Source of the DNA: Candidatus Collierbacteria bacterium RIFOXYD2_FULL_45_13
Lineage (GTDB): Bacteria > Patescibacteriota > Microgenomatia > UBA1400 > MFAQ01
Assembly: GCA_001774685.1 (NCBI GenBank)
Contig: MFAS01000001.1
Location: 415,557-479,556, forward strand
DNA length: 64,000 nt
Direction of reading: 5' to 3'
Shown here: positions 1 through 64,000 of the stretch, piece by piece
Position numbering within the stretch: position 1 is the stretch's first letter
Layout of the letters: every line of letters starts with the position of its first letter
The notes under the pieces: generated by a model
What the model was told of the DNA's origin: nothing
Databases searched by the model: none
Seen by the model: only the letters and a program-made list of their open reading frames with translations
Made by a program: the position numbers and the translations under genes

Positions 1-12
1 TCTGACTGGCTT

Positions 13-1308
13 ATGTCTGATCCTTGGGAGGCTCGTTACAACGACGTCCCCATCACCTATACCGATGTCATCACCAGATTAGAAGCCTATTTGGCCAAAC
101 ATCTTCACGTAAACTTTCCGGTCGTGGTTTTTTATGTCTTTGGCGGTGATAATGCCCCTTTTGCCAGACTCTTTGCCAAGAAAGGAGGCTGTGTCTGTAT
201 CAAAAGACCGTCCCACGAAGATAGACTAGTCAGCATCAGCCACGACCCTTTGATCACCGGAAACAATAATATATTGATAGTTGATGCTTTTTACGACCAA
301 CCAAACATCTCCTCAACTGAGATTAGAAACGGGACCAAAGAAGGCCTTGCCTCTATCGACGCACTGCTTAAAGAATGGCAACATCAATATCCAAAGGCCT
401 CTGAAAACAAACAAAAATATATCTATGCCATCAGGAATGACTCACGATATGCCACCAAAATTTGGACCAGAAAAAATAGCGAGATTGACCTCACCCTAGC
501 TAGCCTAGAGTTTCTGGATAAACTATCAAGAAATTTAGAATTTGCATTTTCGAATTGCTCTAGTCCTGACATCCCCATTTTGGTTGAGCCCATACTAATC
601 GATCTCAATGATCAACAAAATTATGTGACTGTGCTAGAGCACAACAAGCCGATTATCAATCTAGATACATGTACTTTTAGTTCTCAAAAACTTGATTTTT
701 CTAGACTGTTTAGTTTGTGTGACGGTCAGTGTCGTTGGGAACGCCTAGTTTGTCGACCAGGAAGTGAATCGATGTCAAAGCAGTTTGCCGTCATTAAGCC
801 TGGGAAGTATGATTTGATAGACGACGACATTGCCACCGGCTATACAGTCAATTCAATCATGGAAATAGCGCCGAAAAATATAAAAATTGACAAACGGGTA
901 GGTTTGCTTCAGGAGTATTTAGACAAACACAAGGACCAGATAAATCCAAAGGGAGACAAAGAGCTCCTTGATATTGTTGATTTCCGGGATTTTTTAGTCG
1001 GCTCGCTGGATAGCGGACTGGTAGTTTCCATGCCTACCGGTGAGATAATTCGGGCTCCATATCTCCTTCCATACGTATCTCTGGTTTCCCGGGGTATGAT
1101 ACCGCCTTCCGTAGAGCTTTCGGTTTCCATGCAGATCTGGAAGCTAAACATTACCTTCCATAACTATTTAAAATCCGAGATCCTACTCGAAGACAGCGAT
1201 CCCTCCTTTATCAAACTCATGAAATATATCGGTTTCGACGACAAAACAAGAATGGTCGATATTTGCCGATGGCATCTAAACAGACTCCAAAAACTAGCCT
1301 TCAAATAG
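13..1308 (+). CDS. Phosphoribosyltransferase-domain protein, hypothetical
   Basis: 431 aa ORF. Internal PRTase-like PRPP-binding motif 'YDLIDDDIATGYTV' and a weaker N-terminal copy 'NILIVDAF'. No further family assignment possible by eye. Confidence 0.4.
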   Translation: MSDPWEARYNDVPITYTDVITRLEAYLAKHLHVNFPVVVFYVFGGDNAPFARLFAKKGGCVCIKRPSHEDRLVSISHDPLITGNNNILIVDAFYDQPNISSTEIRNGTKEGLASIDALLKEWQHQYPKASENKQKYIYAIRNDSRYATKIWTRKNSEIDLTLASLEFLDKLSRNLEFAFSNCSSPDIPILVEPILIDLNDQQNYVTVLEHNKPIINLDTCTFSSQKLDFSRLFSLCDGQCRWERLVCRPGSESMSKQFAVIKPGKYDLIDDDIATGYTVNSIMEIAPKNIKIDKRVGLLQEYLDKHKDQINPKGDKELLDIVDFRDFLVGSLDSGLVVSMPTGEIIRAPYLLPYVSLVSRGMIPPSVELSVSMQIWKLNITFHNYLKSEILLEDSDPSFIKLMKYIGFDDKTRMVDICRWHLNRLQKLAFK

Positions 1309-2461
1309 TTTTTTCCGGTAGCCTGTGTTTTTCTAAGAACTCACTCACTCTGTCTTCCAATGGTATCTGACCGACAGTGTTGTACTCTTCTTCTTTTTCC
1401 TTAAGATACTTTTCCTTGCATTCATGATCCAATGACATGAGATGCTCCATGTTTCTATCTTCGTTAAATCTTTCAATGGCATCAACCGTTCTCGTCGAAC
1501 AAACATCACAGTTCTTTGGGACTTCCGAGTCGGCATTACTTTCTTTTCTTAGCTCAGATATAACTACACGGGGGAAAGCATTTGGAGACTGAGCGGCACT
1601 TCTTTTTAGCACTTCAATAATGGTCCAAAGCCAAGGGGTACGGAATTTACCTTCCTTATTAAGTAAGGCCAATACTGTGTTTGGAGCTACTCTAGTGGCA
1701 CAAAGGATCGGATTCTGGATACCAAGTTCATGTAAATACTGGATCGATTTCACGGCATCCTCGATAGCCTCGTCATCAGTCAAAAAAGGAGGTTTGATCA
1801 TCAAGAACGCCTGAATCATGAAGTCGAACTCCTTGAGTAAAGCATAGGCCCGCTCAAAAGACTCTCTGGTAGTTGTAGTGTTTACTGATATGGCTCTAGT
1901 CAGATCGCTTGCTGATTGTAAACCTATCGCCACGATCAGCTTCTTATTTCCAATAATGTTTTTAGCCTCCTCCATTTTCTCTCTAGTCAGGAACTGGGGT
2001 AAAGATTCAACAAGCAAAAATTTGGCCTTGCTCTGCCTAAACAATTTATACATATGTTCCCGGCTTACAGGTGGTACCTCTGCGTCTGCAAAGAAATTGC
2101 CGTTCGTGTAAAGGGTCAGTAGGTCAAAGTCTGCGTCATCCGCGTCCTTCATCACACTATCAAACTGAGCCGAGATTTCTTCCGGCATGATGGGTCGTCT
2201 TTTACTATCAAGGGCTTCATTGGGTAGGGGACACATTAAACAAGTTGCGGCCGAGCACATGGGGGTCAGAAGTACGATTCTACGTCTTTTTACCATTTTG
2301 TCACCCAGCAGCACGTGATCATCTCTAGCCGACTGTGGAGCCGTAAGGCTAGCGTCCTCGGGGATAGTACTCACACGGATACCCCTAGCCAGTCTTGTTA
2401 GATCCCGCCTCATCAGGGCTATCTTCTCCGGGTTTTTAATATCGTCGTAGTTGTATTTCAT
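1301..2461 (-). CDS. Radical-SAM-like Fe-S enzyme, atypical CX4CX2C cluster
   Basis: 386 aa ORF. Cys triad 'CSAATCLMC' (C-x4-C-x2-C) near the N-terminus of a predicted half-barrel ('LLVESLP', 'IVAIGLQSASD', 'ELGIQNPILCATRVAPNT'). Extra C-terminal CxxC. Family is an inference. Confidence 0.35.
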   Translation of the reverse strand: MKYNYDDIKNPEKIALMRRDLTRLARGIRVSTIPEDASLTAPQSARDDHVLLGDKMVKRRRIVLLTPMCSAATCLMCPLPNEALDSKRRPIMPEEISAQFDSVMKDADDADFDLLTLYTNGNFFADAEVPPVSREHMYKLFRQSKAKFLLVESLPQFLTREKMEEAKNIIGNKKLIVAIGLQSASDLTRAISVNTTTTRESFERAYALLKEFDFMIQAFLMIKPPFLTDDEAIEDAVKSIQYLHELGIQNPILCATRVAPNTVLALLNKEGKFRTPWLWTIIEVLKRSAAQSPNAFPRVVISELRKESNADSEVPKNCDVCSTRTVDAIERFNEDRNMEHLMSLDHECKEKYLKEKEEEYNTVGQIPLEDRVSEFLEKHRLPEKTI

Positions 2462-2500
2462 ATAATCTATAATCTATATTGTTAAATAATTTTAAGATAA

Positions 2501-3145
2501 ATGCAATCAAGTCTACACGAAACTGTCAAAGGCCCTGCTGTCGCGGTTGATACCGTAGTCTTTGGAATAGACGAAAAACAGCTAAAGGTCCTATTGCTCA
2601 AGATCAAAGGCGGGCCCTATAACGGCAAGTGGGCTTTACCAGGAGGACTGGTAAACTTGGGCGAGTCACCAGAAATAACCGCAACTAGAGTCCTTAAAAA
2701 CAAGACCAATATTCGTTCTGGATACCTGGAGCAGTTATATACTTTTGGTAATCCTGACCGAGACATGCGCGGTCAAGTTATTTCCGTTGCCCATATGCTG
2801 TTGGTCAATAATACCCAGTCTTACGATTTAATTGTCTCCGAACACTACACTGATATCCAATGGCTTCCCGTTTTAGAGCTCCCGGAAACGGCCTTCGATC
2901 ACTCACAGATTGTCGACTTTGCATTAGTGAGACTCAGAGGGAAAATGGCCTATTCAAACATTGCCGGCTCGTTTCTTCCGAAAGATTTTTCATTAAACGA
3001 ACTTAGGGAAATATACGAAGTAGTAATGAATAAGTCCTACGACCAAAAAACATTTGAAAACGAACTTTTATCCCACGGTCTTCTAATCGAATCAGATAAC
3101 GGGCTATATCATTTCAAGGCTGATTCGTTGTCCTATTTCGACTGA
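2501..3145 (+). CDS. Nudix hydrolase with C-terminal NrtR-like winged-helix (Nudix-related regulator)
   Basis: 'ALPGGLVNLGESPEITATRVLKNKTN' is a degenerate Nudix box. C-terminal ~70 aa resemble the NrtR DNA-binding domain. Confidence 0.55.
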   Translation: MQSSLHETVKGPAVAVDTVVFGIDEKQLKVLLLKIKGGPYNGKWALPGGLVNLGESPEITATRVLKNKTNIRSGYLEQLYTFGNPDRDMRGQVISVAHMLLVNNTQSYDLIVSEHYTDIQWLPVLELPETAFDHSQIVDFALVRLRGKMAYSNIAGSFLPKDFSLNELREIYEVVMNKSYDQKTFENELLSHGLLIESDNGLYHFKADSLSYFD

Positions 3146-3809
3146 GTTTTCCCCTTAGCAGGATCAAAAATCCGATAGCCAAAGATAACAACCCAAATAT
3201 CATAGCCGTTGGCACTCCATTAATTCTCCAGATAATTTCATTCGGACGTATGCCTTCCAGTAATATTCTAATTACTCCATAGCCTATCAGATAGACGCCT
3301 AGTAATTTCCCCGAAAACGTCTTCTTTTTTCTCAGTGTCAAGAGGATTACAAAAAGAGATAGGTTTAATAATGCTTCGCAGGCAAAAAGCGGCTCACCGT
3401 TTTTGCCGTAAAGCTCGCCATTTACCCAGTTTCCCAGTCTTCCAATTGCCTGAGCTATCGGTGCGCCAATAGCCAAGGCCTCCAGCACCGGCCACACGTT
3501 TTTCTTTTTGAAATAACCATAGAGAAAAACACCAAATATCGCACCCAAAACCGCCCCCCATATTCCCAGCCCACCTTCCCAAACAGCCCAAATCTTCCCC
3601 AAATTATATTGATAATACCTATTCCAATAATCTACAACGTGGTACAGTCTCGCCCCCGCCACCCCTCCCACTAGTGCCCACAGAAGGGCTGTCTCAATTT
3701 CCTTCTTTATTTTAGGAAAAGCTAGCTGGGCGGCCTCTATACCCACCCACACACCCAAACCCAAAATGATACCGTACCCGTGCATGGTTACCCCCCAAAG
3801 GTCAAACAT
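3114..3809 (-). CDS. lgt: Prolipoprotein diacylglyceryl transferase
   Basis: Multi-TM protein with the Lgt signature 'GRLGNWVNGELYG'. An alternative start MHGYG sits 8 codons downstream. Overlaps the proS stop by 8 nt. Confidence 0.85.
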   Translation of the reverse strand: MFDLWGVTMHGYGIILGLGVWVGIEAAQLAFPKIKKEIETALLWALVGGVAGARLYHVVDYWNRYYQYNLGKIWAVWEGGLGIWGAVLGAIFGVFLYGYFKKKNVWPVLEALAIGAPIAQAIGRLGNWVNGELYGKNGEPLFACEALLNLSLFVILLTLRKKKTFSGKLLGVYLIGYGVIRILLEGIRPNEIIWRINGVPTAMIFGLLSLAIGFLILLRGKLSRNRTTNQP

Positions 3810-5043
3810 TTTTTAGAAAATCGACAATTTTCTCCGCCGAGATTATTTCGCTTTCCGAACTTTGTCTCATTTTTACCTCCACCCCACCCTTGTCCAAACT
3901 TCTCTGAGAAATTACCATGCGGACCGGACAACCAATCAAGTCTGCATCGGCAAACTTTTCCCCGGCGGTCACCCCTTCCCTGTCATCCCACAAAACCTCT
4001 ACACCCGCCTTCTTAAGGGAATTATAAACCTCCCCAGCTTTTTCTTTTTGTTGTAAATCAACCAGATGAACCAAGAAAGGAGCGACACTCTTTGGCCAGA
4101 CAATCCCTTTATCATCGTGAAACTTCTCTACAATCACTCCCATAGTCCGGCTAATCCCTATGCCGTAACAACCCATGATAGGAAATATATTTTCGCCATT
4201 TTTCCCCGTCACGTTCATTTCAAAAGCTTTGGAGTATTTTTGCCCTAAGTCAAAAACATTCCCTACCTCGGCAGCTTTTGCCGGTTTCAATTTGCTGCCC
4301 CCACATTTCGGACACAGATCACCTTCGGCATTGGTATGAATGTCGTCTACATTTACGCAAAATTCACAAGCTTCACAGTACAAAATATTAGCTTCTCCTG
4401 CATCTGTCAGCACCTCAAACTCGTACGAAACTTTTTCGGTAAAAGCACCACCTGACGCCTCGGTCACTTTGGCATCCAATCCGAGTCTCTTGAACACCTC
4501 AATGTAGGCAGCTTTTACCTTTTCATAATAACTGTCGAAATCTTCTTGAGATTCATGCCACGAGTACATATCCTTCATCAAAAACTCTCGGCCTCTTAAG
4601 ATTCCCGATTTGGCTCTCAGTTCGTCTCTAAACTTCCACTGAATGTGATAAGTGGCTCTTGGCAGATCCTTATACGAATGAATGAATTCTTTCATGAGAG
4701 GGGTAACTACTTCTTCCTGAGACTGCCCTAAGGCGTACTCTTTATCGGTTCTGCTTTTGAGTTTAAACAAGACATGTACGCTATCCCATCCTCCTGACTT
4801 CTTCCAAATTTCTGCTGGGTGCAACATTGGCATCAGTATCTCTTCACCTTCAATCTTATCCATTTCTTCACGCACAACTTGGCTGATTTTTCTCAACACC
4901 ATGAGGCCCATGGGTAAGTAGGTGTAGACACCTGCCATCAGTTGCCTCACAAAACCAGCCTGAACCAATAATTGGTGATTGATTGATTCGGACTCTTTAG
5001 AAACCGTCTTCTCGGGCTTCGCACCCATTCTGCTCATTTTCAT
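3802..5043 (-). CDS. proS: Prolyl-tRNA synthetase, short bacterial-type lacking the INS editing domain
   Basis: Class II aaRS motifs. 'QLLVQAGFVRQLMAGVYTYLPMG' matches the ProRS N-terminus. 413 aa. Confidence 0.9.
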   Translation of the reverse strand: MKMSRMGAKPEKTVSKESESINHQLLVQAGFVRQLMAGVYTYLPMGLMVLRKISQVVREEMDKIEGEEILMPMLHPAEIWKKSGGWDSVHVLFKLKSRTDKEYALGQSQEEVVTPLMKEFIHSYKDLPRATYHIQWKFRDELRAKSGILRGREFLMKDMYSWHESQEDFDSYYEKVKAAYIEVFKRLGLDAKVTEASGGAFTEKVSYEFEVLTDAGEANILYCEACEFCVNVDDIHTNAEGDLCPKCGGSKLKPAKAAEVGNVFDLGQKYSKAFEMNVTGKNGENIFPIMGCYGIGISRTMGVIVEKFHDDKGIVWPKSVAPFLVHLVDLQQKEKAGEVYNSLKKAGVEVLWDDREGVTAGEKFADADLIGCPVRMVISQRSLDKGGVEVKMRQSSESEIISAEKIVDFLKNV

Positions 5044-5065
5044 ACTGTTATTCTACCTCATCGCC

Positions 5066-5106
5066 GTCATTGCGAGGAGCAGGGCGACGTGGCAATCTCA
5101 CTCCAC
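5066..5106. repeat. Dispersed repeat copy A (GTCATTGCGAG-N-GGCAATCTCACTCCAC family)
   Basis: Left motif GTCATTGCGAG at 5066-5076 and right motif GGCAATCTCACTCCAC at 5091-5106. Intergenic between proS and the ATP-cone gene. Produces the spurious TTG-start N-terminal extension 'MRGAGRRGNLTP' in the ORF track. Confidence 0.8.
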
Positions 5107-5975
5107 TACCTGTTATTATAAATTCAGTGATAACCCTTAGTCCCATTACCATTACCAAGGCTTCCGGTGAGCAAGAGCATTTTGATGAATCTAAGCTCGT
5201 AAAGTCTCTAGCCAAAACAGGACTTTCTGTCGACGTTGCCTCACAAACCGTTGACTACCTCAAGCGCCATCTCAGAACCGGCATTACCACCAAAGATATC
5301 CACGGGCACGTTTCCTTCTATCTCAAAGAAAATGCGCCGGTCAGCAACTACTACAACTACGGCCTCAAACGAGCCATTATGGATCTGGGTCCCTCGGGTC
5401 ACCCCTTCGAAACCATTGTGTCTGATGTTCTCTCGGAATACGGATACAAATCCGAAGTTGGCGTCATCGTTCTCGGTAAATGCGTTACTCACGAAATTGA
5501 TGTTGTGGCCAAAAAAGAGACGAAGCAATTTTTTATCGAGTGTAAATTCCACAACAGTCCCGGTGTCAAAACCGATGTTCAGGTTGCTCTCTACACCTAT
5601 GCTCGATTTTTGGACATCAAGTCGGCGATGGAGCAAAGTCACGGAACCAACATTACCTACTACCCATGGTTAGTTACAAACACCAAAGTGACTTCTGAGG
5701 TATTTGACTATGCGGGCTGTGTGGGTTTGGAGCTTACTTCCTGGCTACACCCACAAGGACACGGTATGTCGGATCTGATCATGGCCGCCGGGCTTCATCC
5801 TGTCACCTTGATTTACTCCATTCCCAGATTCAAAATCAACCAGCTTCTGGAGAGGGGAATCGTTACTTGCGCCAGACTTAAAAAGGCGATTGAAGAGAAC
5901 CAAGTCTCCGATATTCTTACTCACGAGGAAATAAATATGACTTTTCAGCATATCAAAGTAATATGTAAAACCTAA
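5070..5975 (+). CDS. ATP-cone domain + Mrr-like PD-(D/E)xK restriction-endonuclease domain protein
   Basis: 'ITKASGEQEHFDESKLVKSL' is an ATP-cone N-terminus. 'HEIDVVAKKETKQFFIECK' is a D...ExK nuclease core. True start probably GTG near 5134 (MITLSPITITK). The first ~20 codons of the ORF are the repeat element. Confidence 0.6.
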   Translation: MRGAGRRGNLTPLPVIINSVITLSPITITKASGEQEHFDESKLVKSLAKTGLSVDVASQTVDYLKRHLRTGITTKDIHGHVSFYLKENAPVSNYYNYGLKRAIMDLGPSGHPFETIVSDVLSEYGYKSEVGVIVLGKCVTHEIDVVAKKETKQFFIECKFHNSPGVKTDVQVALYTYARFLDIKSAMEQSHGTNITYYPWLVTNTKVTSEVFDYAGCVGLELTSWLHPQGHGMSDLIMAAGLHPVTLIYSIPRFKINQLLERGIVTCARLKKAIEENQVSDILTHEEINMTFQHIKVICKT

Positions 5976-5984
5976 TCGTAACAA

Positions 5985-6350
5985 ATGAATAATATATTTA
6001 TGCGAATCGTCATAGTTAGCCTTGCATTATTTGGAGTGTACAAAATGTTTCCTCAGATTTCGCAGCCCGTTGACTACTATGTCAAGAACCCTCAATTTCA
6101 AACTTCAGTGATCGTTCCGGCTGTGGGCTTAGCCAACAAAGTTCTCCCGGATAAGATTCAAATTCCCACCCCAAAAATTATGGGAGTCACTACCGAATAC
6201 ACTCAATCCCCAATTTCTTCGATCACGGAGGAAATAAGCAGACAGGCCGCTAGTGTCGCCGCCAGCCTAGTCGAGAAATCTTCCAAGGCAGTCTCTGAGC
6301 AGTTCTGTAACGCCCTCCTCGAAAAAATCAAATCCGAGTGCGGTAAATAG
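5985..6350 (+). CDS. Hypothetical membrane-anchored protein
   Basis: 121 aa. N-terminal TM helix 'IVIVSLALFGVY'. Confidence 0.4.
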   Translation: MNNIFMRIVIVSLALFGVYKMFPQISQPVDYYVKNPQFQTSVIVPAVGLANKVLPDKIQIPTPKIMGVTTEYTQSPISSITEEISRQAASVAASLVEKSSKAVSEQFCNALLEKIKSECGK

Positions 6351-6373
6351 ATATTCGACATATCTTAAGTTCT

Positions 6374-6697
6374 TTACCCAACGGTCACCCCGATCATGTC
6401 CAGCTTAGGTAGATATCTCTTGATCTCATTTTTAAACTTCTCGGCCAATCCTGCTGAGTAAGTCGCATTCTGGGTATTCTCCATATGTCCACAGAGTTTG
6501 TTTTCATACAGGCGCACGATCTCCATAATTTTTTCCCCCTCGGCATTAAACTCCGCTTGGTGTTTTTGGGGATCTTTTTCATATCTATCGTGTAGCTCCT
6601 GAAAACTATCAAACTCGTTTTCATATTTAGTTACCATTTCTTCAAAAATTTCTTTGAACTTTGCAGCCATGGAAACAATGTTACCAAAACTCCACAA
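6374..6697 (-). CDS. Hypothetical cytoplasmic protein
   Basis: 107 aa charged helical ORF. No recognisable motif. Confidence 0.4.
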   Translation of the reverse strand: MWSFGNIVSMAAKFKEIFEEMVTKYENEFDSFQELHDRYEKDPQKHQAEFNAEGEKIMEIVRLYENKLCGHMENTQNATYSAGLAEKFKNEIKRYLPKLDMIGVTVG

Positions 6698-6700
6698 AAA

Positions 6701-7321
6701 ATGTACACTGTAATTATGAAAAGGACAGTTATTGGATTGGTAGGCCCCATTGCCTCCGGGAAAGGCGAGGTAGCCAAATATCTTCGTGGTTTAGGTTTCA
6801 CCATCCTTAGTCTCTCGGATCGTGTCCGTGAAGAAGTTGACGCGCGTGGGTTACCAATGTCCAGAGAAAACCTTCAGAACGTCGGCAATGATCTCCGGGA
6901 AACTTTTGGTGGTCATATTTTGGCGGAAAGAACCTTGGAACTATTTGGTAACATCGAAGGCAACATTGTTATTGATTCCATTAGGAATCCCTCAGAGATT
7001 GAGTTTCTGAAGCAGACGCTCGACCTTACCGTTATCGGCATCGATGCTTCGCCGGAGCTCAGACTCGAGCGGTACTTGTACCGAGCAGCTCGGCGAGGAG
7101 AGGATCGGGTTTCCGAGTCAGATTTTATTCATTCCAACAGTCGGGACCTGGGCATTGGCGAAAGTGTTTTCGGTCAGCAAGTTGGTCGTTGTCTGGAAAT
7201 GGCTGATGTGGTCATCCAAAACGAAGACACCAAAAAACATTTACTGGAGGCGGTTGATTATTATCTGATTTCCGAGTTGAGTTTCAGCCCCGAAGGCGCT
7301 CGCCGAGCAAAAGAAAAATAA
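6701..7321 (+). CDS. P-loop nucleotide/nucleoside kinase-like protein
   Basis: Walker A 'GLVGPIASGKGE'. 'VIDSIRNPSEIEFLK' resembles an NMP-kinase/AAA_18-type lid. Confidence 0.5.
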   Translation: MYTVIMKRTVIGLVGPIASGKGEVAKYLRGLGFTILSLSDRVREEVDARGLPMSRENLQNVGNDLRETFGGHILAERTLELFGNIEGNIVIDSIRNPSEIEFLKQTLDLTVIGIDASPELRLERYLYRAARRGEDRVSESDFIHSNSRDLGIGESVFGQQVGRCLEMADVVIQNEDTKKHLLEAVDYYLISELSFSPEGARRAKEK

Positions 7322-7324
7322 AAA

Positions 7325-7341
7325 CCCCGCCAAAGGCGGGG
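7325..7341. terminator. Bidirectional intrinsic terminator hairpin
   Basis: CCCCGCC-AAA-GGCGGGG, flanked by an A-run on + and a T-run on the minus reading (TTTTTATTTTT). Confidence 0.7.
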
Positions 7342-7348
7342 CAAAGAA

Positions 7349-7647
7349 CTACAAATCGGTGCTCAGGCTACCATGAAGAGTTATGTGAATATCCTTAGTC
7401 GGAACTTTACCTTCAAGGGCGAGAAAGACCGCAAGCTTGATGGCGGACATGACGACAACCGCTTTAGTTGGTTTCAGATTGAAATCATGAAGGACAACGC
7501 TTACTCCTTTGGCGGTTTTTGCTGAGGAGGTCGAAACGGTGGTTTCAATCTTCGTTACTTTGATAATGGCCTTCTGAACTACAATCTCTACCAATTCCAC
7601 GGTCATCGCGGAGAAATCAGGAACATACAATGTCACATTTTTCATAG
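7349..7647 (-). CDS. Hypothetical protein
   Basis: Start taken at MKNVTLYVPDF with a strong SD (GAGGAG, 7 nt upstream) rather than the longer ORF start at 7714. Confidence 0.5.
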
Positions 7648-7716
7648 CTACTCCTCGTCTACACAGTTTTTTCAGGAACACCCGTATTCTACCAATCCCA
7701 TAGTACAAAAGCAAGC

Positions 7717-8034
7717 CTACTCCTCGGGTACGGCAGCGTATTTAGGCACGAACCTGTATCTCCAAGTAGCCTCTATATCTTCCTGATCGGAATATTCAAA
7801 GTCGAGATTCTCCCGCTCCATGACAGCGAAAAACTCCTCCCAGGAAATATCTTTGGTGGTGGCTCTTCCCGAGCTCAGCATTCTTTCATCTTTGTTTCCT
7901 GGCCAGTCGATCCTTAGTCCCACTTGATCTCTCACGATCTCGGAGTCGTTAATCATCGCCGGCTTGCCCTCATGCAGTACGACCCAGTTTCTAATTTCTT
8001 CGTTAGTTTGAGCTTTTCTATAGACTACTTCCAT
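7717..8034 (-). CDS. Hypothetical protein
   Basis: 105 aa acidic ORF. No motif. Confidence 0.4.
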   Translation of the reverse strand: MEVVYRKAQTNEEIRNWVVLHEGKPAMINDSEIVRDQVGLRIDWPGNKDERMLSSGRATTKDISWEEFFAVMERENLDFEYSDQEDIEATWRYRFVPKYAAVPEE

Positions 8035-8090
8035 AAAATAATATTAGCATTAATTCCTACTAAACCCCGAGTGTTGTCCAACCTTTTTTA

Positions 8091-8110
8091 TTTGAGTTTT
8101 TGATTTTTTG
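8091..8110. repeat. 20-nt U-rich motif TTTGAGTTTTTGATTTTTTG (copy 1)
   Basis: Identical 20-mer recurs at 40965-40984. Followed by further GAGTTTTT units. Confidence 0.6.
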
Positions 8111-8114
8111 CGTT

Positions 8115-8864
8115 TTAGAGTTTTTGAGTTTTTTCTTCCTGTCTATTTTTTTCATACAACACCAGAGCCGTGGCCACACTAACATTCAAAGATGCCACAG
8201 ATTTTTGCATAGGGATGTTGATAAAGAAGTCACACTCTTTTTGCAAAGGTTCGGATATTCCTTCGGACTCTCCTCCCATCAGAAAGGCTACCGGACCGGT
8301 CAGTTTTTGTTCATACATCGTCTTGCCCATTTCCACCTCTACTCCTACTACCGGTACGGCATATTCGTGAAGCATCTTTATTGCCTGAAACAAGCTCATC
8401 GGGATCAGGGGTACGTAGGCGGCTCCGCCCATGGAAACTTTGGCCACCACTGGTGTAATTTCATGCACTCCATTTGGAGACGCCACTACGGCGTCGACGC
8501 CGGCAGCCCACGCCGTTCTCAGTATCGCTCCCATATTCTGCTCATAGTCGATTCGATTTAGCAGCAAGATGAAACAATTCCTTTTGTTATCCAATATCTG
8601 TTTCAGGGAAATCACCTCCGGTACATCCATAAGGGCAATGACTCCTTGAGGGTTTCTCGACTCCGCCATTTTGTTCAGATCATCAGTCGGAATAGTTCGG
8701 ATTTGCACTCCTTTTTCTCTGGCCATTTTCTCAATCTCTTTGATCTTCGGGTCCCCGACTGATCCGAGCGCCAGCATCACCGTACCAATTTTTTGTCCGG
8801 AGGACAACCCATCTCTTACCATATTTCTGCCTTCCAAAGTTACGTAGTCTATCTGTTTTGCCAT
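8115..8864 (-). CDS. SpoU-family 23S rRNA (guanosine-2'-O)-methyltransferase, RlmB-like
   Basis: N-terminal substrate-binding domain plus SpoU motifs 'LNRIDYEQNMGAILRTAWAAGVDAVV' and 'LNVSVATALVLYE'. Confidence 0.8.
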   Translation of the reverse strand: MAKQIDYVTLEGRNMVRDGLSSGQKIGTVMLALGSVGDPKIKEIEKMAREKGVQIRTIPTDDLNKMAESRNPQGVIALMDVPEVISLKQILDNKRNCFILLLNRIDYEQNMGAILRTAWAAGVDAVVASPNGVHEITPVVAKVSMGGAAYVPLIPMSLFQAIKMLHEYAVPVVGVEVEMGKTMYEQKLTGPVAFLMGGESEGISEPLQKECDFFINIPMQKSVASLNVSVATALVLYEKNRQEEKTQKL

Positions 8865-8881
8865 AGTTTATTATTATACTT

Positions 8882-10207
8882 GTGCACCGGAAAAAGCGTA
8901 CTCGTCTCACTCATGAAGAGAAGTTTATTATTAGTGGTAGTTCACATATTGGTTTTGGAGGCCAGACCAAGCTACTTCACAAAGTTTTCTCATCGTTACC
9001 GGCTCTAAAGAGCCGTAATTGCCGGCGCTATTTTGCCGGTCAGCTTATCTCCATCATCGGTAGCTGGATGCAAATTGCGGCTCTCGGCTGGCTCACACTT
9101 CAGTTGACCAACTCCGCTTTTATGGTCGGGTTGGTGGCGGCACTGTTTCCCTTACCGGCTCTTTTCTTCTCTCTCTTTGGAGGTATCATCGTTGACCGAT
9201 TTTCCAAAAAGCAGTTGTTACTTATCACCAACTCTTTATCTATGCTCTTAGCCTTTGCCTTGGGTATACTTACTGTTCTGGGAGTTGTTAATATCACCGA
9301 GGTCATTGTTATTTCCTTGTTGGGTGGCATTGTCAGTTCTGTATCTATGCCGGCACACTTTGCCTATCTTAGTGAGCTGGTCGACAAAGAAAATATTTCT
9401 TCAGCCATGTCCATAAACGCCGGCATCTCCAGTCTTGGTCGGGTCCTAGGTCCGGGAATTGCCGGGCTCTACATCGCATTTGCGGGTACTGGAGGAGCCT
9501 TCATTCTCAATGGTCTAAGCTATGTTGCTGTCATCGTTGCTCTTCTACTTATAGACACTCCTTACAAAGTTACCAACCAACATTTGGCACCACTGACCGC
9601 TATCAAAGAGGGGATTGCCTATTCTTTCATGAATCCCATGATACGTTCCATCTTTTTATATGTCAGTGCTATGTCTATTTTTGGCTGGTCCTACACCACC
9701 ATTATTCCCGTCCTAGCGAGAGATGTTTTTCATTCAAACTCTACCGGTATGGGCTATCTTTTCTCATCCATCGGGATTGGGGCTATAGTGGCCACATTAC
9801 TGGTCTCCGCCCTTTCCGGTAAGTTTAGTAAGCTCTCCATCGTCATCTTTGGTAATTCATTATTTTCTCTTAGTCTCTTTCTTTTTTCCTTCACCTCCAA
9901 TCTAAACTTGGGGATATTTTATCTTTTTCTGGCAGGTGGTGGCTTGGTCGCCATTAACGTCATTTTGGGGACCATGGTCCAGTTGATGGCCGATGAAAAA
10001 TACCGTGGTCGTGTTTCCAGTATCTACTATCTTCTTTATGCGGGGCTCTTGTTTCTTGGCAATCTGGAAATTGGTTATCTCACCGACGTTTTTGGTAGCG
10101 GCACAGCTCTTCGCATCAATACTCTGGCTGTCCTTACAATTAGCCTTGCCATCTATTTCACCAAAGACAACCTTCGGTCGGCACAACAGATCTATCTCAA
10201 GTCATAA
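8882..10207 (+). CDS. MFS transporter
   Basis: 12-TM profile with an MFS_1-type N-terminus 'RRYFAGQLISIIGSWMQIAALGW'. Confidence 0.8.
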   Translation: MHRKKRTRLTHEEKFIISGSSHIGFGGQTKLLHKVFSSLPALKSRNCRRYFAGQLISIIGSWMQIAALGWLTLQLTNSAFMVGLVAALFPLPALFFSLFGGIIVDRFSKKQLLLITNSLSMLLAFALGILTVLGVVNITEVIVISLLGGIVSSVSMPAHFAYLSELVDKENISSAMSINAGISSLGRVLGPGIAGLYIAFAGTGGAFILNGLSYVAVIVALLLIDTPYKVTNQHLAPLTAIKEGIAYSFMNPMIRSIFLYVSAMSIFGWSYTTIIPVLARDVFHSNSTGMGYLFSSIGIGAIVATLLVSALSGKFSKLSIVIFGNSLFSLSLFLFSFTSNLNLGIFYLFLAGGGLVAINVILGTMVQLMADEKYRGRVSSIYYLLYAGLLFLGNLEIGYLTDVFGSGTALRINTLAVLTISLAIYFTKDNLRSAQQIYLKS

Positions 10208-10266
10208 AAGATGCTCGGTTTACCCCCAAAAAACCCGCCTTTGCGACGGGTTTCGATAATGTCTTA

Positions 10267-10647
10267 TCAACATTCTGGAAAATATTTCTCAGCCAGCTTC
10301 TTGGCCTGTGTGAAGTAATTATCTCCATCAGTCTTATATCCCTCCGCGGCTTGGTTACGATAAAAACGCAATGGAGGCTCAGCCGGCAGATGATGACTAA
10401 TAAAGACCTCTTCGTGTTTCCAGGTGGCGTAATTGATGATAGCGAGCGCTAGCAGTGTGGCAATTGCTTCAGCTGCATTTTCATCAGTGATGAGGAATAA
10501 TAGCTGACCGGCTTTTCCAGGTTCAAACGAGGCTAGTTGCATCACCACTTCCAGCATATCCGATAAACCAAATGAGCTGGCCAGCTTTGAAACTTCCTTG
10601 ATCACATTATCACTCGGATCAAGATCCAAAATCAGATTGATTACCAT
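10267..10647 (-). CDS. Hypothetical protein
   Basis: 126 aa. No motif. Confidence 0.4.
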   Translation of the reverse strand: MVINLILDLDPSDNVIKEVSKLASSFGLSDMLEVVMQLASFEPGKAGQLLFLITDENAAEAIATLLALAIINYATWKHEEVFISHHLPAEPPLRFYRNQAAEGYKTDGDNYFTQAKKLAEKYFPEC

Positions 10648-10703
10648 TCAATCTCCTTTAATGTGCCTAAGATAAGGCATTCTATCACATTTGCATCCGA
10701 CAG

Positions 10704-10732
10704 TTGACAACCCTATAACAAGATGATATAGT
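10704..10732 (+). promoter_or_regulatory. Sigma70-type promoter (TTGACA-17-TATAGT)
   Basis: TTGACA at 10704-10709, 17-nt spacer, TATAGT at 10727-10732. Predicted TSS sits at or next to the ATG at 10738. Confidence 0.45.
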
Positions 10733-10737
10733 ACTAA

Positions 10738-10863
10738 ATGCCAATTTTGGCAAACCAAATGAAAAACACGGTCATAAATATCAGGTTAACTCTTCCACAA
10801 GATCTCGTGGAAGGTTTTACTGGCCTTAACTGTGCCTCGGTCTTTGCGTATATCAATCCGTAA
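10738..10863 (+). CDS. Candidate leaderless leader peptide (41 aa) upstream of ABC exporter
   Basis: ATG 6 nt after the -10 hexamer. ORF MPILANQMKNTVINIRLTLPQDLVEGFTGLNCASVFAYINP ends in TAA 25 nt before a terminator hairpin. Below the 60-aa ORF-track cutoff. Confidence 0.3.
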   Translation: MPILANQMKNTVINIRLTLPQDLVEGFTGLNCASVFAYINP

Positions 10864-10888
10864 TTCGAATTAAATTAGATTTACTCAA

Positions 10889-10915
10889 ACGCCGCGGCCT
10901 ACGCGGCGTTTTTGT
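10889..10915 (+). terminator. Intrinsic terminator / attenuator hairpin in 5' leader of ABC exporter
   Basis: AACGCCGCG-GCCTA-CGCGGCGTT followed by TTTTTGTG. Lies 30 nt upstream of the SD 'AAAGGAGG' of the 10945 gene. Confidence 0.5.
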
Positions 10916-10944
10916 GCGCACTTTAAAAAAACAAAGGAGGTTCT

Positions 10945-12681
10945 ATGTTTCGGAAACTTTGGTCACTCTTGGCACCCTTTCACCGCACGTTTCTCGTTTT
11001 TGTCTTCTTGGCCTTTCTCTACGAGACGGTCCAGTTGGGAAATAGTTATGTCATCAGCCTGGTGGTTACCCTCTTCGGCTCTGGAGTTGCCGCGTATACT
11101 TGGATATTCCTGGTAGCCGGACTACTTCTTTTCGACGAGTTAAACATGAGGCTAGATAACGCTTTTGACTGGCACATAATCGCCAAACAAAGCCACCCTC
11201 TCTACCGTTTTTTGAAACTTTCAGCTATTTCTAAGTTCCTCAAGATGAATATCCCTTGGCACCACAAACACAACTCGGGGACTCTGGTTGGCAAAGTTGG
11301 AGATGGGGTCTGGAAAACACTGGAGATCGTTGATGTCATGAGTTGGGAGTTTGTGCCCACCGTGGTTCAAACCGTTATTAGCCTGATTCCCCTATTTTTC
11401 ATTAGTCCTTGGGTTGCTTTGATTTCGATTGTCACCTTCGTCCTGTTTGCCTGGCTCACCATCAAAGGCAATCGTGAGAAAGAGCCCTTCAGAGCCAAGC
11501 GTCAAGACTACTATGAAGATGAGTGGAACAAATCCATTGCTTCAGTTCAGTCCGTAGAAACCAATTTGATGTTTGGTCAGCAAGAGCGCTTACTGCGCGA
11601 TCAATCTGCAATTCACGACGGCATCATTGGCGAAGCCCTCCAAGAACACCGGCTCGGCATCTTCAAGTACAACCGCTGGCGCATCCGGGTTCTTACCGTT
11701 GCTCGAAGAGTCGTCCTGGTTATCTGGATTCTTCAGCTATTACAGGGTTCACTTACTCTCGCCTCTCTAATCTTTGTTAGTGTTTTGGTAGAGAGGCTAT
11801 TTTCCAGTTTTTGGCGCTTTGCCAGACTTTTGGATCGGGCGGCTCAAAACAGTGAAGGCGCCAAAAGACTGGCCGATCTTCTGAGTGAGGCAGAGCCGGT
11901 CGAGACAGGTTCGATTCAGACATTACCAAGCAAACCTTTGGGGATCAGTATTCAAGATGTTTGTTTCGCCTACGAAGGAGATTATTCTGAAGAAGACGGA
12001 GCCTTGCACGACTTTAGTTTGGATATAGAGCCTGGTCAAGTCACGGCTCTTGTCGGTCCGTCGGGGGCAGGAAAGACCACTATCAGAAAAATCGTCACCC
12101 GTCTTGCCGGATGTCAAAAGGGTTCCATTTTTGTTGGAGGTATAGACATCAACGACTGGGATGGACCTCAACTGCTGGAACAATTTTCCTATGTGCCCCA
12201 AGGTGACGACGTTTATATTTTTGACGAAACTATTCGTTATAACATTTCTTTTCCCCGGCCGGAAGCCACCGATGAGGAAGTCATCAACGCATCAAAGCTA
12301 GCCGGTATTCATGACTTTGTCTTAGGTTTAAAGGATGGCTACAACACTCAGGTGGGGGAAAGGGGCATCCGTCTTTCAGGTGGTCAAAAACAGCGGGTAG
12401 CTCTGGCCAGAGCTATCTTAGCCAATCGGCCCATCCTCATCCTCGATGAAGCCACTAGCGCCGTAGATGCCATTACCGAGAGCGAAATTCAGACCAACAT
12501 GAGGACAATCCTTACAGGAAAAACCGCCCTGGTCATTGCCCATCGGTTATCCACCGTTTGGGGGCTGGCAGACAAGATTGTCGTTATGGATAACGGTAAA
12601 AAGGTCGAAGAGGGCACTCATGCTCAACTGGTGGATCAAGGAGGACTCTACGCCAAAATGGTCTCCTTACAAACAGAATAA
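10945..12681 (+). CDS. ABC transporter, fused permease/ATPase (type I exporter, MsbA/multidrug-like)
   Basis: 6-TM N-domain. Walker A 'GPSGAGKTT', signature 'LSGGQKQRVALARAIL', Walker B 'ILILDEATSAVD'. Strong SD. Confidence 0.9.
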   Translation: MFRKLWSLLAPFHRTFLVFVFLAFLYETVQLGNSYVISLVVTLFGSGVAAYTWIFLVAGLLLFDELNMRLDNAFDWHIIAKQSHPLYRFLKLSAISKFLKMNIPWHHKHNSGTLVGKVGDGVWKTLEIVDVMSWEFVPTVVQTVISLIPLFFISPWVALISIVTFVLFAWLTIKGNREKEPFRAKRQDYYEDEWNKSIASVQSVETNLMFGQQERLLRDQSAIHDGIIGEALQEHRLGIFKYNRWRIRVLTVARRVVLVIWILQLLQGSLTLASLIFVSVLVERLFSSFWRFARLLDRAAQNSEGAKRLADLLSEAEPVETGSIQTLPSKPLGISIQDVCFAYEGDYSEEDGALHDFSLDIEPGQVTALVGPSGAGKTTIRKIVTRLAGCQKGSIFVGGIDINDWDGPQLLEQFSYVPQGDDVYIFDETIRYNISFPRPEATDEEVINASKLAGIHDFVLGLKDGYNTQVGERGIRLSGGQKQRVALARAILANRPILILDEATSAVDAITESEIQTNMRTILTGKTALVIAHRLSTVWGLADKIVVMDNGKKVEEGTHAQLVDQGGLYAKMVSLQTE

Positions 12682-12692
12682 GCTCTCTACAA

Positions 12693-12722
12693 GCCTCGCA
12701 TTTGCGGGGCTTTTTATTTTTT
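12693..12722. terminator. Intrinsic terminator (bidirectional)
   Basis: GCCTCGC-ATTT-GCGGGGC followed by TTTTTATTTTTTT. Confidence 0.65.
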
Positions 12723-12971
12723 TCTCTTGGTACTTTTCTTAACCACGACCTTGGGAGAAGTTCCCACAAAGACATCCTTGTGAATCACGAGATAAATGGT
12801 TGGCAAGATTCCCATGCTGTTGACCAAAAGAAGAGCGACGAACCAAACAACCTGCTTTCTTCCGGCACTCTTATATAGAGCAATCCCTTTTAGGATTAAG
12901 TCCAACAGGACGAAAAAGTATAGCCAACCGAAGCGGCCCGAGAACATCATGTTTTGATAATAGTTGTACAT
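12714..12971 (-). CDS. Small membrane protein (DUF5652-like)
   Basis: 85 aa, two TM helices, lysine-rich C-terminus. Small-membrane-protein type. Confidence 0.45.
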   Translation of the reverse strand: MYNYYQNMMFSGRFGWLYFFVLLDLILKGIALYKSAGRKQVVWFVALLLVNSMGILPTIYLVIHKDVFVGTSPKVVVKKSTKRKK

Positions 12972-13014
12972 ATATTAATATTACACAATTTTTTGGCCGT
13001 ATACTAATTACTAG

Positions 13015-13704
13015 ATGTCTGTCGCACTTGTTCCGCTTAGTCTGCTCTTATTATTCTTTTCCAAAAGATGGTTAACCATTGAAATAAGTCGACTTGTTCA
13101 CCGTTTCGGCGGAGGGCACCAAAGCCTTATTGTCATCTGGAGTGTTATCTTCCTACCCGGGACTGTTATTCACGAAATGTCTCACTTCTTCTTCGCTATC
13201 ATTACCGGGGCCAGAACCGGCAAGATCGAAATTTTTCCCGAATACTTAGAAGGTGATTGGGAGGATGAAGAAGAGGGGAGGTCTGTCGCTCTGGGTTATG
13301 TTCAGACCCAAAAACTAAATCCGATACAAGGTTTCTTTGTAGGAACCGCCCCGTTTATTGTAGGTATGTTTCTTTTGGTCTGGTTGGCTTCTCTTCTTCA
13401 GACAAGTTATGCCTCCGGTCAAATACTATTTTTATGTCTTCAGGGATATTTATTCTTTACGGTTGCCAACTCTTTTTTCCCAAGTTGGTCTGATATCCGG
13501 CAAACCTTACCCCTAGTGATCATCGCTTTAGTTTGTCTCCTTATAGCCTGGACTCTCGGTCTACAATTATTCATTAGACCCACTGCGCAGATAGTAACCT
13601 TGGCGGACACCATCTCTGCCACCTTTCTCTTTAGCTCTGTTTTCAACCTTCTCATTATTGGCGGCCTGTTTTTAACCAATAAAGTGTTTTTTCGCACCAG
13701 ATAG
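13015..13704 (+). CDS. Membrane-embedded zinc metalloprotease-like protein (HExxH, M50/DUF3267-like)
   Basis: Polytopic membrane protein with 'HEMSH' in a TM segment. Confidence 0.5.
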   Translation: MSVALVPLSLLLLFFSKRWLTIEISRLVHRFGGGHQSLIVIWSVIFLPGTVIHEMSHFFFAIITGARTGKIEIFPEYLEGDWEDEEEGRSVALGYVQTQKLNPIQGFFVGTAPFIVGMFLLVWLASLLQTSYASGQILFLCLQGYLFFTVANSFFPSWSDIRQTLPLVIIALVCLLIAWTLGLQLFIRPTAQIVTLADTISATFLFSSVFNLLIIGGLFLTNKVFFRTR

Positions 13705-13768
13705 AGCGTGTTTGAATATTGTCTTTGCAAAACTCTCTATAATGGAGTCATATCAATTACTTTTCAGC

Positions 13769-14308
13769 ATGAAAAAGTCCCTCCTTCTTCTTCCTGCCGC
13801 CCTGTTGTTTTCTGGTTGTATCTTGTTTCCCCAAGCACCAATCACCGGCACTACACAGCAAAAGGCCGAAAAGCTCTCTCAGATTATTAGTAGTGGTGGC
13901 CAGGCAAACTGTAAAGTGACCAATCTGGCAGACAATACGAGTACCCAAATCACCGTTTCCGGTAAAAAAATGAAAGTGGTTGGCTCCGATTTTGGCGAAG
14001 GTAAAAAAGGCACCATGATCAATGACGGCGTTAATACCTACGTCTGGACCGAAGGTGAGAAAATTGGCTTCAAAACCAAACTGGAAACCGAAAAGCCTCT
14101 CCGGCCTACAGTCACCCTGACTCAGGCGGAATCCGTAAATCCGGCCGAAACAGCGGCAGGTTACGAAGACGATACCAAATACCGGATGGACTGTACTCGA
14201 GGAGGTGTTTCGGACGCCGATTTTACTCCGCCGGCCGACGTCAAATTCACTGACTTCTCGGAAATGATGAAAGCGGTCCCCACTATTCCTACCGTTCCTG
14301 CCAGATAG
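13769..14308 (+). CDS. Lipoprotein, hypothetical
   Basis: Start moved to 'MKKSLLLLPAALLFSGC' (lipobox LFSGC). The ORF-track start at 13712 adds 19 unsupported codons. Confidence 0.55.
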   Translation: MKKSLLLLPAALLFSGCILFPQAPITGTTQQKAEKLSQIISSGGQANCKVTNLADNTSTQITVSGKKMKVVGSDFGEGKKGTMINDGVNTYVWTEGEKIGFKTKLETEKPLRPTVTLTQAESVNPAETAAGYEDDTKYRMDCTRGGVSDADFTPPADVKFTDFSEMMKAVPTIPTVPAR

Positions 14309-14331
14309 TCTCTAAATTACCACAAAAAAAA

Positions 14332-14352
14332 GACCGGCATATTATGCCGGTC
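14332..14352. terminator. Bidirectional intrinsic terminator
   Basis: Perfect 9-bp stem GACCGGCAT-ATT-ATGCCGGTC with an A8 run upstream (a T8 run on the minus reading). Confidence 0.8.
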
Positions 14353-14359
14353 TAAATTG

Positions 14360-15388
14360 TTATCGGGAGCCCATCTCCAGCAGAGCTTCCAGAAACTTCG
14401 TCAGGTCCATCGGATCGATAACTCCGTGCTCTTCGGGGGACCAGCCGATCACTTCGTGCTCTACTCCATTTACGGAGATTTTCTTGGTGAAGAAGAATCG
14501 GTCACGCAGTATGGGCACGGAGGCGATCAGGTTGATCGGATCGTACTGTGCCCAGGCGTGACTCTTTAGGTAAGGCACAATTTCTCCATCGTCGGCGATC
14601 GGCGGGTTCACACCACCGCAGAACACACTCACAAACCAGGCTCGATTTCGAGACATTGGCAGTTTTCCGCGGAGCTTCGATCCTTCCGGAGCCGTACAAG
14701 AGCGCCAGAAGCTTTGTGTGTTTCGGGGAACCCGGACAGCAAAGCACTTTCCCACCTCGCCCATCCGCTCGAAGATGTTATGGCTGAGCATCGCCTTAAA
14801 GGTAGCGTTCTTAGTCGTTATAGTCATGGGGACGCCAAGTTCTTGTAATCTCCGATAGCAGAACTCAGCAGCTTTCTTGTCGAATAGAACATTCATCGCA
14901 TCGTTCGGTTGGATGAAGCCATCACTTGAAAGCTCGGTCATCACACCACCCATAAACACCACCCTGCTTACCTTTCGGAGCACCAAGTCTAGGTGTTCTT
15001 CAAGAAGCCACTTCAGATCGGTCATGGCTGTCTGGATGACGATCACGACTCCCAAATTCTCAGCTTCGGTCAGTACCTTGAGTATCAATTCTTTCCCTTC
15101 CCGAAGGGTTGTTCCACCTTGATCGATGTAGGGGATCAGGTGCAGGTCGGGGCAAAGGTCAGGCTCGGGCATGACCGTCTCGCCGACCGCTACAGGCACA
15201 GTGTCGAGTCCCAGCCAGTTCATCAAGCCTCGAATCACTCGGGCTCGATCTCTTTCCGGGTTCGTGTTGGCTACCACGCCTGCCATGGACAAGAGCTCCA
15301 TTTTTACTAATGCATTCATTGCAACGATCGAGGACTCATCATCCATATCGTTGTGATTGGGATCACAAATTACGATTGTTTTTTTCAA
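14360..15388 (-). CDS. Inosine-uridine preferring nucleoside hydrolase family protein
   Basis: N-terminal aspartate cluster 'ICDPNHNDMDDESSIV' matches the IU-NH signature DxDxxxDD. Confidence 0.7.
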   Translation of the reverse strand: MKKTIVICDPNHNDMDDESSIVAMNALVKMELLSMAGVVANTNPERDRARVIRGLMNWLGLDTVPVAVGETVMPEPDLCPDLHLIPYIDQGGTTLREGKELILKVLTEAENLGVVIVIQTAMTDLKWLLEEHLDLVLRKVSRVVFMGGVMTELSSDGFIQPNDAMNVLFDKKAAEFCYRRLQELGVPMTITTKNATFKAMLSHNIFERMGEVGKCFAVRVPRNTQSFWRSCTAPEGSKLRGKLPMSRNRAWFVSVFCGGVNPPIADDGEIVPYLKSHAWAQYDPINLIASVPILRDRFFFTKKISVNGVEHEVIGWSPEEHGVIDPMDLTKFLEALLEMGSR

Positions 15389-15463
15389 GGAACCTCCAGG
15401 AGGAATAGGTTAAGACATCCTATATTATATGAGATCACTGCCTCATATGTCAAGACGTCCCCC

Positions 15464-17050
15464 TTAGGGATTCTTCTGCTTTTGTTCCGCTTTCTGCTTC
15501 AGTAGTTCTATGTAGCGTCGAATGTCAGGTATGTCCACAATCTCCAAAGCTTTACTCGCATGTACGATGGCCATATCCCAATCGTCATACGACTCATCCA
15601 AAAATGCCAGTTTTAGGTAAGACATCCACAAGTTGGGATTGATCTTGAGTGCCTCCTCAAAACCCTCTCTAGCCTTTTCTCTTTCGCCAAAAAACATATA
15701 GGTAGAGGCTCTATTATGCATCGCATCTGCGTAATTCGGATTTAGCTCAATTGCTCTGGTGAACTCCTCGATCGCCTTTTCGGCATTGCGTAAATTGACA
15801 TAAGCATCCCCCAGGTTATTATGGTTTATTGGGCTATTGGGAGAATATTCCTCGGCCGAAAACCACAAAGCGTCAGCCGTCCTCCAGTCTCTGATCCGCA
15901 GCAAGGTCCTGCCGGCCATGAGTAAAACCCAGACCGTTACCAGACAGTACAAGACAATCCACTGTTTCTTTTTCTCGGATATGTAGGTGGTGGATAGAGA
16001 AATCATGACGGCTAAGCAAGCGTACCCAAAATATGCATATCTTTCGGCTACCATCATGTTCATACCCGTAGGCGTCAAAGTCACCAGAAGCGAAGTCATA
16101 AATAGCGCCGGCCATAACCAAAAATTCTTTATTTTTTTATTGTCAATCCACGCCCACAGGAGGAAAAGTAAACTAATCCCGCCAAAGGAGAAGATAAATT
16201 TCCAACTAAGATCCACCTCCGAATGATACAGAGTCAGGGCCTTAGGCCAAAAATATAGCCATATATAATTCCCCGTTGGGACCAATACTTTGGCTATGGG
16301 GTTTTCGATTATTTCCCCCGCCACCGTGTAATATGAGTTGGTAAGTACAGCCGCCCGTTCACCGTAGACGGATATCAAGGCAAGTCCTCGTAAAAAAGAC
16401 ATCAAAAAGAGACCGGTCAAGGCCATACTCATTTTTCTCAGTCTTTTGTTTCTCCAGTCCCAAATAAATAACAACACAGGAACAAAAATATATTTTTCGC
16501 ATGAGACTAACGTCAAGATCCAAAGCGCGACTTCGGCAGCATGTTTGAGCTTTGTCTGTTTTTCATCCCAGTGTAGGTACATACAAAGCATCGTCAGCAT
16601 TCCTCCCAAAACATATGGCATTCCCGAAATCCACACTACCGGTTCAACGACGGTGGGAGCCAGTACAAACAAAGCTACAGCGATGATCGCCACCGGGAAG
16701 TCGTACCATCTCCGGACAATTTTGAACAATACAAATGAAGTTGTTAGGTGAAATAGAATACCGGTGAGCCGTAATGGCCAGGGGACTACTCCGAATATGT
16801 TAGTCAGGACTGCATAAATCAGATATTGAAAGGACCACCACGGTCGGAATAGGTCAAAGCTCCAGATACCCACCTTCGCATTGTCCAAAATCGTCGGAAT
16901 ATCATCAGACACGAATTTGTTTGGCAGGCTCGTCAGCCAGATTAGTAAGGCCACCGTCAAAAGCCCCCAAAGGATAGGCGCCTCGAACTTCGCTGCGGTA
17001 GTTGCCTTCGGCTCGGCAATGCTCTTCTCATCCAGTTTGTGTTTATTCAT
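15464..17050 (-). CDS. Polytopic membrane protein with C-terminal TPR repeats (GT-C/PMT-ArnT-like glycosyltransferase family, inferred)
   Basis: About 11 TM helices followed by TPR units ('AIEEFTRAIELNPNYADAMHNRASTY...', 'EALKINPNLWMSYLKLA'). Confidence 0.5.
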   Translation of the reverse strand: MNKHKLDEKSIAEPKATTAAKFEAPILWGLLTVALLIWLTSLPNKFVSDDIPTILDNAKVGIWSFDLFRPWWSFQYLIYAVLTNIFGVVPWPLRLTGILFHLTTSFVLFKIVRRWYDFPVAIIAVALFVLAPTVVEPVVWISGMPYVLGGMLTMLCMYLHWDEKQTKLKHAAEVALWILTLVSCEKYIFVPVLLFIWDWRNKRLRKMSMALTGLFLMSFLRGLALISVYGERAAVLTNSYYTVAGEIIENPIAKVLVPTGNYIWLYFWPKALTLYHSEVDLSWKFIFSFGGISLLFLLWAWIDNKKIKNFWLWPALFMTSLLVTLTPTGMNMMVAERYAYFGYACLAVMISLSTTYISEKKKQWIVLYCLVTVWVLLMAGRTLLRIRDWRTADALWFSAEEYSPNSPINHNNLGDAYVNLRNAEKAIEEFTRAIELNPNYADAMHNRASTYMFFGEREKAREGFEEALKINPNLWMSYLKLAFLDESYDDWDMAIVHASKALEIVDIPDIRRYIELLKQKAEQKQKNP

Positions 17051-17250
17051 TTCAATTCCTTTATCTGTTTCTTTAAAGAATCCACCAAGGCTTGATAGGT
17101 CTCCGTCAAACTTACCGCCAGATCGTAAGCATTATTATCATGCCAGTCACAGTTTTCCCCACAGGCCTCGCCTTGTTCTTTCATTGCCTGATCCAGTTTC
17201 AGCTGAGCCCTCTTGAGTTGTTCCTCCAACCGTTTTCTTTCTGTCTCCAT
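17047..17250 (-). CDS. Small coiled-coil protein (GreA-N-terminal-like?)
   Basis: 67 aa. 'QGEACGENCDWHDNNAYD' loosely resembles the 'GDLSENAEYH' tip of Gre factors. Stop overlaps the start of the downstream gene (ATGA). Confidence 0.3.
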   Translation of the reverse strand: METERKRLEEQLKRAQLKLDQAMKEQGEACGENCDWHDNNAYDLAVSLTETYQALVDSLKKQIKELK

Positions 17251-17328
17251 TCTTTTGATTATATTTCAACTAACATAGTTTTTTATAAGTGGTAGAATTG
17301 TTCCCATCTCACGAAGAAGGAGGCATCT

Positions 17329-17622
17329 TTGAAAGCTAAAATAATTGGTCAAAAAGTTTCCCTAAGCATAATGGACTATGTTCATGGCGGCGGACACTAT
17401 ATGCGTCGTATTTTTGTTCCGGAAGCCGCCAATCTGGTATTTGGGGTGGCCGAAGGAAAAGTCTTTGCCTTTACCCACTATGATTTAGAAGCAAACCAGC
17501 CCGACATCCTTGCCGAGATCAACCTTCCCGACGAACTCGTCAAAAAAGCTCTCAAGTTGGCCATTGCCACCATGGAACTCAGCACAGAGAAATCCCAGAT
17601 CGAAGATTTACTGCATGACTAA
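17329..17622 (+). CDS. Hypothetical protein
   Basis: 97 aa. No motif. Confidence 0.4.
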   Translation: MKAKIIGQKVSLSIMDYVHGGGHYMRRIFVPEAANLVFGVAEGKVFAFTHYDLEANQPDILAEINLPDELVKKALKLAIATMELSTEKSQIEDLLHD

Positions 17623-17635
17623 AGACGAGCATTCA

Positions 17636-17662
17636 GCCCCCTTTACCAGGGGGCATTTTGTT
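17636..17662 (+). terminator. Intrinsic terminator
   Basis: GCCCCCT-TTACC-AGGGGGC followed by ATTTTGTT. Confidence 0.7.
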
Positions 17663-17679
17663 GGAATATAATATAGAGC

Positions 17680-18324
17680 ATGACAAGAAAAAGTAAGAAG
17701 GTTTTTCTTTTAGTTCTGATTCTTCTCTTAATTTTTTTATTCATTTTCAGTCGCCGAGCCTTGTCTCCAAACAAAACTGCCTTGAGTAACGTTACGCCAA
17801 CACCCGCCCCCTCTCAAGTTTCCGAAAGCACCACCAAATGCCAAAACGTCGTCGTTTCTGCCGGAGAAACCGTCGAGCTTTTTACCTATCAATCCGGCCA
17901 GTTCATCCGTTTCGATTATCGTGTAGCTGCTACGACGGAGGAAAAGGCTCTCAATCTTCAAGTACTTTCCGATGGCCAGTGGCTCTATGTTTGGAATCAG
18001 CCTCACCGTTACAACAAGGACGACGTCGTCGTCAATCCCCCGGGAAAGAAGGTCAGGCTTTCCTCGCTACCTCTTTCCATAGCTACCTCAACCCCCGATG
18101 AAGTTCAGAGAATCAGTGGTCCAAATATCTCCGGTGACCGGCTTTGTTATGTATGGGATGACGTTGATCCTGTCTTCAAGGTTCCCGCCGATTTTACTTT
18201 TGAAGACTCAAACGAAACCTCTCAAAAGATCAAGGAAGACTTGGCCAAAATCTGTCAAGTTTGTGCCAAAACTTCAAACGCAACCGCCGCTTCAGCTTGT
18301 CGCACTAATCTCAGCTGTCTCTAG
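17680..18324 (+). CDS. Membrane-anchored secreted protein, hypothetical
   Basis: N-terminal TM 'VFLLVLILLLIFLFIF', PT-rich linker, Cys-containing C-terminal domain. Confidence 0.5.
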   Translation: MTRKSKKVFLLVLILLLIFLFIFSRRALSPNKTALSNVTPTPAPSQVSESTTKCQNVVVSAGETVELFTYQSGQFIRFDYRVAATTEEKALNLQVLSDGQWLYVWNQPHRYNKDDVVVNPPGKKVRLSSLPLSIATSTPDEVQRISGPNISGDRLCYVWDDVDPVFKVPADFTFEDSNETSQKIKEDLAKICQVCAKTSNATAASACRTNLSCL

Positions 18325-18368
18325 GGAGGTGTATTATTTACTTATACCAATTAAGTCCTAGTATACCT

Positions 18369-18821
18369 ATGGAAGAAACAAAAAAATCTCGAAACCCCAT
18401 TATCATCGGTCTCCTGATCGTTGCCGTGATTCTCGTTATCTCCAGATTATCTAATTCCGGCAAGGCCATCCGTCCGGAAATAGAAAGTGTGGTTTCTCCT
18501 ACCCCGACTACCGAGCAAACCCCAACCACCATGGTGGATGTTGGAAACGGCCAGATCACTATCGAAGCCGGCAGTTTCTACTTCACGCCAAATTTGATTC
18601 GGGTCAAAAAAGGCGAAAAAATAAAACTTATCCTAAAAGCAAACGACCTGATGCATGACTTTAATATCGACGAATTAGGAGTAAAAGTTCCTGTCACCAA
18701 AGCGGGTAATTCCTCCATTGTCGAGTTCACGGCCGACAAAGCGGGGGAGTTCGAGTACTACTGTTCCATCGGTGAACACAGGCAAAGAGGACAAGTCGGA
18801 AAACTCATCGTCATCGAGTAA
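18369..18821 (+). CDS. Membrane-anchored cupredoxin-like protein
   Basis: N-terminal TM plus a domain with candidate Cu ligands: His in 'MHDF', Cys and His in 'YYCSIGEH', then 'GQVGKLIV'. Confidence 0.45.
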   Translation: MEETKKSRNPIIIGLLIVAVILVISRLSNSGKAIRPEIESVVSPTPTTEQTPTTMVDVGNGQITIEAGSFYFTPNLIRVKKGEKIKLILKANDLMHDFNIDELGVKVPVTKAGNSSIVEFTADKAGEFEYYCSIGEHRQRGQVGKLIVIE

Positions 18822-18954
18822 GGAAATATCCATAAATAGACATCGCTGAGACCAACACGCCGAGGATGCATGTCAGCCATAGGAACCTCCGGCTTTTCTT
18901 GCTTTTTGCCACAATCAAGTTAAACAGCAAGACCAATAAAATAATTGTCTTCAT
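18811..18954 (-). CDS. Small membrane protein ORF (47 aa), not in ORF track
   Basis: MKTIILLVLLFNLIVAKSKKSRRFLWLTCILGVLVSAMSIYGYFLTR. Convergent with the 18369 gene. No clear SD. Confidence 0.25.
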   Translation of the reverse strand: MKTIILLVLLFNLIVAKSKKSRRFLWLTCILGVLVSAMSIYGYFLTR

Positions 18955-18997
18955 GTATTTACATTATAGCTCTAGACAGGTCGCGGTCTCAAACCAT

Positions 18998-19023
18998 AAA
19001 AAAAGACGCCTTTGTCGGCGTCT
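18998..19023 (-). terminator. Intrinsic terminator downstream of the tRNA pair
   Basis: Minus reading: AGACGCC-GACAAA-GGCGTCT followed by TTTTTTT. Confidence 0.7.
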
Positions 19024-19034
19024 TGACTGACGAG

Positions 19035-19107
19035 CAGGCCTGGTAGGATTCGAACCTACAACCTTTCGCTTTGGAGGCGACTACTCTACCAATTGAGCTA
19101 CAGACCT
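19035..19107 (-). tRNA. tRNA-Trp (anticodon CCA)
   Basis: Hand-folded cloverleaf. Acceptor AGGTCTG/CAGGCCT (one G-U), D-arm GCTC-AATTGGTA-GAGT, anticodon loop CTCCAAA, T-arm GTAGG-TTCGAAT-CCTAC. CCA not encoded. Confidence 0.75.
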
Positions 19108-19136
19108 CTGTTAATGTGATCCCGGATGGGATCGAG

Positions 19137-19209
19137 CGCCCCGAGCGGGAGTCGAACCCACAACCAACGGCTTAGAAGGCCGGTGCTCTATCCATTGAGC
19201 TATCGGGGC
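19137..19209 (-). tRNA. tRNA-Arg (anticodon TCT)
   Basis: Acceptor GCCCCGA/TCGGGGC, D-arm GCTC-AATGGATA-GAGC, anticodon loop CTTCTAA, T-arm GTGGG-TTCGACT-CCCGC. CCA not encoded. Confidence 0.8.
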
Positions 19210-19298
19210 TGGGCCTTCCACAATCCTGTTTTGTTGAGGAATTATCCTATATACAGCTCACCCTGTCAACTATTCTTAATTAGTGCTATCATCTAGCC

Positions 19299-20237
19299 AT
19301 GGGAGCAGAAGCAGATGGCGGAGATCGGTCGGGACAAGAACCTGCTGAGAGAGACCGAAACAAGCCACCACTACCGAGGTACACACTTGATTTGTTTAAA
19401 GAAAAAATTGCAGTCATTGACGTGGGTGAAGATGCCCAGAACAAAATTAACCTATGGTGGAGACAGGCGGCTGATGTGCAGGATTGGATAGAACGGTTCC
19501 AAAAAGCCACCAAACTTCTTACACCTGCCACACCGGAGAAACAGGATGCCAACGCCGCTCTCAGTGGATGTCCAGATCTCTTCGATGAAATCAACGACAA
19601 ACTAAGAGTGCTAATCAGCAGAAATACGGGGTTTTCAGCCAGGACATTGTTAATATACCCTATTCTTAGCCAGTTCGGACGACAGTCACCAGAAATAACG
19701 CAAGCCGAAGACCTCGTCGCCACCATAAATTCTTTTGACAAAAAATACTGGACCAGAGACAATGATCAGGTAATTGCTGTTTGCGAGGCAATCAACGAAA
19801 GGGGTGTCGCAGATCTCGAGATGATTCGCTTGCTGGTTGCTCAGTGGTCATTCCAAGAATTTGTGGAAAGTATTCCCAGACAAAAGCTCCACCACCTTTT
19901 TGAAGGTATGGAAGATCAATCGCTTGTGGACGATCTGGAACTCGAAAAAATGGAGATTCAGACAGCTTTAGCCGGCCATCCGTGGTCCGGTGAGAAAAAA
20001 GAAAAATTCCGCAGACTTCATCGTCGGCTTCGTAAAGCCATGGACGATCTCGATGCAGAAGAGCAGGTAAAGCGGGATTTTGATGAGGCCTTTAAATATG
20101 CAGTCGGAGACCTAGGTAAAACTGTTTCAGCCATTGATATTCTGCGTAATGCCGAAGCCGCCTGGGACGGTTTCAAAAGAGACTCCACTCTAAAAGCTTT
20201 CTGGGAGTACGAACAAGAAAAGCTTGGATCGTCATAA
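19299..20237 (+). CDS. Hypothetical acidic cytoplasmic protein
   Basis: 312 aa. No motif. Start uncertain. Confidence 0.45.
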   Translation: MGAEADGGDRSGQEPAERDRNKPPLPRYTLDLFKEKIAVIDVGEDAQNKINLWWRQAADVQDWIERFQKATKLLTPATPEKQDANAALSGCPDLFDEINDKLRVLISRNTGFSARTLLIYPILSQFGRQSPEITQAEDLVATINSFDKKYWTRDNDQVIAVCEAINERGVADLEMIRLLVAQWSFQEFVESIPRQKLHHLFEGMEDQSLVDDLELEKMEIQTALAGHPWSGEKKEKFRRLHRRLRKAMDDLDAEEQVKRDFDEAFKYAVGDLGKTVSAIDILRNAEAAWDGFKRDSTLKAFWEYEQEKLGSS

Positions 20238-20395
20238 ACAAGTATTTGAAGTAATATTATTACACCGTGTCAGAAACAAAACTCTTCAGGCTTTTTCGAC
20301 GTTAGCCGATAGTAGGGTAGTCGGTCGTGCTATCACATTTCAGGTGTCCTATGAAACATTTCCCCTTATTAACCACATAGGTGTTCTAACTTAAG

Positions 20396-20788
20396 TTAGT
20401 CCTGTTGTTCGCCGGAAAAGATTCTGACCAAAGCGACGATACCCCAGGCCACGATCATATAAACAATCAAGGCTACCATCGTCGACGGTTCCAAGACCGA
20501 CGCGGTTTCCAAACCTTCAGTTACCGCGCTACGGAATATCCCTTGAAACGGTAAGGTAAAAACTCCGGTGATGGCATAGATGAAGTTCACAAACCCACTT
20601 ATAGTACTCGCCCCCATGAGTTTAAGAATTAGCCGAAATACGAGAAGAATTTCAATGATTCCAAAGATAAAATACACAAAGTATTCGATAGTCTGAGAAT
20701 CGGTCGCTTGTCTGGTAACGGGAGCAATCACAATTGGTTTTTGGCTTTCACCTTGGGTGACCACAGTTTCCTTAATAATTTCCGCCAT
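20396..20788 (-). CDS. YggT-like small membrane protein
   Basis: Two TM segments around 'ILLVFRLILKLMG' and 'PSTMVALIVYMIVAWGIV' resemble the YggT/Ycf19 family. Confidence 0.45.
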   Translation of the reverse strand: MAEIIKETVVTQGESQKPIVIAPVTRQATDSQTIEYFVYFIFGIIEILLVFRLILKLMGASTISGFVNFIYAITGVFTLPFQGIFRSAVTEGLETASVLEPSTMVALIVYMIVAWGIVALVRIFSGEQQD

Positions 20789-20860
20789 ATTATTTTAGAT
20801 TTAATAACGGTAACACAATAAGTATAACAAATAGTAATGTTTATTACACAATACCAACAA

Positions 20861-20990
20861 AAAGACGAATTGCCTGCAGGCCGTTCGCTCACCATGTCGA
20901 CATATCTGCCTCGCGGCTAGCCGCGGCCAAAGTGGCTTCAAGGACTGTCCTTGAAGATACCGGAACTCTGCGGTTCCAACAATAGTGGCA
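20861..20990. repeat. GC-rich palindromic (REP-like) cluster in divergent intergenic region
   Basis: Three consecutive perfect hairpins or palindromes: CGCGGC-TA-GCCGCG, CTTCAAGGA-CTG-TCCTTGAAG and GGAAC-TCTGC-GGTTCC. Also GCCTGCAGGC. Local GC is much higher than the flanks. Confidence 0.6.
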
Positions 20991-21027
20991 CTGTACAAAT
21001 ACATCAAGAGGTTGTATTGTAATAATT

Positions 21028-21222
21028 ATGACAACCAAATCAAGTACATCAACCAATTCAAATAAGAAGTCCCAAAGAGTAACTTTATTTCTCAAACCGG
21101 AAATCTTAAAACAGGCAAGGGCTCAGGCTGTTATTGAAGAAATTACCCTTACCCAATTGGTTACAAACGCTCTAATCGCACATTTACCATTGGTAACCAT
21201 TATTAAAAAAGTCGTTCTTTAG
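21028..21222 (+). CDS. Ribbon-helix-helix (CopG-like) DNA-binding protein
   Basis: 'RVTLFLKPEILKQARAQAVIEEITLTQLVTNALIAHL' has the beta-strand plus two-helix RHH pattern. Confidence 0.5.
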   Translation: MTTKSSTSTNSNKKSQRVTLFLKPEILKQARAQAVIEEITLTQLVTNALIAHLPLVTIIKKVVL

Positions 21223-21326
21223 GATCGACACGAGTCTCCCGGGAGATCTCAGTTCACAATTCCTACCCGGATATCATGTCTAATAATATCGGCGTTGACG
21301 TTACTAATTAATAAAAAACAATAAAT

Positions 21327-21584
21327 ATGGGAATAATACTTTGGGTAGTATTTGGAGCTTTAGCGGGTTGGATTGCCTCGATGTTGATGCATACAGACTC
21401 CAGTCAAGGCACGTTAGGGGACATTATCATGGGCATTATTGGTTCGGTCGTAGGGGGTTTTCTTATGAATCTAATTGGCAAATCTGGAGTAAGTGGGTTT
21501 AATCTTTACAGTCTATTTGTCGCTGTAATCGGTGCCGTTGTTGTCATTTACATCGGTCGCATGATGAGGAAGGGGTCAATGTGA
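21327..21584 (+). CDS. GlsB/YeaQ/YmgE family transglycosylase-associated membrane protein
   Basis: 'MGIILWVVFGALAGWIASMLM...GIIGSVVGGFLMNLIG' is the typical family signature. Confidence 0.8.
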   Translation: MGIILWVVFGALAGWIASMLMHTDSSQGTLGDIIMGIIGSVVGGFLMNLIGKSGVSGFNLYSLFVAVIGAVVVIYIGRMMRKGSM

Positions 21585-21724
21585 ACTTTAGTACTACAAG
21601 TCTTAGCCCACTAGCCTCGTTAGTTTTTGGACTTCTCATTTTGGCGTTCCCCAAATTTCTAAACTACCTTATCGCTTTTTATCTAATCCTTATCGGCGCT
21701 TTAGGGCTGGGACTATTAAAATGA
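21581..21724 (+). CDS. DUF3096-like small membrane protein (47 aa), GTG start coupled to upstream stop
   Basis: VNFSTTSLSPLASLVFGLLILAFPKFLNYLIAFYLILIGALGLGLLK. GTG overlaps the upstream TGA (ATGTGA). Stop overlaps the next ATG (AAATGA). Absent from the ORF track because it is under 60 aa. Confidence 0.5.
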   Translation: MNFSTTSLSPLASLVFGLLILAFPKFLNYLIAFYLILIGALGLGLLK

Positions 21725-22065
21725 TCAACTTAATTTTCTTACTTTTGACAGGCTCTATTCTGGCTTACGTTTCTAAGTACAATCTAGACCTAGTCACGGT
21801 CAATCTAGGGAAATATACCATTACAGACGTTCCCCTTTTCTATGTCATTATTGGATCTCTACTGCTAGGCCTTGTTATATCTTTTTTGATGCAACTTTTC
21901 AGAAATATTTCCAATTCGTTTGCTTTGCGTAGTAACAAAAAAGCAATAAAATCTGGTCAAGACGAGGTTTTAGAGCTTACCAAGAGAGTCCATCAGCTGG
22001 AGCTTGAGAACGAGAAAATTAAAAATGGAACCACAATGGAGGTCATCGATACTAATGCTTTGTGA
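21721..22065 (+). CDS. LapA-domain (DUF1049) inner-membrane protein
   Basis: N-terminal TM pair followed by the coiled-coil 'LELENEKIK'. Confidence 0.55.
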   Translation: MINLIFLLLTGSILAYVSKYNLDLVTVNLGKYTITDVPLFYVIIGSLLLGLVISFLMQLFRNISNSFALRSNKKAIKSGQDEVLELTKRVHQLELENEKIKNGTTMEVIDTNAL

Positions 22066-22532
22066 AATCTCTACTTACGAAACTGTGGAAGATTCTGCAC
22101 CTGCCCAAAAGTCTCCAGCTCTTTATAATGCGTTTTTTTCAAGACCAATTTCTTGTAGGGGTAACAGGAATTATTTTTAACGCCAAGAACGAAGTTCTGC
22201 TTTTTAAACATATCTACCGAGCACATTCGTGGAGCTTGCCGGGAGGATATCTAAAAGCAGGAGAACATCCTATCGAAGGACTTGAGAGAGAAATTAAAGA
22301 AGAATCCGGGTTAGTGGTAAGCTTGGATGATTCGCTTAAAACACGTACTGACCGAGGCTCTGCTCGGCTTGATATTTGCTACACGGGAGTGATCATTGGA
22401 GGGGATTTTGTACCAACACACGAAGTGTCCGAATGTGGATTCTTCACCATTGATAACTTTCCTCTCCTCCGAAAAAATCAGATCTTTTTGATTGACCAAG
22501 CTTTAAAACAGAGACTCCTCAACGGTATTTGA
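22062..22532 (+). CDS. Nudix hydrolase
   Basis: Canonical Nudix box 'LPGGYLKAGEHPIEGLEREIKEESGL'. Confidence 0.85.
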   Translation: MKSLLTKLWKILHLPKSLQLFIMRFFQDQFLVGVTGIIFNAKNEVLLFKHIYRAHSWSLPGGYLKAGEHPIEGLEREIKEESGLVVSLDDSLKTRTDRGSARLDICYTGVIIGGDFVPTHEVSECGFFTIDNFPLLRKNQIFLIDQALKQRLLNGI

Positions 22533-22687
22533 ACCAGGAGCTATAGTGGCGATAGCGTTATTCGCGATAATTGCATAAGGTATCGTGAGATTATTGCAGG
22601 CGATCTCGGAAGAAGATAGTTAAACCACTAAGGTTCATTACGAAACTACTTCCGACTTGCGATCCTTGTGTATTGGCAATATAAAAA

Positions 22688-22713
22688 CCCTCCGTCAGGA
22701 GGGTTTTGTTTTC
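22688..22713. terminator. Bidirectional intrinsic terminator
   Basis: CCCTCC-GTCAG-GGAGGG followed by TTTTGTTTT. A T-run also follows on the minus reading. Confidence 0.75.
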
Positions 22714-22981
22714 AAAAGGGGAGGATTATTCCGCTCAGCATAAGAGTGGGCATTACGCCAAAAAGCCAAAATATGCCAATCAGTGCCCCCACCATGAACA
22801 TCATGTGTGGTTCGGTGCTATTCCTGATGTTGCTCTCAGGCATAAACCCAGCGTACAACGGACCACCTAGTCCAAAGTAGGCGGCTGGGGCCAGCGCCAA
22901 AACCCACGGATTTGGGAACATTGCGGAAGTGGCGATTACGGCCAATCCAATTAGCAAAAACACAACCTGATATCTCTTCAT
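22712..22981 (-). CDS. Small membrane protein, hypothetical
   Basis: Start at MKRYQVVFLLIGLAV with SD GGAGGA 7 nt upstream. The longer ORF-track start at 23125 has no SD. Confidence 0.5.
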   Translation of the reverse strand: MKRYQVVFLLIGLAVIATSAMFPNPWVLALAPAAYFGLGGPLYAGFMPESNIRNSTEPHMMFMVGALIGIFWLFGVMPTLMLSGIILPF

Positions 22982-23136
22982 GGTTTCCTCCAAAATTTGA
23001 ATTTGCAACGCTACCGCTATTATAGGACATTTCAAATAGAATGTCAACCTTTTTGGCTTGGACTTGAAATCAAGGTTTGTGAGGTGAGGTGTTATAACGA
23101 AATTCGAACTTATTTTCGGGACCATTACTAATTAAT

Positions 23137-23240
23137 GGCTCACCGCACGGCAAAATTGCCTCGCGGTTCGCCAACCCCGCCAGCCGGCAGGGTTCACCGG
23201 TCGCGCGACACCGCACCTCCAACTGGGTTGTCGGTGAGCC
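23137..23240. repeat. GC-rich structured element (9-bp terminal stem GGCTCACCG/CGGTGAGCC enclosing ~85 nt)
   Basis: Internal hairpins GGCAA-AA-TTGCC and the 12-nt palindrome GGTCGCGCGACC. The central 8-bp stem is perfect only on the minus reading (U-G versus C-A). About 68% GC. Confidence 0.45.
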
Positions 23241-23267
23241 ATACAAACTCGGTATCCCGTCCTCGTC

Positions 23268-23313
23268 GTCATTGCGAGTTTCGATACTTCGAACCGAAGC
23301 AATCTCACTCCAC
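23268..23313. repeat. Dispersed repeat copy B
   Basis: GTCATTGCGAG at 23268-23278, internal TTCGA-TAC-TTCGAA, right motif GCAATCTCACTCCAC at 23299-23313. Confidence 0.8.
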
Positions 23314-23436
23314 TGACACTCGTTTGGGATGATTGCTCTCCGAGCAAGCGACAGCTATCGCTGTCGCATCTCTATGTTCGCCAAAGATCACATAGTGACG
23401 TGGCGAAGCTATCTCAATATATGACTCGTCAAAATC

Positions 23437-23470
23437 GTCATTGCGAGGAGTGCAATGACGAAGCAATCTA
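23437..23470. repeat. Dispersed repeat copy C (degenerate right end)
   Basis: GTCATTGCGAGGAGTGCAATGACGAAGCAATCTA, then the palindrome CAATCTATATAGATTG. A right-end-like fragment GACGTGGCGAAGCTATCTC sits at 23397-23415. Confidence 0.6.
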
Positions 23471-23494
23471 TATAGATTGCGTTTCCTCGCCATA

Positions 23495-23532
23495 AAATAC
23501 CCACTGATTAGGAGAAAATTTTATCAGTGGGT
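23495..23532. repeat. Perfect 12-bp inverted repeat ATACCCACTGAT / ATCAGTGGGTAT with 14-nt spacer
   Basis: Read directly from sequence. Followed by the further palindromes CTGGC-G-GCCAG and GCCTGC-TTC-GCAGGC at 23551-23585. Confidence 0.7.
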
Positions 23533-23637
23533 ATTAAAAGCATTGAGACATCATTGGCCTGGCGGCCAGTGCCTGCTTCGCAGGCATGCAAGCTCATTTG
23601 TATATAAAATACCATTATTTGGTATAAAATAACCTTA

Positions 23638-23826
23638 ATGGACGAGAAAAAAGCAAAATTTTACCAGTCCTACGCGAACCTCCCTTTAGAACTTAGATCT
23701 GAAATTTGTCTAGTTATAGATGGTGAACCAATCACTTGGAATGTGGCAAAACTGGAAATAGATACTGACACAGCAAAAGGAAACGAGATACTTCAAAAAT
23801 TATTTGACTTACTAATTCTAAAATGA
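23638..23826 (+). CDS. Hypothetical protein (AT-rich islet gene 1)
   Basis: 62 aa. No motif. Confidence 0.35.
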   Translation: MDEKKAKFYQSYANLPLELRSEICLVIDGEPITWNVAKLEIDTDTAKGNEILQKLFDLLILK

Positions 23827-24056
23827 CACAAAAAATAACCGACCAGGAAATAAGGAATCTAGTCATCGAAAGACTTAAGTCAATTTCAGATGAATCCAGT
23901 TTGATGATTGGAGGAGACAAAAAACTCTCAAAATCAGACATGATAAAAAGTGTGAAAGACGGAGATGAGATCGGTCAAAAGATAATCGATATGCAAATGA
24001 CTTATTTGAGAGATTTGGCTAGTGGAAAACTGATGGAAAATATTATGTCACTTTAA
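23823..24056 (+). CDS. Hypothetical protein (islet gene 2)
   Basis: 77 aa. ATGA start/stop overlap with gene 1. Confidence 0.4.
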   Translation: MTQKITDQEIRNLVIERLKSISDESSLMIGGDKKLSKSDMIKSVKDGDEIGQKIIDMQMTYLRDLASGKLMENIMSL

Positions 24057-24060
24057 AAAA

Positions 24061-24702
24061 ATGGCCGGAATACTAATAACACGGCCAAATCATGATCAGA
24101 TAACAACTTATTTATCTCAGTGGTCAGAATATGTCATCACATTGGCCAAGTCAAGAGGTAAATCTGTATTTGATTTATTCAGTACTAAGGCTGAGAGAAA
24201 ATATTTTGAACAATATTTAGAATCTAAGAAACCCAATTTTCTATTTCTAAATGGACATGGATCCTCTGACGTGATTTGTGGGTTTAACGACGACGTTTTG
24301 TTGGATGAAGCTGCAAATTCATCAGTGGTGAAAGGACTACTAATTTTTGCCAGAAGTTGCAACGCTGGTGAACATTTAGGACAAATATTGGTGGATAAGG
24401 GAGTAAAAACCTTTATCGGTTATTCCAAGTCGTTTTCTATTGCTATAAATAATCATTATGTCTTTAGACCTAAGGATGATCCGTTAGCAAAGCTATTCAT
24501 CGAACCCTCTAATTTAATCGCAACAACAATTATTAAGGGGAATACCGTACAAGAGGCACATCACAGGTCACTATTGGAAATGAGAAAGACCCTTTCTGAA
24601 ATGATTTCATCTGACATTCCAAACAAAAAAGATTACGCCTTTGCTCTTTACAACAATATGATCGGACAGGTCGTGATAGGTGACGATCAGGCAAAAATAT
24701 GA
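24061..24702 (+). CDS. Caspase-fold (C14/C11/CHAT-like) putative cysteine peptidase (islet gene 3)
   Basis: 'FLFLNGHGSSD' carries the His-Gly dyad after a beta-strand. 'GLLIFARSCNAG' carries the catalytic-Cys strand. Spacing matches the caspase-hemoglobinase fold. Inference only. Confidence 0.4.
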   Translation: MAGILITRPNHDQITTYLSQWSEYVITLAKSRGKSVFDLFSTKAERKYFEQYLESKKPNFLFLNGHGSSDVICGFNDDVLLDEAANSSVVKGLLIFARSCNAGEHLGQILVDKGVKTFIGYSKSFSIAINNHYVFRPKDDPLAKLFIEPSNLIATTIIKGNTVQEAHHRSLLEMRKTLSEMISSDIPNKKDYAFALYNNMIGQVVIGDDQAKI

Positions 24703-24721
24703 ACAACTAACCTAATCAACT

Positions 24722-25138
24722 ATGGCAAAAAAATCAGACAACAGTATCTGGGAGGACGGAGTACAAGTATTCACCAAAGCCGGACATCTTGGCAAAAAAT
24801 TTCGCTATTATGTTCTTTTTACGACAATCAGCGACAAAAAATTAACTGAACATGACAAAGAAATCATTGAGCACACCATCAAAGAAGTAGACAATAAATA
24901 TAAAAGTAAGGCTGAATCTGTTTCCTTTGGAGACGAAACCTACGTCCATATTCATTGGTTAATTCCGGACAACGTTCCACCTCAATCTGTTTACGATCTG
25001 TTCTTGGATGTCATATCTTCAAAATTCAATATCGTGAATTATCATGTCAATTCCTCGAACGTTGACGATTTCACTTCGAAAGATATTGTTGAATACAAAG
25101 AATTCCTGAGAAAAATTAAGAATAAAATGGACGATTAA
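24722..25138 (+). CDS. Hypothetical protein (islet gene 4)
   Basis: 138 aa. No motif. Confidence 0.4.
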   Translation: MAKKSDNSIWEDGVQVFTKAGHLGKKFRYYVLFTTISDKKLTEHDKEIIEHTIKEVDNKYKSKAESVSFGDETYVHIHWLIPDNVPPQSVYDLFLDVISSKFNIVNYHVNSSNVDDFTSKDIVEYKEFLRKIKNKMDD

Positions 25139-25239
25139 AACTGTTTATCACCAAGTTCGTTGAGAAAAGTAAGCCGAATTTCCACCTTTTGAGATCCCAG
25201 AAATCTGGGCGAAACTTCTTTGAGGTAGCGTACTCGCGG

Positions 25240-25335
25240 CGGCGGGAATCGAACCCCTCGGTCAAGTCTGCTGACTTGCCTCGGGGCGCGGCTCGCAGAG
25301 ATCGTTACGAGCTCTGCTCCGCCAGGCTCTCTTCC
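25240..25335 (-). other. tRNA-like fragment / pseudo-tRNA sharing a 17-nt T-arm segment with tRNA-Glu
   Basis: CGGCGGGAATCGAACCC is identical to a segment of tRNA-Glu. The minus reading contains GGTTCGATTCCCGCC and a variable-arm-like hairpin CAAGTC-AGCA-GACTTG. I could fold no consistent acceptor or D-arm. Confidence 0.3.
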
Positions 25336-25350
25336 CGCAAGATGACAATC

Positions 25351-25380
25351 AAAAAAGACTGGATAAACCAGTCCTTTTTT
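25351..25380. terminator. Bidirectional terminator hairpin
   Basis: AAAAAA-GACTGG-ATAAA-CCAGTC-CTTTTTT. Confidence 0.65.
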
Positions 25381-25385
25381 GCTTG

Positions 25386-25459
25386 TGACCCCGGCGGGAA
25401 TCGAACCCGCGATCTTTTGGATGAGAACCAAATGTCCTGGACCGCTAGACGACGGGGCC
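25386..25459 (-). tRNA. tRNA-Glu (anticodon CTC)
   Basis: GGCCCCG-TC-GTCT-AGCGGTCC-AGGACA-TTTGG-TTCTCAT-CCAAA-AGATC-GCGGG-TTCGATT-CCCGC-CGGGGTC-A. Closely parallels the canonical tRNA-Glu fold. CCA not encoded. Confidence 0.8.
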
Positions 25460-25693
25460 ATCGAGCTTATTTTATCATTTTTGGGCTCAGACACGCCTAC
25501 GACATTTTGTGCCTAAATCCGCTTCCAATACTTGACAAAATGGGTGATCCAAACTAAAATACATCTACTATATAGCGTTGTCGTGTCGGTTCCCAGCCAG
25601 AATCCACAAAGCTGGTATTTTTTTACCCACTTTGAGGCTTGACTTCCTATCCACAACCTTTATATTGATACAAATATTGTAATTACAAAAAAC

Positions 25694-26167
25694 ATGGCCC
25701 AAAACACACAACGAGTTCAGATGACCCCTCTAGGCTACAGAGCCTTGGTAGATGAACTCAAACAACTAGAATCAACCGGTCTTCCAGAGGCCATTGAGCG
25801 CGTGGCCAAAGCCCGCGAGTTTGGCGACCTCTCCGAGAACGCCGAATACCACTCCTCAAGAGAAGATCTGGCCGCCCTTGAGGGCCGCATCGAAGAGCTT
25901 AGAGACATCATTACCAGAGTCAACGTCGTCGATATCAAGCGATCCGGAGAAGAAGAGGTTGGTATCGGTAGTGTGGTCATGGTCACTATCAACAACAGTC
26001 AGCATGAGTTCTCCATTGTTGGAGAGTGGGAAGCCGATCCTGCCGCCAAAAAGATCTCTCACGAATCCCCTTTAGGCAAAGCACTTCTTGGTAAAAAAGT
26101 CGGTGATCACGTCGAAGTCGAAGCCCCTGCAGGCAAAGTCACCTACATCGTCAAGTCGGTTAAGTAA
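25694..26167 (+). CDS. greA: Transcription elongation factor GreA
   Basis: 'GDLSENAEYHSSREDLAALEGRIEEL' coiled-coil tip plus FKBP-like C-domain. 157 aa. Confidence 0.95.
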   Translation: MAQNTQRVQMTPLGYRALVDELKQLESTGLPEAIERVAKAREFGDLSENAEYHSSREDLAALEGRIEELRDIITRVNVVDIKRSGEEEVGIGSVVMVTINNSQHEFSIVGEWEADPAAKKISHESPLGKALLGKKVGDHVEVEAPAGKVTYIVKSVK

Positions 26168-27928
26168 CTACCAGCTTCCGCCACCGCCGCCACCACCACC
26201 ACCTCCCGAAGATCCTCCGGAAAATCCGGAACCTCCTGATGAGGAAGACGAGGGGTTGTACGAAAGTCCGCTGGCTGCCGTATGACTGAAGTCCGACACA
26301 AAGCCGGACCACGCCAGATTATTCATGCCCACCCCGCCATCTAAATATTTTGGTGGTTTAATATTTAATGCAGACATGTCCTTGGCCAGTTTGCCAATGA
26401 CACCCAGAGCGATCGCAAAGGGGAGCACTTCTTCAATAAAGAGATGTTTTTCTTTTATCTCCTCCCTCCATTTTCCGAGACGTATCGTTTCACGCAGACC
26501 CTTGATCTGAAGGGTGAAGTTAGTCCCAACTGCGGTTTTTTGAGGCATGTTCCAAGCAAACCAAATCGAGACTAGGATAGAAACCAATAGGGTTATCACC
26601 GGCCACCCTTCTTGCAGAAAACTAATGGGACCGATGGTGACTGCAAAAGTCAAACCGGACACGCATACTGCCAGTACCATCCATACACCACGGGTAGTAC
26701 TGGGGTTGGCCGTAAACAACCTCCTTTCTTTCAACCGATCGTTGATCATTTTCTTTACCTTGGTCATATGAGTGTAGAAAGTCCCCTTCAGGTCACTGAG
26801 TTTGACCGAGGTTTTGGAATTAAAAATGTGCTCCATCAGGTATTCCTGTTGAGGCGGTAGATCTCCCGGACCGGACTTGAACTTGGTCAACAGAAAGTCA
26901 TGTCCAAACTTCAGGAAGCCTTTCTTCTCCACCTTCTCAATCCCTAGGTATTTCTTTCGGGCGAGGTCAATTATCTCGGCCACCACATCTTGATTATCCA
27001 CCTTCTCATCCAGCATGGCTCCGGCTTCTCCCGGCGTCAGATCCTTCAGCGGTTCGTAAACCATTGGTATATTTATTGGTTCAAAAATCGGTCTTAATGC
27101 ATTTGGTTGACCTGGATCTAGATTAAATGCATTGGGAGAATTAAATCGGAAGTCTCGCCCTTTCTTATACCAAACCAAAAACATTAATAGTCCGGGAACA
27201 ATCGTCAAGGCCAAAAACAGGTTGTTCGTGGCCGTCGCTATCCATCTCTCGGTCGTCGTGGGAAAGATTAAATTATTATTTTTATCCAGTTTCACTGCAA
27301 CCGTAAAATTGTCTCCATAACCGACCTCTTCAAGTGCCTCTATTCTTAGCCGATTGTCTTCCTGGCCGATTTTACAGTTCGAAGATACACTTCCCACGGG
27401 TCCTACAAAACAAATTGTTTCTCCACTTGAGGCAAAAGGGGATCTGATCGTCACCGTCGAAGTCAAGACCGGAAACTGCCAGCCTTCGCCGGTGATATCC
27501 CAATAAAGTTCATCGAAGTCTTTATGTCTGAGAATGGCGTGGTCGATTTTGTAGGAAATATTGTAGACGCGACTTCCCGAAAAAGTTTGTTCGGGATCTC
27601 CAATCTTCAACGTCAGATTTCCACTTTCTCTCGTCGTGGAAAATGGCATTGGTTTACCTTCGGTATCGGTTACGGAAATATCGGAGACTGGGTTAGTATA
27701 GACCAGTCCTTCTCGTCTGTATTTCTCTGGAATATAGCGAAAGATGCCGTGTTTCTCAACAGGCGAAAAGTACTCGATCTTCTCGGTAATAGACAAAGAG
27801 GTGTCCTGGTTTATCTCTATGACGGAATCAAAGCTGGTGATAGCTTCTCCTGTGGGTTCCTGAGCCATGACGCCGGGTATTTGCACGAGGGACAAAATCA
27901 GCGCCAAGCAAATCACAATTTTCTTCAT
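26168..27928 (-). CDS. DUF2207-family membrane protein with Gly/Ser-rich C-terminal tail
   Basis: Signal peptide, large extracytoplasmic domain, TM cluster and poly-G/S tail 'SSSGGSGFSGGSSGGGGGGGGGGSW'. Confidence 0.6.
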   Translation of the reverse strand: MKKIVICLALILSLVQIPGVMAQEPTGEAITSFDSVIEINQDTSLSITEKIEYFSPVEKHGIFRYIPEKYRREGLVYTNPVSDISVTDTEGKPMPFSTTRESGNLTLKIGDPEQTFSGSRVYNISYKIDHAILRHKDFDELYWDITGEGWQFPVLTSTVTIRSPFASSGETICFVGPVGSVSSNCKIGQEDNRLRIEALEEVGYGDNFTVAVKLDKNNNLIFPTTTERWIATATNNLFLALTIVPGLLMFLVWYKKGRDFRFNSPNAFNLDPGQPNALRPIFEPINIPMVYEPLKDLTPGEAGAMLDEKVDNQDVVAEIIDLARKKYLGIEKVEKKGFLKFGHDFLLTKFKSGPGDLPPQQEYLMEHIFNSKTSVKLSDLKGTFYTHMTKVKKMINDRLKERRLFTANPSTTRGVWMVLAVCVSGLTFAVTIGPISFLQEGWPVITLLVSILVSIWFAWNMPQKTAVGTNFTLQIKGLRETIRLGKWREEIKEKHLFIEEVLPFAIALGVIGKLAKDMSALNIKPPKYLDGGVGMNNLAWSGFVSDFSHTAASGLSYNPSSSSSGGSGFSGGSSGGGGGGGGGGSW

Positions 27929-28005
27929 ATCTACCAGTATAAATCAAGTCTTTGAGCCAGGTATGTTATAATATCCCATATAACTCAGAAAAAGGAGCTC
28001 TGAAC

Positions 28006-28179
28006 ATGAACAAGAAGTTGCTTCGTTACCTCGATCCGATCAGCGCTATGGGGTTTGGGTGGATTCTGGCCTCGATCTTTTTGTTTCTTTCATCGGCAAA
28101 CTCGGCTCTTTTCCTCCTCATCGTCTGTCTCGTCATGGTTGGCGGGAGTTTCGCCTACCACTACTTCTCTGGTTCTTGA
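28006..28179 (+). CDS. Small membrane protein (57 aa)
   Basis: ATG at 28006 with SD AAAGGAG 8 nt upstream. MNKKLLRYLDPISAMGFGWILASIFLFLSSANSALFLLIVCLVMVGGSFAYHYFSGS. An extended -10 TGTTATAAT sits upstream. Confidence 0.5.
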   Translation: MNKKLLRYLDPISAMGFGWILASIFLFLSSANSALFLLIVCLVMVGGSFAYHYFSGS

Positions 28180-28237
28180 CCAGACGTTACTATCTACCCC
28201 GCCTTGCGGCGGGGTATTTTTTGGCTTAAAATGCCTG

Positions 28238-28825
28238 ATGAACCAAGAATACCTTCAGGCCGTTAAGACCCAGTTGGACGAAAAAATCTTTACCCACTCA
28301 CTCGCTCTTCGAGCCTGTATGGGAGGGCTTTATGACTATTTCTCCGAAAACAACTTACTCGGTACAGATGAGCCTCCCAAAGAAGATTGGCTACTGGCCG
28401 GTCTAGTTCACGATATTGATTATTCCGAACCCTTCAAGGCCGAACATCCTGCCCACACCAAAGAGGCTCTAGCCAAATACGGCTTGGACCTTTCTGACTC
28501 GGTTCACCATATCGTCCTCGCCCACGCTCCCGAGTTGACCGGCGTCAAGCCAATTACCAAAGCCGACTGGTCCATTTTTTGTGCCGACTCTCTCACCGGC
28601 CTCATCATGGCCGTCGCTTACGTTTACCCTAGCCGGAAACTGGCTGACGTCAAAGTTAGTTCTGTCCTCAAACGCTTTCTCAAAGAGCCCAAGTTCGCCG
28701 CCGGCACCCGCCGTGACGAGGTGGCCATGTGCGAGAATCCTGAAGGTCTCGGTCTCCCCCTCGAAAAATTCATCGACCTCTGCCTCACCTCCATGCAAAA
28801 AGTGGCCGAAGATCTAGGGCTCTAA
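28238..28825 (+). CDS. HD-domain phosphohydrolase
   Basis: 'HSLALRA...' provides the His and 'LAGLVHDIDY' provides the HD motif. Start set at the only in-frame Met (MNQEYLQ). The ORF-track start at 28055 overlaps the small membrane ORF. Confidence 0.6.
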   Translation: MNQEYLQAVKTQLDEKIFTHSLALRACMGGLYDYFSENNLLGTDEPPKEDWLLAGLVHDIDYSEPFKAEHPAHTKEALAKYGLDLSDSVHHIVLAHAPELTGVKPITKADWSIFCADSLTGLIMAVAYVYPSRKLADVKVSSVLKRFLKEPKFAAGTRRDEVAMCENPEGLGLPLEKFIDLCLTSMQKVAEDLGL

Positions 28826-28845
28826 AAGATTTGCTACAATATATC

Positions 28846-29006
28846 CTGAAAGCGTTTGAGTTCCGGTTTTCCACCGGAGCAAGCTTCCCGGGGTAACAAC
28901 CGAGGACGGGTCGGCCCGTAATAGCCAAATTAAGTAATTGTTAAGGTGGCACCTTCCCGAAGCAAATCGGGACCCTAACGCGCAAATGTTTGCGTGTTTT
29001 TTTGTA
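28846..29006 (+). promoter_or_regulatory. Structured 5' leader of serS with T-box-like motif and terminator (candidate T-box riboswitch)
   Basis: Extended -10 TGCTACAAT at 28832-28840. Hairpins TCCGG/CCGGA, ACGGG-TCGG-CCCGT and TCCCGA-AGCAAA-TCGGGA. 'AATTGTTAAGGTGGCACC' resembles the T-box sequence AATTAGGGTGGNACC, and its UGGC would pair with tRNA-Ser GCCA. Terminator CGCAA-ATGT-TTGCG plus T7 run at 28979-29006. Confidence 0.3.
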
Positions 29007-29037
29007 GGGTAAGATATTAATAAGTTAAATAAACAAA

Positions 29038-30312
29038 ATGCTAGATATAAACTACATCCGCGAAAATACGGACAAAGTCAAAGAAGCCGCCAAAAACAAA
29101 AACCGTAACGCCGATGCCGTCGATCGGGTACTGACCCTCGACTCGGACAGACGCCGCCTGATCGTCACTATCGAAAGTATCCGCTCCGAAAGAAACAAAT
29201 TAAACGATGAGTTAAAAAAAGGCCGTACCGACGAACTAATCGCCAAGTCTACCGAGCTCAAGACTCAACTCCAAGACCTGGAACCCCGGCTACGAGAAGT
29301 AGAAAAGACCTTTGAGGAAATAATGCTCCAGATCCCCAATGTTCCTTTTGACGAAGTTCCCGTGGGCAAAGATGAGACCGGAAATAAAACCATCAGGACT
29401 TGGGGTGATAAACCCAAGTTCGACTTCGAAACCAAGAACCACATTGAACTGGCCAAAGATCTGGATCTTATCGACTTCGAACGTGGCACCAAGGTCGCCG
29501 GTTTCCGTGGTTACTTTCTCAAAGGTGATGCCGTCATGTTGCAGTTTGCTCTCATGCATTACACCCTACAAAAATTTATTTCCAAAGGCTATACCCCGTT
29601 CGTCCCTCCGGTGATCCTCAAAAGGCGTAATTTTGTCAACAGTGCCCATTTTCCTTGGAGCGAGCAGGATGTATACAAATTTGTGACCGATGAAGGAGAG
29701 GATGAGTACTTCCTTACCGGCACTGCCGAAGTTCCTCTAGTCTCTTACTACCAGGATGAGGTTCTAAACGAAAAAGATCTTCCCATCAAGATGATTGGTT
29801 TCTCTCCTTGTTACCGCAAGGAAGCCGGTAGTTATGGAAGGGACACCCAAGGGGTCTACAGGGTCCATGAGTTTGTCAAAACCGAGCAAGTAGTCCTTTG
29901 CAAAAACGACGTCGAGGAGTCTCTCCGTTTACACGAAGAAATGATGGCCCACACCGAAGAAATTGCTCAGGAACTAGGATTGCCCTATCGTGTCCTGCTC
30001 ATGTGTACCGGAGACATGGGCGAACCACAGACCAAAAAATACGATCTCGAGGCCTGGATGCCCGGCCGAGACAACTGGGGCGAGCTCGCCTCCGACTCTA
30101 TTGTGACCGACTTCCAATCCCGCAGAGCCAACATCCGCTACCGCGACGCCAAAAACGAGATGCAATATGTCCACATGTTAAACAACACCGCCAGCAACTC
30201 ACCTCGTTGGTTAGTGGCTATCCTGGAGAACTACCAACAAGCTGACGGCTCAATCAAAATCCCGGCTGTTCTGGTTCCATACATGGGGAAGGATCGTATA
30301 GAACGTGTCTAA
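29038..30312 (+). CDS. serS: Seryl-tRNA synthetase
   Basis: N-terminal coiled-coil arm plus class II core. 'GFSPCYRKEAGSYGRDTQGVYRVHEF' is motif 2. 424 aa. Confidence 0.95.
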   Translation: MLDINYIRENTDKVKEAAKNKNRNADAVDRVLTLDSDRRRLIVTIESIRSERNKLNDELKKGRTDELIAKSTELKTQLQDLEPRLREVEKTFEEIMLQIPNVPFDEVPVGKDETGNKTIRTWGDKPKFDFETKNHIELAKDLDLIDFERGTKVAGFRGYFLKGDAVMLQFALMHYTLQKFISKGYTPFVPPVILKRRNFVNSAHFPWSEQDVYKFVTDEGEDEYFLTGTAEVPLVSYYQDEVLNEKDLPIKMIGFSPCYRKEAGSYGRDTQGVYRVHEFVKTEQVVLCKNDVEESLRLHEEMMAHTEEIAQELGLPYRVLLMCTGDMGEPQTKKYDLEAWMPGRDNWGELASDSIVTDFQSRRANIRYRDAKNEMQYVHMLNNTASNSPRWLVAILENYQQADGSIKIPAVLVPYMGKDRIERV

Positions 30313-31354
30313 GAAAATTATTATCATTCTTTTGCTACTCTTCGTGATCTGCGGAGCCGTTTCCTATGTGTTTTTGCACCGGGGTTCTTTGGCCCTTATC
30401 TCCCCCTTGTTCACCGGACAAGATCAGACGGAAAAAATTTCTAAAAAAGTCAGCCAATTTCGGCTGGACTTTACCAAATCCAAAGAGTTATCTTCCTTGG
30501 AACAAGTTCCCCGATATATCGTCTACCACGCCGATACCGGCCTCGTCTACTACAGCAAGGGGACTGGCCTACGAATGTCTCCAGCTTCTTTTACAAAGCT
30601 CCTCTCCGCTCAAGTAGTTCTCGACCTAATACCTTTGGATAATCAGATTACTGTTTCGGACAAATCCTTAGACAAGGTTCCTACCATTTTGGGACTCAAA
30701 ACCGGCGAAACTCTCCCTGCCTCCGACCTTCTTCGTGGGGCCATAGCTACGAGCGCCAACGACTCGGCCCAGGCCTTGGCCGACGGGGCTGCCAGTGCTG
30801 TCAAGATTTTTCCGTCGGAGTTTATTTATTACATGAATCAAAAAGCTCAGTTGCTTCAGATGACTCACTCACACTTTGCCAACCCCGACGGGCTGGATGA
30901 TCAAAATCAGTACTCAACTTTGGCAGACCTGGCAAAGCTCGTCAATAACGTACAAAAAAATTACCCGGATATTGTTTTGGCCGGCAAATCGGATAACCAA
31001 GATATTCAGCAGACCACCACTCACGGTAAATATTATCTGCCCAACTGGAACGGCCTTCTGGGAGTTTACCCCGGAGTCAATGGTTTGAAGATCGCCTACA
31101 CCGAAGAAGCCGGCTACTCTACCATTATTACGGCGATCAGGGACAACACACCGGTGGTGGCTATTGTCTCGGGTACCGGCTCGTATCTGGAAAGAGATCG
31201 GGCCGCCGCGGATCTGTTGGATGCCGCCTATCTAACGAAGGGTCTACCCCCGGTCCGTGTTTCTACACTCATGCTCAACCGTCATTATCAAGTCTGGGGA
31301 GACCTAGCCCGAAAAATTCGCAGTGAAATAAAGTTAACTCAAAGTCTTAACTAA
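30305..31354 (+). CDS. D-alanyl-D-alanine carboxypeptidase (peptidase S11, PBP5-like)
   Basis: SxxK 'SPASFTK', SxN 'SANDSA' and a downstream KTG-like region. N-terminal TM. Confidence 0.8.
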   Translation: MSKKIIIILLLLFVICGAVSYVFLHRGSLALISPLFTGQDQTEKISKKVSQFRLDFTKSKELSSLEQVPRYIVYHADTGLVYYSKGTGLRMSPASFTKLLSAQVVLDLIPLDNQITVSDKSLDKVPTILGLKTGETLPASDLLRGAIATSANDSAQALADGAASAVKIFPSEFIYYMNQKAQLLQMTHSHFANPDGLDDQNQYSTLADLAKLVNNVQKNYPDIVLAGKSDNQDIQQTTTHGKYYLPNWNGLLGVYPGVNGLKIAYTEEAGYSTIITAIRDNTPVVAIVSGTGSYLERDRAAADLLDAAYLTKGLPPVRVSTLMLNRHYQVWGDLARKIRSEIKLTQSLN

Positions 31355-31355
31355 T

Positions 31356-31985
31356 ATGTCCTTCCGTCATTTATTTTTTCCTCAAACCCTCAAACTACCG
31401 GACTCCAAATTCAATCACCACATTTCCATCAACCTCTACTTTCTCCAGCCCACCTTGCATGTTGACGGTTTGATCGAATCCGGTGATATTCTGACTCATA
31501 TCTGGAAAACCGGTATCAAAAAGTTAATCCCTAAGTATTTCATCCCCAAAACAATTTTAATTTTGGGACTCGGCGGTGGATCTAACACTCTACTGGTCAG
31601 GCGTCTCTATCCCAAAGCTAAAATCATTGCGGTCGAGATAGACCCATTTATGGTGGAAATCAGCAAGAAATATTTTGGAATTGGAAAGGTCAAAAACCTG
31701 GAAATTATTGTGGACGATGCCCTCCATTTTGCCGCTAACTTAACCTCGAAGGACAACTACGATCTGATATTGGTCGATTGTTTCGAAGGCAAGTACATTC
31801 CTCATAAATTGGAGGATCTGAACTTTATGCAACAGCTCAAAGACCACTCTCGCTTTACTTTGGTCAATCGTATCCATTGGTACGACCATCACTTACCGAC
31901 CATCAATTTTATGAGATCCCTGTCCACTCGCTTTGTCTTTGTCACTGCCCGCACCGTCTCCAATCTCATCATTTCCTTGGTTTAG
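31356..31985 (+). CDS. Spermidine-synthase-like class I SAM-dependent transferase
   Basis: 'ILILGLGGGS' glycine-rich loop, 'IIAVEIDP' and 'DLILVD'. Confidence 0.5.
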   Translation: MSFRHLFFPQTLKLPDSKFNHHISINLYFLQPTLHVDGLIESGDILTHIWKTGIKKLIPKYFIPKTILILGLGGGSNTLLVRRLYPKAKIIAVEIDPFMVEISKKYFGIGKVKNLEIIVDDALHFAANLTSKDNYDLILVDCFEGKYIPHKLEDLNFMQQLKDHSRFTLVNRIHWYDHHLPTINFMRSLSTRFVFVTARTVSNLIISLV

Positions 31986-32004
31986 ACAGTATAATCATGT
32001 CTGT

Positions 32005-34662
32005 ATGTTTTCATTTCTAGACTCCATTCTCAATCCGAACAAAATCGAGATCGACAAGATCAAAAAGATTGTGACCACTGTCAACTCCTTGGAGGACTGG
32101 GCCAAAGGTCTGAAAGACGATGAGTTTAAACCGGAAATTGCTCAAATCAAAGAAGAATTAAAAGGTGAAAAAACTCTTGATGACGTCCTGCCCCAAGTCT
32201 TTGCTCTGACGAGAGAAGCCGCCTCCCGCACCTTGGGGATGAGGCCTTACGACGTTCAGCTCATCGCCGGTATCGCCTTCCATCAAGGCAATATTGCCGA
32301 GCAAAAAACAGGTGAAGGCAAGACTTTGTCGGCTGTACCCGCCCTGGTTCTCAACGCTCTCACCGGAGAAGGTGCTCATCTGGTGACCGTTAACGATTAC
32401 TTGGCCAGACTCCACGCCGGCTGGATGGGTCAGATCTATGATTTTCTAGGCTTAAGCGTCGGCTGTATTTATTCCGGTCAGGGAGACCAGCCCGCCGTCA
32501 TGTACGACTCAACCTTTACCGACTCCTCCCATTCAGACCACCGCCTCCATCATCTCAAGCCGGTTACCAGGACGGAAGCCTACGCCTGCGACATTACCTA
32601 TGGCACCAACAACGAATTTGGTTTTGACTATCTCCGAGACAACATGGCGAAGACTCCCGAGCAGCTCGTTCAGCGCCCGCATCATTTTGCTATTGTGGAC
32701 GAGGTCGACTCCATTCTCATCGATGAAGCCCGCACCCCCTTAATTATTTCCGCTCCGGACACCGAAGCCACCGATCAGTACGTCCGTTTTTCGGGTCTGA
32801 TTAGAGGGCTTTCTGCCGATACCGATTTTGAGGTGGACGAAAAACAAAGGACCGCCAATCTTACGGATCATGGTCTCCGGAAGCTAGAGAAAATTTTAAA
32901 TGTCGAAAATCTTTATCAGCAAGACTATCAGACCCTTCACCATCTGGAACAAGCTCTCAAAGCCCAGACTCTCTTCGTCAAAGACCGTGACTATGTGGTG
33001 AAGGATGATCAGGTGATCATCGTTGATGATCATACCGGCCGTCTCATGTTTGGCCGACGTTACTCCGATGGATTGCATCAGGCCATCGAAGCCAAAGAAG
33101 GCGTCAAGATCCAGCAAGAAAGCAGAACGATGGCCACCATCTCTCTCCAAAACTATTTCAGGCTTTACAAAAAGCTTTCCGGTATGACCGGGACTGCCGC
33201 CACCGAAGCCGAAGAGTTCAAAAAGATTTACAACCTTAACGTTCTAATTATCCCCACCAACAGACCCAATATTCGTCAGGATAACTCGGACATTATTTAC
33301 AAGACTCAGCGAGCAAAATATGGCGCCTTAGTAGCCGAAGTCGCGGAGCTCCACGCCAAAGGTCAGCCGGTCCTCATCGGTACCAAGTCTATCGAGCAAA
33401 ACGATGTCGTCGGCCAGTATCTAAAAAAGAAGCATATTCCCCATCAAATCTTAAATGCCAAGAACCATGAGAACGAAGCCATGATTATTTCCGAAGCAGG
33501 GAGATTGAACGCTGTCACGGTGGCTACCAACATTGCCGGCCGAGGTGTCGATATCATGCTCGGAGGTGACCCGCAGGGGAGAGAGCTCAAAGAGTGGCAG
33601 AAGGAAGCCGACAAGGTTAAGAGCCTGGGTGGTTTACATATCATTGGCGCCGTCCGTCACGAATCACGCCGTATCGACAATCAGCTAAGAGGTCGCGCCG
33701 GTCGCCAGGGGGATCCCGGATCCACCCGTTTTTATATCTCACTCGAGGACGACATCATGCGTATTTTTGGTGGCGATCAGGTGGGTCGCCTGATGGACTT
33801 CCTCAAAGTTCCCGATGATCAGCCGTTGGAAGCAGGTATGGTTACCAAAGCAATAGAAACTGCTCAGACCAAAGTTGAGTCCTTTTATTTTGACCAGCGG
33901 AAACATTTGGTCGATTATGACGACGTTATGAATAAACAGCGTCAGATCTTTTACGCCCGCCGGCATCATTTGTTGACGGAGGGGCCAGATGTCGCCACCG
34001 CTTCGGTCGATCAAGCCTTGGAAAAAGAAATTGCTTATCTTTCTAATATCTACGCCGCTTCAGGTATAGATAAGGTTGAAGCCGACCAAATCGGTAAAGA
34101 ATTCCAAAGCATCTTGCCCCTGGATCCACGGTCAGCCGACTCACTGGAAAAAAATCTGGTCGGCAAGACAGGAGAGGATGTCCAAGAAATGCTTAGCAAA
34201 ATTATTCTTCAGGCCAGAGCTGCCCAGAAAGAACGGTTTGGTAATGATGTTCTTCCTCAAGTAGAGAGATATGTTTTGTTAGAAACTTATGACGAACTTT
34301 GGATGAACCATCTCGACGCCATTGACAATCTCCGTGATGGAATCGGTCTGCGTGGCTATGCTCAGAAAGATCCCTTGGTGGAATACAAACAAGAATCTTT
34401 TTCCATGTTTGAGAGTCTCCTGTCCCGGATCGACTCCACCGTCTCACATCGTATTTTCCGGGTCCAGATAAATATTCCACAGCCAGTTACCCGCCGTACT
34501 ATTGAAAAATCATCTTCCGACACCGATACATCCTCGCCATTACCGGGAGGTACTCCGACACGACAATCCATAAAAAATACCAACAAGCTCGGTCGCAACG
34601 ATCCTTGTTGGTGCGGCAGCGGTAAAAAATGGAAATCCTGCCATTATCCTAAATTGGGTTAG
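32005..34662 (+). CDS. secA: Preprotein translocase ATPase SecA
   Basis: DEAD-motor motifs and the C-terminal zinc finger 'CWCGSGKKWKSCH'. Start set at MFSFLDSILNPNK (32005) because the upstream 24 codons overlap the previous gene. Confidence 0.95.
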   Translation: MFSFLDSILNPNKIEIDKIKKIVTTVNSLEDWAKGLKDDEFKPEIAQIKEELKGEKTLDDVLPQVFALTREAASRTLGMRPYDVQLIAGIAFHQGNIAEQKTGEGKTLSAVPALVLNALTGEGAHLVTVNDYLARLHAGWMGQIYDFLGLSVGCIYSGQGDQPAVMYDSTFTDSSHSDHRLHHLKPVTRTEAYACDITYGTNNEFGFDYLRDNMAKTPEQLVQRPHHFAIVDEVDSILIDEARTPLIISAPDTEATDQYVRFSGLIRGLSADTDFEVDEKQRTANLTDHGLRKLEKILNVENLYQQDYQTLHHLEQALKAQTLFVKDRDYVVKDDQVIIVDDHTGRLMFGRRYSDGLHQAIEAKEGVKIQQESRTMATISLQNYFRLYKKLSGMTGTAATEAEEFKKIYNLNVLIIPTNRPNIRQDNSDIIYKTQRAKYGALVAEVAELHAKGQPVLIGTKSIEQNDVVGQYLKKKHIPHQILNAKNHENEAMIISEAGRLNAVTVATNIAGRGVDIMLGGDPQGRELKEWQKEADKVKSLGGLHIIGAVRHESRRIDNQLRGRAGRQGDPGSTRFYISLEDDIMRIFGGDQVGRLMDFLKVPDDQPLEAGMVTKAIETAQTKVESFYFDQRKHLVDYDDVMNKQRQIFYARRHHLLTEGPDVATASVDQALEKEIAYLSNIYAASGIDKVEADQIGKEFQSILPLDPRSADSLEKNLVGKTGEDVQEMLSKIILQARAAQKERFGNDVLPQVERYVLLETYDELWMNHLDAIDNLRDGIGLRGYAQKDPLVEYKQESFSMFESLLSRIDSTVSHRIFRVQINIPQPVTRRTIEKSSSDTDTSSPLPGGTPTRQSIKNTNKLGRNDPCWCGSGKKWKSCHYPKLG

Positions 34663-34671
34663 AATATCTTC

Positions 34672-35622
34672 ATGAGCCTAGACGCACCAGATCAGGAGTT
34701 CAGTATCCAGATTTTGCCTAATACTGAAATAAAAGAAACATCTCCCTCCATCGAATACTATCTGGATCGACAAGAATTCAGAGATGTCATCAAAGAAAAC
34801 TGGCCGGACTTATTAGAAATGTTAGACCATATCGTTCACCCAGCCTGCAGTCAGCATCCAGACGCGCTTGAATCATGGGAGATAGACCAACGAAACAATA
34901 GAACTGACACGATATCTCGCCTGCCACCTCTTTTTGCCTTACAGATTCTCCTTTATGAGGAATGTTTTGGAGTCAATGCCAATCCTGGCAGAAAATTAAG
35001 CGACCCAGAAATCAGCATGCAAGACTCTTATGCGCCTTCGCCCGGAGGCCTTCTTTCTCATGGTTATCCCTACGGTACTTTTGATGGAGCCACTCTCGAA
35101 TCGGTTTCACAGCTCCCATTTGCGGGAGACTCTGCTAAAGAGGCAGTCGCCTCGTTGAGCGATAGGAATCAAAGAAGACAGCTCGCCGGGATTATTTCAA
35201 GATCTCTCTATCCGGAAGATTTTGGTCCATCATCCACTTTCTCTGACCAAAGAAGACGTAACACCGCTCGATCTCTCGAAGATCCAAACGTGACGCCCAG
35301 AGACGAAGCCAATTCTTGGGCTCTCAGGTTAGTTAAGATGGTCAAGCTGGCAACGTTAGGCAATTCGGTCAAAGATCAAAGTTTAAAAGACATTGTCTAT
35401 AGAGATTCGAAGGGGGAATGGTCCCTTGCTATGTATTGGCATCTGCTTTGGAAAAAGATGTCTCGCTCTCTAATAGAGAGTGACCAAAGTAGCCAATTCA
35501 AAAATCCATATGATACTGAGGTTAAAAAGGCCATCGGTGATCTGTTACGGGTGCGTCTCAACCCTGACGTTCAGGTATTATTCAAATATATTTCCCCATC
35601 TGGGTACATAAATGGTCAATAG
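34672..35622 (+). CDS. Hypothetical protein
   Basis: 316 aa. No motif. Confidence 0.4.
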   Translation: MSLDAPDQEFSIQILPNTEIKETSPSIEYYLDRQEFRDVIKENWPDLLEMLDHIVHPACSQHPDALESWEIDQRNNRTDTISRLPPLFALQILLYEECFGVNANPGRKLSDPEISMQDSYAPSPGGLLSHGYPYGTFDGATLESVSQLPFAGDSAKEAVASLSDRNQRRQLAGIISRSLYPEDFGPSSTFSDQRRRNTARSLEDPNVTPRDEANSWALRLVKMVKLATLGNSVKDQSLKDIVYRDSKGEWSLAMYWHLLWKKMSRSLIESDQSSQFKNPYDTEVKKAIGDLLRVRLNPDVQVLFKYISPSGYINGQ

Positions 35623-35690
35623 AAAAAAACAATTCCCCCTCCGAAGTCAAGCATTTTTTGAGCGATAAACAGATAATATAATACAAATAA

Positions 35691-36227
35691 ATGGAAAAAA
35701 CTCTACCCATCACAAATGAGAAATTTGACTATCTGACTCTAAGTGAGAGGTTTAAGCTAGCAGAGTCTGTTTTATTGATATGTTCCCTGGAAGATGCCAA
35801 TTATGCAAAAGAGCTCGCTGCAGGTTTAAAGAAAGAGGGTATTAAGGTCCTCACCCGTGATGAGATAGATTTCCACCAGATCACCTCAACTGACGACCAA
35901 AAACGTCTGCGTTCGGATCTTGGGGGTATTTTTATCATCCCATCAGATTCTCTCATGAAAGCAGATAGCGATCTTGTTTCTTTTCTATATCAAGCAAATA
36001 GTGAGTTGCCAGATGGTGAAGTCGCCCATAGCATTTTTATGCTGACCGACCACCGTCAAGTGCGATACCTTGAGCCATTAGAGACCAGACTAGGTCACTC
36101 AATTACCGCCCTATCGCTTGTCGGAGATACAGACTACGACTCTTCTGCTAAAGTTCGGATTGCCGGTAAAGACGCCACACCCAGATTTCTCAAGTTCTTT
36201 AAGCAACAAAGGCTAAAGAAAAGGTAA
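35691..36227 (+). CDS. TIR-like (flavodoxin-fold) domain protein, hypothetical
   Basis: 'VLLICSLEDANYAKELAAGLKKEGIKV' then 'IFIIPSDSLMK' parallels the TIR signatures '(V)FLSH..D..fa..L...L...G..V' and 'VVVLSPAF'. Inference. Confidence 0.35.
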   Translation: MEKTLPITNEKFDYLTLSERFKLAESVLLICSLEDANYAKELAAGLKKEGIKVLTRDEIDFHQITSTDDQKRLRSDLGGIFIIPSDSLMKADSDLVSFLYQANSELPDGEVAHSIFMLTDHRQVRYLEPLETRLGHSITALSLVGDTDYDSSAKVRIAGKDATPRFLKFFKQQRLKKR

Positions 36228-36245
36228 TTTTTCGACCAACTCGAG

Positions 36246-36749
36246 CTAATTTATTGCGCACGCCTCGAGTAGTTTTTCAGCAAAGTCCTTCCCGGCATTC
36301 AGATTTCCCAATTTAACGTAACCACCTTTCGCCTTTCCAATGAAGCCAAACGCCTGTCTTAAGTGATTTGGAGAAAAAGCAACAACTTTGTACGAATCAG
36401 TCTGACCAGTACATAGCTTCTTTATAGTATCCAAAATCACTCTGTTCTCGCTACTTGGAAACGGATCGCAGAATTCTGGAGCAATTACTATTGTCGCGTC
36501 GGCTTTATTGTAATCCTCAAGATAGGTAGATACAGATCCGCCTGGAATCGGTTTTTCTTGACTACGAAGCACAACCTTCGCCCCCAGATCGTTCACCTCC
36601 TTCTCAAGTCTGGCTCCAGCCCTCTCATCCATCTTGCGTGCAGCAAATATAACCACCCTCCTACCCTCCATTTGATTTCCGAGAGCTGTCTTGACTTCGT
36701 CCCAAAAGGCAGTTATTTCATGCTCATTGAATTTTTGGTCTTCACTCAT
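36246..36749 (-). CDS. TIR-like / DUF1863-like domain protein, hypothetical
   Basis: 'RVVIFAARKMDERAGARLEKEVNDLGAKVVL' and 'ADATIVIAPEF' follow the same pattern as the convergent neighbour. Confidence 0.35.
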   Translation of the reverse strand: MSEDQKFNEHEITAFWDEVKTALGNQMEGRRVVIFAARKMDERAGARLEKEVNDLGAKVVLRSQEKPIPGGSVSTYLEDYNKADATIVIAPEFCDPFPSSENRVILDTIKKLCTGQTDSYKVVAFSPNHLRQAFGFIGKAKGGYVKLGNLNAGKDFAEKLLEACAIN

Positions 36750-36834
36750 TCTATTATTTTATCACTCAATTTCCTATAACATAAGAGGAGCCGAAAATTT
36801 CGCTGATACTGATATCGCGTGATATAAATACTAT

Positions 36835-37245
36835 ATGGAGGAAATCAAAGAAAATATTTTTCAAGAGCTATGGCCTGGAGAAAAACTATTATCTACGGGG
36901 AACGAGTTGCCTGTACTGCCCCAGCGGCCGGATATGGTCACACTGACTCATGATCATTCCAGATCACTGGTAATCATGGATTCCCGGAGAAGAGTGCTGG
37001 CTTGGTATCCCGCCGGCCATATACTTGACGACCGAGAAACCGATTACGATACAGAAAAACTAGAAGCTGACATTATCAGTGAAATTGCCAGAAGGGATAT
37101 CCCTTTAGATTTCACTGTTCATGATTTGGAGTTATCCAAGGAAGAACAAGACTTGCTGAGTGGAGTCAAAGTTTTCGAGCTCGAATACTTAACAGGGGGA
37201 GTCAGGGTAAGTTTCAAAGACGATGACACCGAGGAGGATGGCTAA
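36835..37245 (+). CDS. Hypothetical acidic protein
   Basis: 136 aa. No motif. Confidence 0.4.
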   Translation: MEEIKENIFQELWPGEKLLSTGNELPVLPQRPDMVTLTHDHSRSLVIMDSRRRVLAWYPAGHILDDRETDYDTEKLEADIISEIARRDIPLDFTVHDLELSKEEQDLLSGVKVFELEYLTGGVRVSFKDDDTEEDG

Positions 37246-37269
37246 TCACTCTCACGGTATACTTTTTAT

Positions 37270-37515
37270 ATGAGAAAACTAATCTGGATTATTCTGATAC
37301 TTATTGCCTTTGTCTGGCTGGCGATTGCTTTTTTTTGGACCGGGGTAAATACAGAAAACAAATCCTATGATTTCCCGGAGGCTACCCCCACGGTCTCGGA
37401 AGAAGTACAGTCTCAGATCTCACCCGTTCCCCCAGCCACCTCTTCATCCGAAGCCACACCGTCCTCACCCGTGAAGCTCCTCTCACCCACTGTCAAAGTT
37501 AATCTCAACTACTAG
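37270..37515 (+). CDS. Small membrane protein
   Basis: 81 aa. One TM then a PT/S-rich tail. Confidence 0.4.
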   Translation: MRKLIWIILILIAFVWLAIAFFWTGVNTENKSYDFPEATPTVSEEVQSQISPVPPATSSSEATPSSPVKLLSPTVKVNLNY

Positions 37516-37548
37516 AGGTAAAGGTCGGGGACGAAGTATACTGAAAGT

Positions 37549-39444
37549 ATGAATCCCAAGAGAGGATTGATGGGTTTATTTATATTGCTGTTTTTTCTAT
37601 CATCTATTACTTTGGCTCTGCTAGTACTTGACGACCAAAAGGATATGTCCAGCCGTGCTTCAATTAGTTTGGTCGGTGGTCTTCAGCCTGCTCTACCCAC
37701 TGAAAAGTTAGTTCCCAATGAGTCAGTCTGGGACGGCCGGCTTCATGATCTTCCCGTCATCATTAGATACAACCCTGCTTTGTGGTTTCCACCGGACAAA
37801 GATGCCCCCGTTTTTTATCATCTTGGGCAATCCACCACGGCCAGAATCATCGTTGGCTCGGTTACACTAGGTGAACTCAGACAAATTCTCGGATCGGACT
37901 TCGTAGCACCACAGTTTCTTGGCACTCCCCGGACAAATCTCGAGAACTGGAATATCCAAAGTTATTCTTTCCATTTTCTTGGTGAAGAAAAAATTGTCGA
38001 CGTTTGGATCGGTTCTGGGGGGATAAGTTTGGTGGCCGTCATGTCGGATGACTCCACGCGCCGCGAAGTCGGTGACCTTGCCTCTCAAACCACTTATGTG
38101 GAAATCGGCAAGGTCCAAGGAGACTCCACCCCGGATGACTCCGCTCGGCTGGCTGCTCAAATGAGGCCATCGGTGGTAATGATTCTCAACAACTTCTGCG
38201 CCCAAGCAAATTTTTCCGGCAAGGCATACCCATTTTGCTTGGCTCAAGCCGGCAGCGGTTTCTTTGTCAATAAAGATGGCTACATTGCCACGAACGGACA
38301 TGTGGTTGGTAATCTTCCGGAAACTTCAATTTTTAACGCCGTCACCACCGGAGGGCTCGATGGGTTACTGGTCGATTCGCTTCAGGCTTATTACTCTGTC
38401 CAGATGGGTTCTTTGGTCGACAAAACCTTAGTCGAAACCAAAGTCAAGGAGGCCCATGCCAAAAAAGAAGCCATCTATCAAATTGCGGGTTTAATCGGAC
38501 AGATGTATAAGAAAAATTTGATCACTCTCGAGTCTGCCGAGAGTCATTATTTTATTCAGCTGGGGAACACTCCGATCCAGCTCTCCAAAACCGGAATAAA
38601 CTCAGGTTCCGGTATCGTGACCGCCACCCTGATCGCCTCAGACTACGCCGAGCCGGATTCGGTTCTCGGTTTTTCCACTTCGGATGTGGCTTTGTTAAAA
38701 ATAAACGGCACCAATTTTCCAGCCCTATCATTGGGAAATCTGACCGATGTTGGTGTCGGTTCAGGGTTGCTATTGGTCGGTTTCCCTGGCGTGGCAATGG
38801 GAAGCAATAGCCAGTTGTTGGATACTTCCGCCAATGCCGAACCAACCTTTACCAAAGGCGTAGTCAGTGCTTTTAAGCAGGCCAAGGGCAACAAGAAGAA
38901 TCTAATTCAAACCGATGCCTCAATTAATCATGGCAACAGTGGTGGCCCGGCGGTATCTACAGACGGCAAGGTCGTTGGGCTAGCAACTTACGGTCTCACA
39001 CCGGACGAAGGCGGGGGCAATTACAACTTTTTAAGAGACATTGGGGATCTCAAAGAGTTAATGGTCAAAAATAATGTAACAGCAGATATGGGGGAGACCT
39101 ATGCCATTTGGAAAAGCGGTCTGAACAATTATTGGATATCTTATTTTAAGTCCGCCAAAGCCGATTTCGAAAGAGTACTGTCTCTCTATCCAGACCATCC
39201 CACCGCCTCACGATATCTCAATGAGGCAACATCCAAAACCGGCAGTCTCGAAGACAAAACCCCCAGATTTACGAGAGCCCAGAGACAGTTATACATTGGT
39301 GCCTCTAGCGGTCTGATGATCTTTTCAGTTATGATAATTGTGGTACTCGGTGTTAGTAATTACATCGATTCCAAGAGAAGGCGGGCCCCTGTGATTCTCC
39401 CTCCGAGAGCACCCTTGCCTCCCAGACCAATTCAAACATTTTAA
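37549..39444 (+). CDS. Membrane-anchored trypsin-like serine protease (S1C/HtrA-like) with C-terminal TM and Pro-rich tail
   Basis: Catalytic triad contexts 'YIATNGHVV', 'DVALLKI' and 'GNSGGPAV'. Confidence 0.75.
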   Translation: MNPKRGLMGLFILLFFLSSITLALLVLDDQKDMSSRASISLVGGLQPALPTEKLVPNESVWDGRLHDLPVIIRYNPALWFPPDKDAPVFYHLGQSTTARIIVGSVTLGELRQILGSDFVAPQFLGTPRTNLENWNIQSYSFHFLGEEKIVDVWIGSGGISLVAVMSDDSTRREVGDLASQTTYVEIGKVQGDSTPDDSARLAAQMRPSVVMILNNFCAQANFSGKAYPFCLAQAGSGFFVNKDGYIATNGHVVGNLPETSIFNAVTTGGLDGLLVDSLQAYYSVQMGSLVDKTLVETKVKEAHAKKEAIYQIAGLIGQMYKKNLITLESAESHYFIQLGNTPIQLSKTGINSGSGIVTATLIASDYAEPDSVLGFSTSDVALLKINGTNFPALSLGNLTDVGVGSGLLLVGFPGVAMGSNSQLLDTSANAEPTFTKGVVSAFKQAKGNKKNLIQTDASINHGNSGGPAVSTDGKVVGLATYGLTPDEGGGNYNFLRDIGDLKELMVKNNVTADMGETYAIWKSGLNNYWISYFKSAKADFERVLSLYPDHPTASRYLNEATSKTGSLEDKTPRFTRAQRQLYIGASSGLMIFSVMIIVVLGVSNYIDSKRRRAPVILPPRAPLPPRPIQTF

Positions 39445-39445
39445 C

Positions 39446-40633
39446 ATGTCCAAAACAATTCTCATTTCAGGTGGCAGTGACGGACTGGGTAAGGCTATCG
39501 CCACCAAGCTGGCACCGGCTCACAAATTAATTATTCTTTCTCACAACTCCGAAAAATTAGCAATAGTCTCCAAAGAACTAGGTTGTGATTTTGCTGTCGC
39601 GGATGTTACCGATTACGCTTCTATCAGTTCCGCCATCGAGAAAGTCTTGGTTAAACACCAAAAGATCGACGTCTTGATAAACAACGCCGGTATCTGGATA
39701 CAAGGTAATCTGGAGGACAACGACGCAAAGCAGATCAAAGAAGTCCTTGAGGTGAACTCACTTGGGACAATGTTACTCACCAAAGCCGTTTTACCTTCGA
39801 TGAAAGCCAACAGGGGTGGTAGGATCATCAATATTATTTCTCAGGATGGGCTACACGCCAAAGAAAATAGGAGCATCTACACCGCCTCGAAGTGGTCCAT
39901 CACCGGCTTTACTAAATGTCTTCAGCTGGATCTATCGCCGTATCATATTGGTGTTACAGGAATATATCCCGGACTCATGAAGACGGGACTCTTCGAAAAA
40001 CAAGGAGCAGTAAGAGATCTCGGTCAAGCCCTAGACCCTCAAGAAGTCGCCTCGGTCGTGGAATATGTTATAAACTTATCAACAGATACTCTCATAGATG
40101 ATATCGGCATCAAAAATATTAATAATCCCAAAACGAATATGGACGATAGCGGCTCACCACAAATAGGACTCGATCTAAATCCTGACATGATCACTCCTCA
40201 GACCGGCATGCCTCAAACGGCACCGGCTCAATCAGTCACCCCCGACACTTTACCCGTTACTCCCGGTGTCATCGATATCACCCCTGGTGCGAGTACTTCC
40301 GAAGATCTTCATCCAGATAAGGTGGAAGATATTACACCGCTCGACACCACCCCCGTCTCGCCACCACTCCAGACAGTTCCAGGTGTCATCGATATCACTC
40401 CTGGCAAAACCGAGTCTCCGGATCCGGCTATTTCGGAAATCCCGATGACAGACACCGGAGTGCACTTAGCGGACGTTGTTCCGACAATCTTACCGGACAC
40501 TTCGCTTCCTGGCCCAATACCGGCGACACCTCCGACAGCCGATGAGACGGCATCTGTTTCGGTGGAATTGCCACCGACCTCTCCCGCCAACCCACTGCAA
40601 GAAGATCCGGATCTTGTCAAGCTCAATAAATAA
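39446..40633 (+). CDS. SDR-family oxidoreductase with ~170-aa Pro/Thr-rich C-terminal extension
   Basis: 'ISGGSDGLGKAIA' (TGxxxGxG) and 'YTASKWSITGF' (YxxxK). The tail contains the direct repeat TPGVIDITPG twice, with a near-identical 26-nt DNA repeat at about 40262 and 40379. Confidence 0.75.
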   Translation: MSKTILISGGSDGLGKAIATKLAPAHKLIILSHNSEKLAIVSKELGCDFAVADVTDYASISSAIEKVLVKHQKIDVLINNAGIWIQGNLEDNDAKQIKEVLEVNSLGTMLLTKAVLPSMKANRGGRIINIISQDGLHAKENRSIYTASKWSITGFTKCLQLDLSPYHIGVTGIYPGLMKTGLFEKQGAVRDLGQALDPQEVASVVEYVINLSTDTLIDDIGIKNINNPKTNMDDSGSPQIGLDLNPDMITPQTGMPQTAPAQSVTPDTLPVTPGVIDITPGASTSEDLHPDKVEDITPLDTTPVSPPLQTVPGVIDITPGKTESPDPAISEIPMTDTGVHLADVVPTILPDTSLPGPIPATPPTADETASVSVELPPTSPANPLQEDPDLVKLNK

Positions 40634-40956
40634 TGGCCAATGTTATCTGGACTACTCATTTGCGAGAGAGGATCAAACAGCGTGGTCTAAATCCGGACTG
40701 GGTAGACCGTGCCGTCAGATTTCCCGACGAAGTTCAAGCCAGCTCGACCACCAATTCCCAGAAGCATATCAAGATAATTCAGGGTTACAAAATTGTGGCC
40801 GCCGTCAAAAGACAAGGTGGTGATTGGATTATCACCTCCGCTTGGTGGAATCCTGTATATAGCCATCCTGCCCATCAAAAAAATAACCGGTTCTTTCTGG
40901 AAAAATGGGTCGACAATGCTCTCCGGTCTTTGGAAAAACTCTTCACCAAAAAATAA
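40633..40956 (+). CDS. DUF4258-like small protein
   Basis: 'VIWTTHLRERIKQRGLNPDWVDRAV' fits the DUF4258 N-terminal 'HA.eRm.eRgI' pattern. Start overlaps the SDR stop (TAATGG). Confidence 0.4.
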   Translation: MANVIWTTHLRERIKQRGLNPDWVDRAVRFPDEVQASSTTNSQKHIKIIQGYKIVAAVKRQGGDWIITSAWWNPVYSHPAHQKNNRFFLEKWVDNALRSLEKLFTKK

Positions 40957-40964
40957 TCCTCTCA

Positions 40965-40984
40965 TTTGAGTTTTTGATTTTTTG
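40965..40984. repeat. 20-nt U-rich motif TTTGAGTTTTTGATTTTTTG (copy 2)
   Basis: Exact match to 8091-8110. Sits between convergent gene ends. Confidence 0.6.
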
Positions 40985-40991
40985 AGTTTTT

Positions 40992-41318
40992 TTATATTTC
41001 TTGAGTTTCCGGCTCCTCAGTCTTCTGAGGAAATAACTTTTCAGTTCCGGCTTTAATTTTTAGATACTCTTCACAACGCAGTCGGGCGAAAACTCCTTCT
41101 CTCTGTTCATTGGGACACTCGGTAATGAGAGCCATTCCAAAAAAAGTCATGCTGATAATTATCATCGAAAAAATCGAAACTCCCACGATTCTAAATTTGT
41201 AATAGACATCATCCAGTACGATTTCTCCCCAGCCTTCTACCAAATGGTAAAACCATTCCGAAAAAGCCACCAAAAATATAATTGCAACTATGACCCCAAC
41301 CGCAATCGGCATCTGCAT
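40992..41318 (-). CDS. Small membrane protein
   Basis: 108 aa. Two TM helices. Confidence 0.45.
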   Translation of the reverse strand: MQMPIAVGVIVAIIFLVAFSEWFYHLVEGWGEIVLDDVYYKFRIVGVSIFSMIIISMTFFGMALITECPNEQREGVFARLRCEEYLKIKAGTEKLFPQKTEEPETQEI

Positions 41319-41347
41319 ACTAGACCCATGTTATCATAGACACATCC

Positions 41348-42046
41348 ATGAAAAAACTTCTTCCAATAGTATTCGCGCTTTTTTTAGCCGGTTGTCAGCT
41401 TTTTCCCGCCTCTCAGCCATCATCAATTAAGCTGACCGATCCAAAAATTACCATCATTACTCCGTCACCGACCATTATTAACACTCCCGAATTAACACCC
41501 ACAACTATGTCTACACCCTCAGCCATTATTACCGAGGCTACTGCCGTTATCAAAACTACCAAAGGTGACATCACCGTCGAACTTTTTCCCAAGTCTGCCC
41601 CCAAGACGGTTGCCAACTTCATCGGCTTGTCCAAAGGAACTATTGATTGGACCAATCCCAAGACCGGTGAAAAGGTCTCCGGAAAATCACTATATAACGG
41701 AACTATTTTCCACCGAGTCATCTCCGACTTCATGATTCAAGGAGGGGATCCTCTCGGTACCGGCACAGGAAGCCCCGGTTATCGATTCGAAGACGAGTTC
41801 GATTCCTCCTTAAATTTTAGTCAGCCCTATATGCTCGCTATGGCCAACTCTGGCCCAAACACCAACGGTTCCCAGTTCTTTATTACCGTTGTTCCCACCA
41901 CCTGGCTCAACAACAAACACACCATTTTTGGCAAAGTCACCAAGGGCGAAGAAGTGGTTGATGCTATTGTCAACGCTCCTACCTCGGCTGGCGACAAGCC
42001 TGTCACTGACATCTCCATCAAGGCTATCGACATCGTAGAGAAATAA
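41348..42046 (+). CDS. Cyclophilin-type peptidyl-prolyl cis-trans isomerase, lipoprotein
   Basis: Lipobox 'LFLAGC'. 'FHRVISDFMIQGGDP' and 'MANSGPNTNGSQFFIT' are cyclophilin signatures. Confidence 0.85.
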   Translation: MKKLLPIVFALFLAGCQLFPASQPSSIKLTDPKITIITPSPTIINTPELTPTTMSTPSAIITEATAVIKTTKGDITVELFPKSAPKTVANFIGLSKGTIDWTNPKTGEKVSGKSLYNGTIFHRVISDFMIQGGDPLGTGTGSPGYRFEDEFDSSLNFSQPYMLAMANSGPNTNGSQFFITVVPTTWLNNKHTIFGKVTKGEEVVDAIVNAPTSAGDKPVTDISIKAIDIVEK

Positions 42047-42882
42047 TGCGTTATATCGGCGGTCATGTTTCTATTTCAGGAGGCCTGCCTCACGCCATCG
42101 AAAATACCATTAAGATAGGAGGAAACTGTTTACAGATTTTTGCCGGTTCGCCTCGACTTTGGTTTCGCAAGCCCTTTCCGGACTCGGAAGTAAAAACATT
42201 ATTATCGGGAATGAAGCAAAACAATTTCGGACCGGTCTTTATTCATGCTTTATATCTTGTGAATCTTGCCTCCCAAAATATCGAGTTGCTTGAAAAATCA
42301 ATTGCCTCTTTGGTAATCGATATCGAAAATGGCGCCCGTATTTTTTCGGCTGGGGTCATCGTCCATATTGGTTCTCATATGGGAGCTGGCTTTGACTCGG
42401 TCAAGGATCAGCTGGTGGCGGTCATTCAGAGGATACTGGGGGAAACTCAAAATTGTGATCTAATTCTGGAAAACGCCGCCGGCCAAAACGGCAAAATAGG
42501 TTCTCTCTCCGAACTTGCATACTTGCTCAAAAAAGTAAACGATCCTCGGTTAAAAGTTTGTCTGGACACAGCTCACCTCTTCGCTGCCGGGGTTGATTTG
42601 AGAAGTCTCTCAGCCATCAAAGAGTTGACTCTGGAACTGAGAGATCTGAATCTCTTAGACAGACTGGTTTGTTTACATCTTAATGATTGCGCTTCTGACT
42701 TGGATTCCCACCGCGATCTCCATGCCAATATTGGAGAAGGAAAAATCGGTCTAGAGGGGCTAAGGTTATTCATCAATCAAAAAGAACTCCTTCATCTACC
42801 CCTCATCCTCGAAGTTCCGGGTGACAACAAACAAGGCCCAAACCTCAAAAATATTTCTCTGGTTAGGGGAACTACTTCTTAG
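42046..42882 (+). CDS. nfo: Endonuclease IV (AP endonuclease family 2)
   Basis: 'MRYIGGHVSISGG' N-terminus. TIM-barrel metal ligands '...IHALYLVNLAS', 'IVHIGSH' and 'VCLDTAHLFAAG'. Confidence 0.8.
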   Translation: MRYIGGHVSISGGLPHAIENTIKIGGNCLQIFAGSPRLWFRKPFPDSEVKTLLSGMKQNNFGPVFIHALYLVNLASQNIELLEKSIASLVIDIENGARIFSAGVIVHIGSHMGAGFDSVKDQLVAVIQRILGETQNCDLILENAAGQNGKIGSLSELAYLLKKVNDPRLKVCLDTAHLFAAGVDLRSLSAIKELTLELRDLNLLDRLVCLHLNDCASDLDSHRDLHANIGEGKIGLEGLRLFINQKELLHLPLILEVPGDNKQGPNLKNISLVRGTTS

Positions 42883-43552
42883 CTTCTTCCGGTAAGTCAT
42901 GGCGGATGTCAACTGCCGTTCCTGGGAAAAACGACATTGACGATCTGGAGGACCAATAATCTGCTTCCCTGACCGCCTCTTCAATTCTAGTTGGAAACAT
43001 CGCCCGTGACATTTCTTCTAGATTCTTATTCATTTCTTCTTTGGTATAAGGTCTGTCTTCAAAAGGGCTGACGGCATAGCACCACGGGGCCATATGATAG
43101 CGAACGGCATTCTGAATAGCCACTTTAGCGGTTGGTTCCAGATGAAACTTCTCCAGCCATTCGGACGCAATCAGGCCATGAGTGTAATCCGTTTTGGGTG
43201 TTGTCCACACTACTCCATTTTTACAGGTATCATGAAGTAAAAATGCACTGATGGCTTCGTCAAGTTCCCTCTGAGAAAATCTGGCTCTTCTGGCAAATTG
43301 CTCAATCACCGCCACACCTTTAATTACATGGCGCACTAAACCACCTTCGCCGTTATCTTCCGGCGGGTGAAATTTCCCCGAAGAACTGGCCGGGGCCGTC
43401 CAATAATTTTCATCCACTTCGGCAAGCGCTTGGTACGTAAACTCTTTAATATCTTCAGAGACAATCTTTTCGACTTCTTTTTGAACCAACCTCAAACCTT
43501 CAATGGCTATCTCAGACAACTCGGCACTTTTTGTTTTAAGCATTTCTGTCAT
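42872..43552 (-). CDS. HD-superfamily phosphohydrolase-like protein
   Basis: His in 'SGKFHPPED' and HD in 'AFLLHDTCK'. Confidence 0.45.
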   Translation of the reverse strand: MTEMLKTKSAELSEIAIEGLRLVQKEVEKIVSEDIKEFTYQALAEVDENYWTAPASSSGKFHPPEDNGEGGLVRHVIKGVAVIEQFARRARFSQRELDEAISAFLLHDTCKNGVVWTTPKTDYTHGLIASEWLEKFHLEPTAKVAIQNAVRYHMAPWCYAVSPFEDRPYTKEEMNKNLEEMSRAMFPTRIEEAVREADYWSSRSSMSFFPGTAVDIRHDLPEEAKK

Positions 43553-43571
43553 AGACAGAATATATCACAAA

Positions 43572-44771
43572 CTATTCATATCGGATCGCTTCCATAGGGG
43601 AGAGATCGGCGGCCTTTTTGGCCGGAAAAACGCCGAAGAAAATTCCTATGGCACTGGAGACACCAATAGCCAAAATTACCGCAAAAACATTTACCGCAAC
43701 AGGGAACCAGTTTCGAATAAACAACACAATTGCACTAGCCAGTACTAGTCCCACTATTCCTCCAAAAAGAGAGAGCATTGTAGACTCTGTCAGGAAATGA
43801 AGCAAGATATCTTTTCTTGTAGCCCCCAAGGCTCTCCGTATTCCGACTTCTCTGGTCCTCTCAGTCACGGTTGCATACATGATATTCATAATACCTACCC
43901 CGCCAACAATAAGGGAGATGGATCCAATAGCGATCAAAAACAAGTTCAATATAGCAAATATTTGATTGATTGAAGATAATATTTCCGACTGTTCAGTGAC
44001 TGAGAACTTATCTTTGTCATACCGTCTTAAAAGTGTTGTTTCAACGCTTTCCTTTACTTCCCCGACTAAGTCTTGGTTGGCAATCCCCAGATATATAGCA
44101 AAAAATGTTTTCTTGGTGTTTATGGAGCCAAAGGTGGTGGTGTAGGGAATAAAAGCCGCTTCATCGCGCTCTTGATTCCCAATTTTTTTGGACACTCCTA
44201 CTACCTTCAACCTCAGACCTTCAATGCGAATGGTCTTTCCTAGAGCTTCACTTGGGTTCTTATACAAGTTCTCAGCAATGGTATATCCTAAGACAGCAAC
44301 CTTTGCTTTTTTTTCCACGTCAGACTTAGTCCATAGTTCACCCGCATGAACTTTCAGATTCAGCAGAGAGAACATGTCCTCATTAGCTCCCATCACATTC
44401 ACTTTCTTTTCTTCATTTGCTGAACTGACAGTCGATGAGTGGATAAATACCGGAACAACGTATTTAATGTTCGGCAACTTGTTAATACTAGACACGTCTT
44501 TTTCGTCAAACTCGGCTCCTCCGGTTAAACTCGCGGGGTTACCTCCACCAGAGAATCCGGCACCGGGCAGAATCATTACCAGGTTTGCTCCAAGACTTTC
44601 AAACTGATCACGTATGTAGTTTTTTAGTCCGAGACCGAAAGCGATAAGAAGCACTACCGAAAGAACCCCAATCATGATCCCAAGAGAGGTGAGGCCGGTT
44701 CGGACCTTGTCTCGTTTAAAGTCTGCCCAAGCCGATTTAAGTAATAGATAAATTTCTATAGTGATCTTCAT
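43572..44771 (-). CDS. ABC transporter permease, FtsX/MacB-like
   Basis: N-terminal TM, large periplasmic domain, three C-terminal TMs. MacB/LolE family pattern. Confidence 0.85.
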   Translation of the reverse strand: MKITIEIYLLLKSAWADFKRDKVRTGLTSLGIMIGVLSVVLLIAFGLGLKNYIRDQFESLGANLVMILPGAGFSGGGNPASLTGGAEFDEKDVSSINKLPNIKYVVPVFIHSSTVSSANEEKKVNVMGANEDMFSLLNLKVHAGELWTKSDVEKKAKVAVLGYTIAENLYKNPSEALGKTIRIEGLRLKVVGVSKKIGNQERDEAAFIPYTTTFGSINTKKTFFAIYLGIANQDLVGEVKESVETTLLRRYDKDKFSVTEQSEILSSINQIFAILNLFLIAIGSISLIVGGVGIMNIMYATVTERTREVGIRRALGATRKDILLHFLTESTMLSLFGGIVGLVLASAIVLFIRNWFPVAVNVFAVILAIGVSSAIGIFFGVFPAKKAADLSPMEAIRYE

Positions 44772-45466
44772 TTTTTATCGCTAACAACTTGACCATCCAG
44801 GATCTTGATTTGTCTCCCGGTCCGTTCTGCAATTTCCATTTCGTGGGTGACCATAACCACAGTGATCCCTTCCGATTTATTAAGATCCTCAAAGAGATTA
44901 ATGATCTCAGTGCCTGTTTTACGATCCAAATTGCCGGTAGGTTCGTCAGCTAAAACCAGTTGAGGTTTCATGATCAGTGCCCTGGCAACCGCCACTCTTT
45001 GCTGTTGACCTCCTGATATTTTATTTGGGAAAGAGTCCTTTTTAGATAATATTCCAAACTTCTCCATCAGCATCTCTGCTCTTTCATCAGGATCAAAATC
45101 TAATTTTCTCCGACTATATGTAGCCGGTAAAAGAATATTTTCTTTGATTGTCAGTTTGTTTAATAAATTAAACTGCTGAAATACAAAACCGACATAAGAG
45201 TTGCGCAGAGTTGATGTCTGGTTGTCGTCTAACTTAGCCACATCGTTTCCGTTAACGATTATCTCTCCTCGAGTTGGTTTGTCCAGTAGGCCGATCATGT
45301 GCATCAGGGTAGATTTTCCCGATCCGGAGGGTCCGATTATGGCCGAAAACTCGCCTTCATGAATATCCAGATTTATGTCCCGAAGCGCCGTAAAGACGGT
45401 CTCATCTCCCAATACATATTCTTTCCATAGATTCTTAAGGCTGATTATAGATGACGTCGTTTTCAT
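44768..45466 (-). CDS. ABC transporter ATP-binding protein (MacB/LolD-like)
   Basis: 'GPSGSGKST', 'SGGQQQRVAVARAL' and 'VLADEPTGNLD'. Overlaps the permease by 4 nt. Confidence 0.9.
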   Translation of the reverse strand: MKTTSSIISLKNLWKEYVLGDETVFTALRDINLDIHEGEFSAIIGPSGSGKSTLMHMIGLLDKPTRGEIIVNGNDVAKLDDNQTSTLRNSYVGFVFQQFNLLNKLTIKENILLPATYSRRKLDFDPDERAEMLMEKFGILSKKDSFPNKISGGQQQRVAVARALIMKPQLVLADEPTGNLDRKTGTEIINLFEDLNKSEGITVVMVTHEMEIAERTGRQIKILDGQVVSDKK

Positions 45467-46463
45467 TTAGTCCTTCCTTTATTTCCACCATGCCTTCCAC
45501 GTTTTCTCCTACAATGATCTCCACTTTTTTCGAAATACCATTATCCAACATGGTGACATAGTGTTTTCCGTCGATCTTTATGATATACGCTTCGGGTATG
45601 GCCAGCACATTCTTGTTCTCCTTAAGAATGAAGTTTACATCGCCCGTCATACCCATCTTAATGGCCTCTCGGGTCCCACCTGGATCAAAATTAATTACCA
45701 GCTCATATACAGTCCCGGACTCTCCCTCTTTTGGTACAAAACCGACTCTTTCAAGTTGGGCTTTATATTCCTGTTCCGGAAAAGAATCCAACATAATAGT
45801 TCCGGTCATTCCGGACTGGAGGGCGGGAACTTCTGTCTGATCCGCTGTTGCCGAGAAATAAAGGCTAGCCGGATTCACAATACTAAAGACCGCGCCAGCC
45901 GGGGTAATATTCGTCCCAGGTTGGGGTACGTCTACCTTAGTTACAATTCCCTCGAAGGGGGAGAAGATAGTGGCAAACTTGATGGCCAAATTTTTCGCCT
46001 CAAAAGCCAGCACGGCGTTATTTAGATCAAACTGATTTTTGTCCAGTGTTCTTTTGACCGCGTCTCTGGCGGCATCTGTCATTCCTCTTGTCTGCCAATC
46101 TTTGTTGTCGTCCACTCCTTGTTCAAAATCCCATCTTTCTTTCAGAAAAAGATTCATATATTGATTAAGGCTATTGGTCAGTTCTCTCTTGTCCAGCGAA
46201 GCTAACGCCTGATATTTTTTGACCGTGTCTCCTTCTTTCACACCCACCCAAGTCAACAGTCCGGAAGTTTGAAATTTGACGTCGGCCTTTTCTTTAGCAT
46301 CAACTTCACCGGAAAGCGAAAGTGTGTCGGTTAGGTCGTGTTTTATTACAGTGTAGGTTCTAGACTTCAGCTCGCTCGCCTGTGCGTTTCTCCACAGCAT
46401 AAATCCTCCACCGGCCAACAGGCCAATAAAAAAAATCCACCAAAAACGTTTCACGAACTTCAT
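45435..46463 (-). CDS. Efflux periplasmic adaptor (HlyD/MacA-like membrane fusion protein)
   Basis: N-terminal TM, biotinyl/lipoyl-like hairpin 'VKEGDTVKKYQALASLD', beta-barrel C-terminus. Confidence 0.75.
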   Translation of the reverse strand: MKFVKRFWWIFFIGLLAGGGFMLWRNAQASELKSRTYTVIKHDLTDTLSLSGEVDAKEKADVKFQTSGLLTWVGVKEGDTVKKYQALASLDKRELTNSLNQYMNLFLKERWDFEQGVDDNKDWQTRGMTDAARDAVKRTLDKNQFDLNNAVLAFEAKNLAIKFATIFSPFEGIVTKVDVPQPGTNITPAGAVFSIVNPASLYFSATADQTEVPALQSGMTGTIMLDSFPEQEYKAQLERVGFVPKEGESGTVYELVINFDPGGTREAIKMGMTGDVNFILKENKNVLAIPEAYIIKIDGKHYVTMLDNGISKKVEIIVGENVEGMVEIKEGLNENDVIYNQP

Positions 46464-46547
46464 TACTTCATTTTATCTAATTCCAACTGGAAAAGCCAAC
46501 AGCGAATATTTCTTATATATAAACGGAACATAAGATAGAATATCTTC

Positions 46548-47657
46548 ATGACTTCAGATTCTCAGATCGATCTAGCCAGCCTCAAAAATAGGGCCAAGGA
46601 TATCGTCGATAAGCTAAACTTACCGGCTCTTCGTTTGGATTTGGAAAAGTTGACTTTTGAGTCGGGGCTGCCGGGTCTCTGGACGGACGAAGCTCACGCC
46701 AAGGACGTTATGTCTCGTGTGGCTGGTGTTCGCGGCTCCATCGAATCGGCTGAAAGGTTGATGGCCGATCTGCAAAGTCTGGGGGAACTTCTGGAAATGT
46801 CAAAAACCTCAGAGGATGAAAGTATGAATAGAGACATCAAGATTCTCTACGAAACTTTACAGAGAAGTGTCGAAAAGATGGAACTCATTACCTTTCTTTC
46901 CGGTATTTACGATTCTTCGGAGGCCGTTTTTTCCATCAAAGCCGGACAGGGAGGTACCGAAGCTATGGACTGGGCGAGCATGCTTAGCCGGATGTATACT
47001 CGTTTTTTTGAGAAAAGAGGTTGGAGTTACGAAACGGTAGAATACTCGCCCGGGGAAGAAGCCGGGATTAAATCTGTCACCTATATTGTGCACGGCCGTT
47101 TCCCCTATGGATATTTGAAAAATGAAAAAGGTACCCACCGCCTGGTCCGGCAGTCTCCGTTCAACGCCGACAAACTGCGACAGACCTCGTTTGCCGGAGT
47201 TGACATCACCCCTCTTCTTCCAGAAGAAGCCGAGGTGGAAATCCGTGACGAAGATATCGAGTTTGAGGCGAGCCGTTCTAGTGGTGCAGGAGGTCAAAAC
47301 GTTAATAAAGTCAGTACGGCTGTTCGCATTAAGCATCTTCCTTCTGGCATCGTCGTCGAGTGCCAGACTCAGCGCTATCAGGATGCGAACAGAAAAATTG
47401 CCATGCAAATACTCAAGTCGAAACTTTGGGAAATTCAGGAAGCCAAGAGACAAGAAGAATTAAACAAAATAAAGGGCCGTGCTACGATCGCTAGTTGGGG
47501 GCACCAGATTCGTTCTTACGTTCTTCATCCTTACAAGCTGGTTAAAGATCTACGCACTGAGTATGAAGAGACCAATCCGGACTCCGTTCTCGATGGTAAC
47601 TTAGATGGCTTTATCGAGTCAGAACTAAAGTACTTCGCCACCACCTCACCACCATGA
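46548..47657 (+). CDS. prfB: Peptide chain release factor 2
   Basis: 'SPF' tripeptide (RQSPFNA) and GGQ ('SGAGGQNVNKVSTAVRIKHLPSG'). A single uninterrupted frame, so no programmed +1 frameshift. Confidence 0.9.
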   Translation: MTSDSQIDLASLKNRAKDIVDKLNLPALRLDLEKLTFESGLPGLWTDEAHAKDVMSRVAGVRGSIESAERLMADLQSLGELLEMSKTSEDESMNRDIKILYETLQRSVEKMELITFLSGIYDSSEAVFSIKAGQGGTEAMDWASMLSRMYTRFFEKRGWSYETVEYSPGEEAGIKSVTYIVHGRFPYGYLKNEKGTHRLVRQSPFNADKLRQTSFAGVDITPLLPEEAEVEIRDEDIEFEASRSSGAGGQNVNKVSTAVRIKHLPSGIVVECQTQRYQDANRKIAMQILKSKLWEIQEAKRQEELNKIKGRATIASWGHQIRSYVLHPYKLVKDLRTEYEETNPDSVLDGNLDGFIESELKYFATTSPP

Positions 47658-47709
47658 GTGTCGGGGGAATCTATATAATTAAGTTTCAATATATTTGATA
47701 AGATAAGTC

Positions 47710-48255
47710 ATGGAAATAAAGACAATCGATCTTGATAGAGCTGACCCCGTTACTCCTAGAGTTGATGAAGTTCCGGTCTATCAACCGAAAATTACTAACA
47801 AAAGCATGATCTCTAAATCAAACATCCTCACCGTAGTTACTTTTATTATTGTGGCGGTTGCCGGTTTTTATACCGGAGCCACTCTAAAAACTTCTCTTGG
47901 TGGTAAAACGGCCGGAAGTACCTCGGGAGATTTGAAGAACATCCAAGCCGAAGTACCGGTCACAGGGGTCAAAGTCGGAGACATCTATGGTTCCCCGGAT
48001 GAAAAGGCTTTCAACACCACCGCTACCGGCGTGCTCGACAAAGGCGGTCTCAACGGAGAAGGTACTCACAAGCTGGTACGCCCCGGCGGTCCTTCTCAAA
48101 CTGTTTACATGACCAGTTCCGTAATTGATTTGGATACTCTCATTGGGCACCAAATCACTGTCTGGGGAGAAACATTCAAAGGCCAAAAGGCTGGTTGGCT
48201 AATGGATGTCGGTCGTGTTAAGGTTGAAAACCTGAACATGCCCTTACCAAAATAA
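47710..48255 (+). CDS. Membrane-anchored hypothetical protein
   Basis: N-terminal TM 'ILTVVTFIIVAVAGFY', Gly-rich domain. Confidence 0.45.
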   Translation: MEIKTIDLDRADPVTPRVDEVPVYQPKITNKSMISKSNILTVVTFIIVAVAGFYTGATLKTSLGGKTAGSTSGDLKNIQAEVPVTGVKVGDIYGSPDEKAFNTTATGVLDKGGLNGEGTHKLVRPGGPSQTVYMTSSVIDLDTLIGHQITVWGETFKGQKAGWLMDVGRVKVENLNMPLPK

Positions 48256-48262
48256 CGATCCC

Positions 48263-48306
48263 GTCATTGCGAGTTTCGTACTCGAACCGTGGCAATCTCA
48301 CTCCAC
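48263..48306. repeat. Dispersed repeat copy D
   Basis: GTCATTGCGAG at 48263-48273 and GGCAATCTCACTCCAC at 48291-48306. Intergenic, upstream of ftsE. Confidence 0.8.
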
Positions 48307-48344
48307 ACAGTCAACGATAATTAATAATTAGACGGCATACAACC

Positions 48345-49133
48345 TTGATTGATTTTTCCCATATTACCAAGTCGTACCCCAATGGCGATGTGGTTCTGAA
48401 TGATGTAAATTTTTCCGTCTCACCTGGAGAATTTGTCGTGATCACCGGTAAGTCCGGAGCCGGGAAAACTACCTTGGGGCGTTTACTTATTCGCGATCTT
48501 CTTCCCATCAAAGGGAAAATAGTTATCGATGGTGAAGATCTTAATCAGATTAAACCGAAAAATATACCCCTGATCAGAAGAAAGGTGGGGTTCGTCTTTC
48601 AAGATTACAAAATTATTCCGGATAAAACTATCGGTGAAAACATCACTATCGCCTTGGAGATTGGTGGATACAACCGCAAAAAAATCCAGGAAAAGATTAC
48701 GGAATTACTCAAAATTGTTGGGATACCGGGTAAAGAGCATTTATTTCCTGGTCAACTATCCGGTGGAGAAGTTCAGCGAGCCGCTATTGCCCGAGCCATC
48801 GCTTGCGAGCCGGCCATTTTATTCGCCGATGAACCTACAGGGAACCTTGACAAAGATACCTCTGTTGAAATCTTTAACCTCCTCAAAAAAATCAACGATG
48901 GTGGTACCACCGTTATCTTGGCCACTCACGATGTTACCTTGATCGGTTTGAACCCGGATCGCAATATCCATCTGGAAAAGGGTAAGATAGTTTCAGATGT
49001 CGATGGCAAACCATCCAAATCGGAGCCATCTTCCGATTCCTCGTCATTGCGAGAAGGTACTCCGACGTGGCCCGCTGGTCCCCGAAGGGGGAAATCTCAC
49101 TCCACCAAGCGTAAAATAAATATCAATAAATGA
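48345..49133 (+). CDS. ftsE: Cell-division ABC ATPase FtsE (with ~35-aa C-terminal extension created by an in-frame repeat)
   Basis: 'GKSGAGKTT', 'LSGGEVQRAAIARAI' and 'LFADEPTGNLD'. The C-terminal 'SSLREGTPTWPAGPRRGKSHST' is the translation of repeat copy E. Stop overlaps the ftsX start (ATGA). Confidence 0.85.
   Translation: MIDFSHITKSYPNGDVVLNDVNFSVSPGEFVVITGKSGAGKTTLGRLLIRDLLPIKGKIVIDGEDLNQIKPKNIPLIRRKVGFVFQDYKIIPDKTIGENITIALEIGGYNRKKIQEKITELLKIVGIPGKEHLFPGQLSGGEVQRAAIARAIACEPAILFADEPTGNLDKDTSVEIFNLLKKINDGGTTVILATHDVTLIGLNPDRNIHLEKGKIVSDVDGKPSKSEPSSDSSSLREGTPTWPAGPRRGKSHSTKRKININK
49043..49105. repeat. Dispersed repeat copy E (long variant, inside ftsE 3' end)
   Basis: GTCATTGCGAG at 49043-49053, extra GC hairpin CCCC-GAAG-GGGG, right motif AAATCTCACTCCAC at 49092-49105. 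Confidence 0.75.
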
Positions 49134-50035
49134 ACACCGCTCTAAAAAATATCCGCCGCTCGCCCTTTCAAGCCTTGTCTGCTGTTTTTATTATTAGTCT
49201 GACCCTCTTCGTAGTTGGCATCTTTACCCTGGTCACTCTAGCCTCTCACGTTATCCTACTCAATTTCGAAACCAAACCCCAGATCATTGCCTACCTTAAA
49301 GATGGCCATACTACGGACCAAGTAGCCGGGCTCATCAGCACCATGACTTCTACCCAAGGCGTCAAAAATGCCGTGTACATCAGTAAGGCAGAAGCCTTGG
49401 AGATTTACAAAAAGAGCGTCGGCAATGACCCGGTATTGTTGGGCACCGTTACGGACTGGGGGATTGTCACCGCCGATATCCTCCCGGCCAGCGTCGAAAT
49501 CACCGCTTCCGATCCAAGTGCTTTCAATACTATTGTTTCTATCATGGAGAAATCAGACATTGTCAGCGCCACGCCACAAGGAAAAAAAGAAATCGACTTT
49601 CCCCAGGACGTCATTTCTGAGCTTACCAAATGGACCAACGCCATTCGCGGAGCCGGACTGATCCTCATCATCGCTCTGACATTTGTTTGTATTTTGACCG
49701 TCATGATTATTATTTCCATGAAAATTTCGGGCAGAAGGACTGAAATTAGCACCCTCAAACTTTTGGGAGCTCAAAACCTCTACATCATCAAGCCTTATAT
49801 TACCGAATCTCTTATCTACGGCTTATTGGGAGCCTTCTTCGGTTGGACTCTTAGCTACATCGCCCTTCTTTATTCCACCCCCTTTCTGGCACCCAGGCTT
49901 GGAGGCGTCATTTCTTTCCCCATACCTTACTGGATCAACCTTTCCCTCCTGGTTGGTTTACTGGCTTTTGGTTTAATCCTGTCTCTCATCTCTAGCTTTT
50001 TTGCCGCCGCTAGATTTGTCAAGAGATCAAGATGA
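49130..50035 (+). CDS. ftsX: Cell-division permease-like protein FtsX
   Basis: N-terminal TM, periplasmic domain, three C-terminal TMs. Adjacent to ftsE. Confidence 0.85.
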   Translation: MNTALKNIRRSPFQALSAVFIISLTLFVVGIFTLVTLASHVILLNFETKPQIIAYLKDGHTTDQVAGLISTMTSTQGVKNAVYISKAEALEIYKKSVGNDPVLLGTVTDWGIVTADILPASVEITASDPSAFNTIVSIMEKSDIVSATPQGKKEIDFPQDVISELTKWTNAIRGAGLILIIALTFVCILTVMIIISMKISGRRTEISTLKLLGAQNLYIIKPYITESLIYGLLGAFFGWTLSYIALLYSTPFLAPRLGGVISFPIPYWINLSLLVGLLAFGLILSLISSFFAAARFVKRSR

Positions 50036-51249
50036 AAAAAGTTTGTTTGCTACTTGCCGCCTTATTTTTTCTGATGGTCCCCACGAAAATATTTGCGGTT
50101 AATTGTGATGATAAGCCAGCCGACAATCTTAGTCAAACTGACCTGGAGACCTTTTGGAAAGATGTCAGTACTGCATGCGCCACCCAGATTGCCCAAAACC
50201 GAAATGACCAAAACACTCTCAAGCAAGCAATCTCGTCTCTAAACGCCAAAATCAACTTGACTCAAGCCCAGATAAATCAAACTACGGTTCAAATTGCCTC
50301 ACTAGAAAAAGATATTACCGTCTTGAGTGGCGTCTTGGAGACAGTCAATCAATCAGTAATCGAACTCACACAAATATATCTGGCACGGGTAAAAGAAAGT
50401 TATCGACGCACACGGATCACTCCTGTCGATCTGATTTTTTCGACAAATTCTTTTGGTGACTACTTTACAAAACTCAAATACCTAAATTCTCTCAAGGCTA
50501 AAGATCAGCTTATCCTGGCAGAACTGGAAAATTCGCGAAAAGATTACGACTTACGCAAACAAACGAAAATCACAAAACAACTAGAAATTGAAAAGCTCAA
50601 GACAAAGCTCATCACACAGCAAAAGGTTATAGTGACCCAGCAAAAAGACAAACAAAGCCTGCTCGCTTCGACGCAAAATGATGAAAAAAGATTTCAAGAT
50701 CTTCTAAAACAGGCTAATGCTCAAGTCGCGGCCTTCAAGAAATTTACTTCTGGAGCAACTCCTCTATCCAATCAGACTCATTGCGATGGCTGGGGTTGTT
50801 ATTACAGTCAGCGTGATTCGGCCTGGTTTTATCACAATATTGGCAACTCCCCCGAAATTTTGGGTCAAGTTGGGTGTTTGATAACCTCCACCGCCATGGT
50901 TGCTTCTCACTATGGTAAAAGTTTAAAGCCTAGTGATATCGCCAGTAGCAACGAACCCTTTTTCCTGGACACTGCTTATATGAAATTTGACCCATGGTCT
51001 GTCAACGGTGTCCAGATAATTCGATCCACTATCAGTAAAGACAAGGCCGACGAAGAGATCAATGCCGGTCGGCCGGTAATCGCCGGTCTCAATACGGGTA
51101 ATGGAACCCATTTCATCGTTCTGAAAGGCAAAGATGGCGACAACTACATTATGAATGATCCTTATATGGAGAATGGCTATGATAAGCCATTTTCTGGCAC
51201 ATATAATCTAAACCAGGTTTTTCGATTTGATAAAGTTTCTGTCAATTAA
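50032..51249 (+). CDS. Secreted coiled-coil + CHAP/C39-like cysteine peptidase (PcsB/EnvC-like putative FtsEX-activated cell-wall hydrolase)
   Basis: Signal peptide, ~230-aa coiled coil, C-terminal domain with Cys in 'GQVGCLITSTAMV' and His in 'GTHFIVLKG'. Overlaps the ftsX stop. Confidence 0.55.
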   Translation: MKKVCLLLAALFFLMVPTKIFAVNCDDKPADNLSQTDLETFWKDVSTACATQIAQNRNDQNTLKQAISSLNAKINLTQAQINQTTVQIASLEKDITVLSGVLETVNQSVIELTQIYLARVKESYRRTRITPVDLIFSTNSFGDYFTKLKYLNSLKAKDQLILAELENSRKDYDLRKQTKITKQLEIEKLKTKLITQQKVIVTQQKDKQSLLASTQNDEKRFQDLLKQANAQVAAFKKFTSGATPLSNQTHCDGWGCYYSQRDSAWFYHNIGNSPEILGQVGCLITSTAMVASHYGKSLKPSDIASSNEPFFLDTAYMKFDPWSVNGVQIIRSTISKDKADEEINAGRPVIAGLNTGNGTHFIVLKGKDGDNYIMNDPYMENGYDKPFSGTYNLNQVFRFDKVSVN

Positions 51250-51252
51250 TCT

Positions 51253-51543
51253 AAAAAAAAGAAGCCTCCCGTTACACGGGAGGCTCTCACCAATAAGAGT
51301 CGACTTCAGAAGTTCACCCCCCAGTGGAGGGCACCTTTTTGAACCAGTCGATAATACGGTTCAAACGCGGTACTTCTTTGTCAACTTCTCCCACCGGAAG
51401 GTGGAATCGGGCTTAAAACCCGGGCACGGAGTCGCACCGTGCACTAAAGGCAAGCTCCGGGAACAAGGCTAGGCACTGGAGGTCGGGAAACCCGAACTCT
51501 ATATACACCCAAACGCCCCATGCCCAGACCGCCTTTTAACAAC
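51253..51543 (-). ncRNA. Candidate ~290-nt structured ncRNA (unassigned family)
   Basis: Minus strand. Consensus promoter TTGACA-16-TATAAT (plus coordinates 51576-51549). GC-rich body with hairpins CCACC-GGAA-GGTGG, GCACGG-AGTCGCA-CCGTGC and TCGGG-AAA-CCCGA. Ends in the terminator GCCTCCCG-UGUAA-CGGGAGGC plus UUCUUUUUUUU. No credible ORF. Confidence 0.4.
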
Positions 51544-51548
51544 TTTGT

Positions 51549-51576
51549 ATTATAAGCCCAAGTTTCTCATTGTCAA
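51549..51576 (-). promoter_or_regulatory. Consensus sigma70 promoter overlapping helicase stop codon
   Basis: Minus reading: TTGACA (plus 51576-51571), 16-nt spacer, TATAAT (plus 51554-51549). Confidence 0.5.
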
Positions 51577-54461
51577 GCCTTTTTAAGGACTTCTTTCAGC
51601 TTCAATCCTATCTTAGAGACCCCCTTTTCTTCCGTTACACTCAGCACTTCCACGCGGACCAGGTCACCTATACTCAGGATGTCGCTCGGCTTGTTTACCC
51701 ATGTGCCCATCTTGGAGATGTGGATCAGGCCTTGGTAGCCAAGATCCAGGGAAACAAACGTTCCGAAAGCCGCAAAATTGACTACTCTTGCTTCCAGAAG
51801 TTGTCCAACTTTGTACCGGTTTATCGGGCTATTTTCCGGAATAGCCAGGCTCATCCTAATGCTCTGACGTTCCTTGTCGAACTCGATCACCTTAGCTTTG
51901 ATAGACTCACCGTGACGAATTACTTGGGTAGCGTCTTTGATGAACGAGCTCTTGTTGATTTCACTGACATGGATATAGACATTCATATTTTCCGGAGTAT
52001 TGGCAAAGACGCCTCCACTGATGACGGATTTAACTTTCACTTCCAGAACCCGTCCCAAAGGATAAGTCTTGGCCATGCTTCTTTCCCAATCTTCCTCGAC
52101 CAATGCGATGGCCTCCTCGAGAGTCAGGTCCATCCCTTCGAAAACCCGGGCACAGGCCTCATCGGCATCATCGTTTGCGTCCAATCCAATCAGCTCTCTC
52201 GCCAGTGCAAGCGACGAAAGATTGTCAGCAACGCTTTTTGCTACCGCCTTTTTTCGTTCTGCCGGTAAGAACATCTGATAAGTAGCGCTCGTACCGCTAT
52301 CAGCAGAAATCTTCGGGTTGTAGGAATACCCGCTTTCGGCCACTTCTTTGTAAGGTATGCAATAAGCCAAAATCATTCTTGCCCGGTTAAGCAATCGGAA
52401 ATCAATTTCTCGGAAGTTGCTATCTTTTTTGTGGGTATTCAACAGTCTTAGTATCTGATTCCGCTCGGTGTCAACCTCTTCAATTACCTGCATATTTACG
52501 TAGTATTCTGCACACCAGATTTCCCGGCGTTCGGCCAAACTCTGTTTCTTCACCGATTTTTTCTGACGTTCGGGCGGACTGATCCACAATTGGTAGAGTT
52601 TCAAAATAAACTCCACGTCGTCTTTGCAGTTTTTCCAAAGTAGCTGGTGGGCTATTTTAGCCTTTTGAGCTTCTTTTTTATCCCAATCGTCATTCGATGT
52701 CAACAAGTATTTGTGACCACCATTCTTAATGACCGGCAGTAATGTAGCTACCTCCACTGCACAGCCAAATCTATCGGAAAGAATAATAAGGTCGGTCAGT
52801 TTGCTGGTGTAAGCAAACTCCCTGAGCATAGATCCGTACTCCGTGAGCATCTCATCTTCGTCGATAGCCTTACTCGCCTTTAGTGAGGTAAGCGATCTGG
52901 AAAGTTCGGCTTCTTTTGGTTTTTCAATCCAACCCTCACCGAGGTCATCCACGCCCAATCTTTTTAGAAGCAAGACGATTTCTTCCATAGACGATCTTTG
53001 AATCGCCGGAATGGGGAAGGGGAGCATCGATTTAAACTGTTCTTCCGAATACAAGCAATAAACATCACCTGGTGCAGTTCTTCCCGAGCGTCCCCATCTT
53101 TGTTTAGCGTTTGCTTGGGAAATTAGAGTCAGACCGACTTTGGTTTCCAAAGTCTCCGACCTCCAGTTGGCTTGATTTTCAACTCCGGTTTCTACCACAT
53201 AGACAACCCCGGAAACCGTCACCGACGCTTCGGCGACATTAGTACTGACGATCACACGAATCTTGCCAGAGTTTGAATCTCTCAGAACAACATCCTTCAC
53301 TCCCTTATCCAGGTCGCTGTAAAGAGGATAAACTTCGACCTTATCTCGAAGGTTGTCACTCTGCCCAATCGCTTTCTTCAATCCCGACACGGCTTCCTCA
53401 ATCGGTTTTACTCCTTGAAGAAAAGCCAGGATGTTTCCCTTAACTTTTCTACCGGAGAGTTGCTCGTTGAGTAACCACATTACCTTTTTTGTCATGGCCG
53501 AAACAATCAAGTTCCTTAAATGTGGTGGGTTGTCGTAGGGCAGCTTTTCACTTTCGGGAGCAAAATTAACCTTGTATTCAAACTTTCTTTTTGCTTCAAA
53601 CTCGATAATTTTGGCCGTATCACAGCCAAAGTAGTTTAGGAAAAGATTTTTGTTGATCGTCGCACTGACGATTAGCACTTTTAAATGGGGATAAAGCGGC
53701 AATTGATCTTTCAGAAGCCGCAAAATGATATCGATGTTCTCCGATCTTTCATGAGCTTCATCGATCATCACCACACTCAAGTCCGACAGCTGACCTTTCA
53801 TAATCATATTGATCAGACTTCCGTCGGTAGCCAAAAACGCCGCATTAAAACGATCGGTATTTCGGTCCTTACTGTACCGGTATCCAATATCAAAACCCTT
53901 ACCGACAGTCGATCCAAGTAGCACCCCCATATATTCTGCAATGGAGGTAGTGGCTACGATTCTCGGCTGGGTGATCAGGATTTGGCCGTCACGGATAAAG
54001 AAATCTGCGGGCACTCCTTTTGGAGGAAAAATCAGCCAGTAGGGGAGGGCCGTGGACTTTCCGGATCCGGTCTCCCCGATAATAATGGCTACCTGATGGT
54101 TCTTATCTTTTAACCACTGATAAATTTCTACAATTTTATCCGGAGTAGCCCCAAATTGAGTTTCATCAAAGGTGGACGGTTTCTCCACTTTCGTATGGGG
54201 TCTCTGCGGATGATAAACCATCCCCAATTCTCCAGGGAGAGCGATCGAGAGATCCTCTCCAGGGAGTGTCTTCACCGAGAAATAAGCCGCTCCCATCGTC
54301 ATTTTTTCCAAGAGTAGTGCTTTGCGGCACTCTTCACAATATTCCGGGCGTGACTGCCCATACTCTTTAATTTTTTCGTACATCATTCCGGAGTATCCAA
54401 TTTCAATTCCACACCTCTTACACTTGACCGTATACTCTACCGTTGTTCTGGTCATTGTCAC
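51573..54461 (-). CDS. DEAH-box ATP-dependent RNA helicase (HrpA/HrpB-like) with N-terminal zinc ribbon and C-terminal tandem S1 domains
   Basis: 'GETGSGKST', 'DEAHERS', 'SAT', 'QRWGRSGR'. N-terminal CxxC...CxxC. C-terminal S1-like repeats 'GRVLEVKV...' and 'GQLLEARVVNF...'. Confidence 0.85.
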   Translation of the reverse strand: MTMTRTTVEYTVKCKRCGIEIGYSGMMYEKIKEYGQSRPEYCEECRKALLLEKMTMGAAYFSVKTLPGEDLSIALPGELGMVYHPQRPHTKVEKPSTFDETQFGATPDKIVEIYQWLKDKNHQVAIIIGETGSGKSTALPYWLIFPPKGVPADFFIRDGQILITQPRIVATTSIAEYMGVLLGSTVGKGFDIGYRYSKDRNTDRFNAAFLATDGSLINMIMKGQLSDLSVVMIDEAHERSENIDIILRLLKDQLPLYPHLKVLIVSATINKNLFLNYFGCDTAKIIEFEAKRKFEYKVNFAPESEKLPYDNPPHLRNLIVSAMTKKVMWLLNEQLSGRKVKGNILAFLQGVKPIEEAVSGLKKAIGQSDNLRDKVEVYPLYSDLDKGVKDVVLRDSNSGKIRVIVSTNVAEASVTVSGVVYVVETGVENQANWRSETLETKVGLTLISQANAKQRWGRSGRTAPGDVYCLYSEEQFKSMLPFPIPAIQRSSMEEIVLLLKRLGVDDLGEGWIEKPKEAELSRSLTSLKASKAIDEDEMLTEYGSMLREFAYTSKLTDLIILSDRFGCAVEVATLLPVIKNGGHKYLLTSNDDWDKKEAQKAKIAHQLLWKNCKDDVEFILKLYQLWISPPERQKKSVKKQSLAERREIWCAEYYVNMQVIEEVDTERNQILRLLNTHKKDSNFREIDFRLLNRARMILAYCIPYKEVAESGYSYNPKISADSGTSATYQMFLPAERKKAVAKSVADNLSSLALARELIGLDANDDADEACARVFEGMDLTLEEAIALVEEDWERSMAKTYPLGRVLEVKVKSVISGGVFANTPENMNVYIHVSEINKSSFIKDATQVIRHGESIKAKVIEFDKERQSIRMSLAIPENSPINRYKVGQLLEARVVNFAAFGTFVSLDLGYQGLIHISKMGTWVNKPSDILSIGDLVRVEVLSVTEEKGVSKIGLKLKEVLKKA

Positions 54462-54540
54462 ACTCCTTTTGTTGTCAATGTTCGGTCATCCTTGAAGGAT
54501 GCTCTGATTCTACGCCCAAGCCATCAAAAAACAAATAGCC

Positions 54541-54578
54541 ACAAAAACAAAAAACCGAGGGTGAATATTCACTCTCGG
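54541..54578 (-). terminator. Intrinsic terminator ending the 3-gene operon
   Basis: Minus reading: CCGAGAGTGAA-TAT-TCACCCTCGG followed by TTTTTGTTTTTG. Confidence 0.65.
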
Positions 54579-54590
54579 TAGTCACACGGG

Positions 54591-55739
54591 TTAGCTCCAG
54601 ACCCTTCCTTCCTCATATTCTTCCCCAAAATAATAATGAGGAATTACCTCCAACTCCGGCGCCGATTTTTCTCTTTTCAACAGTTCTTCAGTTAGCGCTC
54701 GATAAAAACCAACCACAGCCGGCTGGAATCCAGTCTGGAAGAAGGCGATTCGATAGATCCCCTCACTCCGTAATTTTTCGAAAATTTCTTTCGCTCTTAC
54801 ATAAGCCGCCTCATCCGATTCTGCGGCTGTTTTCCCGATGGAGATTTCCTGGTTTCGGAAGAAATACACCTTCACCACCTCGTCCATTTCATGATGCCTT
54901 CCGCTCATCATTCCCACGTTTAAGATGGGATGTTTGGACAAAGCCTTCAGTTTTTCACTTCTAAACTTAAGACAGCGGATCGGTAATGGTTTGCCTTTCG
55001 ATCCGTCAGCGTAAATTACCGGTAAATACATCGGTCTTCCACCTTGATATACAAATTCGCGCAGTATCTCGGTAATGACATTGTGTGCCAGATCACTAAA
55101 ATTGACACCCGTCTGAATTCCTTTCTCCATATCAGCGATCACGGTGTTGATCTGATTCCTGAGGGCCATGAACGAGTTAACGTCTTTGGCGGAGGTAATC
55201 TTGTCGCTCACAGGAATTGATAAAAATTTAGATATCAGTCCGTCTTCGGGATTTACCTCTGCATCTTCGGTAATCAGCTGCTCTTGCAGTTCCAGTATGT
55301 GTAACTTATTTTTTTCGGCATCACGATAGAAGCGTATTTTTTCTTGTATTTCTTTCCGGTCGGAAACGCCTGCCCGCTTTACCAGGTTTTCGAACAGACT
55401 GATCTGCTCGGTGATTTTGGACCATGGACAGAAGTTGGCCGATACTCTAGCGGACCTGAATTCAACAGGGAAACGTGCCTGTATTTGCAGCAGAAGTTCA
55501 AAATACTCGATTCCCAACTCCACTGACCGAACCGATTTATTCATACCGATAAAACTACCCAAGTATTCCATTCGGTCACACAGGATATGATAACGCCGCT
55601 GTTCATCATCGGGGTTTACCCCCTTCCTCAAACGCTCTTCGATCTTGAGGGCTTTAGACATCAGTACCCTCAAGTCAAGCCTCTCGACGAGGCATGCATC
55701 ATCAGGAACGGCAATCAGCTTTATGGAAGTTTTCATCAT
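54591..55739 (-). CDS. Hypothetical protein (operon gene 3, 382 aa)
   Basis: No recognisable motif. Start overlaps the stop of gene 2 (4 nt). Confidence 0.5.
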   Translation of the reverse strand: MMKTSIKLIAVPDDACLVERLDLRVLMSKALKIEERLRKGVNPDDEQRRYHILCDRMEYLGSFIGMNKSVRSVELGIEYFELLLQIQARFPVEFRSARVSANFCPWSKITEQISLFENLVKRAGVSDRKEIQEKIRFYRDAEKNKLHILELQEQLITEDAEVNPEDGLISKFLSIPVSDKITSAKDVNSFMALRNQINTVIADMEKGIQTGVNFSDLAHNVITEILREFVYQGGRPMYLPVIYADGSKGKPLPIRCLKFRSEKLKALSKHPILNVGMMSGRHHEMDEVVKVYFFRNQEISIGKTAAESDEAAYVRAKEIFEKLRSEGIYRIAFFQTGFQPAVVGFYRALTEELLKREKSAPELEVIPHYYFGEEYEEGRVWS

Positions 55740-56890
55740 TGCCGCGTTCTCCTTCCTGTTTCCAAACGACGGATTGCCTCTTTGTCCAAACTCGTCATAC
55801 TATCCGGCGCCAACATCAAATACACACCCTCCTTTTTTAATTGGCTGATAATCTGAGTTTGAAAGGCGAGGGATACATCTTCAAAGTCACGAGGAACTAG
55901 ATAGAAGACCATGGTAGTAGCGTCTTTTCGGTACTTGGCAATCAGTTTTTTCAAACTTCCCAAATCGTTCAGAAAATATTTTTGAATTTCTCCATCCGAC
56001 CTGGCTCGGACCAGTACCACCATGCGCTGGCCGGCAGAGAGCATTTTATTCTCATCGATCCACGGAATCATTAGTTCAGTGTCGGCATGATATATTTTGG
56101 CAAAATAAACCGAGTCAAAATCAATAGCCAGAGGGGATTCTTCATCTTCCGACTCCACGATTTGACCACCTTCAAACAGCTCGGTTCTGAGCAGTTTTCT
56201 ATCCAGCACTCCTCCCAAGATCGCCGATCCGGCTACTCGTAGGTCGTTGAGATACAAGTGTCTGTCTTCAGGATCCGAGGCACTTTGTAGCAACCTCTCC
56301 GGGTGACGGCTGCCGAGAATAATAGATTCTGCTTCCGACAAACTCCAGACTCCTCCCATTATCAAGAAACATACTCTCTCTGGAGAAATTAGTTTATCTA
56401 CTGCCATCTTCATAATCTTTTCTTTGGCTGTCTGAGAAAATCCGGCCAGACCAAGATACAATTGTCGTGCTTCAAAAGGCGTAATATGGCCTTCAAAAAC
56501 ATGTTTGAGCTTGACACCCATCTCGATAGCTAGGTCGCAAATGTAGGCAGGAACCCGGCCACCCTCGACATTCGAAGTAAAGACGATTTCCATCGACCCG
56601 CCACATTTGTAGCTTTCGGAAAGTAAAAAACCCAGAGCTACTTTTGCTCCGCTGTTTTCTACATACTGCGGGGGGTTGGCAATCAGACAGACGTCGACCT
56701 CTAGAAAGTTTCCTTTGCGGTTATGTTTAACCACCAAGAGCGAAAAAACAATATCTCTTGAACACCAGCGGTAAGGCCGATAGTCAAAGTTTTTTGGCAG
56801 CTTATTTCTTTTCCGGAACGAATTCTCATAATCGGTTACATGTTTCTTAAATGCTTCAAGACCATGCAGAACCTCTTCGGTTGTCGGCAT
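55736..56890 (-). CDS. Hypothetical protein (operon gene 2, 384 aa)
   Basis: No recognisable motif. Confidence 0.5.
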   Translation of the reverse strand: MPTTEEVLHGLEAFKKHVTDYENSFRKRNKLPKNFDYRPYRWCSRDIVFSLLVVKHNRKGNFLEVDVCLIANPPQYVENSGAKVALGFLLSESYKCGGSMEIVFTSNVEGGRVPAYICDLAIEMGVKLKHVFEGHITPFEARQLYLGLAGFSQTAKEKIMKMAVDKLISPERVCFLIMGGVWSLSEAESIILGSRHPERLLQSASDPEDRHLYLNDLRVAGSAILGGVLDRKLLRTELFEGGQIVESEDEESPLAIDFDSVYFAKIYHADTELMIPWIDENKMLSAGQRMVVLVRARSDGEIQKYFLNDLGSLKKLIAKYRKDATTMVFYLVPRDFEDVSLAFQTQIISQLKKEGVYLMLAPDSMTSLDKEAIRRLETGRRTRQ

Positions 56891-56899
56891 ATTCTCTCC

Positions 56900-57376
56900 T
56901 CATCTTAGTTGTGTTACATCAACGAGCTGAGATTCCGGGTCGATATGAATTACCAAGAACTCAACATTAGCCGCTCCAACCCGAAGAATTTCTTCTCCGA
57001 TCATTGCATTGGCAGCCGAATAGAAACTAGAAGTTGGGTCACACATCAGGGTGGCTTTGTACTCTACCCACTCGACAGACCCTTCCCGTCCGTGAACTGT
57101 ATCTTTCAAAGATGCCACTCCGGAAGACTTGGTGGCCTTTGCCTCCACTATTACGAGCTTACCGGCTCCATCTCGAAACACGTTGTCATAGCCATGAATT
57201 TTTTTGTCAAATCGCTCTGTTCCCAAATTTAGTTCTTTGACAGCGTGCTCCGTAGCCATTTGTTCTCCCAGATCACCCTGCCAGATGTTTCCATATCTCT
57301 GGACAGTATTTAAGACAACCAAAGCAATATAACCCGCATCTTCTTCGGTCGGAATTTTTCCGCAGCATTGGGACAT
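56900..57376 (-). CDS. Mrr-like PD-(D/E)xK nuclease-domain protein (operon gene 1, 158 aa)
   Basis: 'HGYDNVFRDGAGKLVIVEAK' closely parallels 'HEIDVVAKKETKQFFIECK' of the ATP-cone/Mrr protein at 5070. Same D...(E)xK core spacing. Confidence 0.45.
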   Translation of the reverse strand: MSQCCGKIPTEEDAGYIALVVLNTVQRYGNIWQGDLGEQMATEHAVKELNLGTERFDKKIHGYDNVFRDGAGKLVIVEAKATKSSGVASLKDTVHGREGSVEWVEYKATLMCDPTSSFYSAANAMIGEEILRVGAANVEFLVIHIDPESQLVDVTQLR

Positions 57377-57470
57377 ATAGGCTCCTTTTTCTAACCCTAG
57401 TTTTCAAAGTTCATCTACGCTTATGGATGAATTCTACCACCACGTAGGTTCAAAATGATAAAATATTTTT

Positions 57471-58064
57471 ATGGATCAGCAAATACACGTTAAGGCCCAA
57501 ACTCTCTACGGGTTAGCAAGACAAGCTGGCCTCATCACCTCAGAACCCTTTTCCACTGTTTTTTCCCAAGAAATACTCCGGGGAATTTCGGAGATGTTAG
57601 ACCGTGAGAGGACCTTTCTAATTCACTCAAAACCAAAGACCGAAGATCCAGAAAAGCTTTGGAAGGAGGGAATTGATCTCAAGATTTCCGAGTTAGTTGC
57701 TCAGGAGTTGCTAGATTTTCTCCAAAACATTCACAAGGCCTTTAGTGTTGCTTACGACCAGCCTGTCGAGGATGTTGTTTTCAATTTCCGCACTGTCTCC
57801 GAAGATCTCAGCATTTCGGACTTAGGTGAAAAGCAAGAAAACGGCAAGTGGTTTCAAGGTATGAAAATTGATGAAGAAACTTTTTGGTACCTGGCCGATG
57901 AGCCGGCTCTGGTCCAGGACACCCTCCATGATATAAATCAAAAGCTCTCTCCTCTTTCCAAGGGCATCCTGCGTGCAGACTTCCGAGATCAGGATCAATA
58001 TGTCGTCATTGATCTAAAACATCTCCCTGAATTTGAAAAATTTGGTTTTTCCTCGGTATCGTGA
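57471..58064 (+). CDS. Hypothetical protein (divergent from the 3-gene operon)
   Basis: 197 aa. No motif. Confidence 0.45.
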   Translation: MDQQIHVKAQTLYGLARQAGLITSEPFSTVFSQEILRGISEMLDRERTFLIHSKPKTEDPEKLWKEGIDLKISELVAQELLDFLQNIHKAFSVAYDQPVEDVVFNFRTVSEDLSISDLGEKQENGKWFQGMKIDEETFWYLADEPALVQDTLHDINQKLSPLSKGILRADFRDQDQYVVIDLKHLPEFEKFGFSSVS

Positions 58065-58136
58065 TAATATATTCTTGAGATCAGCCCGTATCGCGTAACT
58101 TCTGTTACGTGACTAGGTTGATCTCAATTTCTTTCA

Positions 58137-58165
58137 AAACTGCCTATTGACACTGGTTTCATTGT
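58137..58165 (+). promoter_or_regulatory. Sigma70-type promoter TTGACA-17-TACAAT
   Basis: TTGACA at 58137-58142 and TACAAT at 58160-58165, upstream of the 58297 gene. Confidence 0.45.
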
Positions 58166-58296
58166 AACTTACAATCATAAATAGTCGAGAACGCAAGTTT
58201 TCGATCAGAGATACTAGCAATAGTAAATCGGAAAAAGGCTCCGCAAGGAGTTCTTTTTCTTTATATACCCCTCCATTCTGTTATAGTTGGTATAAA

Positions 58297-59196
58297 GTGA
58301 AACAAATCCTGCCCGTGTTGTTTCTTTTTCTGTTGTTCTTCCTTATATCTCCTCCTCACACACTTGCAGTTTCCTTCACTATTGATAATCCCGTCAGAGA
58401 AGGGGATTACTATATCGTCGATGCCAGCGTTTCCGGGATCTCTTCCTCCTCAGCTTACGTCTTTGGTATGTTTACCAACAAGGACAATCCTGATTATTTC
58501 GGTTTCACTTGGGGTCAGAAAGAAGATTGGGTCGAGTATCAATCCACCACCAAAGAGTTTATTTCGGCCAATTTACCCATTCTTTTGAGGGACACACTTC
58601 AAAAAATTTGGATCAAACCAAACTATCAAAACCCAGGTTACAAAGGACCGGGTGATTACTATCTGAAACTCAAACGATACACCGGCTCGTCCGACGGGTC
58701 AGCTGGTGATTCAAATGTACTAACCATCCATCTTATGGAGACCACCCCAACTCCAACGCCCACCGAAGAAAGTACCACCACTCTTACTCCAACTCAGACT
58801 TCCACTCCTACTACAAGCTCAGTCCAAGAGCCGACTGTTACTTTGAATCCTACCAAGACTCCTACACCAACGGCCATTAAAACCCCTACCCCAACTCCTC
58901 TTAAAACATCCACTCCTACCAAAACACTCACACCCACCCCGCCCGTCATTGCGAACCCCACTTTAGTGGGGCGTGGCAATCTCACTCCACCCGATTCCTC
59001 TCGCTCCTCCATTCTCGGCATGTCAACCGCGTCTGCGTCTCCGGATGTCATCATTGCGAGGAGCGGAAGTGACGCGGCAATCTCAAATTCAAGAAGTGCT
59101 TTCAACGCTTCAAATCTCAAATACACCTTTATTTTTGGGGTCATCATCACCTCACTTTCCGGAGGTGTCCTGTATTTTAGACACCGGAACGTCTAA
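58297..59196 (+). CDS. Secreted PT-rich surface protein with C-terminal TM anchor (contains two in-frame repeat copies)
   Basis: Signal peptide 'ILPVLFLFLLFFLISPPHTLA', TPTPT linker, C-terminal TM 'FIFGVIITSLSGGVLYF'. Repeat copies F and G are translated as 'PPVIANPTLVGRGNLTPP' and 'DVIIARSGSDAAIS'. Confidence 0.55.
   Translation: MKQILPVLFLFLLFFLISPPHTLAVSFTIDNPVREGDYYIVDASVSGISSSSAYVFGMFTNKDNPDYFGFTWGQKEDWVEYQSTTKEFISANLPILLRDTLQKIWIKPNYQNPGYKGPGDYYLKLKRYTGSSDGSAGDSNVLTIHLMETTPTPTPTEESTTTLTPTQTSTPTTSSVQEPTVTLNPTKTPTPTAIKTPTPTPLKTSTPTKTLTPTPPVIANPTLVGRGNLTPPDSSRSSILGMSTASASPDVIIARSGSDAAISNSRSAFNASNLKYTFIFGVIITSLSGGVLYFRHRNV
58945..58990. repeat. Dispersed repeat copy F (inside CDS)
   Basis: GTCATTGCGA at 58945-58954, internal CCCCAC-TTTA-GTGGGG, right motif GGCAATCTCACTCCAC at 58975-58990. 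Confidence 0.8.
59050..59085. repeat. Dispersed repeat copy G (degenerate, inside CDS)
   Basis: ATCATTGCGAGGAGCGGAAGTGACGCGGCAATCTCA. Confidence 0.6.
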
Positions 59197-59206
59197 AATA
59201 ACCTTT

Positions 59207-59596
59207 ATGAAGAAATTTTTTCATAGATACCTTCCGGTAGTCCTTTGGATGCTCCTTATTTTTCTGATGTCTTCAAAGTCTGATTTGCCGGTGAATGGCA
59301 CCATCACCGAAGACTTTCTTTCTAAGAAGCTAGCTCACATCTTCGAATACGCCGTGCTCATGTTCTTTATGTTTCGGGCGGTGGGAGAGAAAAGCCCCGC
59401 CAGAGCTTTCCTCTACTCACTCGTTTTTGCCTTTACCGATGAGATTCACCAGCTCTTTATACCCACCAGAACCGGTAAACTTCGCGACGTAGGGATTGAC
59501 TCGATAGGTTTGATCTTAGCTTCAATTTCAATTATCAAACTCTCTACATGGAACAGCTTTTTGTTAGTTCATCCACTGAAGAAACTCAAGAAATAG
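59207..59596 (+). CDS. VanZ-family membrane protein
   Basis: Start set at MKKFFHRYLPVV. 'FAFTDEIHQLFIPTRTGKLRDVGIDSIGLILA' is the VanZ signature. The ORF-track N-terminal extension overlaps the previous gene. Confidence 0.65.
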   Translation: MKKFFHRYLPVVLWMLLIFLMSSKSDLPVNGTITEDFLSKKLAHIFEYAVLMFFMFRAVGEKSPARAFLYSLVFAFTDEIHQLFIPTRTGKLRDVGIDSIGLILASISIIKLSTWNSFLLVHPLKKLKK

Positions 59597-59985
59597 CCTC
59601 CCGCCTCGCCACCAAATTGGAACAGGGGACTACTGTCTGTCTTTATGGAAATCTGGCGGCAGGTAAAACTACCTTTACCCAAGGACTGGCTGCATTCTTC
59701 CGGATTCCTCGTCTGGTCTCACCTACTTTTATCATCATGCGCCAGTACCCAGTAACCTCACACCCTGTGATCAAGACCCTCAATCATCTAGACCTCTATC
59801 GTCTCAATTCCGTCGAGGAGATCAAGGCGTTTGACGTCGAAGAAATCTGGTCCGATCCCAGCAACTTACTCATCATCGAATGGCCGGAAAAATTTGTGGA
59901 CATTCTTCCTCACAAAAGAATCGACATCTTCCTCAAAGCCACCACCGATGACGAACGCGAAATAAAAATCATTACTCACTGGTAA
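59548..59985 (+). CDS. tsaE: tRNA threonylcarbamoyladenosine biosynthesis ATPase TsaE
   Basis: 'CLYGNLAAGKTTFTQGLA' P-loop. Size and pattern typical of YjeE/TsaE. Confidence 0.8.
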   Translation: MEQLFVSSSTEETQEIASRLATKLEQGTTVCLYGNLAAGKTTFTQGLAAFFRIPRLVSPTFIIMRQYPVTSHPVIKTLNHLDLYRLNSVEEIKAFDVEEIWSDPSNLLIIEWPEKFVDILPHKRIDIFLKATTDDEREIKIITHW

Positions 59986-60023
59986 CTTGATTGCATTATC
60001 CGAGTATATAATGAGGTACAAAT

Positions 60024-60407
60024 ATGTCATTACTTCCTGAAATAGAAACCGGTTCCCATCATAATATTAGTTATTCGCGCTATCAAGAACTAGGAGGAAT
60101 TATCAATGAAGATGATTACCGGAGTGTCCTAGAGCGAGCAGCTCGGACCCATGTAACGACCGAATCATTAATTAGTCAAGCAAAATACACCGCCAGACCG
60201 GCCGGTATAGATCTGAGTAAGATCGAAGGTGGTCCCGATGGAATAATAAATCTATATGGGGTTCTCCGCACCGACATAAATCCTGGAGCTGTCCACCACC
60301 ACGGCCAAATGTCTGATCAAAGGTTATTTGTTGAGGCTCTCAGAATGCTCGACTACCCCGACTTATTGGAAAAAGTGATTAGTGTATACCCCAACATTGA
60401 TTTCTAA
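60024..60407 (+). CDS. Hypothetical protein
   Basis: 127 aa. No motif. Confidence 0.4.
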   Translation: MSLLPEIETGSHHNISYSRYQELGGIINEDDYRSVLERAARTHVTTESLISQAKYTARPAGIDLSKIEGGPDGIINLYGVLRTDINPGAVHHHGQMSDQRLFVEALRMLDYPDLLEKVISVYPNIDF

Positions 60408-60425
60408 TAACTTCATCCGAACTTA

Positions 60426-60764
60426 ATGAAACTTTTTTTGGACTCCACCGACAACACCCGAGTTCTCGTCCGTTTGGATAATAAAGAATTTGTAAATCAT
60501 GTCGATTCACCGCGCAATCAAGATGTTTTTGGTTTTCTTCTTTCTTGTGTGGAAATAGAAAATCTTAAGCAGGAAGATATTACCGAGGTCGAGGTCAACT
60601 GTGGACCAGGCTCCTTCACCGGTACTCGTATCGGTGTGTCCATTGCTAACGCTCTCGGTTTTGCTTTGGGCATCCCAATCAATGGCCAAAAGAATCCCGT
60701 CGAACCCATCTATTCCTCTGCTCCCAGCATCACTCCTTCCAAACAAACTAAGGTTTCGATTTGA
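60426..60764 (+). CDS. TsaB-like (YeaZ N-terminal half) protein
   Basis: 'GPGSFTGTRIGVSIANALGFALGIP' matches the TsaB/Kae1 ASKHA motif. Only 112 aa, so truncated relative to canonical TsaB. Confidence 0.6.
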   Translation: MKLFLDSTDNTRVLVRLDNKEFVNHVDSPRNQDVFGFLLSCVEIENLKQEDITEVEVNCGPGSFTGTRIGVSIANALGFALGIPINGQKNPVEPIYSSAPSITPSKQTKVSI

Positions 60765-60795
60765 CCAAGATCATCTTTTCCGTTATGCTTTTCTC

Positions 60796-62085
60796 ATGAA
60801 GAAAGCAATTAATTTTGTTCTATCGCTCGCATCCGGACTTCTGATCACCAGCTCGATGACTTTAATGGTCAGAGCTCAGGGCCGTGATGGAGTAACTAAC
60901 GGAAACATCCCCGATTCATATATAGTAGTTTTCCATGAAAACGTCACTGCTCCAGAAGAGCACGCAAATGGAATGGCCCGTAAATATGGATTGGGTCTAA
61001 CCTACATATACAGTCATGCCATCAAAGGTTTTTCGGCGACTATTCCTGCCGTCAGGCTTGAACAGATCAAAAAAGATCCCTCGGTAAAATTTATTAGCCA
61101 AGATCGGATGGTTTCAGCTGATGTCCATGTACAAGGCAAACCGAATCCATCACCGGTTCCCCAACCTACGCAAGTTATCCCTAACGGTATCAAGCGAATA
61201 GGCAGGAATACCACCGATTTGGGAACAAATATCGGCGTTGCCGTTATCGATACCGGCATCGATCTCAAACATCCCGACCTGATTGAAAATATTAAGGGAA
61301 ACATCACCTGTGTGAACAGAACGACTACCGGTAATGACGATAATGGACACGGTACACATGTTGCCGGTACTATCGCCGCCAGAGATAATGCTATTGGAGT
61401 GATCGGTGTCGCTCCCGAGGCCAATCTCTACGCTGTAAAAGTTCTGGACAAAAGAGGTAGTGGTTCTTGGTCATCCGTCATTTGCGGCATCGACTGGGTC
61501 ACGAAATGGGTCAAGGATCACCCAAACACTATTCAAGTAGCCAATATGAGTCTTGGCGGTAGTGGTAATAGCGACAAAAACTGTGGCAATACTGATGGTG
61601 ATGCTCTTCACCAAGCCATTTGTAGATCAAGAGATGCAGGTATTACTTATGTTGTCGCCGCCGGAAACGAAAAAGATGATGCGGCCAACCATGTCCCTGC
61701 GGCTTACGACGATGCGGTTATTACGGTCTCGGCACTTGTGGACACCGATGGTTTGTCGGGAGGTTTGGGGAGTAATACCAACTATGGTAACGACGACACT
61801 TTTGCTTCTTTTAGTAACTTTAGTCCCATCATCGTAGATCTGGGTGCTCCCGGAGTTTCCATTCACTCGACCTGGAAAGGGGGAGCTTACAATACTATTA
61901 GTGGTACCAGTATGGCCACACCTCACGTTGCCGGTGCCGCCGCACTATATATATTGAACAATCCCCAGTCATCTTGGGTCGACGTCAAAGATGGTCTGAT
62001 CAGCTCGGGTGAAGCCAACGGTTTTGGCCACACAGATCCCTCCCTTTTACATCCAGAAGTGGTTCTTCGTGCGGGAAATTTATAG
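60796..62085 (+). CDS. Subtilisin-like serine protease (S8) with I9 propeptide
   Basis: Start at MKKAINFVLSLASG (signal peptide). Asp 'VAVIDTGID', His 'HGTHVAGTIAA', Ser 'GTSMATPHVAG'. The ORF-track start at 60601 overlaps tsaB. Confidence 0.85.
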   Translation: MKKAINFVLSLASGLLITSSMTLMVRAQGRDGVTNGNIPDSYIVVFHENVTAPEEHANGMARKYGLGLTYIYSHAIKGFSATIPAVRLEQIKKDPSVKFISQDRMVSADVHVQGKPNPSPVPQPTQVIPNGIKRIGRNTTDLGTNIGVAVIDTGIDLKHPDLIENIKGNITCVNRTTTGNDDNGHGTHVAGTIAARDNAIGVIGVAPEANLYAVKVLDKRGSGSWSSVICGIDWVTKWVKDHPNTIQVANMSLGGSGNSDKNCGNTDGDALHQAICRSRDAGITYVVAAGNEKDDAANHVPAAYDDAVITVSALVDTDGLSGGLGSNTNYGNDDTFASFSNFSPIIVDLGAPGVSIHSTWKGGAYNTISGTSMATPHVAGAAALYILNNPQSSWVDVKDGLISSGEANGFGHTDPSLLHPEVVLRAGNL

Positions 62086-62103
62086 CATTTCCCTTAGTGT
62101 CTG
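62083..62103 (+). terminator. Terminator-like hairpin after S8 protease
   Basis: GGGAAAT-TTATAGC-ATTTCCC followed by a T-moderate tract. Confidence 0.4.
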
Positions 62104-62151
62104 CGTTTTCATCTTGACGTAGCTTATAATCCATGCGACAATCGCATCATA

Positions 62152-64000: not shown

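Follow-up and report, generated by a model that had tools for sequence, protein, structure and literature searches.

The window, that is, the whole 64,000-nucleotide (64-kb) stretch of Candidatus Collierbacteria (Microgenomates) DNA that was analysed, carries an ftsE gene whose reading frame runs well beyond the end of the ATPase core and closes only on the start codon of ftsX. The question raised by this locus is where the additional codons come from. The original prediction attributed them to an in-frame repeat insertion, and in essence this explanation is retained. It is considered very likely that the 3′ part of ftsE holds a hairpin repeat of a dispersed family, predicted to be an in-frame passenger and later enlarged by 21 nt.

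The ftsE coding sequence (48345..49133, + strand) is taken from the ORF list; it starts with TTG and encodes 262 amino acids. Its product contains an ABC_tran domain (Pfam, E=1.3e-34) and matches the FtsE chains of the PDB over residues 1-219/220 (E=7.5e-63). The features that mark it as FtsE are this domain with its Walker A, signature, Walker B and H-loop motifs, an adjacent ftsX whose product has FtsX and FtsX_ECD domains (Pfam), and an ATGA overlap between the two genes. The ATPase core comprises residues 1-219 (48345..49001, + strand), the alignment with solved structures ending at residue 219/220 and the pLDDT of the AlphaFold model remaining high to about residue 220. The first in-frame stop of ftsE, a TGA (49131-49133), shares the ATGA of 49130-49133 with the ftsX start codon (ATG, 49130). 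The ftsX gene (49130..50035, + strand; 301 aa), whose N-terminal sequence MNTALKNIRRSPFQ is kept in relatives, ends in turn on the next ATG, at 50032. There begins the third gene of the operon (50032..51249, + strand), which encodes a PcsB-like coiled coil (weak CC_PcsB match) and a C39-like peptidase (Pfam Peptidase_C39_2, E=8.5e-11). Because two ATGA overlaps follow each other (49130 and 50032), ftsE, ftsX and the PcsB-like peptidase gene look translationally coupled.

The limits of the extension differ from those first proposed. The core had been placed at about residue 225, at the motif ...IVSD, and 35 further residues had been counted as the translation of the repeat. Structural alignment sets the end of the core at about residue 219, ...IVSD ends at residue 218, and the tail that follows comprises 44 residues (219-262); the string quoted for it was itself 40 aa long. 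Translation of the repeat accounts for about half of this tail, namely the 22 residues 233-254 (SSLREGTPTWPAGPRRGKSHST; nt 49041-49106), seven of which derive from the 21-nt secondary insertion. The remainder is not repeat. Residues 219-232 form a linker typical of the lineage; its main part (residues 220-232, DGKPSKSEPSSDS; 49002..49040, + strand) is native, variable and poorly conserved, as are the tails of orthologues in general, and has diverged between the window and its closest relative with a 3-nt indel. Residues 255-262 constitute the basic C-terminus KRKININK, whose codons also hold the translation-initiation region of ftsX (49106..49133, + strand); this segment is 100% identical in the closest relative, and both motif and overlap are also found in relatives that are free of the repeat.

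It had also been suggested that a true stop might lie upstream of the annotated one, or that a frameshift or assembly error at 49000-49045 might have created the read-through. The corresponding explanation, namely that the extension is an artefact in which a true stop was lost through sequencing or assembly error, or that FtsE really ends near residue 225, has the unusual length alone in its favour and is hardly credible. The reading frame contains no stop ahead of 49131 and closes only in the ATGA overlap, as originally claimed. The closest genome, L001, which comes from a different, independent assembly and whose FtsE is 87% identical at the amino acid level (∼80% nucleotide identity in the coding sequence), has the same architecture: its ftsE tail contains this repeat at an identical position and reads it in the identical frame (SSLREGTPTRQSHSTKRKININK). 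The two tails differ by one substitution in the repeat, by several substitutions and a 3-nt indel in the upstream linker, and by the 21 nt of 49072-49092, absent from L001; all indels are multiples of three, and no frameshift is needed across 49000-49110. Orthologue lengths in the clade vary between 221 and 274 aa, and the tails extend to the ftsX start. Since an independent assembly carries the same repeat, site and frame, an artefact is ruled out at this level of comparison, and the repeat in the ftsE tail is, as far as aligned sequences can tell, real and inherited.

Alignment of orthologues, the check proposed with the original prediction, also dates the tail relative to the repeat. Long FtsE tails are common among Microgenomates orthologues; they are variable, rich in Lys, Ser and Glu, have a median length of 24 aa past the ..EKGKI motif, and in most relatives end in the ATGA overlap with ftsX. 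The overlap, together with the basic ..KRKI(N/K).. end, is found in relatives without the repeat (L005, L006, L007, L008 and L010), which indicates that the repeat is younger than both the tail and its coupling to ftsX. A fusion of ftsE onto the ftsX start by the repeat, as first suggested, is therefore rejected. Long repeat-free tails had been named as evidence against an insertion, and one exists, in the 257-aa FtsE of L006; it argues that the tail predates the repeat and leaves the in-frame insertion itself standing. By this comparison, the KRKININK end and the ATGA overlap are ancestral, and the repeat was inserted inside a tail that already existed. In an AlphaFold2 model based on a 41-sequence alignment, the core (residues 1-220) is confident, while residues 223-253 have pLDDT values below 50 and no secondary structure; the repeat copy is thus predicted to sit in a disordered tail.

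The element is one member of a family. A search of the 64-kb window for GTCATTGCGAG with at most one mismatch yielded seven matches, all on the + strand, where about 0.75 would be expected by chance; a count of seven was reached in 0 of 100 shuffles. The copies share the architecture CGTCATTGCGAG, followed by a variable 9-45 nt and by (G)CAATCTCACTCCAC. In them, a CGTC tag at the 5′ end precedes a basal stem (ATTGC/GCAAT) topped by a hairpin that varies between copies, and the 3′ end is formed by the tail C-TCACTCCAC. Six of them begin with CGTCATTGC.., the ftsE-tail copy included (CTCGTCATTGCGAG), and the copy at 59050 reads TGTCATCATTGC. In the ftsE tail, the match begins at 49043 and the complete CGTC-tagged hairpin repeat extends over 49042..49105 (+ strand), with CGTCATTGCGAG as left arm and AATCTCACTCCAC as right arm, translated in frame as SSLREGTPT..SHST; L001, L158 and L159 share this element, with site and frame unchanged.

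Four of the seven window copies are intergenic. One of these lies just upstream of ftsE (48262..48306, + strand) and is 100% identical at the orthologous place in L001; two co-oriented copies (48262-48306 and 49042-49105) thereby bracket ftsE. Another is located between divergent genes (5065..5106, + strand) and overlaps the mechanical start of ORF 5070..5975. A third belongs to a conserved non-coding region (23267..23313, + strand; motif search and alignment), and a nearby copy has a perfect 9-bp stem (23436..23480, + strand; fold z-score = -7.4). The latter offers a filled versus empty site: the window and L112 have it, four related contigs do not, and the difference reflects gain or loss. 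The last two copies, at 58944..58990 and, in degenerate form, at 59050..59083 (both + strand), are read through in the VIA frame by ORF 58297..59196, the second in-frame case in the window. This ORF encodes a predicted surface protein with a hydrophobic, signal-peptide-like N-terminal stretch, a PT-rich linker, in which the copy at 58944..58990 lies, and a hydrophobic, membrane-anchor-like C-terminal stretch; the matching ORF of L116 (277 aa) also contains an in-frame copy in the VIA frame. When the Collierbacteria loci are oriented so that ftsE reads along the + strand, that strand carries 22 of their 23 copies, a bias that is weaker in the metagenome sample. The GC skew is negative throughout the window, and orientation of the repeats relative to replication is inseparable there from orientation relative to transcription.

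Within the ftsE-tail copy, the 21-nt secondary insertion CCGCTGGTCCCCGAAGGGGGA (49072..49092, + strand) forms a mini-hairpin TCCCC-GAA-GGGGA, splits the right arm as GC|AAT and adds seven codons, bringing the repeat from 43 nt to the 64 nt of the window copy. No second copy of this segment exists within the 64-kb window, which makes a local templated duplication unlikely. Related 21-mers occur within other hairpin repeats of L006, with a compensatory change in the stem (CCGCTGGTACCCGAAGGGGTA), and the tail copy of L002 contains a comparable nested 21-nt palindrome, CCTGCCCGTCCGGCAGGCGGG, at almost the same spot. A further palindrome of 20-21 nt, CCTGCC..GGCAGG, follows GATGGC in L002, L003, L005 and L159 and encodes LPAGKEG or LPAGRQA. 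In the window, L001 and L158, the copies in the ftsE tail fold no better than shuffled sequences, whether RNA or DNA parameters are used, and a strong regulatory hairpin at the ftsE-ftsX junction was discarded as a candidate on that account. An Rfam scan of the whole window at gathering thresholds returned three tRNAs only, with no described RNA family for the repeat, and an E-value scan of 22900-24100 gave nothing credible.

Beyond the window, the exact two-arm pattern is present in at least 116 metagenome contigs. The matches listed supplied a sample of 84 copies for ORF calling and a set of 65 unique copies. The interiors of these 65 copies are extremely diverse and mostly small hairpins, for instance CCCGAAGGG, GTCGCC-TA-GGCGAC, ACCCGCC-CCGG-CGGGT and GAGCGAAGC, and the ATTGC:GCAAT basal stem is part of the minimum-free-energy fold (DNA parameters) in 50 of them. 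All three forward frames are free of stops in 44 of the 65, while all three reverse frames are so in none (0/65; mean of 1.3 open reverse frames), again among the matches listed. A repeat that is usually open in every forward frame and never so in reverse would be a tolerated passenger in one orientation. By crude ORF calling on the listed matches, 23 copies lie in same-strand ORFs, 11 in opposite-strand ORFs and 44 between genes; on the same basis, 34 of the 84 fall within long ORFs, for an intragenic share of roughly 25-40%. Intragenic copies among these matches concentrate in linkers rich in Pro, Ser and Thr and near protein termini.

These distributions bear on the idea that selection acts on the peptide SSLREGTPT.. 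itself, as a protein motif of FtsE that might serve, for instance, in an interaction, with the DNA repeats as a by-product. The recurrence of SSLREG(T/I)PT in the FtsE tails of the window, L001, P0004 and P0022 would fit such a motif. The DNA element is nevertheless intergenic in four of its seven window copies, three different frames are used across FtsE orthologues and other proteins, and disorder is predicted for the tail, so that selection for the peptide appears very improbable.

The tails of relatives show how often this segment has been struck. Peptides derived from hairpin repeats were recognised in 13 of the best 120 FtsE orthologue tails, in three frames (SSLR.., VIAS.. and RHS..). 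At the DNA level, L002, L004, L008 and L009 have different elements at the tail site: an ATTGC-type repeat in the VIAS frame in L002, GTCATTCCTGCGAAGGCAGGAATCC in L004 and L009, and GTCATTCCGGGCTTGACCCGGAATCC in L008. Elements may also accumulate, with two in the tail of L009 and three in that of L159, and the spacer upstream of ftsE likewise holds several hairpin types in relatives.

Against this variability, conservation between the window and L001 is strict. All 23 third codon positions of the repeat and gene end are identical, compared with 54.5% in the core (P ~9e-7), and the repeat alone accounts for 15 of 15. Such conservation speaks for constraint on the nucleotides themselves, or for concerted evolution of the copies, and against neutral drift. 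The arms of the repeat are kept in the tails of L158 and L159, at 74-75% FtsE identity, and the tail copies of the window, L001, L158 (P0022) and L159 (P0004) share a GAG-A-AGGTA variant that is found in none of the 65 other unique metagenome copies among the matches listed, which argues for a single old insertion. The distribution is patchy all the same: L005 (86% identity) and L007 lack the repeat, whereas the more distant L158 (74%) has it, and simple vertical inheritance then requires losses, replacement or recombination.

The shared site in the window, L001, L158 and L159 could accordingly reflect recurrent insertion with a site preference, or the spread of a tail allele by recombination, rather than one ancient event. 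This patchiness, the other elements or frames of L002 and L003, and the several hairpin types found in relatives, both in the FtsE tail and in the spacer ahead of ftsE, all agree with it. The diagnostic A of GAG-A-AGG, confined to tail copies in the comparison just given, speaks against it, as does the fact that all four lineages read it in one frame, an argument for common descent; recurrent insertion or recombinational spread is judged unlikely.

If the repeat is an inherited passenger, the following scenario would account for its position. The FtsE of Collierbacteria and other Microgenomates has a variable, predicted-disordered tail rich in Lys and Ser, the last codons of which (..KRKI(N/K)..) overlap the start of ftsX. 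Translation of ftsX and of the following gene probably depends on ribosomes arriving at the ATGA junction. As ribosomes must reach this junction, surviving insertions would be restricted to those that are multiples of three and free of stops. Such a survivorship filter, the simplest mechanism, would let only these insertions persist in the disordered segment. The 22 encoded residues would then act as an inert spacer in the FtsE tail. The 21-nt mini-hairpin is a later enlargement in the lineage of the window. The strict conservation between the window and L001 runs counter to a purely neutral passenger.

For annotation, the consequence is that the long FtsE is genuine, and that odd peptides of bacteria of the Candidate Phyla Radiation (CPR), such as SSLRG..NLTP, VIAS.., RHCE.. 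and VIPAKAGI.., would be translated hairpin repeats rather than domains or errors. A considerable proportion of the copies in these compact genomes appears to be intragenic and in frame, with a preference for disordered tails and linkers, and the FtsE tail has received different elements on repeated occasions, all three frames being represented. A literature search on palindromic repeats in CPR/Patescibacteria yielded nothing specific to them.

In behaviour, though in behaviour only, the window repeat resembles the Rickettsia palindromic elements (RPEs), selfish palindromes found in frame within genes of functional proteins (Ogata et al. 2000, Science 290:347; PMC10969869). These elements are tolerated in surface-exposed or flexible parts of proteins and are inherited among related species (PMC10969869); the window repeat also lies in frame within a gene, in a flexible part, and is inherited among relatives. 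RPE-1 elements are about 100-150 bp long and encode one conserved peptide (PMC10969869), whereas the window repeat measures 43-64 nt and uses any of three frames; unlike RPE-1 copies located within a folded domain, it occupies a predicted-disordered C-terminal tail.

Structurally, the closest parallels are the CGTC-tagged REPs, defined by an unpaired CGTC tag, a stem starting with A-T and T-A pairs and a short tail (Di Nocera, De Gregorio, Rocco 2013, BMC Genomics 14:522; PMC3733652). They include dRS3 of Neisseria (CGTC-1) and RPE-6/RPE-4 of Rickettsia conorii, have been reported in five phyla, mostly in alpha-Proteobacteria, with documented in-frame intragenic copies, and no dedicated transposase is known for them (PMC3733652). 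Tag variants are TGTC and CCTC, and the families CGTC-1 to -4 have a continuous stem of 8-9 bp, a loop of 4-5 nt and a CCA tail (PMC3733652). The window repeat shares with them the unpaired 5′ CGTC tag (six of seven copies), the first stem pairs A-T and T-A (ATTGC/GCAAT) and a short unpaired 3′ tail that begins with C. It is also dispersed near gene ends, in clusters of mixed types (L006) and as in-frame copies within ORFs, often at protein termini or in linkers. It differs in its bipartite stem, in which a 5-bp basal stem and a variable apical stem of 3-7 bp are separated by an internal loop, in its longer conserved tail (CTCACTCCAC) and in an element length of 40-65 nt; in addition, its host is a CPR bacterium and its intragenic share appears high. 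The bipartite stem and the CTCACTCCAC tail place it outside the four published CGTC families. The elements of relatives L004, L008 and L009 (GTCATTCC..GGAATCCA), by contrast, do have the form of the published families.

The second parallel is the NTS of Neisseria, with the consensus CGTCATTCCCGCGMAVGCGGGAATCYRG, also given as CGTCATTCC...GGAATC (Chenal et al. 2025, Nat Commun 16:2388; PMC11893778). Small single-domain GIY-YIG nucleases (cd10448) named Ssn bind and cut NTS and related hairpins as ssDNA only and in one orientation only; the determinants of binding and cleavage by SsnA are the nucleotides on the CGTC side and the C directly after the palindrome, and the loop can be replaced or extended (PMC11893778). 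The ssn genes are typically flanked by repeats, NTS-flanked DNA transforms more poorly, and intragenic NTS are rare in N. meningitidis (2%) (PMC11893778). The window repeat starts with CGTCATT and ends with AATC, its first seven nucleotides and its end being identical to the consensus CGTCATTCCCGCGMAVGCGGGAATCYRG; it is oriented, its variable loop recalls the loop extensions that NTS tolerate, and ftsE lies between two co-oriented copies. The FtsE-tail elements of L004, L008 and L009 (CGTCATTCC...GGAATCC) are close to NTS. The CGTC-ATTGC..GCAAT-C arrangement that carries the SsnA determinants is present in intact copies, the 3′ arm of the ftsE-tail copy being split by the 21-nt insertion. Unlike NTS in N. 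meningitidis, the repeat appears to be often intragenic, and no ssn gene lies within the 64-kb window. The published SRM search string, HGTCWYN(0-2)YYVSBRHN(0-5)WNVSBRGN(0-2)RNCYNB (PMC11893778), matches the NTS consensus and none of the window copies or of the relatives' tail elements.

A search for GIY-YIG/Ssn genes by regular expression, tblastn with approximate YhbQ/YazA-like queries and an HMM built from 120 homologues covered the window and ∼0.9 Mb of loci. All three approaches found none in the 64-kb window, and the loci contributed one full gene, in L138, and one partial ORF, in L066. The L138 gene is flanked by hairpin arrays; its protein is of Pedobacter type, not CPR, and is therefore uninformative on CPR. 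In L066, a metagenome contig, the partial ORF begins 20 nt downstream of a nearly identical counterpart of the copy at 48262-48306; a padded, partly synthetic 45-aa query for its protein retrieved only generic short GIY-YIG fragments and not the L066 protein.

A rival view takes the tail copy for a maintained cis-element instead of a passive passenger. With the upstream copy it would form an ‘NTS-gene-NTS’ pair, subject to Ssn-type GIY-YIG recognition on ssDNA or exerting a post-transcriptional effect on ftsE/ftsX; recognition of the former kind would make incoming DNA less apt to recombine into the essential ftsEX locus. This is possible, if somewhat improbable. Both bracketing copies are kept in L001 (100% upstream; in the tail, the third positions contrasted above with the 54.5% of the core), the arms persist in L158 and L159, a GIY-YIG ORF adjoins an almost identical copy in L066, and Neisseria provides a precedent for both the NTS-gene-NTS configuration and Ssn function (PMC11893778). 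On the other side, the basal stem of the window tail copy is split by the 21-nt insertion and its folding is not significant, the window and 20 kb of L158 yielded no ssn gene, no RNA family matches, and gene conversion among copies (concerted evolution) could equally produce the conservation. The link between the repeat and Ssn nucleases is a plausible one by analogy, and an inherited in-frame passenger, enlarged by 21 nt, stays the preferred explanation of the ftsE tail.

CPR bacteria are thought to depend on DNA uptake. A broader conjecture, quite unlikely as it stands and drawn by analogy, is that their CGTC/NTS-like hairpins are Ssn-type sites under nucleotide-level selection even inside genes, that the copies bracketing ftsE would shield the operon of ftsEX and the hydrolase gene from incoming DNA, and that disordered tails would serve as landing pads. 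Were this true, disordered tails would let such sites exist in genomes nearly devoid of intergenic space. How strictly the nucleotides of the ftsE copies are conserved offers a concrete handle on possible functional Ssn sites in CPR.

From its architecture, the repeat is identified as a CPR-borne new member of the CGTC/NTS-like hairpin class. Taken singly, the case is modest, palindromic repeats read in frame having been familiar since the RPEs of Rickettsia were described, and it would become weightier if the copies proved to be functional Ssn sites. Within these terms, the CGTC/NTS hairpin superfamily, documented earlier mainly in Proteobacteria, would now reach the Candidate Phyla Radiation.

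Small palindromic elements of 20-21 nt, CCTGCC..GGCAGG and CCGCTGGTNCCCGAAGGGGNA, insert in multiples of 3 and sit directly in the FtsE tail, the C-terminal extension past the ATPase core, where they encode LPAGKEG or LPAGRQA. Such elements occur at 49072-49092 in the window and, among the ftsE loci of relatives, at 3727-3747 in L002, at about 3655-3685 in L002, L003 and L005, and in the tail of L159. The same mini-palindromes are also nested within larger hairpin repeats, including copies from metagenomes. In the relative L010, the short FtsE tail (..SDSESHSTKPKTKNK) carries GAATCTCACTCTAC immediately past the core (3650-3670), which may be a remnant of the right arm of the repeat after deletion. 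In the window, over 49130-51249, two ATGA overlaps (49130 and 50032) chain ftsE, ftsX and a gene for a PcsB-like coiled-coil/C39-peptidase protein, and this chaining suggests a cell-wall hydrolase module under FtsEX control in this CPR genome.

In-frame copies of the CGTC-tagged hairpin repeat also lie in an ORF of 299 aa (58297-59196) that resembles a surface protein, with a signal-peptide-like hydrophobic N-terminal stretch, a Pro/Thr-rich linker and a membrane-anchor-like hydrophobic C-terminal stretch; no Pfam domain was found in it. Two repeat copies are read in frame within this ORF, PVIANPTLVGRGNLTPP and VIIARSGSDAAISNS, and its 277-aa counterpart in the relative L116 likewise contains an in-frame copy, read in the VIA frame, one of the three in which the repeat is translated. 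The copy at 5065-5106 runs across the TTG that is taken mechanically as the start codon of an ATP-cone/Mrr_cat ORF (5070..5975; MRGAGRRGNLTPL..), and in the relative L067 a copy similarly lies over the ORF start. The real start is probably further downstream, and the copy is therefore likely to lie in the 5′ leader and not to be coding.

A further copy, at 23436-23480, forms a 9-bp stem without mismatch (fold z-score -7.4). It is found in the window and in the metagenome contig L112, while four related contigs (L081, L117, L064 and L134) have instead about 11 unrelated nt: a filled versus an empty site, with no obvious target-site duplication. The surrounding non-coding region of ~520 nt (23100-23640), between the divergent genes 22712..23125 (-) and 23638..23826 (+), is 80-89% identical across these five contigs, and RNAalifold predicts a multi-hairpin structure with compensatory changes at 6 pairs. 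It has no match to Rfam, tRNA or tmRNA and may correspond to a structured RNA or leader not described before.

Repeats are also present in other loci. In the relative L006, at least 8 hairpin repeats, co-oriented but of several types (GTCATTCTGAAC.., GTCATTGCGAA.., GTCATTCCCGAC.. and GTCATCCTCGCGAG..), fall within a 635-nt intergenic stretch (5890-6525) 3′ of the PcsB-like gene, a layout resembling a BIME-like mosaic. The repeat family of the window is represented twice 3′ of lepA in the metagenome contig L066 (1-560, - strand), and a GIY-YIG ORF (..KRIPCIYIMSNEYNTTIYIGVTSN), partial as the contig ends within it, starts 20 nt past the second copy; it is a candidate for the cognate Ssn-type nuclease. 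The locus L138 (700-2600) contains a GIY-YIG gene of Pedobacter type (99 aa, Pfam E=1.8e-14) with arrays of hairpin repeats on either side. The repeats are of two types, GTCATTTCGAGCGAAGCCGAGAAATC and GTCATCTCGACCGTAGCG..GAGAGATC, which lie on opposite strands, and the arrangement agrees with the NTS-ssn-NTS layout published for the Neisseria hairpin repeats and the single-strand nucleases acting on them (PMC11893778).

Follow-up and report, generated by a model that had tools for sequence, protein, structure and literature searches.

The bacterial Y RNAs (YrlA, encoded beside rsr/Ro60) are modular, structured non-coding RNAs of 100-300 nt that lie next to the gene of an RNA-binding or remodelling protein, possess their own transcription signals and carry a T-loop-type hairpin module. 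OLE, raiA, ROOL, GOLLD and HEARO are lineage-restricted RNAs with covarying multi-helix folds that were discovered by comparative genomics and whose function was initially unknown; OLE, too, has its gene next to that of its protein partner (oapA). Small RNAs of the MicL/DapZ type, short Hfq-dependent regulators that act by base-pairing through a conserved single-stranded seed, have promoters that overlap the end of the upstream ORF and a terminator common to sRNA and mRNA, so that one sequence is at once a 3' UTR and a small RNA in its own right. The Patescibacteria, most of which are uncultured, have very small genomes in which little DNA is to spare, and hardly any search for non-coding RNA has been made in them. 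According to Lui et al. (2021, PMC8172020), certain CPR RNase P RNAs score under the Rfam thresholds and are without P12-P14 and P18.

The candidate RNA gene described here is located on the minus strand, directly 3' of an RNA-helicase gene, in a stretch of 64,000 nucleotides (the window) from Candidatus Collierbacteria (Patescibacteria). It belongs to a real, previously uncatalogued family of structured non-coding RNA that is carried by at least 15 related uncultured bacteria, which comprise Candidatus Collierbacteria and Microgenomates (Patescibacteria) related to them, and a literature search returned nothing on this helicase-adjacent RNA or on Microgenomates ncRNAs. Its most probable role, proposed tentatively from the sequence, would be to bind the adjacent Zn-ribbon/DEAH/S1 helicase as its partner or to regulate it.

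Transcription signals at the helicase junction

The gene and its predicted signals are arranged as follows:

51573-54461, minus strand: RNA helicase of 962 aa (Pfam DEAD, Helicase_C and two S1 domains)
51549-51576, minus strand: sigma-70-type promoter (-35 TTGACA 51576-51571, 16-nt spacer, -10 TATAAT 51554-51549)
51537-51545, minus strand: predicted transcription start at ~51544-51542, placed by its distance from the -10, and short 5' tail AAGUUGUUA
51253-51288, minus strand: intrinsic terminator (stem 51286-51262, then C and eight T)

The promoter matches the consensus at 12/12 positions of the -35 and -10 elements, in agreement with the earlier note on this DNA, which had described a textbook TTGACA-16-TATAAT promoter on the minus strand; the note had, however, placed it after the helicase stop codon, whereas the TGA (51575-51573) actually lies inside the -35 hexamer (T-TGA-CA). 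The strong intrinsic terminator that had been reported ~290 nt downstream is also borne out, with a stem of 11 pairs, 7 of them G-C, followed by CTTTTTTTT running to 51253, so that the predicted start and the T-run are separated by ~290 nt. It is positioned 4 nt past the stop of a convergent C39-peptidase/PcsB-like gene (50032-51249, plus strand).

Within the window neither signal is significant alone, as scans gave 4 promoter-like sites where 1.5 ± 1.5 were expected and 1 terminator where the expectation was 1.4; the case for a more than chance association derives from the recurrence of the arrangement at 14 further loci and from the covariation of the helices. A TTGACA -35 element with a good -10 is present no more than 17 nt from the helicase stop at 14/14 scored loci, with the stop codon within the -35 box at eight of them, and a by-eye reading of locus L124 gives a similar promoter (TTGACA-17-GATAAT). 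The 5' tail resembles the (U)AGUUAA(A) of L084, L122 and L123, and a terminator hairpin with T-run is found at the RNA 3' end in all relatives.

From these signals we infer that the RNA is driven by its own consensus promoter and that the transcript would end at the intrinsic terminator. Since no terminator occurs between the helicase stop and the RNA, the RNA would also have to double as the 3' end of helicase operon transcripts. The same read-through is what favours an account in which the element is solely the 3' UTR, long and structured, of the helicase mRNA, comprising an exonuclease block and a terminator region, with the promoter-like sequence unused. We consider this quite improbable, because a 12/12 or near-consensus promoter is retained at the same place at 15/15 loci despite diverged surroundings, and because one hairpin would be enough to stabilise a 3' end, whereas the fold here is multi-domain and includes covarying three-way-junction helices. 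The suggestion that this might be a novel structured ncRNA rather than a plain 3' UTR is supported by the lack of an Rfam assignment, by the homologues and by their covariation, with the qualification that the 3' UTR reading is partly true too.

Architecture of the RNA

As had been noted from its composition, the RNA is more GC-rich than its surroundings (G+C 0.53-0.57 at 51300-51524 versus 0.36-0.48 in the flanks). Its predicted stability also holds up, with a minimum free energy (MFE) of -125.2 kcal/mol and a z-score of -4.9 (0/200 dinucleotide shuffles as stable), or -3.4 once the terminator is removed. Without the terminator the RNA measures 150-260 nt across the family, the smallest members being ~150 nt. 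The MFE fold comprises the following elements:

51446-51536, minus strand: domain A, a long irregular hairpin with AAAGGC/GCCUUU closing stem and UCGGG-UUU-CCCGA tip hairpin
51424-51442, minus strand: hairpin B, 6-bp stem GCACGG/CCGUGC with 7-nt loop UGCGACU
51408-51422, minus strand: hairpin C, CGGGU-UUUAA-GCCCG; a single C links B to C and an A comes after
51391-51404, minus strand: hairpin D, CCACC-UUCC-GGUGG
51295-51390, minus strand: domain E, the universal core, for which RNAalifold gives the same helices
51385-51380 (GUUGAC) with 51304-51299 (GUCGAC), minus strand: outer helix Y of domain E
51377-51372 (AGAAGU) with 51313-51308 (ACUUCU), minus strand: helix X of domain E
AA/GAA, minus strand: internal loop between Y and X of domain E
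ACC/GGU with hairpin 1 (51365-51338) and hairpin 2 (51332-51316), minus strand: three-way junction of domain E

The RNA is thus built from separately folding modules, namely a variable hairpin A, an optional B-C-D unit whose hairpins are joined by single-nucleotide linkers, and a universal domain E, in which the three-way junction is stacked on two coaxial helices, Y and X. All three hairpins singled out in the earlier note are present, but two of their loops had been read from the plus strand: the loop on CCACC/GGUGG is UUCC in the transcribed strand rather than GGAA, and that on UCGGG/CCCGA is UUU rather than a GAAA-type loop, AAA being the plus-strand reading. The GCACGG/CCGUGC hairpin stands as described.

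The modules differ in what is conserved. The closing stem of domain A is formed by other sequences in the relatives (AAAAAUUAAC/GUUAAUUUUU in L098, AAAAUUCG/CGAAUUUU in L124 and AAAGGCUA/UAGUCUUU in L123, as judged by eye). The loop of hairpin B resembles a T-loop, most relatives having U as its first and A as its fifth nucleotide, and a hairpin occupies the position of D in every relative that bears B-C-D, its sequence not being conserved. Helix Y has the consensus GUURAC/GUYRAC, of which GUURAC is near-palindromic.

A protein-coding reading of the region was rejected, as whole modules are gained, lost or moved among relatives and no ORF has a family match. The 81-aa plus-strand ORF (51227-51472), which had been suspected to be spurious, has no Pfam match, and the stretch that it covers is wholly absent from L122 and L123; minus-strand ORFs are of at most 32 aa and match no family. 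In seven relatives the 3' strand of helix X opens with AAUG (by eye), and a peptide started there was likewise rejected, the frames that follow being 3-20 codons long and not conserved (by eye).

Family members and covariation

The promoter-RNA-terminator unit is found 3' of the orthologous helicase at 15 distinct loci (the window and 14 other Patescibacteria contigs), among which helicase identity falls to ~55%, and this, together with covarying helices, provides the conservation in related intergenic regions that the earlier note had proposed looking for. The homologous regions consist of a consensus promoter, a structured RNA of 180-300 nt and a terminator, and the RNA of each relative, when folded separately, gives the same architecture. 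Terminator-free folding z-scores are negative in 15/15 RNAs and at or below -2.1 in 12/15.

In the CM alignment A8 (7 sequences), which is biased towards its own structure, 83.3% of cells are paired compared with 60.5 ± 2.1% in shuffled alignments (reached in 0/500 shuffles), two-sided changes occur in 39 of 51 pairs versus 22.3 ± 2.9 in shuffles, and sliding the partner strand reduces pairing to 32-41%. Pairing amounts to 100% in helix 1 (hairpin B), 97.5% in helix 2 (hairpin C) and 71% in helix 3 (hairpin D), with two-sided changes in 4/6, 4/6 and 5/5 pairs, respectively; in domain E it reaches 94.7% for Y and 94.1% for X. A manual alignment of helices Y and X from all 15 RNAs, which was built with pairing in mind, is 90.6% paired versus 60.6 ± 2.3% when shuffled (0/5000), and shows two-sided change in 11 of 13 pairs. 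RNAalifold run on an unfitted MAFFT alignment also recovers Y, X and both inner hairpins.

Whole modules are lost or displaced among the relatives. B-C-D is missing from L122, L123 and L091 and is found 3' of E in L084, while domain A is almost missing in L120, and the family thereby displays the orders A-B-C-D-E, A-E and A-E-B-C-D. Model R2 locates exactly one copy in the window (78 bits, E = 6e-18; the window RNA is in its building set). With default filters, model R1 misses most of the divergent members, which appear at the expected place with E of 0.07-2 when filters are off; divergent members are in general only weakly detected by CMs (E 0.1-4). That L119 is a member, and how L098, L099 and L124 align in detail, was judged partly from position and by-eye folds. 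A contig scan with the full-length helicase alignment keyed on generic DEAH motifs and yielded 80 HrpA loci, distant ones of Actinobacteria and Proteobacteria. No match to the RNA was found by blastn in phage and plasmid collections, and the 33 loci in viral contigs that carry the pattern CCGGAUC...GAUCCGGWAGGA are chance matches, as none is confirmed by R2.

Comparison with known RNA families

By-eye comparison had previously given no convincing match to RNase P RNA, tmRNA, SRP RNA or the cobalamin box, and Rfam cmscan and ARAGORN agree. The cmscan that had been proposed as a check, run with Rfam 15 at gathering thresholds over the whole window, assigns the RNA to no family, cobalamin riboswitches included, and ARAGORN finds three tRNAs only in the window and no tmRNA. 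At E ≤ 10, a search of the window RNA, L123 and L083 lists no RNase P, SRP, tmRNA or 6S match, a cut-off that would hide RNase P matches of 5-14 bits, those below ~12-14 bits not being listed. The matches that do appear are terminator-driven or sub-threshold chance matches (RsaH, Phe_leader, PyrR, FMN, serC, NsiR1, Qrr and similar).

Several assignments were considered individually and rejected. A tmRNA is found neither by ARAGORN nor by Rfam. SRP RNA has no Rfam match, and in the RNAalifold structure the UCCGGAAGGA of L081 and L122 is a helix end and junction rather than a tetraloop hairpin. A 6S RNA likewise has no Rfam match, and the RNA folds into consecutive independent domains instead of one long hairpin. 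The FMN riboswitch scores only 14.2 bits (E = 1.2), its gathering score being 66.2; the GGUGAAAxUCC-like resemblance to FMN and cobalamin elements is the T-loop-like loop of hairpin B and lacks model support. A riboswitch or cis-regulatory leader does not fit the gene order, the next gene being convergent in the window, L122, L123 and L084 and the downstream genes being mutually unrelated elsewhere. For a Y RNA or Ro RNP, the neighbours lack a TROVE domain and Rfam gives no Y RNA or YrlA match.

The idea that this is one of the known universal RNAs in extremely diverged form, RNase P RNA first of all, deserves closer attention. The size of ~290 nt and the strong promoter and terminator would fit a housekeeping RNA, the T-loop-like loop of hairpin B has a parallel in the RNase P specificity domain, and the cut-off described above could conceal a weak match. 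In addition, a P2/P4-like pseudoknot can be drawn for the window alone (UUGUUAA with UUGACAA and AAGGCGGU with ACCGCGUU), beside which ACAAAG resembles the ACAGAA motif. This pairing is not conserved, however, as L120 lacks its 5' part and L122 its complement, and it competes with the covarying helices A, Y and X; the signature P4 strands GGAAAGUCC / ACAGAAnCCGGCUUA and a bulged-U P4 are absent from the window RNA. Furthermore, the domains are arranged serially and are not nested within P1/P2/P4, and the smallest family members have only ~150 nt without the terminator, a length for which we know of no precedent among bacterial RNase P RNAs. RNase P RNA was rejected on these grounds, and we regard any such identity as extremely improbable.

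The helicase module and the proposed function

In the helicase, a DEAH/HrpA-like core stands between a Cys-rich Zn-ribbon-like segment at the N terminus and two S1 domains at the C terminus; its matches to NCBIfam HrpA/HrpB are partial and below cutoff. Three genes are found 5' of it:

56900-57376, minus strand: small protein of 158 aa, member of the conserved string
55736-56890, minus strand: protein of 384 aa with restriction-endonuclease-like fold (predicted structure and fold search)
54591-55739, minus strand: protein of 382 aa with SAVED-like fold (predicted structure and fold search)

Nothing was found for these three proteins in Pfam, NCBIfam, PADLOC and PDB-sequence searches, and leads on them came only from structure prediction and fold search, with moderate similarities for the module proteins (8-12% identity). 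The restriction-endonuclease-like protein is SUKH-fused in other phyla, and the helicase is part of an older four-gene module, with the SAVED-like and restriction-endonuclease-like proteins, that is conserved across phyla. Such a setting raises the question of a conflict- or defence-like four-gene system in which the RNA would act as inhibitor, antitoxin-like RNA, decoy substrate or specificity element. That is improbable in our view, given that the fold similarities are no closer than stated, that PADLOC returns only the generic similarity of the helicase to Cas3, that the module is stably placed and its divergence parallels that of its neighbours, whereas defence islands are typically patchy, and that a distant version of the module is without the RNA. 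It is similarly doubtful that the RNA would be an integral, lineage-specific subunit of this undescribed, widespread module, gating or targeting a nuclease-helicase machine; if true, the ultra-small CPR bacteria would possess a surveillance or immune system of a new kind, one that contains RNA.

Only one sub-clade of the helicase carriers has the RNA. Among distant helicase orthologues, L103/L104 have no RNA downstream but a terminator alone at +62, L126 is followed by a 106-nt gap with no RNA, and none was found in searches downstream of L107, L112 and L116, from which it follows that the helicase has no general need of the RNA. In the RNA-bearing sub-clade, the helicase-RNA junction is kept within ±17 nt, while the gene on the other RNA flank varies (convergent PcsB-like, glycosyltransferase, NUDIX, FrsA-like or unknown).

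These observations bear on a further account, in which the RNA is trans-acting or housekeeping (a regulatory sRNA or the partner of another protein), is unrelated to the helicase and owes its position to shared descent within the clade. Its own perfect promoter and terminator would make the RNA independent of helicase transcription, only a sub-clade of the helicase-bearing organisms has it, and the neighbourhood is otherwise housekeeping (FtsE/FtsX/PcsB-like, RF2). Nevertheless, the junction with the helicase is held within a few nt at 15 loci where the other flank is free to vary, and for a base-pairing sRNA in particular no long conserved single-stranded seed is evident, conservation residing mainly in helices and junctions. 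We consider an RNA unrelated to the helicase possible, if on balance unlikely.

For the proposed partnership with the helicase, the constant junction beside a changing flank is joined by the two S1 RNA-binding domains of the enzyme as supporting arguments; against it, common descent can preserve the gene order of a clade where no functional tie exists. Judging from its position, the RNA may be a scaffold, cofactor or decoy that is bound by the adjacent helicase. Binding would then centre on domain E as the core platform, with A and B-C-D as accessory binding or tertiary-contact modules.

Relation to described systems

In tiny genomes with little spare DNA, a multi-domain RNA that is kept is likely to be important, and it is thus likely that this 150-260-nt RNA behind a perfect promoter matters to Patescibacteria cells. 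RNA-seq, structure probing and helicase-binding assays could be aimed at it directly. With folded modules lost, gained and re-ordered, the family makes a useful natural case for studying how modular RNAs evolve, and the fixed place of the RNA next to an uncharacterised SAVED-like/nuclease-like/helicase string opens that module to study as well.

With RNase P RNA, including the diverged CPR forms (PMC8172020), the RNA has in common its length, strong expression signals, a T-loop-like hairpin and a lineage in which canonical models fail, but it has no P4 signature, no nested P1/P2/P4 and no model match, and the smallest of its members are too small for an RNase P RNA. Type III toxin-antitoxin RNAs (ToxI-like) and defence RNAs are similar in that an RNA gene is coupled to nuclease-like and sensor-like protein genes with a possible inhibitory role; here, there is no tandem repeat array and no PADLOC match, the RNA is 3' and not 5' of the protein genes, and the association is limited to one lineage. 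The overlap of promoter and upstream ORF, the common terminator and the predicted dual identity as 3' UTR and separate RNA are shared with the MicL/DapZ-type sRNAs, compared with which the helicase-adjacent RNA is far larger and conserved in its helices and junctions.

The route of discovery, the covarying multi-helix fold, the restriction to a lineage and, as for OLE, the adjacent protein gene place the RNA beside OLE, raiA, ROOL, GOLLD and HEARO. It differs from these in its smaller size (150-260 nt without the terminator), in its occurrence in Patescibacteria, in having no Rfam 15 match, and in the presence, absence and re-ordering of whole modules. The difference from the bacterial Y RNAs lies in the lack of Ro/TROVE, of an Rfam Y_RNA/YrlA match and of a long 5'/3' closing stem with Ro-binding bulge, the neighbour here being a DEAH/S1 helicase. 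The modular structure, the size, the T-loop-type hairpin, the own transcription signals and the place beside the gene of an RNA-binding or remodelling protein are common to both, and by this analogy the logic of the helicase-adjacent RNA is likely to resemble that of a Y RNA, with an RNA tethering or gating an RNA-processing enzyme.

Promoter, terminator and fold at the window locus

On the minus strand, the end of the helicase gene leads directly into a predicted transcription unit:

51573-54461, minus strand: helicase ORF, ending ...AAG GCT TGA
51576-51571, minus strand: -35 box TTGACA, a perfect hexamer that contains the helicase TGA
51554-51549, minus strand: -10 box TATAAT, after a 16-nt spacer
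51286-51262, minus strand: terminator stem of 11 bp with 7 G-C pairs, followed by C and eight T, about 290 nt past the promoter

The TTGACA-16-TATAAT promoter and the strong intrinsic terminator reported in an earlier note are both present, except that the promoter, which had been placed after the stop codon, overlaps it. Because the helicase TGA sits within the -35 hexamer, the same six bases (51571-51576) are used both by ribosomes that terminate translation of the helicase and by RNA polymerase when it binds the promoter of the RNA. The G+C content is 0.53-0.57 at 51300-51524 versus 0.36-0.48 in both flanks, in agreement with the claimed enrichment, and the stable folding that had been proposed is reflected in a minimum free energy of -125.2 kcal/mol for the 293-nt stretch (z = -4.9; 0 of 200 dinucleotide shuffles fold as well), with z still at -3.4 when the terminator is removed. 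The hairpins that had been described also stand, but the GGAA and GAAA-type loops do not; GGAA and AAA are plus-strand readings of two hairpin loops, for which the transcribed strand reads UUCC and UUU. From these signals, the RNA would be transcribed independently and strongly, in addition to read-through from the helicase. Such read-through would be shared with a mere 3' UTR of the helicase, a reading that we consider improbable for a region with a promoter of its own.

Occurrence in related genomes

Exact-protein look-ups, together with a scan of metagenomes that took the family-specific N-terminus as its seed, supplied the DNA around close helicase homologues. In another 14 distinct loci from related Patescibacteria (L081, L083, L084, L091, L092, L098, L099, L118, L119, L120, L121, L122, L123 and L124), the helicase stop is followed by a promoter, an RNA-sized, ORF-poor stretch and a terminator. 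The TTGACA -35 element of these loci lies at -17 to +6 nt relative to the helicase stop with a good -10 box 16-17 nt past it, 180-300 nt without a credible ORF separate promoter and terminator, and a terminator hairpin with a T-run closes the region. Of the 14 loci scored, 8 (the window and seven others) have the helicase stop codon as part of TTGACA. The gene past the RNA varies by locus (convergent PcsB-like, glycosyltransferase, NUDIX, FrsA-like or unknown), and the conserved junction is therefore that of the RNA with the helicase.

The RNA was not found at the more distant helicase orthologues L107, L112 and L116. No RNA gene lies downstream of the helicase in L103/L104 (stop at 8092), where there is just a terminator 62 nt past the stop, or in the distant MAG L126 (stop at 10437), which has a 106-nt gap, and helicases of this family can therefore, in general, do without the RNA. 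A trans-acting role unrelated to the helicase, set beside this dispensability on one side and the conserved junction on the other, is less likely than not.

Covariation of the RNA helices

R1, a covariance model derived from the RNAs of the window, L092 and L081, was used to align seven family members (A8). In this alignment, which is biased toward the structure of R1 itself, 83.3% of cells fall in standard pairs, a value that 0 of 500 shuffles attain (60.5 ± 2.1%), and 39 of 51 pairs show changes on both sides versus 22.3 ± 2.9. When the partner is displaced by 1-3 columns, pairing falls to 32-41%. Undisplaced, it amounts to 94-100% for helices B, C, Y and X. A manual alignment of helices Y and X from 15 RNAs, built with the pairing in view and thus not blind, gives 90.6% pairing versus 60.6 ± 2.3% when shuffled (0 of 5000) and 36-40% in slid controls; both-side changes occur in 11 of 13 pairs, a count reached by 274 of 5000 shuffles. 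Helix X occurs as AGAAGU/ACUUCU, AGAAGC/GCUUCU, ACGCAUU/AAUGCGU, AAGGAGA/UCUCUUU and AAUCACA/UGUGAUU. Given a plain MAFFT alignment of five E domains and no further guidance, RNAalifold also arrives at Y, X and the two inner hairpins. Terminator-free folding z-scores are negative in all 15 RNAs and at or below -2.1 in 12. The covariance models are insensitive, divergent members scoring E values of 0.07-4 even with filters off, yet with position and strand exactly as expected, the weakest member being L119.

Modular architecture

Separate folding of each RNA yields a common plan of 5' tail, A, B-C-D, E and terminator. Domain A, after a short 5' tail, is a long variable hairpin closed by AAAG.../...CUUU, and hairpins B, C and D are linked by single nucleotides. 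Hairpin B has a 6-7-bp stem and a T-loop-like 7-nt loop of the form UGARAYU, and hairpin C is CCGG...CCGA. Within E, the near-palindromic outer helix Y (GUURAC/GUYRAC) is followed by a small internal loop and helix X, which leads into a three-way junction with two hairpins and purine-rich joiners, (A/U)AGGA and often AAAUG.

The modules can be separated from one another. B-C-D is lacking in L122, L123 and L091, which do have A and E, domain A is almost missing from L120, and the order in L084 (5274-5552) is A-E-B-C-D instead of A-B-C-D-E, as judged from a covariance-model match to B-C-D at 5459-5564 and from E as read in the folded sequence. About 1 kb downstream, L084 carries another E-like element (6461-6555), partial but ending in a terminator of its own, which follows two small ORFs and adjoins the convergent PcsB-like gene; its helix X is intact, the 5' strand of Y is unrecognisable, and an insertion or duplication may have left it there as a remnant. 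Whole blocks are gained, lost and moved, which is incompatible with a coding region and argues for E as the core of the RNA.

Comparison with known RNA families

Three tRNAs are all that Rfam 15 detects at gathering thresholds in the 64 kb, and the window has no other catalogued RNA:

19034-19209 and 25385-25459, minus strand: tRNA genes Trp-CCA, Arg-TCT and Glu-CTC

In E-value mode, the window, L123 and L083 RNAs give only sub-threshold matches, most of them driven by the terminator hairpin, and the best other match is FMN (14.2 bits versus a gathering score of 66.2); none of the three is assigned to a family. ARAGORN finds no tmRNA. The earlier comparison by eye with RNase P RNA, tmRNA, SRP RNA and the cobalamin B12 box had likewise given no convincing match, and a diverged known RNA is very unlikely.

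CPR RNase P RNAs are reported to score under Rfam cut-offs in some cases and to lack P12-P14 and P18 (Lui et al., PMC8172020), and an attempt was therefore made to thread the window RNA onto RNase P. The sequence permits one alternative pairing:

51542-51528 with 51384-51363, minus strand: alternative pairing in the window RNA

Here the 5' tail UUGUUAA can pair with UUGACAA (the Y 5' strand plus AA), and AAGGCGGU with ACCGCGUU, in a manner that resembles the P2/P4 pseudoknot and adjoins ACAAAG. These P2/P4-like pairings are missing from L120 and L122 and compete with the covarying helices A, Y and X. In addition, the GGAAAGUCC/ACAGAA signature and the bulged U are absent, the domains are serial rather than nested, and the RNA measures as little as ~150 nt, terminator excluded, in its smallest members. 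RNase P is rejected, with a very slight residual probability. AGAAGU occurs twice in the window RNA (51389-51384 and 51377-51372), giving two possible partners for the X 3' strand; neither this duplication nor the alternative pairing is conserved beyond the closest relatives, and a conformational switch is possible but unsupported.

The helicase and its neighbours

Upstream of the RNA lies the helicase gene, whose 962-aa product has an N-terminus rich in Cys, a helicase core of the DEAH/HrpA-like type and a pair of S1 domains. Two of the proteins encoded upstream match hypothetical proteins of Candidatus Collierbacteria bacterium RIFOXYB2_FULL_46_14 and GW2011_GWC2_44 at 100% identity, which places the window in a Microgenomates (Patescibacteria/CPR) genome. 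Genes for a PcsB-like/C39 peptidase, FtsX, an FtsE-like ABC ATPase and RF2 converge on the RNA from downstream:

46548-51249, plus strand: housekeeping genes converging on the RNA terminator, namely RF2-like (PCRF/RF-1), 181-aa unknown, FtsE-like ABC ATPase, FtsX and a 405-aa protein

The 405-aa protein combines a coiled coil with a C39-like peptidase domain; in L084 and L123 the corresponding protein has an M23 peptidase domain in its place, which looks like an exchange of the hydrolase domain on a PcsB-like scaffold.

Genes for 382-, 384- and 158-aa proteins lie upstream of the helicase on the same strand, a string kept in most relatives, and searches against Pfam, NCBIfam, PADLOC and PDB sequences match none of these proteins. 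For the last ~160 residues of the SAVED-like 382-aa protein there are actinobacterial homologues of ~40% identity (Rhodococcus, Streptomyces, Nocardia, Pseudarthrobacter). SUKH/SMI1-KNR4 domains occur in homologues of the 384-aa protein from other phyla, and L126 repeats the order of small protein, SUKH-nuclease-like protein, 412-aa protein and helicase; the helicase is therefore part of an old, undescribed module that has the flavour of a system for conflict or for RNA surveillance. In Collierbacteria-like lineages the RNA was added later, at the 3' end of this module. That it is an RNA subunit of a defence module, as the flavour of these genes might suggest and the RNA-free module of L126 does not, is unlikely.

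Proposed function and relation to known systems

The RNA family is conserved, structured, non-coding, modular, fixed in position to the helicase and matches no Rfam family. The 14 further loci, the covariation and the Rfam result support the novel structured ncRNA of the earlier note, which is very probably a genuine new family. It is unusual in that modules are lost and re-ordered, in that the promoter is fused to the stop codon upstream of it, and in that the host belongs to the CPR. From its position and by analogy, the RNA might bind and modulate the S1-domain helicase or the module around it, or might be used by them, domain E being the putative core platform; of the readings considered we favour this partnership, if tentatively. 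The analogy is with the RNA-protein partnerships of rsr-Y RNA and OLE-oapA, and although the family is new, its kind is familiar, that of the orphan structured bacterial ncRNA.

Follow-up and report, generated by a model that had tools for sequence, protein, structure and literature searches.

A candidate mobile conflict cassette built on a DEAH/RHA helicase, with an interchangeable effector slot, in Collierbacteria and across distant phyla

Results

Gene layout of the locus

We analysed a stretch of 64,000 nucleotides from Candidatus Collierbacteria bacterium RIFOXYD2_FULL_45_13 (the window). The locus of interest contains four genes on the minus strand and one divergent gene, with the following features.

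57471-58064, plus strand: p197, 197 aa, transcribed divergently from gA
57377-57470, minus strand: upstream control region of gA-gB-gC, 94 nt, common to the divergent p197
56900-57376, minus strand: gA, 158 aa
55736-56890, minus strand: gB, 384 aa
54591-55739, minus strand: gC, 382 aa
54541-54580, minus strand: hairpin resembling an intrinsic terminator, ACCGAGAGTGAATATTCACCCTCGGT then TTTTTTGTTTTTG, between gC and the helicase gene
51573-54455, minus strand: helicase, downstream of gC, past the terminator-like hairpin

An earlier, sequence-only reading had described three tightly packed minus-strand reading frames with an upstream region of their own. All three are present: gA and gB are separated by 9 nt, gB and gC overlap by 4 nt (ATGA), and a 94-nt intergenic stretch precedes gA. 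Read from the sequence, this stretch contains AGGAG at 57386-57382, 6 nt ahead of the gA ATG, and an extended -10-like box, TGGTAGAAT, at 57439-57431. A sigma-70 consensus scan of the region gave no full -35/-10 pair, so we only infer a gA promoter here. The helicase likely starts at the ATG at 54455, 7 nt after AAGGAG, and not at the GTG at 54461 given by the ORF lister. An Rfam scan of 51000-58500 found no RNA element in the locus.

The trio had also been described as visibly richer in GC than its neighbours. This did not hold up: its GC content of 0.4537 (window mean 0.4529) ranks at the 52nd percentile among stretches of the same size, and in codon usage it falls inside the range of the other window genes. 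With the window as reference, the composition is native, the surroundings are housekeeping genes, and a foreign origin judged by composition is ruled out.

The hairpin and its T-run lie directly after the gC stop codon (dG -19.5 kcal/mol, z = -2.45; 3 of 200 shuffles fold equally well), and were not picked up by a consensus terminator scan. The proposal of a dedicated terminator at 54541-54578 is thus correct in that the hairpin and T-run are real, but the conserved unit runs past them into the helicase gene. In loci outside the CPR, gC and the helicase gene abut or overlap, and in several CPR loci an additional leader-bearing ORF sits between them, where the window has the hairpin. Therefore, the split into two transcription units is a feature of the CPR lineage.

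A gB-gC-helicase core is conserved across phyla

In each of about 40 loci whose flanks were long enough to judge, gB, gC and the helicase gene followed one another directly, in this order and on one strand. Thus the trio is not the self-contained operon it was first taken for, because the downstream DEAH helicase is its invariable partner in other genomes. The check on conservation proposed with that reading came out in its favour: the gene set is kept as a unit in dozens of genomes. These belong to Patescibacteria, Chloroflexota, Actinomycetota, Alphaproteobacteria and Gemmatimonadota, and the cassette is also found on a conjugative plasmid. Its distribution is sparse and patchy (a single-pattern scan hit 39 of 185,579 species genomes), with about 80 clusters for each cassette protein.

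The window helicase and a Chloroflexota cassette helicase share 47% identity over 625 residues, zinc ribbon included, and gC proteins of the CPR and Chloroflexota are 31% identical. Together with the patchy phyletic pattern, these values point to transfer between lineages. On the conjugative plasmid pB of Paenarthrobacter ureafaciens, the cassette is flanked by the relaxase on one side and the T4 coupling protein on the other, with an RHS gene nearby. The Chloroflexota cassette adjoins TIR-NACHT, transposase and resolvase genes, and among CPR genomes the genomic context of the cassette varies. Phage and viral collections gave no match to the cassette.

Among 129 flanking proteins of the cassette loci, a weak test, we found no recurrent defence family, and known defence genes were not clearly enriched in the neighbourhoods. 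No secretion systems or membrane proteins were conserved with the cassettes or their flanks. Nucleotide-signal synthases (CD-NTase, Cas10, TIR, cyclase) were absent from the cassette proteins and none recurred among the 129 flanking genes. No model in Pfam, NCBIfam or PADLOC covers gB, gC or the cassette, and PADLOC run on gA, gB, gC and p197 gave no usable match. Literature searches (helicase/S1/SAVED/SUKH/anti-phage, YfbM/DUF1877, HrpA-like defence) found no description of it.

The helicase belongs to the DEAH/RHA family

The helicase begins with a CxxC...CxxC zinc ribbon, followed by a DEAH/RHA core with intact motifs (GETGSGKST, IDEAHERS, SAT, QRWGRSGR), a winged-helix/ratchet/OB region and two C-terminal S1 domains; Pfam assigns DEAD, Helicase_C and two S1 matches. 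Against the NCBIfam HrpA model (TIGR01967) it scores 230.9 bits, where the equivalog cut-off is 722.75, and against the HrpB model 186 bits, where the cut-off is 546. On these scores we class it as a DEAH/RHA family member that is orthologous to neither HrpA nor HrpB. Its closest solved relatives by phmmer are Prp43/DHX15/DHX8 (1e-59) and HrpA (1e-50). Across cassettes the protein ranges from 960 to 3000 aa, and its S1 repeats are expanded C-terminally in other phyla.

The nuclease gA resembles PoNe-type toxins

gA consists of an N-terminal cysteine leader (residues 1 to ~22, MSQCCGKIPTEED...) and a PoNe-like PD-(D/E)xK nuclease domain (residues ~30-158). The restriction-endonuclease-like catalytic core attributed to it from its sequence was borne out: all 47 homologues keep E38, D64, E78 and K80, the catalytic residues are at least 90% conserved among 131 superfamily representatives, and the E...D...(D/E)xK signature of the PD-(D/E)xK superfamily occurs in order. 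gA itself matched nothing in Pfam, the PDB or PADLOC, and NCBIfam and PHROGs yielded no usable match either. Other members of its superfamily gave only weak matches (1e-4 to 5e-3), all to restriction-endonuclease-clan families: Mrr_cat_2, NucS_C, Mrr_cat, UPF0102, NERD and HamA. RHS and WXG100-type toxins with the gA domain at their C-terminus were found as well.

A broad profile of the gA superfamily (A6) matched VP14465 (PDB 9waq_B; E = 0.0021), an experimentally characterised PoNe DNase of V. parahaemolyticus (PMC13377157; PMC6688995), in an alignment spanning the GE..GxD..ExK..QMS.W motif. A narrow gA profile (A3) and the single gA sequence did not reach PoNe. Compared with the PoNe motif, gA has Q for the first K and F for Y. 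PoNi immunity domains (DUF1910/DUF1911) had no match in gB, gC or p197.

The core of gA had been said almost to superimpose on that of another window protein (5070-5975), which has an ATP-cone and a Pfam Mrr_cat match (PF04471, 23.2 bits). Comparison of the gA family with this protein by hhalign aligned only 27 columns (E = 0.25, probability 0.2%), a gA HMM search of the window found no paralogue, and gA matched nothing in Pfam Mrr_cat at E <= 1. As judged from these comparisons, the likeness to the Mrr/ATP-cone protein would be one of motif only, and gA appears closer to the PoNe group of polymorphic toxin DNases than to Mrr. Nor does the nuclease head the system, as had been suggested: the conserved core is gB-gC-helicase, and the nuclease is an interchangeable part.

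A cysteine leader marks a variable effector slot

The slot upstream of gB holds a gene, co-directional or divergent, whose product starts M-[GAST]-(x)-C in nearly all loci. The slot proteins have in common only a cysteine leader, ~20 residues at the N-terminus (MSQCCGKIP, MACGNNHVS or MGC...). Beyond it, the C-terminal modules are unrelated: the PoNe-like PD-(D/E)xK DNase of gA, Endonuclea_NS_2 (Endonuclease_NS_2; Pfam, 1.4e-09), an HVHVxH domain, a glycine-zipper tail, or domains that belong to no known family. Variable C-terminal toxin domains behind a common N-terminal module, the arrangement by which polymorphic toxins are recognised, are thus found here. The additional ORFs of CPR loci resemble gA in the leader alone (MSQCCGKIPT..D(V)..I..SI). 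As synonymous sites vary, the leader is conserved as a peptide and not as a nucleotide sequence. It contains no signal peptide, hydrophobic signal sequence or lipobox context. An inter-protein zinc clasp between the leader Cys and conserved gB cysteines was considered and dropped, since most members have A, S or N in place of C43 and C96.

Computed folds of gB and gC resemble defence-type modules

The observation that the two large proteins lack a recognisable motif held for gB and gC, which have no useful match in Pfam, NCBIfam, PHROGs or PADLOC and nothing meaningful in PDB profile searches. Computed folds were more informative. In gB, a restriction-endonuclease-like domain (~residues 1-125) leads through a helical middle into an alpha/beta C-terminal domain of GNAT-like fold (~residues 235-384). 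The first of these is probably inactive; we rejected gB as a catalytic nuclease because D46, E64, D66 and K95 vary among the 36 members compared. Outside the CPR, gB has an N-terminal SUKH domain, the sole Pfam match over all 55 gB homologues. There SUKH begins the next gene after the toxin, the position of an immunity protein; the window's gB is without it.

The computed fold of gC comprises a YfbM-like N-terminal domain, a disordered linker (residues 159-185) and a SAVED/CARF-like Rossmannoid C-terminal domain with an invariant polar pocket. The invariant residues of this domain are R281, H282, D286, N296, D309, G337, G344, F345, R347 and A348. A Pfam scan of all 54 gC homologues gave no SAVED or CARF match at the sequence level. 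Thus profile and structure searches placed neither protein in an ordinary metabolic family, and the folds resemble those of defence-type modules.

p197 accompanies the cassette in the CPR

The divergent 197-aa gene had been suspected of being associated with the trio, and its position bears this out: all CPR loci with sufficient flanking sequence have a p197 homologue at this divergent site. Beside gA, the homologues are 62% (L008), 45% (L009) and 27% (L011) identical; in L010, L012 and L002 identity is ~31% and covers the C-terminal domain. L002 and L012 keep the homologue though their other flanking genes differ from those of the window. p197 had no significant match to Pfam, the PDB or SUKH and no usable one in NCBIfam or PHROGs, and the idea that it is a cryptic SUKH protein was unsupported (hhalign E = 0.21). 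We regard p197 as accompanying the cassette specifically in the CPR, where it may provide immunity or regulation.

Discussion

Comparison with known systems

The cassette has features in common with several known systems. PoNe toxins of T5/T6/T7SS have the motif Kx3GE..GID..Y..Yx3ExK, and the gA superfamily has the same order, with (Q/K)x3GE...GxDxx(F/Y)...hhhExK...QxSxxW as the parallel signature. Unlike PoNe, gA is a stand-alone protein of 158 aa with a cysteine leader instead of a secretion-associated N-terminal domain, has no neighbouring PoNi (DUF1910/DUF1911) immunity gene, and its DNase activity is putative.

Polymorphic toxin-immunity loci with SUKH (SMI1/KNR4) immunity proteins are a known kind (PMC3482391). 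They too have variable C-terminal toxin modules behind a constant N-terminal element and a SUKH protein directly downstream, and one locus may hold additional toxin alleles. In the cassette, however, the constant element is only ~20 residues with a conserved Cys and no known trafficking domain, SUKH is fused to a conserved core of ~385 aa, and the whole always comes with a SAVED-like protein and an RNA helicase but lacks secretion genes.

The SAVED/CARF-nuclease effectors of CBASS and type III CRISPR (Cap4, Cap5, Can2, Card1) differ in that the cassette has no CD-NTase, Cas10 or other signal synthase, the catalytic residues of the gB restriction-endonuclease-like domain are unconserved, and a SAVED/CARF sequence match is absent; the cassette additionally has a helicase and a separate toxin. 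Hachiman, in which a helicase (HamB) gates a PD-(D/E)xK nuclease (HamA), is another relevant system. A PADLOC scan for it found no HamA or HamB match, and the helicase matched only Cas3 models, weakly. In contrast to Hachiman, the cassette has a DEAH/RHA (HrpA/Prp43-like) helicase with a zinc ribbon and S1 domains, two further proteins that belong to no family, and an interchangeable effector.

The cassette helicase shares its core, winged-helix/ratchet/OB region and motifs with HrpA and Prp43/DHX15/DHX8, and it combines S1 domains with a DEAH core as DHX8/Prp22 does. Unlike these relatives, it has an additional N-terminal CxxC zinc ribbon, is S1-expanded to as much as 3000 aa in other phyla and is obligately linked to gB and gC; it also falls far under the HrpA and HrpB equivalog cut-offs.

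A model for the cassette

The cross-phylum gene order, the helicase and nuclease motifs, the modular leader, the gB and gC folds and the plasmid carriage are supported computationally. The idea of an undescribed multi-gene conflict or defence system thus survives in its core, with a changed anatomy in which the helicase belongs and the nuclease can be swapped. We propose that the locus belongs, as one arm, to a mobile conflict cassette in which four components are conserved and one gene is CPR-specific, acting in abortive infection or a similar defence, and we put the probability of this at roughly one half. We favour this conflict cassette because the gB and gC folds are typical of defence effectors and sensors and gB carries an immunity-type SUKH fusion outside the CPR. 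Synteny, transfer between lineages, plasmid carriage, the polymorphic slot, the modular leader and the toxin relatives of gA argue for it as well, as does the lack of the cassette from phage and viral collections, which indicates that it is not phage-borne.

In our model, the zinc-ribbon DEAH/RHA helicase with its S1 repeats would be an ATP-driven sensor or motor for nucleic acid, probably RNA. gC, with its invariant SAVED/CARF-like pocket, and gB would form the adaptor and regulatory core, in which gB supplies a putatively inactive restriction-endonuclease-like scaffold and a GNAT-like domain, joined outside the CPR by a SUKH toxin-binding domain. The interchangeable toxin, which in the window would be gA as a PoNe-like Mg-dependent DNase, may be recruited via its ~20-residue cysteine leader and kept inactive through this leader on a gB/gC(/helicase) complex. 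Inhibition may be exerted by SUKH, or by p197 in the CPR. Contact of the helicase with foreign RNA, or of gC with a ligand, would release or activate the toxin, which would then degrade DNA. An anti-phage function, complex formation, the sensor target, toxin release, and GNAT-like modification of the leader Cys or N-terminus are all hypothesized steps of this model.

A bolder version, which we offer tentatively, is that the cassette represents an unrecognised class of immune system. Here a RIG-I-like DEAH/S1 helicase, a SAVED-like protein and an inactive-nuclease/GNAT-like adaptor would form a constant launcher on which leader-bearing toxins dock and from which they fire. Docking may occur by covalent modification of the leader Cys or N-terminus, and the leader would act as a portable signal for addressing effectors, new in kind and shared from CPR bacteria to Streptomyces.

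Other explanations

Several other explanations deserve consideration, each of which we judge unlikely. The best of them is an addiction module of the toxin-antitoxin type that stabilises plasmids or islands, with the leader-bearing toxin as poison, gB (SUKH) or p197 as antidote, and gC and the helicase tuning antidote turnover. A toxin gene followed by a SUKH-bearing protein is the classic toxin-immunity order, and both carriage on a conjugative plasmid and the lack of defence-island enrichment would fit. However, an ATP-dependent S1 helicase of 960-3000 aa and a SAVED-like protein exceed the needs of any known module of this kind, and the helicase and SAVED-like gC are better conserved than the toxin. 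This explanation also overlaps with the conflict cassette that we prefer, because many toxin-antitoxin modules act as abortive-infection systems.

Somewhat less probable still is an interbacterial polymorphic toxin system. The leader would serve in export, lipidation or trafficking, competitors or hosts would receive the C-terminal domains, and gB-SUKH would confer immunity. The order of constant N-terminus, variable C-terminal toxin and SUKH is what such a system would have, several toxin alleles can occur in one locus, an RHS gene lies near the cassette on plasmid pB, and the gA domain recurs in RHS and WXG100/T7SS-type toxins, PoNe itself being a T6SS effector (PMC6688995). This argument is countered by the lack of secretion genes, signal peptides and membrane proteins conserved with the cassette, by a leader without hydrophobic signal sequence or lipobox context, and by conserved partners that are cytoplasmic nucleic-acid-handling proteins.

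We give little credence to a housekeeping role in RNA metabolism or quality control. On this view gB and gC would be cofactors with which the HrpA-like helicase remodels or repairs RNA, and the nuclease would assist in processing. In its favour, the helicase is a genuine DEAH/RHA RNA helicase and has S1 domains, gB has a GNAT-like fold similar to that of GNATs acting on tRNA, and the Collierbacteria locus has native composition among housekeeping genes, but the cassette is too rare and patchy for this and is plasmid-borne, and unrelated toxin domains (non-specific endonuclease, glycine-zipper tail) in the slot are unexpected for a housekeeping cofactor.

Implications

If the conflict cassette that we propose is real, the known defence or conflict systems would gain one that spans several phyla and relies on a DEAH/RHA RNA helicase, a family for which we found no defence role in the model libraries or literature searched; the closest solved relatives of the cassette helicase are spliceosomal (Prp43, DHX15, DHX8). 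The cassette would be among the few candidate immune systems native to the CPR/Patescibacteria, and gB and gC would be two new protein families. The short, portable cysteine leader would mark diverse toxins; new toxin domains could then be sought with it, and it might also become a means of recruiting toxins conditionally. The cassette is directly testable, because close versions occur in culturable Rhodococcus, Streptomyces and Nocardia and on the Paenarthrobacter conjugative plasmid.

Gene order and the helicase partner

The three packed minus-strand genes that the sequence-only reading described as a self-contained operon are present as open reading frames, with a gap of 9 nt between gA and gB and an overlap of 4 nt between gB and gC. 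None of them matched a family in Pfam, NCBIfam, PHROGs or PADLOC, the last a search proposed earlier. The genes of the locus are:

56900-57376, minus strand: gA, 158 aa, the putative nuclease
55736-56890, minus strand: gB, 384 aa
54591-55739, minus strand: gC, 382 aa
51573-54455, minus strand (opposite to the FtsE/FtsX cluster): helicase, 960 aa, immediately beyond the proposed terminator
57471-58064, plus strand: p197, the divergent 197-aa gene

Homologues of gB, gC and gA formed 82, 83 and 48 clusters, respectively, and the same contigs appeared in all three lists. We read neighbourhoods in four lineages (Chloroflexota, or Zixibacteria according to one source; Rhodococcus; GCA_036704275.1; and another lineage of Patescibacteria, or CPR). 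Each had the order small protein, gB-like protein, gC-like protein and giant DEAD/Helicase_C/S1 helicase. Scanning one genome per species with a gC profile gave 39 loci in Patescibacteria, Chloroflexota, Actinomycetota (Streptomyces, Nocardia, Rhodococcus, Solirubrobacterales and Intrasporangiaceae), Alphaproteobacteria and Gemmatimonadota. HMM searches of these loci found gB, gC and the helicase adjoining, co-directional and in constant order wherever the contig permitted. Thus, gB and gC are kept together across several phyla, but the conserved unit is gB-gC-helicase rather than the trio, and the window's helicase corresponds to the one in these loci.

Over 625 residues, N-terminal CxxC...CxxC zinc ribbon included, the window helicase shares 47% identity with that of a Chloroflexota cassette; with the helicase of another CPR locus the identity is 60%. 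Its translation contains Walker A (GETGSGKST), DEAH (IDEAHERS), SAT and motif VI (QRWGRSGR), and its Pfam matches are DEAD, Helicase_C and two copies of S1. It belongs to the DEAH/RHA helicases. The nearest solved relatives are Prp43, DHX15 and DHX8 (1e-59) and HrpA (1e-50), but its score is far under the HrpA and HrpB equivalog cut-offs. In other phyla the helicase reaches 1500-3000 aa.

A 26-nt hairpin followed by TTTTTTGTTTTTG lies directly 3' of the gC stop. Its folding energy is -19.5 kcal/mol (z = -2.45; 3 of 200 shuffles were equally stable), and a scan for consensus terminators did not pick it up. The dedicated terminator proposed earlier therefore exists as a hairpin and T-run, but does not bound the system, as the helicase lies just beyond. 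In non-CPR loci the gC and helicase genes touch or overlap, so the hairpin and the separate transcription unit are features of the CPR lineage. The trio does have its own upstream region, 94 nt shared with p197, containing a Shine-Dalgarno AGGAG and an extended -10-like box, TGGTAGAAT. A -10-like hexamer, TAGAAT, precedes both gA (57431-57436, minus) and the helicase gene (54507-54512, minus); no correctly spaced -35 box accompanies either copy, and these may be CPR-type promoters.

The suggestion that p197 may be associated was supported, as every CPR locus with sufficient flank has a homologue of it beside gA, though other neighbours vary. p197 has no assigned fold and no detectable SUKH similarity. 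The GC content of the trio, said to be visibly above that of its neighbours, is not raised: it is 0.4537, and the window mean is 0.4529 (52nd percentile among same-size windows). Its codon usage and GC3 fall inside the range of the remaining genes. The window is from Candidatus Collierbacteria (Patescibacteria/CPR), and the proteins are identical to those in GCA_001774675.1 and GCA_001000625.1.

The gB and gC proteins

The AlphaFold2 model of gB (pLDDT 92, pTM 0.86) has an alpha-beta-beta-beta-alpha-beta N-terminal domain, a helical middle and an alpha/beta C-terminal domain. In most of 36 family members, other residues occupy the catalytic-looking positions of CPR members (D46, E64, D66 and K95); thus, the restriction-endonuclease-like domain is probably a non-catalytic scaffold. 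Non-CPR gB has an N-terminal SUKH (SMI1/KNR4) domain: 17 of 55 gB homologues are Pfam-positive, and the actinobacterial and proteobacterial extension aligns with the SUKH region (hhalign E = 6.3e-05).

The gC model (pLDDT 87) has two domains joined by a disordered linker. No member of the family has a sequence-level Pfam match. All invariant residues (R281, H282, D286, N296, D309, G337, G344, F345, R347 and A348) are in the C-terminal domain, a pattern that fits a ligand-binding or catalytic pocket.

The nuclease domain and the variable slot

E38, D64, E78 and K80 are invariant across the gA family. Its core had been read as almost superimposing on the Mrr-like core of another protein in the window:

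5070-5975, plus strand: ATP-cone/Mrr_cat protein, 301 aa (ATP-cone 23.5 bits, just under cut-off; Mrr_cat 23.2 bits, over cut-off)

The alignment is not significant (hhalign E = 0.25, 27 columns), and judged by sequence the likeness is at motif level only. The gA superfamily profile matches the PoNe (polymorphic nuclease effector) DNase toxin VP14465 (PDB 9waq_B; E = 0.0021) over the motif GE..GxD..ExK..QMS.W. PoNe is by experiment a Mg/Mn-dependent DNase and a T6SS effector (PMC13377157, PMC6688995). Searching 1.84 billion representative proteins with a gA profile gave 160 relatives, and the domain is C-terminal in many longer ones, including an RHS-core protein and WXG100-like proteins. Members of one protein family (P0230, P0235, P0240, P0244, P0250, P0259, P0266 and others; ~330-400 aa, some up to 500 aa) join a conserved N-terminal helical domain (..ADIEAL..LR.AL..FA...) and hydrophobic segments to a C-terminal gA/PoNe-like nuclease. 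They look like a toxin system of their own, built on this same nuclease module. P0294, related to them but with a different N-terminus, is probably the WXG100-positive representative.

Outside CPR, the protein upstream of gB has no homology to gA. In nearly all of these loci, whether co-directional or divergent, it starts with a short cysteine motif, the leader:

Actinomycetota: MACGNNH(V/I)SR.YLSSQP
Alphaproteobacteria and Gemmatimonadota: MACAKPP or MACGKPPNPG
Chloroflexota: MGC...
Streptomyces: MGCAKPGGE

The C-terminal modules vary between loci:

gA-like PD-(D/E)xK: Nocardia noduli and an Anaerolineales genome
Endonuclea_NS_2: Pfam 1.4e-09
others: HVHVxH domain, glycine-zipper tail, domains without known family

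Several CPR loci contain one or two extra ORFs that match gA only in the first 22-28 residues (MSQCCGKIPT.(D/E)D(V)..I..SI) and are unrelated to it past the leader:

L002, 10653-11072, minus strand
L009, 8622-9011, minus strand
L010, 5078-5452, minus strand
L011, 8694-9035, minus strand
L007, 2166-2600 and 6041-6394, minus strand

These lie between gC and the helicase or just past the helicase, several have TTG starts, and they form two C-terminal families ('...HYTTVNTATN.RHSYTV...' and '...DLSISDSP.PFKDPVEK...GQTGVENPRTGERRH'). The window has no second leader-bearing ORF. Such a leader is present in at least 34 of 145 gA-domain representatives. Third positions within identical leader codons agree in only 54% of cases, so conservation is at the level of the peptide, not the RNA. 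The leader goes with the gB-gC-helicase clade and not with the toxin domain (MACGNNH is common to REase-type and HVHV-type modules), which is the behaviour expected of a docking signal.

A proposed model for the cassette

We propose that the four components, with p197 in CPR, form a mobile conflict cassette. This is the best-supported reading, and we give it about an even chance of being right. The helicase would be a nucleic-acid sensor or motor. gC, with its SAVED-like pocket, and gB, with its probably inactive REase-like scaffold, GNAT-like domain and, outside CPR, SUKH domain, would form a regulatory adaptor. An interchangeable toxin, in the window a PoNe-like DNase, would be directed to the complex via the leader. 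Helicase-gated nuclease systems and the logic of toxin-immunity pairs offer analogies in which sensing of foreign RNA may release or activate the toxin.

The cassette also lies on the Paenarthrobacter ureafaciens conjugative plasmid pB (L046, NZ_CP094491.1), with the relaxase on one side and the type IV coupling protein on the other. Three less probable alternatives to the conflict cassette are an addiction module of a plasmid or island, a polymorphic toxin system whose toxins are exported, and a housekeeping module for RNA processing. No recurrent partner was found among 129 flanking proteins, where transposases and integrases were only scattered; defence-island enrichment is thus not demonstrated. 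Phage and viral collections held no gC relatives, and an Rfam scan of the locus gave no match.

The building blocks (SF2 helicase, SAVED-like fold, REase fold, SUKH and polymorphic toxins) are of known kinds. The novelty, within the libraries and literature covered, lies in how they are combined and in an effector slot based on a leader: Pfam (2025), NCBIfam (2026) and PADLOC v2 contain no family for gB or gC (PGAP calls them hypothetical), and we found no description of cassette or leader in the literature.

Genomic surroundings

The pB record annotates the cassette as two 'hypothetical protein' entries and one 'S1 RNA-binding domain-containing protein', nothing more. In place of the leader ORF, the record has an opposite-strand 73-aa 'hypothetical protein':

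L046, ~10070-10526, plus strand: unannotated small ORF directly upstream of the gB homologue, beginning MACGNNHVSRAFLASPP (MACGNNHVS...), with an HVHVVYH motif

An RHS-repeat toxin gene lies ~6 kb from this ORF. The flanks of the Chloroflexota cassette L001 (1-947, plus; 15410-16972, minus) encode a TIR-NACHT-HEAT protein of 1211 aa, an IS (DDE) transposase, a resolvase and a protein resembling Ser/Thr kinases, the most defence-island-like context among the loci seen. Closely upstream of its cassette, Rhodococcus sp. KRD162 (L003/L004) has a sugar-modifying gene cluster and a dCMP/cytidine-deaminase-family gene (5266-5910, plus) that is also weakly MafB19-like.

In the window, two neighbours are:

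48345-51249, plus strand: FtsE (ABC ATPase), FtsX and coiled-coil/Peptidase_C39_2 (PcsB-like) cluster, directly 3' of the helicase gene and encoded on the other strand
58297-59196, plus strand: 299-aa protein whose N-terminus resembles a signal peptide, with a long Pro/Thr-rich (PTPTPT) linker and a hydrophobic anchor at the C-terminus

The first is a housekeeping cell-division context, syntenic in L007-L009. The second has no Pfam match, is partly conserved in L009 and is probably located on the cell surface of the CPR bacterium.
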